Positions 1 to 64,000 of a stretch of 64,000 bases of DNA are shown one piece after another. The stretch comes from Balanoglossus misakiensis (taxonomy: Eukaryota > Animalia > Hemichordata). The notes under the pieces are model-generated. The model was not told the DNA's origin, did no database searches, and saw nothing but the letters and a program-made list of their open reading frames with translations. Positions within the stretch are counted from its first letter, which is position 1. Every line of letters begins with the position of its first letter. Location of the stretch: positions 9,450,088 to 9,514,087 of the forward strand of contig CM082590.2 in NCBI GenBank assembly GCA_040954595.2, in the 5' to 3' direction. Position numbers and translations under genes: made by a program.

Positions 1-3000
1 GCAGCTGTTCCCATTGAAACCCAAGCGGACACACATCGCTATCAGCCTCGATTCTTGTCGTTCATTGTGTTTGTTTGTCTGTTTGTTTGTTTGTTTATTT
101 ATTTATTTATTTATCCATTCATTCATTTAATATTATATGTTTGTTAAATTGTTTATTTCGTTTGTTTGTTTTCTTGTCAACACAGGTAGATCAGTTAAAC
201 GACACTACCTGTGTTGACAAGAAAACAAACAAATAAACAAACAAATATATACTATACCAAAACAGTGTTTTGGTACAGTGTTTTGGTATAGTATATATTT
301 GTTTATTTATTTCATTTGTTTGTTTTTCTTGTCGATTGGCGTTACTGTTAATGTTGACAACTGAAAGTTAAGCCCACACAATAAGAACAAATGACAAGTC
401 CCATCCGCTGTTAACAAAAAATCTCCTGCTGTTCTTGACGTACATATTCGACCTTCATCAGAATCTACAAAGAAGATTTCTTGTTGAAAGAGGTTGATTA
501 TGCTGAGTCTGTGAGATCAACTGGCGGGGATGTTGGGGACTGCAACGATGTGTTGTGTAGTTGTTATAGTAATTAGTAAGTTTGTCTGTCCAACCAGACT
601 GTCTGACAGCAAAGGTCATCTGGGTATCACCATGGACGTCCATGGTATCACAGTCTCTCAAGAAAGTCCCTCTTTCTTGAGGGATCCGATTGTGTCAGAG
701 TGTTAGGAATAAAATGCAGCTTTAGTTAGTAGCATAATGATAATGATATGGGATGTGCCAAGTAATTTTCACACCTCAGGTATTTAGTGGATGTTCTCAT
801 CATGATTGATATTCCACTTATGGGCCTTGGTTGCTTTGACCTATTTGTTTCTTGCCACGTTTTTATTTGTTTAAAAGTGTTTGACAAATACTGCTCAATT
901 ACTGACAGAAAATAACATTTCTTGACCTCCTAAGCTGAAGGGAAACCACCGGAAAAACCCTTTGAGATTCCCGGAATTTTAATAGGCTTTGGGAACACGA
1001 CTCAAAACTGGTCGACCTTGTATTTTTGTACCAGGGAGTAACCTCTGAAAAGTAGGAGGATATTTTGGAAAAGCATAAGTTAGCCGATTGATTACATATG
1101 TCATTATACCTTTTATTGCTTGGGTAAACAAAAATTATTTGCACCCATAGAAATGTCAAGTTCCAGGAAAAAATACAAAGAAAATCTATTATTTAGTAAT
1201 CGGTTCTATTGCTTCTGTTTATTCTTGGAATCCATCTCACATGCTGTCGTGTTCAGCTTGAGTGTTCCTGATTGATTTTATTGATTTTGAATTATGCAAG
1301 GGAAAAAAAGCACAAGGGTGAAAAATCTGACACAAAGGGGAACAGAAAAAGCCAATAGTTGATAAAAAAACTGGATGTGACAGAAATGGAAACATGTTCA
1401 TTTGATTGTTAACCCTTTCATCCCCATTTCCCTCTATAGAGGTCCAACTTTACCGTACAAAAGAATGGATTTGGACCAAACCATGGTGGTGAAAGGGTTG
1501 AATGAATGCGTATAGATAACTAGGTACATAAAAGAAGTTAATCATCTTGGTATTTGGATCGCACAAACATTAGAAACACTTCATGACTTATTAGGTAATG
1601 ATCTATTTATCTGGCCAGGGACTGGTGGTGAATGAGATTAGTGTACAGTTCTAAAGTGTTATTTTTCCAATTTGCTAATTGTGAGTTAAAAATTGGTTAG
1701 TTAGTGTTGGCTGATTTCCACTATTGTTCATCCCACCTGGGTCTATATAGTGGCCACTTTGTTACAGTCCCTGTGCAATTTACATGTGCATTAATTGACC
1801 TGTCTATAAAGGCCACCTGTCTATAAAGGCCAGTTTAGGAAAGTCCCTTGACTGGCCAGTATAGACAGGTTGGACTGTATATTATATTAGTTGTACTAGT
1901 CCATGGTTCTTCTGACACGCACCACATTGCCCACATGGCAGGTTGTAATAATCTCATTTGAACTAGCGGTTTATTGGAGCGTTAACATCTGTCAGGCGTG
2001 CCTGGTATTTTCAGACGTACAATGTGGATGCTGTCAACGACTATTCATTACTCAATGCTGTATCATCACTCAACTAAAACAATGAAGTGCCTGGTTATTA
2101 CTAAAACATATCAACTCCATTTTCATACTTTTTAAACATTAAAGTGAAGGGGTCGTCGTGCCGCGTTTGTTTGTTTATAAACATCACAATCCATCCACAA
2201 ATCCTTGAAATTAGATAATTCTTAGAATGAACGAAGCAGCCAACTGTAGCGTAGACTGGGCATGACAGTAACTGAAGATCCTAGTAGGTCGTGGCGACTG
2301 CAGTGAGGTTTGTGCTGGTATGGGAGAACATATTCTCATCAAGGGGGACACCAACGCTTGATGATGAGACACTACTGAAAACATCATGCATACATACATG
2401 TAGTCTCTCATGCGAAATTATCAAGATAACATCTCCAGATGGTTACTCCATCCACAGTAACCGACGACACATGACAGTTTACTGAACTGTCCATTACGAA
2501 ATAGGGCAATCTGTTTACAAGGGTACTTGATGTCAGTCCTGGGTGACTGCTCTATTCGAATATAATTGTAGTAAGTGATGCAATTTATATGTACCCCCGT
2601 CCCTAAAAGTGTGTCAGTCCGACCTCAGGTGTCTAGGTGTATGTGTACACATGCGATAGGCAAGTTAAAAATATACCGGTAGTCATAAACAAACATAAAT
2701 AAGTTGTTATATATTAACAGGGGCATATTTGATGGTATGGATAAAATAGTGTGTTTGGTGATTAATGCAAATTTTCTTCGTCAAAATGTTGTTTATTTCT
2801 ATAGAAATGTACAAGTCTAGAAACATGGGCTTTTAAAGGGGCATATCTTATGCACAACTACGACTGTTTCCTAATAATAAGCAGTTCTGTGCTCAGGCAG
2901 AAGATCTTTTGTTATATCTAAAGAAATGGCCTTTAGATGGATTTCAGAATCTTAATAAAAGGAGCGAAGATAGCGATGGCCTTGACTTGGTGTGTTGTGT

Positions 3001-3251
3001 GGACAAAGAATCCTTCTGCTTGTAATCCTGTCCATACAGGGCAGTTTTGTGTTAACACAGCTCACATTGCTGGTTTGAAAGACTCTGTCCCAGAAAGAAA
3101 GAAAAGAGGGCAAAGAGAATGGTTGAATGGGTTGTCATTTGAGATGTGGGCAATTCATCGTACTTTTGAAGACTTTGTGTACAGTACTTAGCCAGGACTA
3201 CATGTATTGTGCAAGAGTTGGTTGGCCTCAGAGTCACCTCTGTCTGTTTAA

Positions 3252-3335
3252 CCCTTTCACCCCACTTCCCTGTTTAGAGGTCCAACTTTACCATAGAAAA
3301 CAATAGAATTGGACCGAACCATGGTGGTGAAAGGG
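3252..3335. mobile_element. ~85-bp piggyBac-like MITE (TTAA, CCCTTTCACC TIR); representative copy
   Basis: TTAA-CCCTTTCACC...GGTGAAAGGG-TTAA. Other copies: 1413-1497, 5072-5156, 7176-7259, 13612-13696, 54310-54394, with degraded ones near 4540, 8702, 10312, 48043, 51955 and 57952. Confidence 0.85.
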
Positions 3336-5820
3336 TTAAACAAATAGTTGAGGTGCTAAATTGACTAACCTGGGCTGGCTTTGGGTTAGCCCCCAGATAA
3401 CCCAGTCAGAAACTTAGTTCTGATCTGTACTGTACACATATATAAACTTAGATGTCAGGGTGACCTCTTTCTGACCTTCTAATCACAAGAAAAGTAAACA
3501 CTCAACAAAGGTGTGCTGTCTCGTACACATGTGCCATCAGGCACGGACATGAGGCAACTGAAATCCTGATGATAAAAAGGACATCGACCTCTCATCATGT
3601 GACTCTCTCATCCAATGCCATGATCCTCAGCAGGGTAATCGCGAACAGGTGACCGATTATCGCAAAACAAACTAGTTCTTTGCTGTACGAGTGCATCATA
3701 GATGATTTTCAACTAGCAAGATAATAGATTGAAAGTATTAGATCGGGTTAGATAATTTACAGCATTCTCCCCAGGAATTTCTGATACAGTGTCAGCTAAC
3801 TTGCATAGAATTATAATTAATTTTAATATGATAATTAGTTTATACTGTTTTCCCTATATTTAAAGTATACGGTTATTGAAGTATTGAAGGACTGGGTGCG
3901 GGTTCGCAGTCACTGACATAAAACCTACTTGACCGAAGGCACGTTTCGCCCTAATGGCTTAGCTAAAAGCGGGGCTATTGTTTCCAAACAGGATTCGGAA
4001 CTAGGTCAGGTCATGGCGTACTCAGTAAGCGATGTGTACTTTAGCTGTTCCTAAGTACGTCAACCTGTGTGGGTATCGTAAACCAGTTTCAAGTCTATTT
4101 TGGAATTGAGCGCACGGGTTGAGCGGAATGAGACAAAAGAGGCTGGAGACAGCTGCTCAAATTCTCTGTTCCGTTTCCTAGCCCTGTGTTACCCCAGCGC
4201 AACCTTGAAGCTAGCCCATTGCTAACCCAGTTCTAACCCAACGCCTGTACAGTTCCGGACCAGTGCCAAATTGTCTGAATCTCTCCACCATATGCTGCAG
4301 ATTACATGTACTCGATAAAATGGATTATTTGAAGTGACCCAAACAACTGGCAGCCAGATTTTGCAGCTCTAGACTTATAAAAGCAAATATTAGCTGAGCG
4401 GAATTTGCAGCAATCATAAACACTTGCAGAAGGCGCCATATGTATATATTTATAACACACATGGGAAAAATCCTAGTTTTGTGCACATTGGTAGAGGTTA
4501 TAATATTTACACTCATTGCTGCTTTGATACAAGCCTACTTTTGTTTTCTATGGTAAGCTTGGACCTCTAAAGAGGGAACTGGGGGTGAAATGGTTAATGT
4601 ATTTCATTCGAATTATGTCTGTTTCAAATGGGTGAAAAGTTGAATGATTTAATGATGCAATGCCAATAAAAAGACTGGTATGTAAGGTTACTCAGGGGTC
4701 ATGAAAGTAGTTCATTGGAGAAGAATGCTTGGTCTGTCCAAACCACTTTGGATATAGAACAGGTCTGTTCAACCGAACATGTAGACAGTGGGTCTATTAT
4801 TTACCCATGAAGAAATTGACATACTGTAAAACGAGAACATAGGCAACTATTCCTTGACGAATAATTTTTGCGTTCTCTTTATCTGCGAATAACATTCTAT
4901 TGTACACATTGTTCTTTCGCTATATCGCATTTCTTTGGCTCTTGCCAAGATCGTAAAAATTTAATGTTCGCGAAAATTTCCAATTTTACAGTACACACAA
5001 CCAGTAGAAATAACCTGGACACTGTACTGGCTTGTTAATCCGGTCCATGGGTTTTAAGTCTATGCCTATAACCCTTTCACCCCCAGTTCCCTGTTTAGAA
5101 GTCCAGCTTTACCATAGAAAATGACGGATTTGGACTGAACCACGGCAGTTAAAGGGTTAAGTCAGTGAACTTTGTTTCTGGTCGTTGTTCGAATTTCGAA
5201 TTCTGAGGTAAAAAGTTCAGTGAGAGGAGCTACTTGGCCCTGCGCCAAGGCCTTGAGATTTCTGATGTTTGTCACTCATTGGTCAATTTACGCAATGTAT
5301 GTCAAGGGTGATAGTGTCATCTGAAGGGCAAGGTCAGTTGACTCTGCGTGGCCAATGTGTGCTTTTGTTTGCTTGTTTGTTTACTTCACGTTTTTCATTC
5401 ATCAAAAAGATCATTTTCCGAAGACCACAAGACCCTGCGAGATTTTGTATAGCTAGGTAGTTTATATGACATTCTCATATCACAGGACAAACAACACAAG
5501 GCCCATCATATAATTAAACAACGCAAAAGTTACAATTTATTAGTTAAACTCTTCATCTACATAGTCTAATTTCATACAAAGTTGACTGTCCAAATCAAAG
5601 TTTCCTCGATCAAATAAATTTATGGATATCAACCTGACAGTTGCATAAAAGTCACATGAGAAATACTGTTCATCAAGTAACAACTTAAATGTAAAATTCA
5701 GCAATTTAAATACTTAATTGTTTTGTTTTGTTTGTCTTTTTCCACCACAGGTTTATCTTGTTCAGTAATCCACACTTCATCCGGGTCGTGTGTTTTATTG
5801 TAAGAGAGAAGGCCGGCAAA

Positions 5821-10817
<4,997 letters not shown>

Positions 10818-13611
10818 AAGACGGAAAGAAGAAAAAAATGAACTGTGTATCTCTGGACTCGTTTTTCACCCATTGCCAAGTGAAGGGAACACAAACAACA
10901 GCTGATCCACTTCAGATGGAATGCACTTTTAGAAGTCTTTAGTCGATTATAACCATCCTCAAGCTTATAATTTCCATTTTGTCTTGAACAACACCCTATT
11001 TTAAAATCTGTAAAATAACCAGGGTCTTCAGCATTCCATTTCCAAGAATTCTCATTCAAATTTCGCGATGAATTTTATCAGCATGTTGAATTGAAATTTG
11101 CCTATCAATCTGACAGAGACCAATATTGGTGGCCATATTTAATACAAATTTCCCAATTGATCGAACAGATTTTCAGGGCAGCCATCTTGAATTCAAATCA
11201 AACAGCAAATGTTTGGTAGGTATTGTGAGTTAAAATTTCCCTACCAATGTAACCGACTATTTTCGACGGACATTTTTAAATTCAAATTTGCCTCTTGATC
11301 TGATAGACTTATTGGGCAGCCATCTTGAATTCAAATTTCCCTGTCAAATAAATTTTGGTGGCCATCGTAAATTTTTAACTAAACTGCAGAAATAAAGTAC
11401 AATATTTATCATCTTGACAGATCAAAATTATCAAATTTGTCACAGATCTAATCTGAATTTATCAGCCATTTTGAATTTCAAATATTGGAATATCTGCTTG
11501 GACTAAAACTTTGCCAGTTACCATTAACATGTTGTGCAATTTTGATAGACAAAATATGAAATTCTTGAAAGAGAAAATTTGAATTTCTTAAAAGAAAAAA
11601 ATTGATGGACCTGTCCACTTACAAATGGTTGTTGTAATCTAAACATATTGGCTTTTTTGCTGTGTTCCATGCAAAGACAGGATGATATAATCCTTTGTTG
11701 ACTGTAACTTGGTACAACCCAGTTCTTTTCAGTGTTGGAAATTGGACCTCTGTACCTGAAAAGAGGGGTGGAAGGGTGAAGTATTTATATGCAGAGACAG
11801 TACAGAGATTTTCAGAGTTTTTTTCTGGACTTTCAAGACATCCTATAAAATGGAAACTGTATTTTTCCATTGTTACCTGTGTACATACATAAAGTGATTA
11901 TAATATACAATATAGCGATCAGCTGCCAAGGGGTATTCTGGGAAATCTTTCCTTCAGAAGATGCCATTTCCCCTCTGGAAGTGAAATTCCGGATGTAATT
12001 TCCATTGTCTGCACTGCGATCCAGCATCCTGGAACGCTGATCTCGGTCGGTTGTGTTTCATCGAGGGGGACATTCCATTTTTTGCACCATCCCCCCCTAT
12101 TGCCTGTTTTGTAATGGATCGACCCTATTGAGTTAGAGAGTGGTGGCTTATTCTATAATGCTAAACCAGGGTAGGACTGATGTCACTATCTTAACATCTT
12201 AACCAGGGACAAACAGTTTATGTACCATTCTGCATAAAGGGGTAACAATCGACACAAACGTTTCAGGATGTACCTCAGTAGACATCAAACCTTTCTTTGT
12301 GTTTCTTGATACAGAATTCAAGTGACCGACTAGTGTTGTCCATAGTAACGCACAAGAAAAAGCTCTCCTTATCAAACAACCATCTCAAACTTTTTTCTTT
12401 TGTGGCACAGATTTGCCAGAAATCTCAATGTGTATTTCTCATAATGCATGGTCGTAAAACAAGCACCTTTAGTTGCAGAAAAAAAATCAGACTGCTTAAC
12501 TACTGGAAAAATGACACAGGACTCCTTAGTTTAATACACAAAGAATGATTCAGGTTTTGTGACCTTTGAACTATGTTTTGCCAGAAGTACAATTACAACC
12601 TGCCATTTTAATATCAGCTTAATAATGCTGTGCATTATGATAGAAATTCTTTGATCATTGAAATACCATTCCTTGTTTTCCCGGTGACGTTCAGAACTCA
12701 TTTTTCGGGGTTGGTGATTTAACTGGAGGTTGTGTAATGGAAACAGAGGCAGTTTCTTGAGTGTGCATCTTTTTTGCACGGGCGTTGTCCAAGATATTTG
12801 TTGTACATAACTTGTAAAGTCAACTGTTGTCCGGGTGACAACATACTGTAGATGGCGGCCCCCCAAAGTTGGTGGGAAATGTTCCTGGGCCTTTTAAGTT
12901 AGTGGGAAGTTATTCAAGTCCCCTAAGTTGGTGGAAAACTGGGAACCAGCTCACTGTTGGTGATCTCAGGCCTATTCTGTTGATGTCGCATATGGCTTTG
13001 TGATTAAATGAAACTACGATGGCCGACGTACTGATAAAATCTCTCTCACATTGTGAGACCTGCTTGAACATGTGTCTGGATGACTGGCCAATCAGATTGA
13101 GATATTTGACCTTTAGGATGTGTGACCTTTGGAACGTGTCTCGTAACCAGGATGTAGAAGCCTGATTGTTGAAATTCAAGTCTGTATGGGGTGGGGGGTG
13201 TTTGTAGTGAAGGCCAGCCCTACAAAATTCTGGGCCATACAATCACCCCTTGAATATGGATACCCAGGATGTGTGACCTGAAGGTCAGATACCTGATGTG
13301 TGAACTTTGAACTTAGGATAGATAACACCTAGGGTATGTGCATTGCACTGAGTGTAGAATAGGTTTCTTAGCAAGACCTGTGTAATAGGTGAAATCACAC
13401 AAATCAGAAGAATAGTTGAATATTTTACAAATCAGACACTCTACCACATTTTTTTTGTTTATTTATATTGTCTATTTCAGAGTTCTTACGCTGTTTTAGA
13501 ATAGATTTATGTATTTATGAAAACGGTAACGCCACATTGTACTAGAACACACACTCTTACATTGCTGTGTGTTCTAGGGACGTCTTATGCAGATGATGAG
13601 CACACGATTAA

Positions 13612-13696
13612 CCCTTTCACTACAATGGTTCAGTCCAAAACCCATTGTTACCTATGGTAAAGTTGGACCTTTAAAGAGGGAATGGGGGTGAAAGGG
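13612..13696. mobile_element. piggyBac-like ~85-bp MITE in the SPOP 3' UTR
   Basis: Intact TTAA flanks and TIRs; same family as 3252-3335, opposite orientation. Confidence 0.85.
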
Positions 13697-13769
13697 TTAA
13701 AAAGTAGTCCATACTATTATGTTTTATGTGCCATTCTAAGGTAAAGATGTCGTTTGTTTCTTTTATGCA

Positions 13770-13825
13770 AATAAAGTTACTTCAGAGGTTGACCAATAAA
13801 TGTGGTTGTCATTTGTGTCTATCTC
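13770..13825 (+). terminator. Probable SPOP polyadenylation region (implies a ~3-kb 3' UTR)
   Basis: Two AATAAA (13770, 13795) followed by a GT-rich tract (tgtggttgtcatttgtgtct). An earlier AATAAA near 11391 could be a proximal site. Confidence 0.5.
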
Positions 13826-14691
13826 ATTAGCCATTTCACACTGTGGTACAAATAACATCTCTTTTTGGAAAGTGTGTGTCTTTGCAAATATATGTCAAAA
13901 TGAGTTAAGAAACCATCATCTCAATTCATACTCTCAAGTCTAATCTCCACAGTTGATTTTAATCAGATTGGTCCAAATATAAGACTACAGCTAGCTTGTA
14001 AAGGATTCAAGTTGTCAGCCTTGGTCGAACAGATGAACCAGTGGATGTATACTATACACCTACACCCACCCCTTCTAACAAACAACGCTAACACATCAAA
14101 TATCACCATTTAATTCTTTGGGGACGTTTTCCTTTTTTGTCTCCAAGAAAGTTTGAGAATCACCTATATACATCGCCCTCGTACGACATAATCACCAACC
14201 CTAATATACTTTTGTTTTCATCTCACATCAGGTGTGTGAGCAAAAATAAGAAATTACCAAATCCTGTCTTTTAAACACAAAACAACTGAACTGAAGACAA
14301 TTTCGTTGTTTAATTGGTACCTTGGATCTACTGGGAAGTTGCTTTTAAAATGAATGAAAAATACTGTGAGAAAACCACACGCCTTTTCGCCCAAGATTGT
14401 ATCAAAATATTTTTAATGGTTACACTGAGCAATATTACGTAATGGAGATTAAGAAAGTGTATTCACTATGTGAAACCGTAACTAGAGTTGACGTTACCTG
14501 GTTTTAAATACTAGTACATATCCCCACGGTGCATGAGCGGTTTTGGGGGGGATAGAAATCGTCTTTTCATGCAAAGCATTTTAAGTGCAGTGGTCTTAAA
14601 GTAGGATAGGCCTCTAGCTATACGCAACAGTGTGGAATGCAGGACCATTAGACAGCGTGCTGACGTTTGACATACATGTACATTTCGGATC

Positions 14692-17600
14692 ATGACAGGT
14701 AAGGTACATTTCATTTCATTGAGAGAGACATGTGTACAATGCCATGTATATGATTGCCGGTTTCTCTCTCTCTTGTCTCCATGGATACGGACAGAGAGGT
14801 GTATACATACATATACCGTGACATATACCGTGAGGCAACCTGTAACGTTGGCCTTGCTAGTCAGGGATGTGTTGTCAATTGGTGGCGCGCGTTCCCGTCG
14901 CTATGGAAATCGACGCGTGAACTGCGCGTACAGCAATTAAGCTACAGTTACCATGGCAAACTGAGATCTACCCAATCACAAATTTTCAGTGGGTGGCACA
15001 AGTGAAAAAAGAGTGTCACCATGTGTTCTTTAGAACTGTCATGTACGCCATTTTTGTCTAATATTATTAATTCGAAGAGTTGAGCTACCGCAAGATCTAC
15101 CATTGTATGACGTTCTATCGTAATGTTTTTACACATTGAATGAATTCAGTGTTGCGTAGAAAGCGAATTGAATGAGCAACGGGAGACCAAAATCGTTCTA
15201 GTTTGACATTGTGGGGACCGCGGTCACCTTGACACTTACAATGACCGACATACGAGTTGAAAAAAGCAAACACGTAGAAATGGAATAAAGTGCTCTCACG
15301 CGAAAAATCGATCAATTAGTGACAGTTCGACATTTTGGTATTTGCTCTGTAAATATACTTTGACTGTTTATTTGTGTTTATAAGGCATACACAGGTCGTT
15401 GTCATGACACCCAGATGATGACAAGTGCAGAAAATACTAGTATCACGCCTTCATATTATGAATTCATCTCTTACATAACACGACATTATGGCTCTTAAGC
15501 TTATTTATATTTCATATTTGTTGCATAATTGAATCACCAATTTGCATATTTACGATTTTACGTGCTTTTAGCTGTATGAAATTACACAGATTTTCATTGG
15601 TTTAGAATAGTCACGTGCATACTTAATCACTTGCTCGTGCACGTACGTGTAAACTATCGTCGTGTGAGATGATGAAGTTTTTACTTCTCGAAATACGTTA
15701 AAAGTTGAAGCAGAAAAAACATGAAGAGGTTGATTAGGATGACTGGATCCTGGAGAATCCCTCGCGGAAATTTTGCGAAAGAAAATGTCGTTCATCGATT
15801 CTTTCCGGTTGGCCGAAGTCTGATCATGTGAGCTTCCAACATATATTTAATACTGCAGATGTGTCATGGTTTCATTGTTGATTGTAATAATATTCCCCAG
15901 AACAAGATGATCTCTTTGCATGTTCATGACGATGGATAACCATAGTGGCATGAGTGTAAAACCTATTTTGTTCTGGGGAAACTTGCAATGTATAAATTTT
16001 AGTGTAGTTAAGAGATGCGGACAGAAATGATCTTGTAGGGTCAACTTCCGGTCAACGTATTGTCTGACGTTGCTACGTTGCATACATGTTTAAAACTTTT
16101 AAGAGTGGTGCATAACATAATTGAACAATCACAAGTGCTATGGTCAGCCCAGTTCATGTGTGATCAGGGTCTAAATAATTAGACAAACAATGCTGAGCAC
16201 AGTGACCAATCACAAGTGTTGTGGTCAGCCTGTTCTATGTATGTGGCAACTAACTGACCAATCATAATGATCAGGGTCTAAATAATTGGCTAAACAATGA
16301 CCAGGGTAGTGACCAATCACAAGTGTTGTGGTCAGCCTGTTCTATGTGTGTGGCAACTAAATGACCAATCAGAATGATAAGGGTCTAAATAATTGGCTAA
16401 ACAATGACCAGGGTAGTGACCAATCACAAGTGGTGTGGTCAGCCTGTTCCCTGTGTGTGGACACTAACTGACCAATCATAATGATCAGGGTCTAAATAAA
16501 TGGCTAAACAATGACCAGGGTAGTGACCAATCACAAGTGCTGTGGTCAGCCTGTTCTATGTGTGTGGTAACTAACTGACCAATCAGAATGATAAGGGTCT
16601 AAATAATTGGCTAAACAATGACCAGGGTAGTGACCAATCACAAGTGGTGTGGTCAGCCTGTTCCCTGTGTGTGGACACTAACTGACCAATCATAATGATC
16701 AGGGTCTAAATAGTTAGACAAACAATGACCAGGGTAGTGACCAATCACAAGTGCTGTGGTCAGCCTGTTCTATGTATGTGGCAACTAACTGACCAATCAG
16801 AATGATAAGGGTCTAAATAATTAGACAAACAATGACCAGGGTAGTGACCAATCACAAGTGCTGTGGTCAGCCTGTTCTATGTGTGTGGTAACTAACTGAC
16901 CAATCGGAATGATCAGGGTCTAAATAATTGGCTAAACAATGACCAGGGTAGTGACCAATCACAAGTGCTGTGGTCAGTCTGTTCTATGTGTGTGGTAACT
17001 AACTGACCAATCATAATGATCGGGGTCTAAATAATTGGCTAAACAATGACCAGGGAAGTGACCAATCCCACGTGTTGTGGTCAGCCTGTTCTATGTGTGT
17101 GGTAACTTATTGACCAATCAGAAAGATTGAGGTCTAAAATTATTAGCTAAACAGTAACTGGCTAGTGACCAATCACAAGTGCTGTGCTTGACCTGCTTCA
17201 GATATGTGGAAAGTAATTGACTAATCAGAAAAAAGTTTAAACTTATGAAGCATTATTTTTCACACTATCCAAACAAACTTTTGAAGATCATTTTGCCACT
17301 ATTAATTTTGTTGAAATAAACCACTGACTATTTATAATTCTGAGAAAATTTCTTCCTTGTTATTAATGAGCCACATGTAATGACAGATGAATCCTAAATG
17401 TAATATATTTTGACTTTTTATAATTCTTTTGACAGATTACAAGGTCGGACAGTGCGTCGAGGTCTCTATCTCAAGGACATGGACTTTAGCCACAGTGGAA
17501 GAAGTTGGTGAATTGAAGATCCAAGGGTTTAAGGCAAGTACATTGCTTTCTGTCTTTGTGAATGATTTGAATACATACGAACTTGCCTCGCTGATGTGTA

Positions 17601-19458
17601 CTATACAGATGGAGAGATAGACAGTTAGTCAGATTGGCAGACAGACTAAGAGATGGACAGACACAGACAGACAGGCAGGCAGACAGACAGACTGACTGAC
17701 CAACTGACTGGCCACTAACTGACGGAAAGATCCTAATCTTGATTTTTTGCATCCTTTTGTAGATCCATTATGATAAATGGGATTCTGCTTATGATGAGGT
17801 CAAGCCTCTGTCTGACTGCAAATACCGTGACAACAGCGATATTACAGATCCATCAAAGGTGAGGAGAATTCCGATTTAAATTTAACGGTTACACATTAAG
17901 ATTGCTAGATATGAATATACTAAATAGGATACACAATTTCAACTCAGACGTGTGAAGAAAATAAGCATTTCTGTTGTTTTTATGTACAACTTTGAAAGAG
18001 TGAACAGAATTGTGTTGAATGGTCTGGATCTTCTTCCGGACGCAGCACAGAATAGAATTGGGTTTCTAATTTATTTTATTGCAGAAACTCTACAGCAAAC
18101 TATTTCACAGATATTTTTTAAGGAAGTGGACATTATTAATGTGCGGGGAGGGCTAGGGCATCTTCAGGGAGAGTTGCTGTTTTCTGTGCAGACATTTAAG
18201 ATGCAGGTATATAAGCTAGCCTTTCATTAAAGCTCAGTGAATGTGTCTTTTATGAACAGATCAGCCCTGGAACACAGCTTATTGTCGTTTGGCTGGGAAC
18301 GTGGTACAACTCTACCGTCCTTGAAGTCATTCAGAGTAGGGTCATCAAAGTGAGTTTGGGCGCGTCAAACGAATCTATTTGGATTGAAGAGAAAAAAGTC
18401 CGTCCAGCCAAAGGTACGTGCATGACGGTGTTGACTTCACAGTCAAACCTGTCGATAGTGGCCAGTCAAGGGACTTTCCTAAACTGGAGAAAGGTGGCCT
18501 TTATAGACAGGTCAATAAATACATAAATTGCACAGGGACTGTAACTTAGTGGTCATTATATAGAGGTGACCACTGTACAGAGGTGGCCACTAATACAGGT
18601 TTGACTGTACACATATAGGTAGTGTCGATAAGCTTAAAATTTCTTGGTGTTCTCGTGTTGTTTTGTTCAGTGTCTGTGCTGACTGTTGTATAGTGGAAGT
18701 CTGTCTTTTTCCACTTTTGTTGAAGTTTTGTGACATCCATTCTGTAATGGATCTGTGTCAATTGTGTTTTGCGTTTGTTTCTGGTGTATTTTTTGTGTGT
18801 AAGGAAAGTGCAGTAGATATATGTATACACTGACACAACAAGAATGCTAAAAAACATCATGAAAAGTTACAGCTAACTGAGCTTTAATCAGTCAATCAAT
18901 TGAATGGATAAGTGTGTGACCAACTACCTACCCAGCAATCCAATTAATTGATTGATTGGTTGTTTCCCTGATTGATTGATTAGTGATGATTGATCAATGC
19001 AAATTTGATTTACAGACGGTGCAGCTGATGGGTGTTCAGTGAACAACGGTCCTTTGGCGCCTGGTCAGAAAATCAAGACAAAACGTTATAATAAGGAACT
19101 TGATGGAGTTGTCTTGGAAAGGCGGTCTCAACTCATCTATAAGGTCAGTACAGCAGTGTATTCTTTACTATCAATCACGTGATCTGGCCATGTGGAAATT
19201 TAAGCACAGTTACCATGCAAAGTTGAGATCTAGCCAATCACACATATTTTCAGAATGTCCATGAATCACTGGCGTGGAGAAATGGAATATTAGGAGTACT
19301 TTCACAACATAATGTCTCGTCTTTTTGTTTGGAAGGTGACATATGATGGTTGGGGAAGTGTGTATGATGAGGGAATTCTTCCAGACGTGTGTAAATATCG
19401 AGACGGCAGCAAAATAGCAAATCCAGAAGATGTAAGTTTGTTTGTTTGTTTGTTTCTG

Positions 19459-19513
<55 letters not shown>

Positions 19514-20958
19514 CTGTCTGTATCATATGTACAAAATCCTAATTAATCTAAACATTCTCTGGTTGCAGGTAAAGGCAGGAAGCAAGCTGAATGTAAAATG
19601 GGCAGACGGGGGATGGTATGCAGCTACTGTACTCAGCACAGAACTAGCAATAGCTAAGGTCCACTGGTACGCATTGCCGGCGCAGCTCGATGCCTGGGTG
19701 ACGGAGGACGAGATCGTTGGAGGCTTACCTGCAGGGCCACCAAAAGCAACCAACGCTCCGAGTACCACTGCTAACCAGGGACAGAAACTCACAGCCACTG
19801 GTTCTGTGAGTGCAGATCAAGCAGAAATGCCTAAGGACGCTGGTTTTGTGGGTTATCAAGGCGAAAGACCTAAACCCTCCAAAACTGCGATTGAAACATT
19901 TGAAGAAGATGGTAAGTTGGAGATCAGGCATGTCAAAATGCCTTCTGTGTGAATTGGTGTTTATACTGATGCAAGAATTTCAGCCAAATGCTTTAATTGT
20001 AGGTAAAAGTAGCCGAAATGATAGGATTGTATCATAGCCAATATCACACCCCTCTCATTAAAGTTGATGGGCCACTTTGCATGGTACAATGTCATATTGT
20101 GCTGGTAGAAATGTAGCTCACAAAATATGCGTTTGTCACCTGAGAAAAAAAATACCCATTTTCATACCTGGCTTAGGTTCTTACCAGAAATCGAGGTTCT
20201 TACGTTTTACGGCCTACTAAGTCAAACATCTCAAGGTTCTAGCTTTAATACAGAGTCTTATTTTTAGTTGATGTGATGATAATTTCTCATTATTCATTAA
20301 CAATTATCTTGCATAATTTTCCTTCTCGTTAGACCCTGAAGACAAGTGGCAAGACATGCTGACGTCGGAGTTACTTCCACAAAGGGTTTTCTTAGATATG
20401 GAAGAGAAAGCAAAATCGATGAAAAAACCAGTGTGGTCCGGCCAGCAGCTTAAGTCCGGCGAGTATGAAGCAAGCATAGTGGCGACTAGTGACGATATGG
20501 ACTTTGCTGAGAAACTCTCCCATGTGCTGGAAAAGCGTGGATTTAAGGTGACGACAGACGTCGATAAAATCCATGACTCGAGGGTGTTTTTGCTGATCTA
20601 TAGCGAGAGTACGTCCCGAGATGAAAATGTTGTTCGTCATCTGACGAGAGCAGCAGAGAGGTTTAATATGAACGAAACGATCATCGTCCCTGTGGTGAGA
20701 CAAGGTTGTTCTGCTCGCTCTCTGGATAAGATCCCGGATAATATTGCCTATTCGCTAGCCAATACTTCTTTTATCAATTTGTCGTCGTTTGGGGATCCGT
20801 TACCGAAAGCGCTTGGTGCAGCCGTCAATGAATTAACAGGTGCGTTGGTGTTATCATGCAGTTTGTTTGTTTTCTGGATGGATGACTTGATGGATAGTGT
20901 AGCCATGATGGTGGTTGAGGGTATGATGATGATGAAGATCATCATCATCATCATCATC

Positions 20959-21016
<58 letters not shown>

Positions 21017-21174
21017 ATCATCATCTTCATCATCATCATCAATCATCATCATCATCATCATCATCAATCATCTTCATCATCATCATCATCATCAATCATC
21101 GTCTTCATCATCATCATCAATCATCATCATCATCATCATCATCATCATATATCATCATCTTCATCATCATCATC

Positions 21175-21242
<68 letters not shown>

Positions 21243-21394
21243 ATCATCTTCATCATCATCATCATCAATCATCATCTTCATCATCATCATCAATCATCAT
21301 CATCAATCATCATCTTCATCATCATCATCTTCATCATCATCAATCATCATCATCATCATCATCATCTTCATCATCATCATCATCAATCATCATC

Positions 21395-21443
<49 letters not shown>

Positions 21444-21583
21444 ATCATCATCTACATCATCAATCATCATCTTCATCATCATCATCATCAATCATCATCT
21501 TCACCATCATCATCAATCATCATCTTCATCATCATCATCATCATCAATCATCATCTTCATCATCATCATCATCAATCATCATC

Positions 21584-21630
<47 letters not shown>

Positions 21631-21746
21631 ACTATCATCATCTTCATCATCATCATCAGTCATCATCATCATCATCATCATCAATCATCTTCATCATCAT
21701 CATCATCATCATCATCAATCATCAATCATCATCATCATCAATCATC

Positions 21747-21777
<31 letters not shown>

Positions 21778-21862
21778 ATCATCATCATCATCATCATCAT
21801 CATCAATCATCATCTTCATCATCATCATCATCATCATCATCTTCATCATCATCATCATCATC

Positions 21863-21897
<35 letters not shown>

Positions 21898-22027
21898 ATC
21901 ATCATCATCATCATCATCATAAATCATCTTCATCATCATCATCATCATCATCAATCATCGTCTTCATCATCATCATCAATCATCATCATCATCATCATCA
22001 TCATATATCATCATCTTCATCATCATC

Positions 22028-22062
<35 letters not shown>

Positions 22063-22196
22063 ATCATCTTCATCATCAATCATCTTCATCAATCATCATC
22101 TTCATCATCAATCATCATCTTCATCATCTTCATCAATCATCATCATCATCATCATCATCTTCATCATCATCATCATCATCATCATCAATCATCATC

Positions 22197-22230
<34 letters not shown>

Positions 22231-22593
22231 ATCATCATCTTCATCATCATCATCATCAATCATCGTCTTCATCATCATCATCATCATCATCATCAATCAT
22301 CATCTTCATCATCATCATCAATCATCATCAATGATGATGATGATAATGATGATGAAGATGATGATTGATGAAGATGATGATGATGAAGATGATGATTGAT
22401 GATGATGATGATGATGAAGATGATGATGATGATGATGATGATGAAGATGATGATGATGATGATGGAGATGATGATGATGATGATGATGATGATGAGTATT
22501 ATTATTATTATTGATGATGATGATGATGATGGCGATGGTGATGGCGATGGCGATGATGAAGATGATGATGATGATGATGATGAAGATGATGAT

Positions 22594-22631
<38 letters not shown>

Positions 22632-22686
22632 GATGATGATGATGATGATGATGATGATGAGGATTGATGATGATGATGAAGATGAA

Positions 22687-22720
<34 letters not shown>

Positions 22721-22802
22721 ATTATTATTATTGATGATGATGATGATGATGATGATGATTATTATTATTATTTATGATGAAGATGATGATGATTATTATT
22801 AT

Positions 22803-22833
<31 letters not shown>

Positions 22834-22928
22834 GATGATGATGATGATTATTATTATTGATGATGATGATGATTATTATTATTATTTATGATGAAGATGA
22901 TGATGATGATGATGATGATGATTATTAT

Positions 22929-22960
<32 letters not shown>

Positions 22961-23026
22961 ATTATTATTATTGATGATGAAGATGATGATGATGATGATG
23001 ATGATGATTATTATTATTATTATTAT

Positions 23027-23079
<53 letters not shown>

Positions 23080-23103
23080 ATTGATGATGATGATGATGAT
23101 TAT

Positions 23104-23147
<44 letters not shown>

Positions 23148-26100
23148 GCGATGGCGATGATGATGATGATGATGATGGTGGGGGTGATGATGGTGGTGAT
23201 GATAATGATGATGATGATTATTTATGATGAAGATGATGATGATGATTATTATTATTGATGATGATGATGATGATGATTATTATTATTATTGATGATGATG
23301 ATGATGATTATTATTGATGATGATGATTATTATTGATGATGATGATGATGATGGCGATGGCGATGGCGATGGCGATGATGATGATGATGATGATGGTGGT
23401 GGTGATGATGGTGGTGATGATGATGATGATGATAGTTGTTCTAATGGCTTGATCATTACATTCAGATCTAATTCGTCGCTATGCAAGATCCGAAAAGGAC
23501 TGGTGTGTGAGTGGGACGTGGTGCTGCCAAGCCATTGTGGAGGACCAACGCTCTGGACAGAGAAAAGTGAAAGATTTCATTGTCCTGCTTCATCAAGATG
23601 GAACAAAGGTGAGCTCAAGTCTTGTACTTCTACAGTCATCATGCTTTTATTGTCTTAATTTCTAATGATGTCGTAGGACACCTCTGGGAAAAGGGAGAGG
23701 TTTCTTTAAAGGGACAAAGTCTCTCTCTCGCTGCCCTTTTCCCATTAATTATGTTTGATACAAGACACCGTTTATTTTATTCTACATGTGGATATATAGT
23801 GAATCAACAGTCGACCACACACAACTTCCATCCGACTTGTAGACACAAGAGTGAAAAACTTGCCAAAATGAATAATTGGTCTCTACCGTTTATTCACTTT
23901 GGCGAGATTTTTACTCTCATATCCTACAAACAGGAGAGAGACTTTGTCCCTTTTAATTAACGGTTGGATTTAACATCAATTGATTGACAGACTGCGGACT
24001 AATATTATGTAGTCTGTTGGGTGCTGATTGGTTGTTTTCTTTGAATATTAAATTAATGATGCCAGATTACTGGTCGATGCGCGGCTGAGTGGGAGATTAG
24101 TGGTGATGTCAGCGGCGACGTGGTGCATTTGAAGTTCAAATTCCGTGGCGAATGGTCGCAGAACGATGAAGGGAATTGGACCGAGGATGATTACATGATG
24201 GTCGGCGAGATAGCAGCGGTCATCGTCAATCAAGGGTATCGTCTCGAGGGGAACTACGCCGATCGAACAGATGCTGGGAAAAGCGCTGTGCCTGGAAGAG
24301 GTAAGACTTGTGGTCATCATGGCAGTGTGATCACAGGCAGCACACATGAAAACAGTTCTTAAAGTGTTTATGTCAATGTTTATGTCAAACTCTCAAAATA
24401 AGTCAACAGAACTTAAAGAAGGGAAAGAATCCTACAAATTTGAAGGTATATGGTCACATACTGGTATCCAAATTTAAATTTAATCAACTATGAAAAGTGG
24501 AAATCTAACCATAATCACAGATTTTCATTTTGGTGGCCATGTTTACACATATATCGTACGACAAGACAAAAATGAACAAACAATGATATTTTGGGGGAAA
24601 GTTTGGTTCAAGTGATCAGAATGCTGTCAGTAAAAGTTTAATACAACGTTCAAAGAAAAGTTTTTTTTGTTGACACATTTTTTTCCAGGTGTGCAACGCA
24701 GCAAATCTGTCGGTTTATTCAACGCGACACTGGAGAGATCTGGACTCAGCGGTGTGTATAGCGCTTCATACACAGACAGCAATCTGATTCACTACATCGG
24801 TTTGGTGCATCGAGGTGGAAACGCTGTCATCCTAGAGAACAGCTGGGCCTGTGGAGTCCGACATATGGCATTCTACGACACTGTTTCCAGATACATCAAT
24901 ATTTCCTCCAACCACCAGTTTTATTCATGGACAATCTTTGGTAAGGGTTCAAAACTTATAAGCTCATATATTACCATGTCTGGTACGTTCAACCCCTCTT
25001 GTACCCCCTGATAATTTGTCAAGGGGTGACCAGTTCCCCTTGAAACGATGTCACTCGTACGTTGCTGATGTAAAGTCCCCCTTGCCAGAGAAGAATCCCC
25101 CCCCCCCCAAATATTCTAGCAATCTCCTTGTTGATGCCATCCTGAATGGAACACAGGCTTGTAAAAATGTTGTCAACTCTTTAACTTTCACAGTTCTGTT
25201 ACAATCAATGAGTGATATGAAACAAAAAGCATGCATGTCAGTTTACAGCACAATGTGACATTAATCTTTCATGTTGTATTTCAAAGGTAAAGCATCTGAT
25301 GACAGCACCAAAGGAGTGATCATCGAAGGCTTGTTTGTATTTGTGGATACTAGTGGTGTCACCGAACAGAACATGCACATCAAAATGGAACGTGATGAGT
25401 TGCACACAGCGTACATGAACTCGACAAAGTCGTACGGTGATGAGAACGAACTGATGGCCTTGTACAACCTGAAAGCTGACCGGTAATTAAGTCGGAGCAT
25501 TATGGTTCTTGAGAATTATTGTCTGTGTTGTACCGCAATATATAGCCATCTGAAATCCATTCATTCATGTGGTAGTTTTTCATGCCAGTGGTCCAAATGT
25601 TATGCATGTTCCATTTGGTTTCAACATATTTTCATCTTGCATTCTTTGTGTGTTTGTTTGCTCTGCTCTGTTTTGCTTTACTCTGTTTTTAATTACTGAA
25701 TTAAAAATCATTTTTCTTTCTCTCAAAAGGCAAATACCCATCCCATTTAAGCCGTACATCTACAAACCACTGGCTTTGGATGAATATGCCGCTCTCATCT
25801 GCTGTACAAAACACGAGAAGTCCGTGGCGAATGGTCGCAGAACGATGAAGGGAATTGGACCGAGGATGATTACATGATGGTCGGCGAGATAGCGGCGGTC
25901 ATCGTCAATCAAGGTTACCGTCTCGAGGGGAACTACGCCGATCGAACAGATGCTGGGAAAAGCGCTGTGCCCGGAAGAGGTAAGACTTGTGGTCATCAGG
26001 GCAGTGTGATCATAGGCAGCACACATGAAAACAGTTCTTAAAGTGTTTATGTCAATGTTTATGTCAAACTCTCAAAATAACTCAACAGAACTTAAAGAAG

Positions 26101-29100
26101 GGAAAGAATCCTACAAATTTGAAGGTATATGGTCACATACTGGTATTCAAATTTAAAGTTAATCAACTATGAAAAGTGGAAATCTAACCATAATCACAGA
26201 TTTTAATTTTGGTGGCCATGTTTTCACATATATCGTACGACAAGACATAAATGAACAAACAATGATATTTTGGGGGAAAGTTTGGTTCAAGTAATCAGAA
26301 TGCTGTCAGTAAAAGTTTAATGCACCGTTCAAAGTAAATTATTTTTTGGCTGACACATTTTTTCCCAGGTGTACAACGCAGCAAATCTGTCGGTTTATTC
26401 AACGCGACACTGGAAAGATCTGGACTGAGCGGTGTGTATCGCTCTTCATACACAGACAGTGATCTGATTCATTACATCAGTTTGGTGCATCGAGGTGGAA
26501 ACGCTGTCATCCTAGAGAACAGCTGGGCCTGTGGAGTCCGACATATGGCATTCTACGACACTGTTTCCAGATACATCAATATTTCATCCAACCACCAGTT
26601 TTATTCATGGACAATCTTTGGTAAGTTATAGTCTTATATGCTCATATATGGCCAAGTCTGGTTCAACCCTTCTTGTACCCCCTGATAATTTGTCAAGGGG
26701 TGACCAGTTCCCCTTGAAACGATGTCACTCGTACGTTGCTGATGTAAAGTCCCCCTTGCCAGAGAAGAATCCCCCCCCCCCCCAAATATTCTAGCAATCT
26801 CCTTGTTGATGCCATCCTGAATGGAACACAGGCTTGTAAAAATGTTGTCAACTCTTTAACTTTCACAGTTCTGTTACAATCAATGAGTGATATGAAACAA
26901 AAAGCATGCATGTCAGTTTACAGCACAATGTGACATTAATCTTTCATGTTGTATTTCAAAGGTAAAGCATCTGATGACAGCACCAAAGGAGTGATCATCG
27001 AAGGCTTGTTTGTATTTGTGGATACTAGTGGTGTCACCGAACAGAACATGCACATCAAAATGGAACGTGATGAGTTGCACACAGCGTACATGAACTCGAC
27101 AAAGTCGTACGGTGATGAGAACGAACTGATGGCCTTGTACAACCTGAAAGCTGACCGGTAATTAAGTCGGAGCATTATGGTTCTTGAGAATTATTGTCTG
27201 TGTTGTACCGCAATATATAGCCATCTGAAATCCATTCATTCATGTGGTAGTTTTTCATGCCAGTGGTCCAAATGTTATGCATGTTCCATTTGGTTTCAAC
27301 ATATTTTCATCTTGCATTCTTTGTGTGTTTGTTTGCTCTGCTCTGTTTTGCTTTACTCTGTTTTTAATTACTGAATTAAAAATCATTTTTCTTTCTCTCA
27401 AAAGGCAAATACCCATCCCATTTAAGCCGTACATCTACAAACCACTGGCTTTGGATGAATATGCCGCTCTCATCTGCTGTACAAAACACGAGAAGTCAAA
27501 GGCGGAGAAACTGAAGACAAGCTTGCAAGATATGGCCATCATTCCGATAACACTGGATCTGTCGAAGGCAGACAAGGCACGGACCTTGGTTGTTCTTCTC
27601 TCCTCTCATACTCAGGAAAGCACAGGTAGATTGTAATATTGTTGACTGAAAATTAATCCTGTGGTAAATTTGCAGTAATTTTGCTCTTTGTATATCATCT
27701 ATAGTGTTCTGAAATTAATTGTCTAGTATATGTCCTGTATATGCACACCAACCATTTTTTGTTGTTGAAATCCATTTTAATAATAATTATGACTGTTAAA
27801 ATAAGAGTTTTCTTCGTACTAGTGTGAAAGACAGCAGTAAAAATCTACACGTAACTGTTTTAGGGATGTTGGTCAATGTATGTTATACACTAGACACTAG
27901 GATACAGCTAGTGCAGAAGACTTGATAAACATCAGCATGACCGTGCTGAAACTGTTAGCAAATGTCAGTTGTATTGCTGTTCTCATCAGTGATTTTGTGA
28001 CAGTATTATGAAAAGAAGTATATGTCAACCATGGCTACTAATAAAATAAAACCATTTTCGTGTCTACTTTTCAGAGCTTATCGAAGTCCTCAGTCGGGCC
28101 GCTGACCAAGAGAAACCCATCTTCAACATCGGTCTGGACAGCTGGTTTGCCATATTTGGAGAAAGTAGCTGGAAAGACCAGAATCTGCGCTTAAAGTTGA
28201 TGAACGCCCTCGCGAGGCTGAACCAAACACCGGAAACAACACTAGAACGTCACCATTCGAATTTCCATGGCCTGGTCAAAGGGATTCGCAAATACACAGA
28301 CCCACCAATTTATTATCTGACAGGGCTCTGGGAATTGGAGTATATCGATGTAGGCATGACCAAAAAGACGAAATTCACCGATATTTACGAGCCCCAGAGG
28401 GTAAGATTCTCTGTTTACTATAAGCTCCAACTTGTATAACTTCGCATCTTGTCTGGCAGAATTTTGTTTCCCTTGTGTGTCGATGAAGTGATCCTTTCAC
28501 TGGGACTGTCTTTGACAAATATTGTGAGTCTTTGACAAATATCATGCACACTGTCTTTTACAAATGTACGTACTTCAGTCAAGGATTTGCTAAAGTTTCT
28601 GTACAGAACATTGAATCCAAACACTAATGCACCATTTTATGAATTGTTCAGAATTTCTGATTTTAAATATTTTCCAAGATGACAATTAACCCCAAGAAGT
28701 CAGTAAACATGATAATGAATGTGTTTGTCAAAATCGACTCTCGCAAGGATCTGATAGAAAATATCCCAACTTTGTCGCTCAATATTAGGTACAAGATGAC
28801 GGTGGTGAGGAGTATGATGGATATTTCAGCGAAGGAGAAATTGAGAATGTATCTGGTCAGCCACTGAGGGTAAGTCAAGATTTTTTTTACTCAAAAACCT
28901 GCTTGAAATTTGCCTGCAGAATCTGGCAGTTATTCATGAGATTCAGAGTTTGTTTTTGACTGTTTCGCTAGAGATGTTTACTCAGTTCTTTAAGGCTCCA
29001 TTAGCTGTAACTGTTTGCTATGGGTTCAGTATTTTTCCTTTGTGTATCTACTGCAGTTTCTTATTCTAATTCCTGAATCATGATGAAATTCCCAGCATTT

Positions 29101-32100
29101 AGTTTATTAAAACAACATATGTGTATAGTCAGCATGTCCCTTTCATAATTGCGTCCACTGATCTCCATTCTATAGAAGCTTCTATTTTTTCGAATTGCTG
29201 ATTGGCTATTGAACAGGTGTCCTAAAGGAATATTATGTCCCTTTAATCTTCAGCCGGATCGACCACTCATGATCTTCATGTACTTCAACCCAGCCACCAA
29301 CGAGGTTATTCAAGCCAACGATTTCAGCAACCTCGGACTGACCGGGAAGATAGACACCGAGACGTACCAATTGAAAATGTGGAGCTCGTCTGCCAAGTAC
29401 ACTTTCCATATCAACAGTACAAATGATGCGATGTTAGGAACGTACATCAATAAAGTCACAAAAAGAAAGGTAATGGAATTTAGTTTCTGGAATTTTTTAT
29501 CTATCAAAAGTTGCCTATATGCTTGTTGACTTCTTGGAACATGCTTTTAAATACTTGGCAATTTAGAAAATGGCTGGTCACGTGGTCAAACCACCCACCT
29601 GGACTCAGCATGTGATGTCCTGGTTATCATATTTCTAAATCCCGTAGAAATGAACATATCAAAGAGTAAATTTAATTTGCTTGACTGGCTGTTATACTAT
29701 TCGTCATGCCTGCCTGAAGTGTTGCAAAACATATCTGCAGTAAAACCTGTCTAAACCGAACTCAAAAGGGACTGAAGAAATTATTTAGATTGGAGAGGTG
29801 TCCAGTTTAATTCTAGAGGTTCTTTATACATGTGGTTCTATCAATCAATCAATCAACAAAAGTTTATAAAGCGCCAAAATCCAAACAGAAATTTTGCCCA
29901 ATGACACTCATGGTTAAACCACGCTGTATGCTCTTTCGAACATATGAGTTTTCAGTTTTCTTTTGAAAGTCTGCAGGTTTGTAGATTCCCTGATGTCAAG
30001 AGGTAGTGCGTTCCATGTCAAAGGGACAGGGAAATCTTTTGGTATGGACAGGTTTCCAGGTTAGACAGGGTTTAATTTAGGTTTTACTGTACTGTATTAC
30101 ATGCATTGCAACATTTTCTGTCATAGTACAAAGTGGTGGCCACATACAGCTCTGAAGGCATCAGTGGAGTCTATCGATTTCTGGGAAGTTTGATCGGCGT
30201 CTCGCAGAGCGCTGGCGGAGTTGCGACCATCATAACGGGCTATGGCGTGTCCTCGGCTGTTGTCAGTAACGGACGACTGGTTTTCCACCCCGCAATGCCG
30301 AAAGGGAAAGAACAACTAACAACTTTCGCAGGTACGAAGTCCATACACTATTTTCATCATGCAGCCATCATGGATATGATTATAAATTCAAACCATGGCC
30401 AGGGGGAACTCCCTTGATACACCCATTGCGATCGAATCTCGCAAATGTGTCATGTTCATCGTGTACCAGAAGAACATGCAGTATTCGGAAATGATGCTTG
30501 TGAAATATGTACCTCTCTTTATGATGTTTTTGACAAGTACTTATATAAACATGGAAACTACTCTGTTTGTGATTTACAGGATACAGTACACATCGCAATT
30601 GATGTCTGGGTGGGGTGCTTTCTGTGTGTGTGTGTGTATGTGTCATTTCATACAAGTGGAATGTGGATCATTAGACCCACTAAATTTTGTTTCATCTCCA
30701 TATCTGTGTTTCTATTTTTTCCTCAATTTTTGAAGAAAAATACTCAAGATTACCTTGAGTGAAAGATGAGACAATGTTTACAACTTGATGATCAAAATTG
30801 ATTTTCGTGCATCTTTCTTCACACACGAACAGCTCGAATAAATGAATACGAAGATGGTGTCCGATTGGAAGGCTATATTTACGCTTCCACTGCTTTGATG
30901 CCGAGACAGAGGCTTGAGGCTGTGCAGTTGGCAACCAGTTTGAACCGGATTATCAAGACTGGAGACAAGGTGTTAACAGCTCCCCCTGAGGTTGTCAAAT
31001 TGGTACAGAGTTACTTTGATGTGCTGGAGAAGAAGGATTATGACCAAGTGTTGCCTCGTAAGTGGTGAAAGTTTCGTCTCTTTTGCCCGTATCTGTTCTC
31101 AGTGCCTTCGCTTGGCCAGTCTTTGGCTAATTTTGTACATAGTCTGTCTTTGACAAATAACTATGGATGGTCAAACTCACTCTGTTCTCAAAGCCATTCT
31201 CATCGCGTTAAATGTTTATTTATTTACTGAATTTTACTGTCCCTAAAATGGGAAACTCGAATTGTAACTGCACACATGAGTCATAAAAAATACACATCAT
31301 CAACAACAAAAAAGTATTAATCAAATCACAAAGTTACACCACAATGAATTCAAACAAGATTGGATCACTTTCTTAGTCTCAAATTTATGACGTTTTTAAT
31401 GTGTCATTTTGTGTATATTCTGTCACTCTAGTTCTAAGTGCCACTGCAAAACAAAATTATCCCAAAGCTGTGTTTATGAAAGAGACAGAGGATCATATGC
31501 AGAACGAAGGGAAGTTCATTCGAAACTCCGCTAAACTAGTTGGGCGGCGAGAAATGTCGACTGGCGGGCAGAAGATCGGACAGACGCGATATGAATTCGA
31601 TCTGGATTTTGAGAGGAGAAAGAAATGGAGGATGATGTTTCTGGTGGGAGACAATGATGGACTTATAGCAGGTGAAGTGGACCCCCTTTTTATACAAAGC
31701 AGTAAAAGCTCCATTAGCTGTAACTTTGCGATCTGTTTTCAGTGTTTTTGTTTTGTGTATAACTGCATGCAGTTTCTTGTTCAAATCCATGAAACATGAT
31801 GAAATGTCCAGCATTTAGTTTATCAACACAACATTTATGTTTATACTCTATTGCTGAATGCAATACAATTTATTACAATACAGTACAATTCAATACAATA
31901 TAATACAATGCAATACTCTACAATACAATACATTTACAGGTCTGGAAAGTTTGGAGGAGGAAGCCAGAAGTCAACATCTGAGCGAGTATGACGTCATGAT
32001 CAGCTATCGTAGTTGGGACGCACGATGGGTAGATCTGCTACAGCAGTATCTGGAGAAACATAACATTATTGTGTGGAGGGATCGTAGGATGGAAGTCGGT

Positions 32101-35100
32101 GTCAATTGGAGTGAAGACATCACACGGGCAGCAAGGAAGTCAGGTACACAAATATTTAGAAATTGTATGTATAATTATAATAAGGCTTTGTTGAATACTA
32201 TACACACGATGACTGACAATGAGGGCAACAGTGTATTTTGATGACCGAGGGCACTGCTAGTCGCAACTAAAACAGTCTTGTTTTCCTGAGGGCATAGCCC
32301 GAGGGAAAACAGACTGTTTTGGTGTGACTGGCAGTCCCGAGGTTATCAAAAGTACACTGTTGCCCAAATATGTCAGTCATCATGTGTTTTATAAGACACC
32401 AAACACGACACACACCACATCCAGGCAACAGTACCGGGCAGAAACCGATCGAACTGATGCCCTAGGGAACAGTTCGAAATGACTAAGGTCACGTGACGGC
32501 GTGTTGACAAATCATGATCGAGGGTTCACTGCATGGTGTGTTACAAAATGGGTTAAAACTGGAAACATTTCAGAGACAATATTTGCCATTTATCACACAG
32601 CATTAATCTTTTGAATCATTGTATGTCCTCACACACAAAGTTGAAGCAGCTTTAGTCCCATAGACTGTATGTGGATAGGTGTTAATCCTTACACTGGCTC
32701 AGGTCTGGCCAACAAAACCATCTTAAATCTGAAACATCCAGGACCACTTAAACCGTTCACACATAATAATTTACGCTAGTATTTGAGCTGAGACGTTTTA
32801 AGAAATGTTTCAAAGTATTTTTCCAATTTTTCAGTTGATTGATTTCTCAATTATCAGAACTTTATTTGTTTATATTGAAACTTGGAAGAAGTGTTTTTTG
32901 ACAACAAAAATGACACTTGGTGTATATAGTTACATACAGCAAAGATCTTCATAACACAAAATTGATTGTTCTTGTCCAGGGTGTGTTGTGTCTGCAATAT
33001 CAGAGAATTATCTAGCCTCATCTCTCTGCACAAAGGAAGTGCGAATGGCTCGAGACATCGGCCGAACGGTCATCCCTGTCATCCTGCCTGAAACACATCA
33101 GACATCTGACCCTCGCAACAAACTGGTGTCCAGCCACTACAAGGGCCAATTCCTTCCCCACACAGTGGCCAGAGAATTGTCCGCAGTCTCCTGGGTCGAT
33201 TTCCGCGACGAGTCGAATCTCAAATCGGCAGACCCCAAGGATTTGAAGAGTTTCCAGAAGAAATATCAGCACCAATTGAACACTCTGGTGGACATGATAT
33301 GCGAGATTAACGGCTATAGTCGAGTCTTCAATCTCACAGGTAGGACTTATTACTCACAGTCATAATTATATGCAAATTTAACCACTGTTACCATGGAAAA
33401 TTGATAATTTAGCAATCACAGATTTTAAGTGACCAGCAAATTTTCCGTTCGATGCATTCAAATAGTGGACTGCCTTCGCTTCCTTCCATATTTCATGCGC
33501 ACCGTATAAGTAGATTCTGGTTTTGTCCCTCCTTTTCACCCAAGCTGGTGTTCTTTCCCAATCTCCGGCAAAGATTATGGTCGCCGCCATCTTCTCTGTT
33601 GTTAGTACAGAGCACTGCCTTATGGGATTGACTGTTCACTAAACGTCTGTAACCAGCGGCTACAGCTGGAACATGCGTGTGAGACGAGCTAGGCGCTTTA
33701 ACATGTCATTTTGTACTTGTTATAGGTGAGTGGTTGCTGACTGTTGGAGATGGTGATGATATTGAAGAAGTGGCTCTCAACATCACGTCAATGGATGGCA
33801 ACAAATTGAACGGCAGTCTCATCCTGGCCAAATTCCGTGCCATAGAATTTCCTCTGGATGAATATTCCTACTTCGAAGGCTCCAACTTGCGGGTCAGTGG
33901 ATCGGTGAAGATCGGGATATTGATCCATACCTTCATCGTGTCCGCCACGCTGTCTTCAGATGGTGAAAGTCTGACTGGTAGTTATCAGATGTTGGAAAAG
34001 CCTGTGGAAGTGGGCATTGGTGAGAAGGTGGGTTAAAAATTGTACTGTTGGAGCTAGCATAGTGAAACCAGTGGCCAACTCTGTATACTGTGGCCACTTT
34101 GTTACAGTCCCTGTGCAGTTTACATGTGCAATTAATTGACCTGTCTGTAAAGGCCAGTGTAGGAAATTCCTTTGACTGCCCACTATACACAGGTTTGACA
34201 GTAGTTTGGTGTGTTTGCAACAATCCTTTATTAATCAAGATGTCCCATGATTTATCCTGTGCGAAAGAGTTTCAGACTTTGATTTTTGAGCTGCATATAA
34301 GAGGTAGAAGATGTTAGTATTCTGATGTGAGAACCATTGGTGATAGGATCGAGATATGGGTAGTTCGGTCAAGCATTTTGTTACTTTTATTTATTGTAGC
34401 TTGATCAGATGTTCCTGATCAGCCATAGACGAGTTACAAATGGCTGCTACAAACAACCTGTTAAGGGCACAAGGAAAGGTCAGGGTGCAAATCTGAAGGG
34501 GTCGTTTCAGGAGAAGCAAGTCCGATGGGCGCCGGACATGAAGAAAGCAATGCAGATTACAGGGAAGAGTTCCAGTGATGTTCAGACTTTACTGAAGGTG
34601 TGTGTGTATGTGTGTGTGTGTCGTCTGTCTGTCTGCTTGTGTGTGTGTGTGTGTGGGTGTGTGTTACATTCACACTTTCATACATCCACATACACTGTGC
34701 ACACATGCATACATACGTAGATACTGTAAAACACTTTATTTTCGCGAGTTAGAATTTTCGCGATATCGAGAGAGGCCACTGTTTCCAGAGTATTAATTTA
34801 CATTACACGTTCTCTTATTTCATTCACTGCATCGTTATCTTCAAAAAAAATTACGCGACTTTATATTTTCACGCTATTTTGGCTCTCGCGTATTTTGCGA
34901 AAATTTATTGCCCGCGAAAATGAAGTGTTTTACAGTATATCCCATCCCATCTGATCGTGAAGAGTGAAATGCTAAAAATTTCCACTGTCCTTTGGTTAGT
35001 AGTGCATCCTATGAAATTCCATTTTGCCCTGTGTGCATGGTCTGGCCACAATGAATGCTTCAGTGAGAAGACTGTATCACTCAAACAAAACAAAACACAA

Positions 35101-35561
35101 ACAAATAACATCCCTTGTGTCAACACATCTTCGTGAGATTGACAATTATACAATCACTCTGTTTCATATCAACTGGACAGATTAAAAAAATCGATGGTCT
35201 TTCTGTGCAGCTTAAACTTTTCATTGTAGTTCTCAAAAAAATGATTAAACAAATCCTGAAGCGCCCTTTTTTCCATTGACAACAAGATTTGTGTTTTCTC
35301 GTCCCACAGTCATTCAACTTGTACGACCGAGACGGCAGTGCTGAACTTGACCTCGACGAGTTGGATTTAGCCATCCGCCATTCCGGTGGCCGGGCCACCA
35401 AACAGGAACTCATGGAAATGATGCAAGAAGTGGACACGGATAATTCCGGAACTGTGGATTTCTACGAATACTTGGGCCTTTTAATGAAAGCTACTCCGAA
35501 AAGCAAGGGAGGCAGTATGTTAGCCAAGTCAGTCAAATCCAGATTTTGTACGATACAGTGA
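14692..35561 (+). CDS. Uncharacterised ~1694-aa multidomain protein: 4x Tudor/Agenet-like, 3x (TIR + beta-rich domain), DUF3887-like, EF-hand pair, C-terminal CaaX
   Basis: 24 phase-consistent exons summing to 5085 nt: 14692-14698, 17436-17533 (GC donor), 17763-17858, 18260-18413, 19016-19143, 19336-19431, 19569-19911, 20333-20839, 23466-23608, 24066-24300, 24689-24940 (or duplicate 26369-26620), 25287-25482 (or 26962-27157), 27405-27625, 28075-28400, 28789-28869, 29254-29469, 30127-30331, 30833-31057, 31432-31671, 31940-32143, 32980-33339, 33726-34027, 34400-34597, 35310-35561. Motifs: KIHYDKWDSAYDE/KVTYDGWGSVYDE (Tudor-knot-like); YDVMISYRSWD...VWRD...ISENYLASSLCTKEV...VIPVIL (TIR_2); DRDGSAELDLDE and DTDNSGTVDFYE (EF hands); ...KSVKSRFCTIQ*. 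The 7-nt first exon is the least certain. Confidence 0.85.
16123..17230 (+). repeat. 107-bp minisatellite, ~10 copies, rich in CCAAT boxes
   Basis: accaatc(a/c)ca recurs at 16205, 16312, 16419, 16526, 16633, 16740, 16847, 16954, 17061 and 17168 (107-bp period). Confidence 0.95.
18440..18607. mobile_element. Tc1/mariner-type MITE (CAGTNAAACCTG TIR, TA target); representative copy
   Basis: cagtcaaacctgt...acaggtttgactg-ta. Relatives at 1737-1878, 9900-10058, 29738-30090, 34070-34200, 36471-36621, 47390-47482, 52545-52709 and 57800-57884. Confidence 0.8.
20905..23432. repeat. Compound trinucleotide microsatellite: (ATC)n 20938-22330 followed by its reverse complement (GAT)n 22331-23432
   Basis: Directly visible; it fills almost all of intron 8 (20840-23465) of the TIR gene. 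Confidence 0.97.
23710..23951. mobile_element. TTAA MITE, AGGGACAAAGT family (internally deleted copy)
   Basis: TIR agggacaaagtctctctc / gagagagactttgtccct. Related copies at 63130-63474 and partial copies at ~54833 and ~61880-61990. Confidence 0.8.
24142..27495 (+). repeat. Intragenic tandem duplication, ~1.68 kb x2 (24142-25820 and 25821-27495)
   Basis: The sequence tccgtggcgaatggtcgcag at 24142 recurs at 25821, and exons 11-12 are duplicated. The junction fuses the 5' part of exon 13 to the 3' part of exon 10 across a TC microhomology. Confidence 0.95.
29840..30016 (-). mobile_element. Short 3' end of an L2-like LINE nested in a Tc1/mariner-type MITE
   Basis: The minus strand reads WNALPLDIRESTNLQTFKRKLKTHMFERAYSVV*, with a (TTGA)n tail. 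It interrupts the MITE motif acatgtggttctatgtcaaaggg that is intact at ~47392. Confidence 0.8.
32202..32388. repeat. Long imperfect hairpin (fold-back non-autonomous DNA element) in intron 20 of the TIR gene
   Basis: acacgatgactgaca...ggcaacagtgta...aaaacagtct pairs with agactgtttt...tacactgttgcc...tgtcagtcatcatgtgt. Confidence 0.7.
34724..34935. mobile_element. TA-flanked MITE with CTGTAAAA TIR
   Basis: ta-ctgtaaaacact...agtgttttacag-ta. Relatives at 4824-4991, ~55308-55503 and ~62250-62530. Confidence 0.75.
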
Positions 35562-35714
35562 GTTGATAAGTTTCACAGTCAGTAAAACAATTGTCTAGTA
35601 TCTAGACCTGTTCTCTGTCTGCTTTGCCTTAAAACTAACGTTTACGTGATTCACTTCCAGGAAAGTGATTAAACTCAGTAATACACTCAAGAATGCAACT
35701 GCATAAATATTTAC

Positions 35715-36079
35715 CTCATAGACCCCTTGATTATCTATATCTTCAAAGTTCTTCCAAGTGACGCATATGTGATGCCATTCTCCATAGTTTGCTTCCAGAC
35801 CCGAGTCTTCTCCGTTGACGTTGTTCACGGAAAGTTTCAAATTCGAGGGGTTCTCAAACTGGAAGCTGGAGTCTGGTCCCGCGTAATAACTGACCATTGT
35901 ACCGGTGTTGTCTCCTGCATCTGATCTCATCCACCAACAGAGGGTGAACTCAGTCAGGTCTGGGATTGGTTCGTCAATAGTCACCTGACTTGACTGTCTG
36001 TCGAAGACAAGCGTCTTCTGCTCCAGATCGCCACCCATGCAGTTTTCATCGTAAAGTGGGAAATCATTGTAGTGACCCT
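35715..36079 (-). CDS. Isolated pentraxin (PTX/LamG-like) domain exon; may be a pseudogene remnant
   Basis: Open 365-nt exon with acceptor (attattctcag) and donor (GAG|gtaaat). It encodes ...LTEFTLCWWMRS...GTMVSY...GEWHHICVTW, which includes the pentraxin HxCxTW signature. I found no partner exons in the window. Confidence 0.7.
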
Positions 36080-36440
36080 CTGAGAATAATCAATATGCCC
36101 ATTCTGTTCTGTTCCTTTGGAGGTGTGAAATGATGTGTGTCTAAGATTGTACTCTTAGCTTCATTGCAAATATTGCTGGCAAATTTGTTTAAAGTGAAAC
36201 TGGTTTTGTACGGGAATGAGGGAACATCGTCTACATCGATGGAAAGAGTGTTCCCACGACTGAATGAAAACAATGTCCATGTGAAAAACCTGATGCTGTA
36301 TTTTGATTTTCCCCAATTTGGCAGGAACCTGAGTGAAATGACCGATGATTTTGTTTGTGAAACCATCCTTGCCATTTACCATTACTCAGAAATGATTTAT
36401 TTGCAATAGTGGAAGTGTATCAGAGTTCATGCAGAGTTTC

Positions 36441-36446
36441 AATAAA
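36441..36446 (+). terminator. Probable polyA signal of the TIR/EF-hand gene
   Basis: AATAAA about 880 nt after the stop codon, followed by T-rich sequence. Confidence 0.45.
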
Positions 36447-36937
36447 AGAATTTGCATTTTCTTTCACAAACAGTAAAACCTGTCTAAACTGAACACATTT
36501 TCCTGTCCCTTCGGCATAGAACCACATGTTCAAAGAACCTTTATAAACCAGACATCCTTGTAAACAAAACAATTTTTACAGTCCCTTTGGTGTCCAGTTA
36601 AGAGTTAGACAGGTTTTACTGTATATACCAGTCAGAGGAGAACCATTTAATTTCTTTGGAGGATGCATACCACCTTTACCACTATAATGTAAATGCTTAA
36701 TGATTAAAGATTGATTATTATTCTTCTGCTACAACTTCTGATATAGAGTAAGATTGAGATAAATTGCTATTAACGAATTTAAATGTTTACAACCAACAGA
36801 AAATTAACTTTTTAAAAAGGTAGGGTATATATTCAATAGAAAGAAAAACCATAAATCATCGTCAGAGGGCGCTGTATGCGACCTTTGACCTTCTGGTCGG
36901 TAAGACGCGTCCAGCGTAAATGCGCGTTACCGTGGGG

Positions 36938-38110
36938 ATAGCTTAGAGATATGCGATTTTGACAGTACAGACAACGAACCTTTTAATAAAATTGGCTTTT
37001 TCTCATTATAGCAGAACTTGCTGTAATAATTATTGTTTTTTATTTCGCATGTGATAATTAATCATATATATAAGCTTTCTCAACTCTCTTGGCCGAGCAA
37101 TCTACTGGCGTAGTGGTTAGCGCTCTTGACTGGGAAATAATTGGGAGTGTGTTCGATTCCTGGCCGGACATTTTTTTGCAAGTTTTCTTACGTAATCATT
37201 GTAAATGTACTTTAATTTTTTCAAACTTTGCATTATTACTTTTTATTTTTTCTCAAAGAATTAAGAAAAGCAAATTATTGGCTCAGGCTGTTCAAACTGC
37301 ACCTTCAACTTGAAGTATTGTTATTTCATCCAAAAACTTCGTGTCGTTATGAAATGATTGACGGATAGTTGTTATATTGCCTACTGACTAGTTTATGAGT
37401 CACAATTAACGCAGAAAGTAAAATAAACTCTTTTTCAACTGAAAGAGTCACAGTTTTCCCGGTAATTTTCAATAATTTCATTCGTTTCTCCTACCCCCCA
37501 GCGCCTTCCATATTGGTACTCGCCTTGATATCTGCATATGCAAATGCATGCAAATACATGCTAATCTTGCCGACGGCTTGTTGATTACGGGCAAATTTAC
37601 GCGGTTTTTCTCAATATTTCACTTAGTTTTCCACCAAATAAAACCGGATTTTATGCTAAAGTGTTTAGATTGCTTGTCCGAACCCAGGCAAAGTCTAACA
37701 TGTAAGCAAAAAGTAGGTTTTGAGGCCGATTTTTCAGTTTAAATGTCTCAGATGGCAATCTTTCAATTCTTTTGTTTTTATCAGAATTTGAAGGTCTACA
37801 AGCCCTTTTCGGCCAAAAAAGTGAAGAGGTTGGATTTAAGGGTTTTCCAGTAGTCTACAGGTGGGGGTACAGGAAATATTACCGAACTTTAGTGGTGTGC
37901 ACTGGTTTAGCAGTAACAATTTTGTTTTCTAAGATTTAGAATAATTTTGTCTGGTGAGAATATACTCGATTTTGCGGATGATGGTAACCATGGAGATGAC
38001 GACATAGATGACGAGAATAGTGATGACGACTTAACAATGAAAATAGTGAGGATAATGAAATGGCGATGATAAATATTTCCATGATGTGAACCGGACAATA
38101 TATAATGCTA
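36938..38110 (+). mobile_element. Composite non-autonomous interspersed repeat, copy A (tRNA-like head plus conserved core)
   Basis: The front (tagcttagagatatgcgatttt...) is shared with 38722-39035. The core 37518-38110 is shared with 39792-40515 and 45606-46240. Degenerate A/B boxes at 37105-37160. Confidence 0.75.
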
Positions 38111-38721
38111 ATATTTATTAATATTTTTCGTAAATTAACCCAATGCGAATCTCGCGAACGCGCAAGGTTTCATGGGAAATCGTGGAGCGGAAGTGCAGAA
38201 ATTGACCAGACGACGCTATGCTCTAACACGGAAGTGGCCGATTTGTGCGTCAAAATACGAAGGGGAATATGGTTTTTAAATGAAACGACACCAAGTACTC
38301 GTTGATACGCTCACTGGTGAGTACCCCCACGTATGTTTTTAGATTGCAATATTGTATATTGGAAAGATATCGTAGTTTTTCGTGTGCTTTAGCAGCGAGC
38401 GATCGGGTCCGCATTGTTTACAGTGGACTGATCGCCCTTTACGGATATATTTCAGTGAAATATATTTCAAGACATTTTTTCTGAATCGTCAATGTACCTC
38501 TGGTACAGACAGATTTTAATATACTCAGAAAATTACGACGTTCACGAAAATGTGAAGCCGACGTCGCACAGCAAGACTACGGGCTGCACGTACGCGGACG
38601 GCCCGGCGACGCGTCTGGTCTGTTTCCGTGACGACATGACGCGCCTGCCTAGTTACGTCAGACGCAGTGCGAACAATGATCACCTGGATTTGCAGATTTG
38701 ACCCCTGTTGACCTCAGTTGG

Positions 38722-40515
38722 AATAGCTTAGAGATATGCGATTTTAACAGTACAAACAACGAACCTAAATTAATAAAAATTAACGTTTTCTCATTATAGC
38801 AGGTTCAACAGAACTTACTGTAATGAGATAATTAGGCCTACTGTAATTTATTTCGGATATCATATTTGATTTCTCGAGAGTTAACCGAGCAATCTACTAG
38901 CTTAATGGTTAGTGTTCAAGACTGCGAATTGGATCGCAGTTCGTTCGAGACCAGGCTTTCCTTTTTTTTTTTTTTGCTGCTAGTTTTCTTTTGTAATCAT
39001 TGTACATGTACATTAATTTTCAAACTTTGCATTAAAACGTGTTAATTGTTTCATGAAAATCATCCAAAAATTACGGTGGTTCGACTTTGCGAATATTCTT
39101 CATTATTTTTGAAAAAATCATGGATTAGGCTATAGCTCATGAAAATCATCAAAAAATGACGATTTTTCGACTTTGTGAAGTTTCGAAATTTTTTTCATTT
39201 TTTGAAAAAAATCATGGATTATAGCTCATGAAAATCATCCAAAAATGACGATTTTTCGACTTTGCGAAGTTTCTAAATTTATTCACTTTTTGAAAAAAAT
39301 CATGGGTTATAGCTCATGAAAACCATCAAAAAATGACGATTTTTCGACTTTGCGGATTTTCGAAATTTCTTCATTTTTTGAAAAAATCATGGGTTATAGC
39401 TCATGAAAATCTTCAAAAATCGACGATTTTTCGACTTTGCGAATTTTCAAAATTTCTTCATTTCTTGACAAAAAACATGGGTTATAGCTCATGAAAATCT
39501 TCAAAAATCGACGATTTTTCGACTTTGCGAATTTTCAAAATTTCTTCATTTCTTGACAAAAAACATGGGTTATAGCTCATGAAAATCTTCAAAAATCGAC
39601 GATTTTTCGACTTTGCGAATTTTCAAAATTTCTTCATTTCTTGACAAAAACCATGGGTTATAGCTCATGAAAATCTTCAAAAAACGACGATTTTTCGAGT
39701 TTGCGAGGTTTCCAAATTTATTCATTTCTTGACAAAAACCATGGGTTATAGCTCATGAAAATCTTCAAAAAAACGACGATTTTTCGACTTTGCGATACGG
39801 CCATTTGTTATGGGAAAGTACAATACACAGTATACGAGGTTAAAGGTCGCGACGAGCGCCCTCTTTTAATCGCCATCAAAATTACTTTGTTCACCCCCTT
39901 CCCTTTTTGCAGTACTCACCTTGATATCTGCATATGCAAATACATGCAAATACATGCAAATCTTGCCGACGGCATGATGACTTCGGGGGTAATTTTGGCG
40001 GTTTTTCTCAATATTTCACTTAGTTTTCCACCAAATAAAACCGGATTTTATGCTAAAGTGTTTAGATTGCTTGTCCGAACCCAGGCAAAGTATAACATGT
40101 AAGCAAAAAGTAGGTTTTGAGGCCGATTTTTCAGTTTAAATGTCTCAGATGGCAATCTTTCAATTCTTTTGTTTTTATCAGAATTTGAAGGTCTACAAGC
40201 CCTTTTCGGCCAAAAAAGTGAAGAGGTTGGATTTAAGGGTTTTCCAGTAGTTTACAGGTGGGGGTACATGAAATATTACCGAAATTTAGTGGTGTGTACT
40301 TGTTTAGCAGTAACAATTTTGTATTCTAAGATTTAGAATATTTTTTTCTGGTTAGAATATAGTCGATTTTGAGGATGATGGTAACCATGGAGATGATGAT
40401 AGAGATGATGAGAATAGTGATGACGACTATATAATGATAATGGTGATGATAATGAAATGGCAGTGATAAAGATTATTATGATGTGAAGCGGACAATATCT
40501 AATGCTAAATTTTAT
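38722..40515 (+). mobile_element. Composite interspersed repeat, copy B (contains the 88-bp array)
   Basis: Homologous to copies A and C over hundreds of bp. Confidence 0.75.
39050..39795 (+). repeat. 88-bp minisatellite, ~8.5 copies, inside a composite interspersed repeat
   Basis: gctcatgaaaa at 39135, 39224, 39312, 39399, 39487, 39575, 39663 and 39751. Confidence 0.95.
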
Positions 40516-41690
40516 TTGTAGATCATGAAATATCCCAATCATTGATGAATTTGACCGGAAGAGGCTGCAAGGTCATTCGGGTCAACCATCTAGGGCTTCA
40601 TGCATCGTATCGGAGAAACTTTGGCGACGGCTACGCTTGCAGATTTCTTCGAATTAAACCAAGCAACGTCCGGGATTGTGCGTAATATGTATTGTTTGGA
40701 TGTAAGAGGTTAGAAATCTTCGGAGTATTTGACCGGGAACACAAATCAAGGTGAGAATCGATGTTACATCGCCGAGCTAGCTTGTATACAAATTACACGT
40801 GTTTACTTCATACATTGTGCATGTCTACCTCTGTACGTCACCTCTGCAGGACAGACGAGTCGCTCGTCAATTTGTCGAAACTGTATGTGTTATCGATAGA
40901 ATTACGGCCAATAACTGTTGCTTATGTTTACAATTATCTGAGTCTGATATGTTTCTTTCGTGTGCTACATCAGCGAATCTGACCTCAAACTACCTGCCCA
41001 TGTCTTAACACACCAATGTTGAATGTACCATTCATGAATGCAATGTATATTTCAATTGAAATCTACATCAGCTGTAAAATTTTGTTGATGGTTTCTTAAC
41101 AATGGTGTAGGTTTCAACAGGTTTTGCATTGCATCGTTCGAAGGATTTTTTTAATAATATGCCATTGATGTGGTTAAATATCAGTTTTCTATTTGTTGAG
41201 TGACAGAATGCTTAACTTTGGGGGAAAATGTTTCCTTAGTTTTAAATTGATTAGTAAAGCCCAACTATAAATATATTTATTGACAATGATGCCACATTTT
41301 CTTAATAAGTGACTTTTATTGAAAAGAATAATGAAATAATGATACAGAATGATTGTTTATTGAAATATTGACATCATCAAAGGTACATTGTTACTTGAAT
41401 TCAATGAAAACAAAAAAACGACAACTGTTATTTGCATTTCATGTTTTGAAAAAAATCCCATCATCAAATGTCCACCACTACCACCATCATGGTTGTTTAC
41501 ATCATTTCCATCTTCTCAATCACAGCAGCTGGTGACTTCATCTGCAACTCTCTGATACAAAGAGACAATGATACAAATTGAGAAATAGTTATGGTATTTT
41601 GAAACATACATTCTTAGATTTTTGATAACAAGTATGCCATAAAAGTGGTTGAGAGAATTACATGCTGTTCTAACCTTCACACCATTTTTA

Positions 41691-42620
41691 TTTCATCAGT
41701 AGGCCGATGATAACCAGCTATACCTCGCCTTTTCCCGTCAAGATTCAACCTCTGCCGTTCAAGCTCTGGAGATCTGTATCCGTGACATAAAGGAATGGAT
41801 GACGCTGAAGGTACAACTAAATGACAACAAAACCGAAGTCCTTGTTCTTCGCTCAAAATTTAGTCGTCTTCCTGATCCTATTCCATCCATCAATATCAGC
41901 TCTACATCTATCACTCCAGTAACAACAGCACGTAATCTGGGAGTTGTCTTCGATAGTATCCATATGTATAACCAGCACATCAAGAATACCTGCAAGTCCA
42001 TCTATTTTCATCTTCGACGCATCGGATCAATACGTCAGTACCTGTCTTCCAAGGATTGTTGTACTTTAATTCATGCAGTTCTTTCAACCAAACTTGATTA
42101 CTGCAATTCGTTACTGTTTGGTCTTCCTCAATCTGCAATTAATCTACTTCAGCGCTCGCAAAATACAGCAGCAAGAATCATCACCCGGTCGAAGAAGTTT
42201 GAACATGTCACTCCCGCTCTCATCTCTCTGCATTGGCTACCAGTTTGTGCCAGGATTGATTACAAGATATTGCTTCTTACATGTAAGGCCATTCATGGCC
42301 TTACCCCGGAGTACATTTCTGACATGGTTAATCGATATACCCCTTCACGCAGCTTAAGGACTCGGGAAAAGAACCTTCGGACAATAACACACTACAAACA
42401 AGTCAACTATGGAGGACGTGCATTTTCCTATGCTGCTCCAAAGCTCTGGAACTCACTACCTGATGACATTCGTCTAGCTACCAGTCTATACTCTTTTAAG
42501 GGGAAACTGAAGACTGACTTGTTTAAAACAGCCTACAGTGTGTGAACAACCATCGGGCGCCACTGAACAGTTCTCTGGATATTGGCGCCATAGAAATGTT
42601 TTTGATTGATTGATTGATTG
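41691..42620 (+). mobile_element. 5'-truncated L2/CR1-group LINE (RT C-terminus), inactive
   Basis: FHQ*ADDNQLY (YADD with Tyr changed to TAG), LNDNKTEVL, ARNLGVVFD, KLDYCNSLL, LHWLP, GRAFSYAAPKLWNSLP, then a (GATT)n tail at ~42603-42620. Confidence 0.92.
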
Positions 42621-42990
42621 TGATGCAGATTGATAATTTACAATTGTAAAATATACAGAGTGTTTAGACAATGACACAATCGTGTTTTATCTTTTTCCAA
42701 AGAGTAGTACAGTGCTAGTTATAGCCTTGGATGCGGTCAGCAGTCGACTCTCCAGAGTGCATTGTCAATGGGCTTTGGCTTTTCCCATACCACGTCTTTG
42801 AAAGCCAAGAAATATGTGCTTTCGATTGTAAAAACTATGAATGTTCCTATTAAATTCATTGATTGAAAATAAAGCTCGGTCTCATTATAGTAAGTTAAAA
42901 AAACTTGCTATAATGAGATCAAGCATTTTTTTTAAAACAAGTTAAGATGTCATAGTTATATGTTAGATTTTAATTCCATCACATAACCAA

Positions 42991-43062
42991 GCTCGTGGCC
43001 TAGTGGTTAGAGGTATGGACTGCCAACTGGCAGGTCCTGAGTTCAAACCCCGGAGTGGGTAC
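42991..43062 (+). mobile_element. tRNA-derived SINE head / pseudo-tRNA
   Basis: A box TGGCCTAGTGG and B box GAGTTCAAACC; the acceptor stem pairs imperfectly. Confidence 0.55.
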
Positions 43063-43443
43063 ATCGTTTTTTAGCTTCAATTTTCAAACAAACTGTTGAC
43101 TGTATCTTTATGTACCACTAATTTCACATAGTATTTCGTGAAGAGACATATAGATCAGTGTTCTGCACTGCAATACACATGGGCTGAACGGACCAGCTAG
43201 TGTAAGCGCGGGTTCTAATCCCGCTGTGTCAATTCCATGCCCTCAGGAGCGCATTAGGCTCGCGGTCGGGCACCCCTTAGGCTAGTAGCAATCCAATTGC
43301 TGACTGTGTCACTGGATACAGATCACTAGCCTCGTCACTGGCTTGCCAGTGGCGTCCGACCGCGAGACGAGTGCGGGGGGTTTTTATTAAAAAAAAAATT
43401 TTTAATTTTTTTTTAACAATTCTCTATAGTATAGTACTAGAGG

Positions 43444-43969
43444 TAATTCATCACGCAACAAAGTATGGACACTTTTTGTGAAATATTCTCTTTATTACAC
43501 ATTGATTGATCTCAATTATTAATAGATATAACACTGAATGTTGTACATGTGACCAGTAGTCTGCTTTTAAGGATCAAAATTGATTTCCATTAAATACTTA
43601 ACTCTTACGCCAAGCAGAGTCTGGGAAAAGTACTATATTGAAACAGTTTCTGAAATGGTTTTGTAAATACAAGTTTCAGATTTTTGTGAGTAATTGGTTC
43701 TATGGCGCCATAGAACCAATTACTCACAAAAATCTGAAACTTGTATTTACAAAACCATTTCAGAAACTGTTTCAATATAGTACTTTTCCCAGACTCTGCT
43801 TGGCGTAAGAGTTAAGTATTTAATGGAAATCAATTTTGATCCTTAAAAGCAGACGACTGGTCACATGTACAACATTCAGTGTTATATCTATTAATAATTG
43901 AGATCAATCAATGTGTAATAAAGAGAATATTTCACAAAAAGTGTCCATACTTTGTTGCGTGATGAATTA
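43444..43969. repeat. 526-bp spacer-less palindrome (263-bp arms, one mismatch seen)
   Basis: Centre ttctatggc|gccatagaa between 43706 and 43707; the ends taattcatcacg / cgtgatgaatta are symmetric about that centre. Confidence 0.95.
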
Positions 43970-45605
43970 AAGTGGTGTCAATACCAGATGGTATTGACTT
44001 TAAATCATCACGCAACAAAGTACAGACTATTTTAGTGAAAAAATCTCTTTATTTCACATTGCTTGATCTCGCTGAACACATTCAAAAATTGATAATCATA
44101 ACATAACTGACCATTCTCAAAAGCAGAGTCTGGGAGGTTCTGAAACGGTTTTGCTGGCAAAAAGCTGTGGAGCTCGACAGAAATGAAATTCTTCACTGCG
44201 CTTGAAACTGCAGAAGGCCAAACTCGTACACTGTAAAGAAAAAAAAAGAAACATCTAAGAAAAAACAGCAAAATACTACTAATAAAAATAGTAAAAGAAC
44301 TGAAAAACTGAAATGACTGGTAACGCCATACAGCATTACAATCAACAAATATTAAAAAAAATAAAAAAGTAAACAAAAAAAAAAAAACATTTGTAAAATA
44401 CCAATAAAATTTTGAAACTAATAAAAACAGTTTTTCCTGTAAAATGGAAATATGAATCTGACATTAAAATTATTCTTAAAAATTCCATGTCTCTACTCTC
44501 TTACTATGTAAATTGTCCATGAAAATTGGACTTGGTGGACAGATAACAAGTACATTGTATATCCACTACCAGATTTTTAATTGCAGTTTTGCGCCCTTTA
44601 TTTTACAAAATTTTCACACCCACCCCCTTCATTCTCCGCCACATTTCATTTTTTGCTGGTTTGTCTAGTGTACCAGGGCAGAGTGCTTGCCACCCCAACC
44701 TAAACAATGACAATATTTAACAAAGTAAATACATAAAGGAGAATAATCGTTTAAACCATTTCGCATAACTGATAGTTTTGCGCTGCATCTTCAATACCCT
44801 AGAAGTTTTATAAATGATGTCATGACGAAGATGACGCCAAATTTTCTAACTTTGAGTGGAGTGGCAAAAAGTAATTGGTCCTCCCAAACATTGAGATAAT
44901 TTGCTTTTTAGTTCATTAAAATGCAACTTTGCACTACATATTTTTACAAAATTTTCTTCCCACACCCACCCCATTCATTGACAACAATGTGAATATATAC
45001 ACGATAGCTTGCTGCGCTCGCACTCAGGTCAAACCTGTTACATATTATGGGGGTTTAAAAATCATTACTTGAAAATATCACTGGTTTAAACGTGTCTCCC
45101 ATATTTTTAAACAACTGTCTCCCATATTTGGATAATGTGTCCTGTACACACAAGGAAGTCACTAAATGTGGCGGCCATTTTGAATGCCATAGACTTAGCA
45201 CAGATGTAGGCGGCCATTTTGAACCTCAAAGTTGGCGGCCATTTTGAAAGTCATAATGTAACGAGTGATTGATTTAATGGCCTGTGGGCATAACTGGACA
45301 GGCCCCTACCAACCCTGGGGACATGGACGGCTACGTTAAACCTTATCTCTGCTCGGCAGAGCCGGGCTGTCTGTTTTATACCGACTACTACTACTAGTAT
45401 GCTGTTGTTGGATGCCCTATATAGCGCCAGTGCAGCATGGTCATATACATAAACATCTAGCTATAAATGATGAAAAAATAGAACCTCACCTTATTTTTCC
45501 TGTGAATTCAGTCTGCTACTTGAAAGGGTAGGGATTAGGCATCCTATATTGACATCACGGGCGCTTGTTGACCGGATTTGGCGAAGGTTTGAGGCAATTT
45601 TCGGG

Positions 45606-46240
45606 CGATACGGCCATATTTTCTGGAAAGTACCACATGTATAAACAGTATGTGAGGTTAAAGGTCGCGACGAGCGCCCTCTTATAACCGCCATTAAAAT
45701 TACTTTGTTCATCCTACCCCCTTCCCTTTTTTGCAGTACTCGCCTTGATATCTGCATATGCAAATACATGCAAATACATGCAAATCTTGCCGACGACTTG
45801 TTCACTTCGGGGGTAATTTTGGTGGTTTTTCTCAATATTTCACTTAGTTTTCCACCAAATAAAACCGGATTTTATGCTAAAGTGTTTAGATTGCTTGTCC
45901 GAACCCAGGCAAAGTATAACATGTAAGCAAAAAGTAGGTTTTGAGGCCGATTTTTCAGTTTAAAAGTCTCAGATGGCAATCTTTCAATTCTTTTGTTTTT
46001 ATCAGTATTTCAGGGTCTACAAGCCCTTTTCGGCCAAAAAAGTGAAGAGGTTGGATTTAAGGGTTTTCCAGTAGTCTACGGGGGGGGGGGGGTACAGGAA
46101 ATATTACTGAAATTTAGTGGTGTGTACTGGTTTAGCAGTAACAATTTTGTTTTCTAAGATTTAGAATATTTTTTCTGGTTAGAATATAGTCGATTTTGAG
46201 GATGATGGTAACCATGGAGATGATGATAGAGATGATGAGA
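45606..46240 (+). mobile_element. Composite interspersed repeat core, copy C
   Basis: Near-identical to 39792-40410 (gcgatacggcc...ggtcgcgacgagcgccctc...atgcaaat x3...). Confidence 0.8.
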
Positions 46241-46855
46241 TATAACCGCCATCAAAATTACTTTGTTACTTTGACTTATGTCACATCCTACCCACCAGCG
46301 CTTTCTGTAATACCCATAAAAAAACAGTTTTCAGGAGCTATAACCCATGAAAATTTTTCACAAACTATATAACCCATGACCTCTCCTGTTGTCTAAGTAT
46401 GACGAGCGCAGTAGTCATCAAAGTTACTTTGTTTCACGTCCTAAGGTATAACATGGACCTCTATGGTAGCTTTCTCCCAGTGAACGTGTCAAGAAATCTT
46501 GAAAATTATGTTGCTTTGGAGCAGGTTTAAACCAAATAAGTAACTGCATTTCAATTTTATGATTTATGACATTATGATTTGACAAAATGTAAATGTATTT
46601 ATTCAAAGTATTTAATTATTTTTCATACATACAGACACACACACTATACAATAGAATATACAAGTATATATACAGAGACAAAATGAACATTTATTTTGAA
46701 AAAAAAACCTTCAACATTAAAGTATACATTATATTGCAGTTCTCAACTTCGATGTACATATTTTTGTGTATTCTGAAGTTTTCGTGGTCGATGAGAACTT
46801 CCTGTGTTGATACTAAAATAAAATGTGATCTGTACTTCTGGTTTCTTGCGTGTTT

Positions 46856-48990
46856 TTATTCCCGATGTATCAGGACAAAAATCCCAAGGCAAGCCAAAAT
46901 GAGATACTGTAAAGATAAAATTAATTATTATTAGTCTATGTCTGTAGCAATCTGATAGCGTATGGCAAAGTCTTTTACTTTGCAGTATGGTATTCTTATG
47001 CTGTCGCCCAACACCACAGCTGACCACCTCCCATAGAAGCTCCCAAGAAATTATGAATATCGGTCACCAAGTTACAGCAGACAAATCAAATAAACTGAGT
47101 CGATTTCAAATCTAAATGTACTATTTTTTCTCACCTTAAACTTCGGATAATCGTTCATCAGGATGGTTACCATGCCAACATAAGGTACAAAACCTCGAGC
47201 TCGACCAACCACATCCTTTCTATGTAACCATAGCTGTCCAGGTGCGTAGAGTCCACGATCGTCCACCTGATTGTTGTCACCTTTGGTTAAAAATTTAATG
47301 TCGCCATCTTCTCTACAGAAGAGAAAAATCGCGATGATAAAACAGAGCACCGAAAAAACGGAACCGTACACTTTCAGTTTCAGTTCTTTTAACATGTGGT
47401 TCTATGTCAAAGGGACACGAAAATGTGTTCGGTATAGACAGGTTTCCAGATTAGACAGGGTTCGGTTTAGACAAGTTTTGTATACTAAAGATCAAAAACA
47501 GACTGAGGTTAAATAATACATTATCAGCAAGTGAGAGTTCAAGGGTCATAGTTCAACTTACTTTTCATGCAGCTTGATAACCCTATGGACAATGGGAATC
47601 TCTCTGCCTTCGATTTTAAAGACAACAATTTCCCCGACTCTGATTGGTTCTTCTTGATAATTGGTCAGAAACAGGAGATCACCACGGAAAAAAGCTGGTT
47701 CCATACTACCACTGGAAATAAAAACAAAGTCATGCCATAAGTTTCAAAGCAAGCCATCCTTGGGCTACATAGCCTGCGTGTGTGTAACTGCCATTGTTAT
47801 TGATGAGATATGATTCTAGTCCAGACTTGAATTCAAATTTTCGCACAATAACAAGGTCATCTATACACACATAAATATATTGTGTTGATAAGCTTGCCAT
47901 TTCATCAGGTTTCAGTAATTTGAAAATAAACTGCAGTAAACACACAGAAAAAATACTGAAAATGTAGAGAAAAGTTACAGCTAATGGACCTTTAATGTTT
48001 GAAAGTAAAATTACAAAAATAATGGGCAGTTTTAGGGGCTTTACCCCTTGCACCATCATGGTTTGGTCCGAATGCATGTTTTTCTATGGTGAAGTTGGAC
48101 CTCTATACAGGGAACTGGGGGTGAAAATGTTTGACTTACCTAAGAACAACAACTATTGGGCTCTCACTTCCAGTCAACACCATTAAACCCTTCCAGATCA
48201 TCAAGGCGGAGGAAACTATCATACCAAAGTTCAAAACTTGGTAGTACATCTACAGACAGACAAAAAGGGAATGTTTATCAATAATTGACATACTTTTTTA
48301 GTCTCGGACAAAAGGTGTATACATATGCCATGCAAATGAACCCTAACCTCAACCACTGAATATACACAAACAAACAAATGTGACTATGTTTGTAAACAAA
48401 CATTTTTGATTATATTGATCAATAACAATACACACTATTATCAAGGCAAAACAGCTCCCTGTAGAATGACATGATGAACAATTTTATTAGAAATCCCTAA
48501 CAATCGGTTAAGTGTTAGGGTAGACACGGGCTAAAGCAGTCTATTTTTAGCTTTTGTTAATTAATAATAATGTCAATTTCAGTCCATGTGTGGTTCATTT
48601 CATTGGCTAACATATGTGACATTGAAATACAATATGGTACGTCCCTGTTTGGTTCAAGTCTGCCGTGCGCTGAGAAATGATTAGGGCAATGCGATTAACC
48701 ATCTATCTGAGTCAAGTACATCTTAAACCATGTCGCCGAAAGAAAAAAATTGAATGAATCAAAAAGCTTTCGACCATGCGGAGATCATAGCCTGAGGAGT
48801 GATCGAAACACACACGTCAGCCTTAGCAATAGCAGAACCATTTTTGATTATTTACATTTCAGTTTTACAGCATGCAGTGAGCTCAAACAGCGCAGAAATT
48901 TCTCACAGAGGTAGATCATCCTTTAAATATTACCTGGCGCTTGTTCATCCGCCGAACATCGCTGAGAAAATCGAAGTCTAACAGCCCCAT
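46856..48990 (-). CDS. SEC11: Signal peptidase complex catalytic subunit SEC11 (181 aa)
   Basis: Exons 48990-48934, 48249-48140, 47711-47562, 47312-47135, 46906-46856. Translation [41 protein letters not shown]...[11 protein letters not shown]...IPIVHRV...[16 protein letters not shown]...VLIHRE*, with catalytic Ser/His motifs intact. Confidence 0.97.
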
Positions 48991-49314
48991 ACTTGATTTC
49001 TTTTTCTCCGCTTCCGCAGTCATGGTTGAGTCTCGTCTAAGAATCTCGACAGTGGCGTGAACTCACGAGAGCGCGTTGGCTGCGTCTATTATCAGAAGAG
49101 GGAGAGACAGGAATAAAATTGTGGGTGATTGCTTGATAAAATTTACAAATAAACCGACAGTTAATACAATAAAAAGTTAGATATCATGCATATTTGTTGA
49201 ATCACTGTTCTCCTTCAGATGTTTTCTTCTTTTAAAATTACACCGAACCTTATAAATGAGACAAAAACAAAACAGGTCACCCCTGTCTAAGAATAGTTGT
49301 AACAGCAATCCAAA
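48991..49314. promoter_or_regulatory. Bidirectional promoter shared by SEC11 and LEO1
   Basis: Divergent ATGs only 324 bp apart, CpG-rich. ETS-like CTTCCG near 49011; YY1/Kozak-like CAAAATGGCG overlapping the LEO1 ATG. Confidence 0.7.
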
Positions 49315-52300
49315 ATGGCGGAGCTGCAAGAGTTGTTTGGGTCCGATAGCGAAGAAGAAAGAAATGGTACGTATTACAGTATGCTTTGTTTTTAGATCTA
49401 TCGCGAGAAATGATGCTGGGAATTAGATATATACATGCTTTTTATTGACTTTCATAGCCAAGGGAAAATAGAAAACTTCCGTACACGACTTCCAACAAGC
49501 GTACGACACGTGGATGTGATCGCGTCGATATTGACATTGACAACGGAAATTAACATCGCTAGGGATTCCCCCCTCCCAGGGATTCCCCAGAAAAAAAATG
49601 AGCCAACATTGATCTTCGGAAATCACTTGACAATCAGTGAATACGGAAAGGGTTTGGGGAGAGCGACACGATTAGGGAAACCCCGAGTTTCGGATACGGC
49701 GATCGTTTGCTGGTCATTGCAGTGATGACGATGTAAATAAATACGGAAGTACACTACGGTTTGCTAAAATTAAAAGAAGTCATCATCATACGATCCCCTG
49801 GACTACAATTATTGCAGCTAGGGTGACGTGGCGTGCGATGATTTGATATTTCTCAGCACCTAACTTTGTGGTGGTGCGCCCAGATTGTTTGTTTACATTT
49901 GTTTACACGTTTACCATATGTAGATAGAGAATAACGCCACTTATTCCTGCCTGTCAATCATTTGTTTGGACAGATGACTCTGGATCTGAACAGGAGAGTG
50001 GGGAGGAGGAAGCGGCAGAATCCGGGAATGAGGAGGTGGAATCCGGGAATGAGGAGGCAGAGTCTGGGAATGACGAAGTAGCATCTGGAAATGAGGAGGA
50101 GGAATCCGAGAATGAGGAGGTAGAATCTGGGAATGAAGAGATGGAATCTGGGAATGAGGAAGTAGAATCTGGGAATGAGGAGGTAGCATCTGGAAATGAG
50201 GAGGTAGAATCTGGGAATGAAGAGGAAGAATCTGGGAATGAGGAGGTAGAATCTGGGAATGAAGAGGAAGAATCTGGGAATGAGGAGGTAGAATCTGGGA
50301 ATGATGCGGGATCTGCAGACCAAGTATCTGGAGATGAACAGGCAGCTTCTGGAGGGGACTCTGAAAATGAGGGGTCTGAGGGGGAGGGATCGGGACAAGA
50401 GATCTCTGAGAGGGAAGCATCGGAGGAGGGGTCGGGTGATGAACAAGAGGTGTCTGATCAAGGGGAGGGGGAGGGGAGTGAGCAGGAGGAGGTGTCCGAC
50501 CAGGGGGAGGGATCTGAGAGGGAGATGGGATCTGAAAGAGAACAGGATTCTGAAAAAGAAGCCGGATCAGATCAGGGGGAGGGTTCGGAAAGAGGGCAGG
50601 ATTCAGAGGGGGAGGGAGAGGGGTCTGACAGAGAGGAGGGTGGGTCTGACAGAGAGGAAGAGTCCGACAAGGAAGAGATGTCGGAAAAGATGGAAGTCGA
50701 TGAGGGATCAGAAAAGGCGGATGACGGAAGTGAGAAGGGGGAGTCGGAAAAGATGGGGGACTCCGATGCGGAGGAGAAACAGGGCAGTGGGTCAGAAGAT
50801 GCCAGAGATGACGCAGAGAAAGAAGCAGTTAACGATATGAGTGACAGCGATGATGAAGATATGATTGGGAGACGACGTAAGAAGAAAACTGCCACAGGAG
50901 ATTCTGACAGTGACAACGAAGACAAGGGTACGTTTACTTGTATCAGATTTTGTTTGCTTGAAAAGCAACAAAATATGAAGCTTTATTTTCAGCGAGTGTA
51001 CCTATCGTCTAGTATGTTTCTGCAGAATTTGAAGTCAAGGAGTCACAAAGTTTTTTCACAAGAATGACGAATACTTAAAAAACAAAACACGGCAACTTTT
51101 CATAGATATAGTTTTCCCACATTTAAAGGGTAATGGCTGATATACTCTTTCATTGCTCTGGTCAGAACACTGTGATGCAATGTACACATCTTTTTCGTAA
51201 CTTGCATTACAGACGCGACAGCAACTCATGAAGATTTGTTTGGAGATGCTGGTGACATCAGCTCTGAAAGTGACGAAGAATCCAGAGAACGGAAGAGGAA
51301 AGAGGCGGAAGAAGATGATAGGGTAGGTGTGGTTGTGTTCCGCTGGGTGTGAATGTCACACCTAGCTGTTTGTGCAGTTGGATGCTAACAAGAGATGACA
51401 ATGAGGTGTGAAGTTTGCTAATCAGGGCTGGCCAAGAACTTGTCATGTTCAGAATAATTGCAATCATACCCCTCCATATTCTAAAGTTCATTGGTCAAAC
51501 ATACAGTATTTGCATGGCCAATTGCGAAGACAAAACAGTTACGAAACAACACAGCACAGCCAGACAGGCATTTCTGACCACAATTACGCAAAGATAATGA
51601 CGAACGTGTACACCAGTACGCAATTAACTTTAGCCACTAGAGATCTGCAAACTGTATTAAGCAAGGCTTACAAACTAAGACGTGAACTTTCACTCAGTTG
51701 TCACTTTCAATTGCCATTGCAATTTTGTTAAATTTCACATGAAGTAAAAAAGGAAATAAATCGAACAGAATCTCTCTGAGTACTACTACAACTGCCAAAT
51801 AAATACAAGCACAGTACATTCTGTTGGGGTTTCCACTGTAGACACAGTAGACATCTTGATTATTTTCGTGCTTTGAATGACCATGTTTATTTTGTTTTTG
51901 TCTGCTCGTATCCACAGAGGGAAGAACTTGCGGAACATCAACGTCTTGTAAGTCCACCCCCAGTTCCTATATACCGGTCTAACTTTACCATAGAAAACAA
52001 TGGATTTGGACCAAACCATGATGGTGAAAGGGTGATGTGGGACAAGAAACTGTACACACAACAAACTGATCTGAAATTCCAGTTGTTGGCCGTTTGACTT
52101 TTTCAGTGCCATAACAACTTTTCGTAGTTTTTCACAAAATTCACCTCATAACTTTTAGTATATTTTTTCCGCCAAAATTTTGATCAAAACTCAAAGACAA
52201 TTGAAAATGATGTCCACCTGGTCTAAAATTACGGGGGAAAATGATGAAAATGTTGCACATTTTGACAGTAAAATTTTTTCATAGCTTCAAGATTTAGAAC

Positions 52301-55114
52301 AAGCTGAAGAAGGCGAGCCAGAAGAAGTACCTTTGACAAAGATAGAAGTAGAAATTCCCAAGATTACTCCTGATCTGGGAAATGAGTTGCATTTTGCCAA
52401 ATTGCCAAACTTTTTGAGCGTGGAGACCAGACCGTTTGATCCAACGACGTACGAAGATGAAATTGATGAAGATGAGGTTTTAGACGAAGAGGGCAGAACT
52501 CGATTAAAATTAAAGGTAAAGTTTATGTTGATGTTTATATCGTACAGTGAAACCTGTCATTACAGACAACTCTCTAATCAGGACACCACTCTATTAACGA
52601 CAGATTTTTCAAGACAAAAGTCACGGTTTAAATAGAATACTGCCTGTCTATTAAGGACACCTCTATTAAGAAGAGACTTTCTGGTCCCAGAGGTGTCCAG
52701 GTTTCACTGTACTTTGCTTTGACATCAAAGTTCATTAGGGTTTAACTGTCTATCATATAAAGGTGGCCTTTGCACGATAAGTCTAGAATACTGTATCTCT
52801 TTCGATGCTGATTATTCTTGCAGGTAGAGAACACTATGCGTTGGAGGAAAGTTTTGGATGAAGATGGAAACGAACAGAAGGAAAGCAACGCCAGAATTGT
52901 GAAGTGGTCTGACGGAAGTATGTCGCTGCATCTTGGAAACGAAGTATTTGACGTCTACAAGTCGGTACTACAGGGTGATTTCAATCATTTATTTATCAGA
53001 CAAGGAACTGGTTTACAAGGACAAGCTGTATTCAGGACAAAGTTGTCTTTCAGGTGAGAAAAGTTTCTTCAGACATTATAGAGTACATTTACTTCCATGT
53101 GTTCAAGTGTAGAGATCATGCTTTGTTGATTCAAAGTTTCGAAGTGGGAAATGCAATGTTTTCATTGTATTTTGCATTTTCCAATGGTGGTGGCCATATT
53201 CATTAGCGGCAAAACTTTACTATTTATCTGGTTAAAACTTGCATATGCACTCATACTTGGGGTTTATAATACTGTATATACTTCAGTGCATACATCTGTT
53301 GAGTAGCTCACAGATGAGGCAGCTCAACCAGTTCTAGTAATAATAAGATCTTTTTCTTCGACGTTTTGACAACACAAAAGCTGTCATCAGAAACCTTGCT
53401 GTGGTCCTATTTCTCCACAACATCATCTGTGTAGTTTGAAAATAATTTTCATGATTATTTCCCTAAAAGTTGCAGCTCGTGGGGCTTTTATAGAGAGGTA
53501 TACATAATGACAGGTTCACTCTAATATTCTGTTGACAGGCCCCACTCAACAGACAGTGCTACACATCGGAAGATGACCCTCTCATTGGCCGACCGATATT
53601 CCAAAACGCAGAAGGTCCGAGTGCTGCCAATTGCTACCAAAGATCCAGAACAACACAGAGCGGAAATGATTAAGGTGAGAAGCACTTACAGTTGCCATGG
53701 TTACCAAAAACGGTGGAGTAAAATGGATCCATGACATGCTGAGCGTGATAATTATTTCAGTGGATTCCACACTACAAATTAATGAAAATTCCCCTGGCAA
53801 AAATTTAAAAAAAAATGTTTACATGTAAAAGTTACTGACAGTTGCTGGCGGCTGACAGATGTATTCTTTCTGGAACAGTGAACATTCAATTGAATATGAA
53901 TAACGAAAATGTGTCAATATTATCTGTTGCAAGTACGTGTGAAGAGCAGGGTTGATCACGATCCATGTTTTCGTGATTGACGCAAACAAAATGCGAAAAG
54001 GTGAACACTCTTTCTGCAGTGAGATGCAAAAAAACAAACAAAACTTCTATGAATGAAGATATCTGTAACTAAAATTTGTGCAACTGAATTAATTCCTGAC
54101 AGAGAGAGGAAGAAAAACTACGAGCAGCAACGAGACGTGAAAGTCAACAAAGAAGAATTCGAGAGAAAAGTCATCATCGAGGTCTCAGCGCGTCCTACAT
54201 CGAACCAGACAGATATGAAGAGGATGAAGATGACGAAGACACTGCCATTAGCCTAGCGGCGATTAAAAATCGATACAAGAAAGGCAATACACGAGGTTTG
54301 TACTCTTAACCCTTCCACCCCCAGTTCCCGCTTTAGAGGTCCAATCTTGCCATGGAAAACAATGGTTTTGGACTGAACCGTTGTGGTGAAAGGGTTAAAG
54401 AGACCTCTCTGGTCAATTTTGTTTGATATGACAAGTTTTCAAATGTTAGTTTTCTTCTCCTAAAGACAGGTCGACTATAAATTGACCTTTTTTGGTCGAT
54501 TTTGTTGAACTGCAACCTGGCATTGAAATACACCAGCGCAATACAACAAACAAGTACAAGATGGCTCCTATACAGTGTTGAGTAGCATTTCTTTCATGTG
54601 CTGTCAGTATCTACATGTCAGTCGAAATAGGAATAAGATTTGACAGTGACTGTTTTGTTCTCCACACAGATGTGAGACCTCCGATTTATTCATCAGACAG
54701 TGACGAAGGGGCAGACTCAGATGTGGAACAACAAAAATTAATGAGGGCCAAAACACTGGAGAGTGATGACGATGCTGAGGTAAGAGCTGGATAGACATTT
54801 CCTCGGGTTAATAGGGTACACTTTTAAATTAAAGGGACAAAGTCTCTCTCTGGCTGCCCTTTTCCATATAATTTGCTGGTCAACAGACCTGTACTGGTAT
54901 TTGTGTTACGGCCAGTGTTATTGTTGACAAATGAATTCTAGTCTGGACTTCTTTTATAAACCAAGGAACGGTTTATTTATTGTTAATATTTTGCTTTTTT
55001 CTTCTTCTTTAGGATGACGACCGACCCAAACGGAAAGCAGAGGATACTGAAGGCGTAGCGCGAAAGAAAAAGCGAGCTCTTATCTTGGAGGACGATGATG
55101 ACGACAGCGATTAA
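49315..55114 (+). CDS. LEO1: RNA polymerase-associated protein LEO1 (PAF1 complex), ~715 aa
   Basis: Exons 49315-49366, 49974-50927, 51213-51322, 51918-51947 (30-nt microexon), 52285-52515, 52824-53053, 53539-53674, 54103-54295, 54670-54779, 55013-55114. Leo1 domain [15 protein letters not shown]...[15 protein letters not shown]...[25 protein letters not shown]...[21 protein letters not shown]; AATAAA at 55206. Confidence 0.96.
50018..50311 (+). repeat. Coding 21-bp tandem repeat, 14 x (E/A)S(G/E)N(E/D)xx, in LEO1 exon 2
   Basis: gaatc(c/t)gggaatgaggag(gta/gaa) repeated in frame. Confidence 0.95.
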
Positions 55115-57218
55115 AACTTGAAATTTCTTTCTTTTTTTTTCACATTTTGAATTCTACTGTGATGTGTATTCTGTTTACAACTAAGGCTCATATTTTATGA
55201 TTTCGAATAAACATTATTTTTTTTTGATATTACTCATTGTGTCTTCATTATATTTTCCCCAGTGATGATAAAAAATATAAATTTTGCGCCGTATTTTTGC
55301 GACAATACTGTGAAATATTTTATTTTCACTGTTAATTATTTCCTCAAATTTTGAATATCACTGAGATTTATTTTTACCATTTCCTGTCAACTTATGTGCA
55401 AAAAATAAGAAATAATTTTCACTGGGAATTTATTTTAGTGGAAAAATGAGTCCTGAAAAAATAGTGAAAATAAAGTCCTACTGAAAATTTAAGTATTCTA
55501 CAGTATTTGCCATGTTTGGTAAAAAAAAAACACTGTTTCTTGGCGACCACTTGTTTGACTGCGATGCGCAACTGGTTAAAGAAAATATCCCACTACAAAC
55601 CCTACTTACCCTTGCCTCATTTACACCAGATTGTGTCCATGATATTTCATTGAAGTGTAAAGTATGTCATCAGAAGACACAGTTCTCGCATTGTCTAAAA
55701 TGTCAATGACCTACTTGAAACACAAAGTCGTGCAGTTTTTGACTGTCACTCCAAGATCATTCAGGGACTGGTCAGTTTCTTCGGTCTGGGGCTGGGGCTG
55801 ATTCATGGGGGGGGGGGGGGGTGTATGAGTGTGTTTGTGTTTGTGTGTGCGTATGTGTCAGTGTGTATCACCCACAGTGTGCCCTCTAAGCTCATATGAT
55901 GCGCCACTGACTCAACAAACTCTGGTGACTCAAGAACAATATCTACGGAGGTTGATTAAATGGGTGCGGCACCTGTTTAATACATAGCGTGTTCATATTA
56001 CCACATAGAGCCACAACAGGGCATTATCAAGATGTTCATGTTTATTTTGACGGACTAATCTAAGCTGGGAAAATAAAATCATAAAAACAATGCCAAAAAT
56101 GACAGCTCCAGAGGCTTAAGTTACGAAACATCACTATTTTGTGTACCGAGAGACTTTTATGCAAGTATTCCATCTATTCTGGATATCACAGAAAGGTCAA
56201 AAAGACTGACTTTGTAACTTTTAACAAGTTACAAAACCAAGTGATCAGTTTTGAAGCTGACATGTGACGAGAAATTTCCACGAGAGAATTTTATGATATC
56301 AACAAAGGCTGCTATATCACGACTTATGAAGAGCCAGAATTGAAATGTGACAGTCTGTTAAATATTGACAAAGGTGTTCATCAGGCACACCCCAGTAAAC
56401 TTCAAGTCTCCTCAAATGTAAACATCACTTATTAAATGGGTCGATCGTCTCAAAAATGATGATTTTGACAGATCGTTTGATGGACATCTGGATACATTTG
56501 ACATGTTGGATTGCTTTTAAAAAGCCATGGTTTCTCACGAAATTATCATTTGCTGTGTTCCTGCTGAAGAGAGGACGAAGTGTCTGCAACACACGAGAAA
56601 AAACTTGGTAAGTGATGATATACATTGGTAACCTTCTTTGTCGTCGACAAATCTGACTTCGATGTTTTTCATTTGCTTTAAGGATGTACGTTCAGTAACA
56701 TTGAAAGTATTTTCATTTCTAATTGCTGGAAAAGTCACTTCTACTATTGTCATTTTCACGAAATTTTACATATGATGATCTGGAATGTTGTTTTAATGTG
56801 TAGGCAAGATAAAGAAATTGTATTTTAGAAAAAAGAAAATATTTAACCCCTTTTCACTGCGATTTCCCTGTATATTATCATGATGAATGAATGAATGAAT
56901 GAATGAATGAATGAATGAATGAATACTTTATTTCACCAGATGCTTCACAGAGTAAATATTGATAAAATTAAATAAAGGGTATTGTTATTGCAGAAGTACA
57001 AAGTAAAAAAAAAAGAACACAGGATGGGAACAATATTGTCAAATTGTACGATCTGGTGGGAACCATGAAAACAGTTGAAAACAACCAGTCGAGTTCATGG
57101 TCCTGATTACATAAATGATTTTTCTGAAAAGACTTGAGTGTGATGGAGGATGGGAGCATACAAAGTATGAATGTGAATTCAGCAACTAATATTGATCAAT
57201 TTCTGTTCTAGGTTGAAT

Positions 57219-59924
57219 ATGTTTGGGTTTATTGCAATCTTGCTGTTTCCGTTTGGTGCGTTTGCCATCTGGGATGACGAATACTGTCCATCACGTCCAA
57301 ACCCATCTGAGAGCCTATACTCCTGCTTTGCGGCCAACAACACTCCTGTCTGTGATCGAATGGCCGACCTGAACCGCAATCTCTACCAATACTGGAGTTG
57401 CAGTTGCGATGCCATGTGCGTGCACTACGGCGACTGTTGCCACGACTACCGCGAGGCTTGTCAGAACCAATCAGCTGGCGTTAACACGGACAGTGAAGAT
57501 GGTTCCTTCGTCCACTTGGAGAGTTGCCAATTATTTCATTTTAGGTTTGATCATGGTGCTTGGATGATAAGCAAATGTCCAAACTCATATCAGAATGACG
57601 ACATAAGGAAGAAATGTGAAACAAACAACACTGAAGGTATATTTATTTATTTATTCATTTATTTATTTATTCATTTACTGATTCAGAAGAAATCTTAAAG
57701 CCTCTAAGAGCTGCCACTTTTTGCATTATTTTCATGATTTCATTTTCCAACTTAGATTGGTACATCGAAATAAGCTTACCGATAGGCACACATGATCACT
57801 TTATCTATGAACCAGATCGACACCTCTCCAAACTGAACAATATCTTTAGTCCCTTTGGTGTCTGGTTTAGACAGGTTTTACTGTATATACTTTTCATAAA
57901 TGTTATCTGGACAGCTCTGTCACAGAGGGAAATGTGTTTGGCTGTGCATAACCCTTTCACCCCTAGTTCCCAATGCAGAGTTCCAGGTTTAGCATAGAAA
58001 ACAATTTGGACCGAACCATTTGGTGGTGAAAGTACCTCAGAATGTTTTACCCTGTTGAACATTATATCTGCAGTGTACCAACAGATCTAGATTGCCGTTC
58101 AATAATTTTCATCGTAACTTTATTTTATTTTTTGTTTCCTTTCCATCAGAGCTGTCACTAGAAAATATACCAGTAACATGGACGGCTGGATCGAAGGTTT
58201 ATCGCAATGTGTATTGTTCAGTATGCAACGGTGTTACCCAATCGGAGGTGAAGTTTTGGACCGTTGATGTCGCTGTAGGCTGTGTCTTTGATATGAATTG
58301 CGCCGATTTCATAAACACTGTTTTAGTAAACAATTCGCAAACAGTTCCTTCCGTGATGAACCTTATCGCCAACCGATCTTTAAGTGAATCAGCAGGGTTC
58401 GCATTCAACATTGCGATGACCGATACCACTGGGGTTCCACTTCGACCATGCGTTCCTGATATCATAGATAGTTGCGATATCAGCAGGTATGACAACATTT
58501 CTGAGTTTACACAAGATCAAGGATTGTGTCAGTCAGCGTTTTCCCTTGTTTATTTTAACAATGACAGGGAAATATTCAAAAATATCCATTGTTTTCATTG
58601 CGGCTTTCGATATGGAATGCATAAGTGTGGGATAAATCTGAGTGGCAACAAACCTATGCAGGCTCCATATGCCTTGCACTTACTTTTCGAGGTCAACTTT
58701 GGCAAGAATGTGGAGATGAAAACGCAGTTTTTCCGTGAAGACCTGACTTTTTCTCATAACTTTGACTGTTTACAAGATGAGATTTATGACCCTGGTGCAA
58801 AACAGTGTCTAGCGATGCCTACTGAGTATGAAGGTGATCCCGGGTTAAATGTTACCGATCAATTAACAAACCAGACACAATGGAATACCACCAGTCACAT
58901 CTCGGGTAATACCACCGGTACAAACACACCCCTGGTATGCCCGGTGTCTACAGAAATGTTTGTGTTAAATAATTCAAGTTTCCACCTTGACAAAGATGGG
59001 CTTGTTTTCCGTCTAGATGGTAAACTACACCACATAATATCATTTGTAATATTTCCCAATGGTTCAGCTGCTGTTGCGTGTATGCCTATATCGACTAACC
59101 AACTTCAGAGATGGCTGACACTAGGGTGTTCGTCCCTCTCCATAGTGTGTCTGATCTCCTACCTGATTGCTCATTGCAGAAATCCTCACCTACGCACGTT
59201 CGCTAACAGGTTAGTCCTGAACATGGTTAGTGCCATTTTGCTTGCTCAAGTGGTGTTTGTATCCAGTACTGGATTGATCCAAATGGAGAGTCTCTGTTTC
59301 TATCTGGGCATCATGATGCATTACACCTGGCTGACTAATTTCATGTGGATGGCTGTGGTCAGTTTCGATGTCTGTCGCACGTTCAGGTCAGTCAGAATTC
59401 ACCTGCACGTTCCGCATGGACAGAAACGATTCATTTGTTATTGTTTGATCGGGTGGTTGCTTCCGGCTTTAGTTGTGGGTGTGGCTGTGACTCTTGAGAA
59501 GTTGTCCAGTGTAGACATAGGGTATGGACAGATTGGTTTCTGTTGGATAACCGAACCTTTTGGACATTTTGTGTTTTTCTTTCTCCCTGTGGCGGCTGTC
59601 ATTGTTTTCAATTTGATCTGCTTTGTTTTGACCCTGTGGTACATTACATTGAAGTCACCTTCGAAGTCCAGCAGCAACAGACTTGGTTGGGGGCGCTATT
59701 TCGCCATCTACATGAAAACGTTTGTTTTGATGGGTTTGACTTGGAGCCTTGCTCTGGTGCAAGCGTTTGTCACCAATGATGTTCTCAGTTTCATATTTAA
59801 CGTTGTTAACTCTCTTCAAGGGGCCCTGTTGTTTCTTGGAATGATTGTGGTCTCCTCTGCAGAGAGGTTATGGAAGCGAACTCACCGTAATTCGACTGAT
59901 AATGCCGCACTGGGCCGTTCTTAA
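57219..59924 (+). CDS. Somatomedin-B-domain family-B (7tm_2, Methuselah/adhesion-like) GPCR, 730 aa
   Basis: Exons 57219-57636 and 58150-59924. Signal peptide, SMB motif CSCDAMCVHYGDCCHDYREAC, Cys-rich YRNVYCSVCNG and FKNIHCFHC repeats, seven hydrophobic helices with family-B motifs (HYTWLTNFMWM, IGWLLP, CWI, LMGLTW, NSLQG). Confidence 0.9.
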
Positions 59925-59964
59925 AGGGAAGGGGTCGTCGCGCCACATGGGTGCCCCCCTTGAT

Positions 59965-60385
59965 GAGAATTTTGCCCAATGATGCTCATGGTTAAAGGTA
60001 TACAGTCACCTATAGAAAAATTAGCTATAGTTACCATGGCAAATTGAGATCTAGCCAATCACAGATTTTCAGTGGGTGGCACACGCGAAAAAAAGAGCGC
60101 CACCATATGTTCTTTAGAATGCTCAAATACGCCAGTTCAGCCATAAATGGGCGTATGTAAATTATAGGTGACTGTATACCTTTAAACCACACTGTAGATT
60201 CGCTGATGTCATGAGGTAGTACGTTCCACAGTTTAGGGGCTGCATACGAGAAAGCATAGCTGCAGGTCTTGTTTTTGTTAAGAGTTTCTTGGTGGATGAA
60301 CGCTTTGTTCTAGTGGGAATGTAAGGCTGTAGTAGATCACTGATGTAAGCGGGAGTCTGGTTATGGATCAACAAAATTTTTGTAT
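59965..60385 (-). mobile_element. Degraded L2-like 3' fragment interrupted by a TTAA MITE
   Basis: Minus-strand KILLIHNQTPAYISDLLQPYIPTR. The 3'-UTR piece aattttgcccaatga...catggttaaa matches the 29890 copy. Confidence 0.7.
59996..60181. mobile_element. 186-bp MITE with TTAA target duplication (Kolobok-like termini)
   Basis: 19-bp TIR AGGTATACAGTCACCTATA / TATAGGTGACTGTATACCT flanked by TTAA on both sides. Confidence 0.85.
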
Positions 60386-62593
60386 ATATGATGAAATATG
60401 GACATGACATTTTTGGTCATTGTTGCCTTGTTGCAATGTATTATAGTGTTGTGTACATTAGCCATGTACTATTGTCTAGAATTTCTTTGTATTTCATTGT
60501 GTATAGTCTTATATAGAATTGTATTGTTCCAGTCAATTTCATTGTATTGCAATATTATTACATGAATTGTATAATTGTTTATTATTAAGAATATTTATAA
60601 TAGCTAACTAAATTGATCTTAATATTATCACATTCACAAGCCTTGATTTTTTCATTTCATTCACAATTATAATAAAAACCACTTTGCTGTATTTTACTGT
60701 AAAATGGGATATATTGACAGATGGTACAGAGAAAAAAAACATTTCCTTCTGCAATGCCTTGAGGAAAAGGTGGACTTGGCACTCAATTTTTTTTTTTGCT
60801 GTAATAGTGGTGAAAAAAATTTGCTGACAAACCTAAATCTTCTACCCCCCCCCCCCCCCATAAATGAAATGGTTCTCCCCTTAGTACATGTATTGATTGC
60901 TAGTATTATAGATTGGTTGAATAAATTTGATGTTGTTTACCTTTATTTGTGTATTGTGTACATTTTATCTCACAAGTTTTTCAAATTTGGGTTTAAACGA
61001 CAATCTCATGACAAAAGACAAACATCTTATATGACTCAAAATTATACTTTTTGCGAAACTGACTACACCAATTCTAGTTTCCAAACAAATACCCATTGAT
61101 TTGTTGATAGCATTGCGAGATCTTTGGACACTGAGCAGAAAAATCATCTAGAATATCTAGTGGAAAAACATAAGATGTTGCATGGGCTGTGGTTTCACAC
61201 CTACTCAAAAGTCACGGTGATAACAAGCTCATCATATCTTAATATCAAAAGGTATTTGCAAATTGCAACCGACAAAATGATGAAAAGGCCATCAAGTGCT
61301 TTCTGTAATCTCATGGCACATTTATTCCGGCACTTGACGAAACTTTTCTATTCCCAACCATTTTCTGAAATCCCTAGTCTAGATGAAACACCGCAGAAGT
61401 TCTCTGAAGTACCATTGACTTTGTTTTGTTAGATGCCTCACGACTCCAAGGATAACAAGTTAAAGACGTCATTGAAATGTGTCAATTTCTCTGCACAAGA
61501 CTCCTTAACTTAAAAATAAACTCACTAAATGACCAATCACAATGACCCAGGCAATGAGCACAAATTAATTTTCAAGTTATAAAGGCTTAATAAAATAGCC
61601 CTGATAAACAAAGCATCATTTACTTGCCTTGCATGAGCCGTACCACAGGTAAGTTTATTTTATGGTTAGGACACTATTGACTGAACTCATCTTTCACTGT
61701 TATTGGTATTAAACACCCATTCTAATAATTATACTAAAACAAGCAAATTACGAGAAATGCCTGTATAGTTTCACAGAAAATGTTTTATAATCACAAAATA
61801 GTTCAAATTAACTTAGAGACTGTTAACAGCTTCTGATTTTTTTTAATCGCTCTTAAGTCTTTCTCGTTGCCCGGTTTATGTGATTTGACATGTGGATATA
61901 TCACGTGAATCAACGTTCGAACCTACACAACCTTCATCCTGTTTATTAATACGAGAGTGAAAAAACTTGCTAAAATGAATAATTGTTCTGTATTCATGCA
62001 CATGTGTATACTTGGGATGTGTCTCTGTCAAAGCCGTCACCCACAACTCACTGCATCAGCACAAAAAAATATGAGCCCGGAAAATTAAACTGCCGGTCCG
62101 ATAAAACATTTTCGAAGTAGTAATTCAACCTTGGCACAATTATCATGATGTACGCAAGTGTGAGTGGTCGCAGATGTAAGTCGCAGATATAAGTTGCAAG
62201 TATGATGTGCAATCACCTTTCTGTCAACACTGCGCCTAAACTGCAGAGAGGCAACTGTTGCGTGAGGATTGATTTCCACGTTCTCTTATTTTTACTGCAT
62301 AGTTATCTCCGAAGAACATTTTACGCGACTGTTTATTTTCACGTTTTTTTGGCTCTTGGGTATTTCGCGAAAATTTATTGCTCGCAAAAATAACCCATTT
62401 TACAGAACCTCCTGATCATGAGACTTTCATTCACTATATCATTTTACGCGACTGTTTATTTTCACATTTTTTTTGGCTCTTGCGTATTTCGCGAAAATTT
62501 ATTGCTCGCGAAAATAACCCTTTTACAGTACCTCCTGATCATGAGACTTTCATTCACTATAGTTTTTATCTGATTTCAGAGCTAACTGTGGGC

Positions 62594-64000
62594 ATGCCCC
62601 TCAAGGCAATGGGTGCTATTCTCATGCCACCTACCGGTACACTGATGCTGGTTACCAAATCCAGTGTGGTCGTGTGGATGCTGCTGGTCACAGTTGTCGA
62701 TGGAACAAGTCTGTGCCCGGTCGAGTCGTGCATGGTTGACGGACAGGCGGTGTGCAATACATCTATACCACTACCAAACGCTTTTGATCACTTAAGTTGT
62801 TACTGCGACCCGTTATGTCTTGAAATCGGTGACTGTTGCTTCGATTACACAGACGTATGCCTAAATTCAACCACCTATAAGGAAGACACAAATGATACTA
62901 CATATGAGTGTATCAACCTTGGCAGAGTTGACATTGACACAGATTTTGAGATGAAAAAAGTATGGATGAAGAGCAAATGTCCCAAAACCTGGCAAAACGA
63001 CCATATTCGAAGTCTCTGTGAAAACGCCAATTCCTTTGTTGGTAGGTGTTTGTATATAAATTACTACTATGGTACCGATCACACTACTAATTAACACATT
63101 CACCTATACAACCTATAATTATTATTTAAAGGGACAAAGTCTCTCTCTTGCAGCCCTTTTTCCATAAACTAGGTGTGATACAAGACACTATTTATGTTAT
63201 TCTACATTTGGATATAAAGTGAATCAACGTTCGACCGCACACAACTTCCATCCCGCTTGTAGACACCACAGTGAAAAACTTGCCAAAATGAATAATCGGT
63301 CTCTAATGTTATTCATTTTGGCGAGAATTTTACTCACATATCCTCTCAACAGGACAGAGTTCTGTGTGGTCAAACGTTGATTCACTATATATGCAAATGT
63401 AGAATAACATAAACGGTGTCCTGTATCAAACATAATTAATGGAAAAAGGGCAGCACGAGAGAAACTTTGTCCCTTTAAATTGACTTGTGATAACCTTTCT
63501 TAGCAAAATTTTCATGGACTCGTTTTACTTAATTTAATTATTATTATTTCAGGTGGGGTTTCTATGCAAGAGATACCGGTGAGTTTAGTGAACGAGACTG
63601 TCTTTCGTAACATGTACTGCGCTATCTGCCATGGTGTTGAATTACAAGACTTGGTTTGGTGGGAAGCTCTGTGGAAGTGTAACAAGATGCCTAACACAAC
63701 ATCATCTTTTGATGTTGCACTCAGCTCAGCTAACGACTTCTTGGCGGAAAATTCATGTGATTTTGAGATCCTACTTCCCCCGACTCTAAAAACCATTCAT
63801 TACTGTTATTATCCACACTATGTCGATACTTGTAATCCTCAACTTTTTAATAATACTTCTGAGTACCTGAATCACGTCGAAGCATGTACCTCTTTTACTT
63901 CATATGTTTTGTCGAATTATGTAACATATAAAAATATCCTTTGCCTCGAATGCAATGTACCATTGCTAGACATAAGTTCCCTCGTTGATTGTCGGGCAAG
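62594..64000 (+). CDS. Second SMB-domain receptor paralogue, N-terminal part (truncated by the window end)
   Basis: Exon 62594-63041 (CYCDPLCLEIGDCCFDYTDVC; WMKSKCP) and exon 63553 to >64000 (IPV...FRNMYCAICHG...YKNILCLECN). The phase-1 intron sits at the same position as in the 57219 paralogue. The start ATG is uncertain (several in-frame ATGs). Confidence 0.85.
63130..63474. mobile_element. TTAA MITE, AGGGACAAAGT family (fuller, largely palindromic copy)
   Basis: TTAA-AGGGACAAAGT...ACTTTGTCCCT-TTAA with long internal inverted repeats. Confidence 0.85.

Follow-up and report, generated by a model that had tools for sequence, protein, structure and literature searches.

The 64,000-nucleotide stretch of Balanoglossus misakiensis DNA analysed here (the window) contains a run of exons previously read, from the letters alone, as a candidate new signalling system, and we asked whether these exons encode one protein and what that protein might do. 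The predicted gene model, at 14692-35561 on the forward strand (as are all features below), joins 24 exons (5085 nt) into 1694 residues with no internal stop, which confirms the 24 in-frame exons and approximately 1694 residues of the sequence-only reading. The splice model was derived from genomic DNA alone and its exons are predictions in B. misakiensis; 22 of the 23 introns are GT-AG and one, at 17533, is GC-AG. The model is not a product of chance, because two relatives align along it: protein P0001 of the jellyfish Sanderia in one HSP over residues 66-1694 (36% over 1684 columns, CaaX end included), and P0009 of Ptychodera flava over residues 308-1344 at 77%. The least secure exon is the first (14692-14698), 7 nt encoding Met-Thr; it is one of five candidate first micro-exons, its phase is compatible with exon 2, and P0004, P0016 and P0017 start at a similar point. 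No transmembrane segment was found in the whole protein, the 19-residue hydropathy maximum being 1.46. The surrounding genes are MATH-BTB, pentraxin-like, LEO1 and adhesion-type GPCR genes, with no sign of an immune cluster among them. The gene is old and conserved, occurring in marine animals and in several unicellular eukaryotes. Its product, so far uncharacterised, combines three TIR domains with five small beta-barrels.

The assembled allele also carries a 1.68-kb tandem duplication (24142-27497), absent from the earlier reading and independent of the question of family function. The two copies, 24142-25822 and 25821-27497, overlap by 2 bases at the junction. The duplication creates second copies of exon 11 (26369-26620) and exon 12 (26962-27157), and a hybrid, out-of-frame exon (25730-25979) in which the start of exon 13 is fused to the end of exon 10. 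Joining all 27 exon-like pieces leads to a stop at residue 801; of 32 possible exon combinations across the repeat, six remain open, all of them omitting the hybrid exon and at least one further exon, and the 1694-residue model requires three exons to be skipped. The duplicated unit is single copy in orthologues. As assembled, the allele is damaged or mis-assembled, and it would yield the full protein only if one copy of the unit were skipped. We give an even chance to a real mutation, which would render the allele null, as opposed to an assembly join of two alleles. The junction is seamless, the window contains no N, and the copies are identical over their last 720 columns, as in a young duplication; however, the first 960 columns hold 47 differences, mostly silent within exons (10 synonymous and 4 non-synonymous), as between two working alleles, and the frame and all other junctions are intact. 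False exon duplications are reported as a frequent assembly error (PMC8081667). Both hemichordate-type copies have a broken frame as assembled, through the duplication here and, in P0009, because the frame changes where the Glu codon lies.

All three TIR domains adopt the TIR fold in predicted models of orthologues (Z 12-14), each followed by beta domains in one polypeptide, as had been proposed. Against the Pfam TIR_2 cut-off of 28 bits, exon 8 scored 29.3, exon 20 scored 35.4 and exon 21 fell below at 23.8, which places TIR1 and TIR3 in the TIR superfamily by profile and all three domains by fold. TIR1 (exon 8, 20333-20839) is of pseudo-enzyme type, with His410 at the position of the catalytic Glu, a residue seen there in none of 17 rows; its orthologue model matches the MyD88 TIR (Z 13.6, rmsd 2.6, 120 aligned). 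A near-invariant Glu lies six residues beyond the catalytic position, so that a dead TIR1 is unproven. TIR2 (exons 13-14, 27405-28400, which also hold the start of barrel b3) is of the same type, with Val830 at the Glu position and Glu in none of 12 rows. It aligns to TIR1 with an HHalign probability of 96.7, and its orthologue model matches the SARM1 TIR (Z 13.1, rmsd 2.4, 116 aligned). The BB loop is shortened in both domains, and in the P0009 model, which has the same His and Val at the Glu-equivalent places, 14-15 residues separate helix A from strand C in TIR1 and TIR2, as against 30 in TIR3. Both domains are under constraint, since 17 residues of TIR1 and 21 of TIR2 are still invariant.

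TIR3 (exons 20-21, 31940-33339) is the only one of the three with the catalytic Glu. Codon 33036-33038 is GAA and encodes E1344, so the domain is of catalytic type as claimed; the Glu is kept in 11 of 12 rows, the twelfth leaving the frame at this codon, and in the P0002 model it is the sixth residue in helix C and lies 13 residues beyond strand C. TIR3 is also the most conserved domain, with 42 invariant residues in six distant members and a mean identity among them of 0.50, as against 0.21-0.41 elsewhere. It retains Y1279-R1280-S1281, W1302-R1303-D1304, W1313, C1341 and E1344, and its invariant residues are concentrated in the elements that form the pocket, namely strand A, helix C and the two loops AA and BB. 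The nearest solved sequences are the plant NLR TIRs RPV1 (E 9.6e-9), RUN1 and Roq1, with the TIR3 Glu aligned to their WCLDE motif, and the sequence neighbours also include TIR-SAVED/ThsB profiles. The plant AA-loop F-R-G motif is reported to line the ligand pocket of RUN1 (PMC7075850).

Our preferred reading, at a probability of roughly 0.5, is of an NAD+-processing TIR enzyme whose activity is gated and which carries two pseudo-TIR/barrel modules. TIR3 would be the one domain that cleaves NAD+, yielding nicotinamide together with either ADPR or a cyclic isomer of it, and TIR1 and TIR2 with their barrels would gate it. Like other TIR enzymes, TIR3 would require TIR-TIR assembly, which the Glu-less TIRs may block or seed in cis. 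CaaX farnesylation would concentrate the protein on the membrane, and the gate might be flipped by Ca2+ on the EF-hands or by a small ligand in the barrels; in this animal branch, the predicted prenyl anchor and EF-hand pair could link activation to membranes and Ca2+. We infer these steps with a confidence that falls from NAD+ cleavage through control of TIR-TIR assembly and farnesyl anchoring to gating by Ca2+ or ligand. Oligomerisation-gated TIR NADases with fused sensor domains, TIR-SAVED and TIR-STING, are described as established (PMC10419184). A different possibility, which we regard as unlikely, is a non-enzymatic scaffold in which the three TIRs nucleate protein assemblies at a membrane, with a purely structural part for the Glu of TIR3. 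The Glu is missing from two of the three TIRs, the adaptors MyD88 and MAL are among the best fold matches of TIR1, and the residue is frequent in non-catalytic TIRs, being found in over 70% of all TIRs, TLR1/2/6/10 among them (PMC7075850). Furthermore, the majority of Glu-bearing TIRs were silent in one screen, where 12 of 61 from animals (as isolated domains) and 4 of 29 from protists were active (bioRxiv 10.64898/2026.04.20.719644), and the Glu alone is thus weak evidence of catalysis. The scaffold does not, however, sit well with the clustering of invariant TIR3 residues in pocket-forming elements, and partner domains of the death, SAM or receptor kind are absent from the protein.

The barrels follow the TIR domains. 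In orthologue models b1 and b2 (exons 9-12, 23466-25482, residues 488-722) match a designed 8-stranded barrel (Z 10.1) and zebavidin/streptavidin (Z 11.2), respectively, and in b1 residues G552, Q556, E559 and W562 are invariant in six distant members. Domains b3 and b4 (exons 15-18, 28789-31057, residues 903-1132) are repeats of b1 and b2 (HHalign probability 54 for b1/b3 and 92 for b2/b4) and all-strand in the model. The P0002 model of b5 (exon 22, 33726-34027) matches agroavidin (Z 11.3), shwanavidin (11.0) and Cap15 7n34 (10.1, rmsd 2.9, 102 aligned), the last about 1 below the best avidin. As modelled, the three barrels with fold matches are of avidin type at Z 10-11, from which Cap15 is inseparable; although the fold matches avidins, Pfam Avidin (PF01382) gave no match at E<=1. 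Modelled as parts of longer chains, b3, b4 and the insert described below have no listed fold match. The ESM Atlas returned leads at 0.85 or lower only (OAA lectin, avidin, unnamed bacterial barrels), and Foldseek with the 1115-residue model returned only noise. The barrels are the least conserved parts (identity 0.21-0.32), as might be expected of spacers no less than of pockets. An alpha+beta insert (exon 19 and the end of exon 18, 31432-31671, residues approximately 1150-1262) is modelled as three to four helices followed by three strands; its own profile finds it in seven relatives, and it is absent from Physarum. It had been called DUF3887-like, an assignment left unconfirmed by zero matches to PF13026 in all Pfam scans, which gave the insert no other family either, although the order of helices and strands is compatible.

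The Cap15 matches invite the idea of a second-messenger receptor-effector, in which at least one barrel would be a nucleotide pocket of the Cap15/S-2TMbeta type and its ligand would assemble TIR3 as in TIR-STING and TIR-SAVED. Sanderia b3 is matched by Cap15_CD_rec (PF18153) at E 3e-4 and by the profile of a PADLOC 2TM effector at E 5.5e-3, this label also appears in PMC13142454 supplement 1, in its single S_2TMBeta row, and the Z score of Cap15 on b5 points the same way. We nevertheless find this distinctly unlikely: the Pfam score of 21.4 bits lies below the cut-off of 31.2 and came from one of nine near-complete relatives scanned, avidins score equally or higher, and the 2TM element is absent.

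The remaining modules lie at the two ends. The N-terminus contains two pairs of Tudor/chromo-like repeats, the first in exons 2-4 (17436-18413, residues 3-118, with the GC donor on exon 2) and the second, with a linker, in exons 5-7 (19016-19911, residues 119-307). The exon lengths and phases of the first set are mirrored in the second. Of the four Tudor-like barrels proposed for this region no Pfam score rises above threshold, but three related profiles match below it and the repeat pairs align with each other (HHalign probabilities 88 and 53). Tudor_4 reaches only E 0.05 on exons 2-4, Tudor-knot scores 20.5 bits against a cut-off of 20.8 on exons 5-7, jellyfish orthologues give sub-cut-off matches to MSL3_chromo-like and Tudor_2 profiles, and a PDB sequence search returned no match to the repeats. 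At the other end, exons 23-24 (34400-35561) encode a linker, a calmodulin-like EF-hand pair (loops at residues 1617 and 1653), a basic tail and a CaaX motif. Each 12-residue loop has Asp as its first and third residue and Glu as its last, and EF-hand_7 scores 45.1 bits on exon 24, which bears out the canonical pair with predicted Ca2+ binding. The last 20 residues include five basic and no acidic ones and end in CTIQ, kept as CSIQ and CVIQ in two jellyfish species, so the proposed CaaX end holds and the protein is predicted to be prenylated. A Gln at the X position favours farnesyl.

How old is this arrangement? The core, TIR1-barrel-barrel-TIR2-barrel-barrel-(insert)-TIR3-barrel, occurs in Physarum, Thecamonas and Rhodelphis, and its order is kept in four eukaryotic lineages (animals, Amoebozoa, Apusozoa and Rhodelphis); judged from these sequences it predates animals, the TIR-barrel-barrel unit having duplicated internally. 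The Tudor-like repeats, EF-hands and CaaX motif are lineage add-ons. A single chain was correctly foreseen. The end modules, for their part, are not central to it, because Physarum, Thecamonas and Rhodelphis have the TIR-barrel core without them. Own-profile Tudor and EF matches on Rhodelphis and Thecamonas were discarded as artefacts, since their rows were in the training alignment. Modules for membranes and Ca2+ appear repeatedly, at one end of the protein or the other: three animals have a CaaX motif with an EF pair, Rhodelphis has a PH domain, P0014 has an N-terminal EF pair, and P0019 begins with MGCxxS. Thecamonas, Physarum P0024 and P0017 show no EF-hand, CaaX or PH, so the core can do without both Ca2+ and an anchor. 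The four named animal rows group together in the tree (100/99), which has no outgroup, so that vertical descent with losses and eukaryote-to-eukaryote transfer are not separable on it. Pattern scans, which depend on short motifs being matched exactly and so overlook genes that are spliced or distant, confirmed no close prokaryotic or viral relative. Among candidate stretches, 0 of 51 and 0 of 100 were confirmed for metagenome contigs, 0 of 66 for GTDB genomes and 0 of 73 for viral contigs. Our literature searches found no description of the family, but its orthologues are already catalogued by automatic annotation in the TIR table of PMC13142454 supplement 1, outside every supported clade. Our motif search of that table reaches only the beginning of every sequence cell, and the counts from it fall short of a census.

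A bolder, improbable scheme is a pre-animal receptor-enzyme in which Cap15-related barrels would bind a cyclic nucleotide or ADPR-type messenger, the pseudo-TIRs would relay the signal and TIR3 would make cADPR, with the jellyfish and acorn-worm EF-hands and prenyl anchor closing a membrane Ca2+ feedback loop. If true, eukaryotes would have their own equivalent of the bacterial TIR-STING and TIR-SAVED, built on a different sensor fold, and a Ca2+-regulated, CD38-independent source of cADPR. It is very unlikely that TIR3 instead removes or converts a messenger, as a cADPR hydrolase or through another N-glycosidase reaction, so that the protein would switch a Ca2+ signal off; a cADPR hydrolase with the TIR fold, Raw, has been reported (PMC13455253) and nucleoside deoxyribosyltransferases and MilB are fold matches at Z about 10, but the sequence neighbours are NAD+-cleaving plant TIRs and the TIR-SAVED/ThsB profiles. 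That the exons are divided among two or more genes, as the RefSeq split of Rhopilema into models of 529 and 1423 residues and the lack of both ends in the P. flava model might suggest, can practically be set aside, given that Sanderia P0001 is collinear over its full length, Rhopilema P0005 likewise spans the Tudor-like repeats to the CaaX motif, the Physarum members are transcript ORFs covering TIR1 to b5, and P0017 has Tudor-like repeats and TIR3 in one chain.

For the gated enzyme that we favour, the interest lies in its regulation. Recent surveys report many uncharacterised eukaryotic TIRs, a share of them enzymes (PMC13142454; bioRxiv 10.64898/2026.04.20.719644). This family offers a candidate design for how such proteins are switched on: a single catalytic-type TIR shares its chain with a pair of conserved pseudo-TIRs and with repeated barrels of a small-ligand type, and the modules for Ca2+ and membranes were gained separately. 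Members from Physarum are compact, derive from transcripts and are directly assayable.

The architecture is unlike that of TLR, IL-1R, MyD88 or SARM1, a claim that our Pfam scans and models support: there is no Pfam match to the LRR, Ig or death domains of the first three and no transmembrane helix, and none to the ARM and tandem SAM domains of SARM1, for which the pre-TIR regions, filled by Tudor-like repeats and beta domains, leave no room. With SARM1/TIR-1 the protein shares a cytosolic, receptor-independent animal TIR with the catalytic Glu and the TIR fold at Z 11-13, but it adds a further two TIRs that lack the Glu, as well as five beta domains; in the PMC13142454 tree SARM1 forms clade 8 and the orthologues fall in no supported clade. 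The plant TIR-NLRs RPV1, RUN1 and Roq1 are the closest solved sequences to TIR3, with aligned pocket motifs, but here there is no NB-ARC or LRR and the partner TIRs lie within one chain. RPS4/RRS1 is a pair of catalytic and non-catalytic TIRs, resembling the pairing seen here, and was the top fold match in one structure comparison.

Bacterial and oyster TIR-STING, TIR-SAVED and Cat1 are, as far as described, similar in fusing a TIR to a possible small-molecule sensor, although the fused domain here is a predicted 8-stranded avidin-type barrel and not STING, SAVED or CARF. Cap15/OptE of the S-2TMbeta family shares the barrel fold (Z 10.1) and a weak profile match on one barrel; that family is described as obligately carrying two transmembrane helices (PMC12657218), whereas our protein has five barrel copies beside TIRs, and hydropathy revealed no two N-terminal transmembrane helices. 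The invertebrate ecTIR-DC 14 proteins (LRR-Roc-COR-TIR, MBT/chromo, EF-hand; PMC6321704 supplement 1; PMC9334734) similarly place a TIR, Royal-family barrels and an EF-hand in one chain, but these are Roco proteins of about 3000 residues, and LRR, Roc and COR are missing here. Compared by domain labels only, none of ecTIR-DC families 3, 5, 8, 11, 14 II and 15 (Gerdol 2017) is drawn with this domain order. Lastly, the prenylated calmodulins CaM53 and OsCML1-3 are reported to follow their EF-hands with a basic tail and CaaX motif (PMC1797041), as here, but those are stand-alone plant sensors, whereas in the present protein the module ends a chain of 1700 residues.

Between 14692 and 35561 on the plus strand we identified 27 exon-like pieces which, when all are joined, run into a stop at residue 801. 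If one of the two copies of a repeated unit of three pieces is left out, the 24-exon model of the sequence-only reading is recovered, with 5085 nt and 1694 amino acids, and the codon that it had assigned to the catalytic-type Glu of the third TIR domain, TIR3 (33036-33038), does encode E1344. The splice sites are GT-AG in 22 of the 23 introns and GC-AG in one, the latter supported by exons 2-4, which match exons 5-7 in length and phase.

The segment at 24142-25822 is repeated at 25821-27497. As it starts within exon 10 and ends within exon 13, the junction creates a 250-nt hybrid exon, which has good splice sites and contains a stop. Six of the 32 exon subsets in the duplicated part are open, and the hybrid exon is present in none of these. 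The two copies show 47 differences in the first 960 columns and none in the last 720, with 10 of the coding differences silent and 4 replacement. This pattern resembles a pair of functional alleles placed next to each other, either through mis-assembly or through recombination following a real duplication, and orthologues carry a single copy of the segment. As assembled, the allele in the window is interrupted. The RefSeq model of Ptychodera flava (P0009, XP_070547203) has a frame change at the TIR3 Glu codon, matching window 33034-33038, and lacks the last beta domain (b5), the EF-hands and the CaaX; the frame change may reflect an error or, alternatively, a null allele. In the jellyfish Rhopilema (P0005, P0004 and P0003) part of the TIR1 region is independently duplicated, and its copies are fused in one annotation and split in another.

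Intron 8 contains a 2.5-kb head-to-head microsatellite (20938-23433), in which approximately 451 copies of ATC are followed directly by approximately 361 of ATG, with interruptions that differ between the arms; this array is either a true palindrome or another join made in assembly, close to the duplication. Intron 1 carries a minisatellite (16161-17186; 107-bp unit, 9.6 copies, 90% matches). Possible small mobile elements are a short repeat dispersed over two introns (28992-29127 and 31705-31843, 80-84%) and, within intron 20, an inverted repeat of 49 nt (32223-32365). The flanking genes are of ordinary animal types, with a MATH-BTB gene upstream followed by pentraxin-like, LEO1 and 7tm_2 genes. 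The pentraxin/LamG-like frame (164 codons, 35595-36089, minus) ends 34 bases past the stop of the triple-TIR gene, tail to tail with it, so the 3' ends probably overlap. The LEO1-like gene (49928-51067) has an exon with a long acidic 7-residue repeat, and the receptor with somatomedin-B and 7tm_2 (57177-59924) has a 621-codon exon; a second somatomedin-B exon downstream (62303-63094) is perhaps a tandem paralogue. Of the frames at 41703-42545 and 47072-47401 (minus), one appears to resemble the terminal part of a LINE reverse transcriptase, the other signal peptidase SEC11; neither had a Pfam match at E<=0.001.

The gene belongs to a real, conserved TIR family, which is older and wider than first thought. 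The nearest named relative is P. flava, at 77%, which makes an acorn worm the probable source of the window. A search with exon 21 retrieved a protein of the jellyfish Sanderia (P0001, 1630 aa) with 36% identity across 1684 columns, which terminates in CSIQ; the Rhopilema orthologue terminates in CVIQ. Exon 8 gave 14 matches at E<=0.001 among 1.84 billion representatives; the ten traced to a source come from P. flava, Physarum, Rhodelphis, Thecamonas (2), ENA (3) and Logan (2). So few matches in such a library point to a family that is either patchily distributed or poorly predicted. The Physarum protein found seven matches, three of them new. The domain order common to the near-complete members is TIR1-b1-b2-TIR2-b3-b4-(insert)-TIR3-(b5), where b1-b5 are beta domains and the insert an alpha+beta domain. 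Tudor-like repeats, assigned on sub-threshold matches, occur in the animal members and in P0016 and P0017, and the EF pair and CaaX in the window protein and both jellyfish. The Rhodelphis member carries a PH domain, fragment P0014 has an EF pair at its N-terminus, and Thecamonas and Physarum P0024 have no recognisable end modules. By eye, the insert domain recurs at the C-terminus of Rhodelphis P0012 (residues ~1930-2010). An unrooted tree built from 13 rows, with six short fragments excluded, places the four named animal rows together on one side of a branch (100/99).

Structures were predicted for two relatives rather than the window protein. The model of P0002, covering TIR3 and b5 (pLDDT 62, six alignment rows), matched TIRs of an RPS4/RRS1 entry (Z 12.2), Hydra TRR-2 (12.0) and SARM1 (11.0), and its b5 matched the barrels of agroavidin (11.3), shwanavidin (11.0) and Cap15 (10.1). 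In that of P0009 (pLDDT 66, pTM 0.60, 12 rows), TIR1 (Z 13.6) and TIR2 (Z 13.1), both missed by Pfam, match TIR folds, and b1 and b2 match eight-stranded barrels (Z 10-11); all three proposed TIR-like domains have TIR folds in these models. The insert, previously called DUF3887-like, is modelled as helices then three strands, an order compatible with DUF3887, and Pfam scans gave no match to that family. Profile comparisons on shallow alignments of nine rows (TIR1/TIR2 probability 96.7, b1/b3 54, b2/b4 92) show that TIR1-b1-b2 and TIR2-b3-b4 are an internal duplication.

TIR3 is the most conserved domain, and plant NLR TIRs are the best PDB sequence matches of its profile. Its Glu is kept in 11 of 12 rows; none occupies the equivalent position in TIR1 (0/17) or TIR2 (0/12). 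In the models the register at this position is the same, and the span from helix A to strand C is approximately 15 residues shorter in TIR1 and TIR2. On sequence, TIR3 is the one catalytic-type TIR of the family. Against a simple catalytic/dead reading, the residue just before this position is Glu in 5 of 12 TIR2 rows, and in TIR1 a Glu six residues past it is almost invariant. The Glu alone is a poor predictor of TIR activity, and uncharacterised Glu-bearing TIRs are common. We consider TIR3 a candidate, and fairly probable, enzyme of some kind. We favour, at a probability of about 0.5, a gated enzyme, in which TIR3 would cleave NAD+ once assembled, the pseudo-TIR and barrel modules would restrain it or seed its assembly, and lineage-specific anchors and EF-hands would determine where and when it acts. 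The Ca2+/cADPR feedback proposed earlier is possible as a putative special case for the animal branch.

The comparison literature, taken in part, comprised PMC5549309, PMC7075850, PMC6321704, PMC12657218, PMC13142454, PMC9334734, PMC10419184, PMC1797041, PMC1847700, PMC8081667 and bioRxiv 10.64898/2026.04.20.719644, with supplement rows compared for PMC6321704 and PMC13142454. None of the titles or abstract openings found by our literature search describes the architecture; this does not extend to the ecTIR-DC families of Gerdol 2017 or to the paper on the Cap15 structure. Among the rows compared in supplement 1 of PMC13142454, four of five queried EukProt orthologues are present, all 'Not in supported Clade', with that of Sanderia labelled Tudor_2, three TIRs, S_2TMBeta and EF-hand_7. 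Its main text mentions neither Physarum nor Thecamonas nor EF-hand, so these sequences are catalogued and apparently not described. The family is apparently undescribed, and the supplementary tables of the bioRxiv preprint may include or have tested a member. The family belongs to none of SARM1, TLR/IL-1R/MyD88 and Cap15; for all but the last, the sequence-only reading had already noted the lack of their domains. By analogy an immune role is plausible, and the most likely candidate mode of action would be like that of a sensor-gated TIR NADase.
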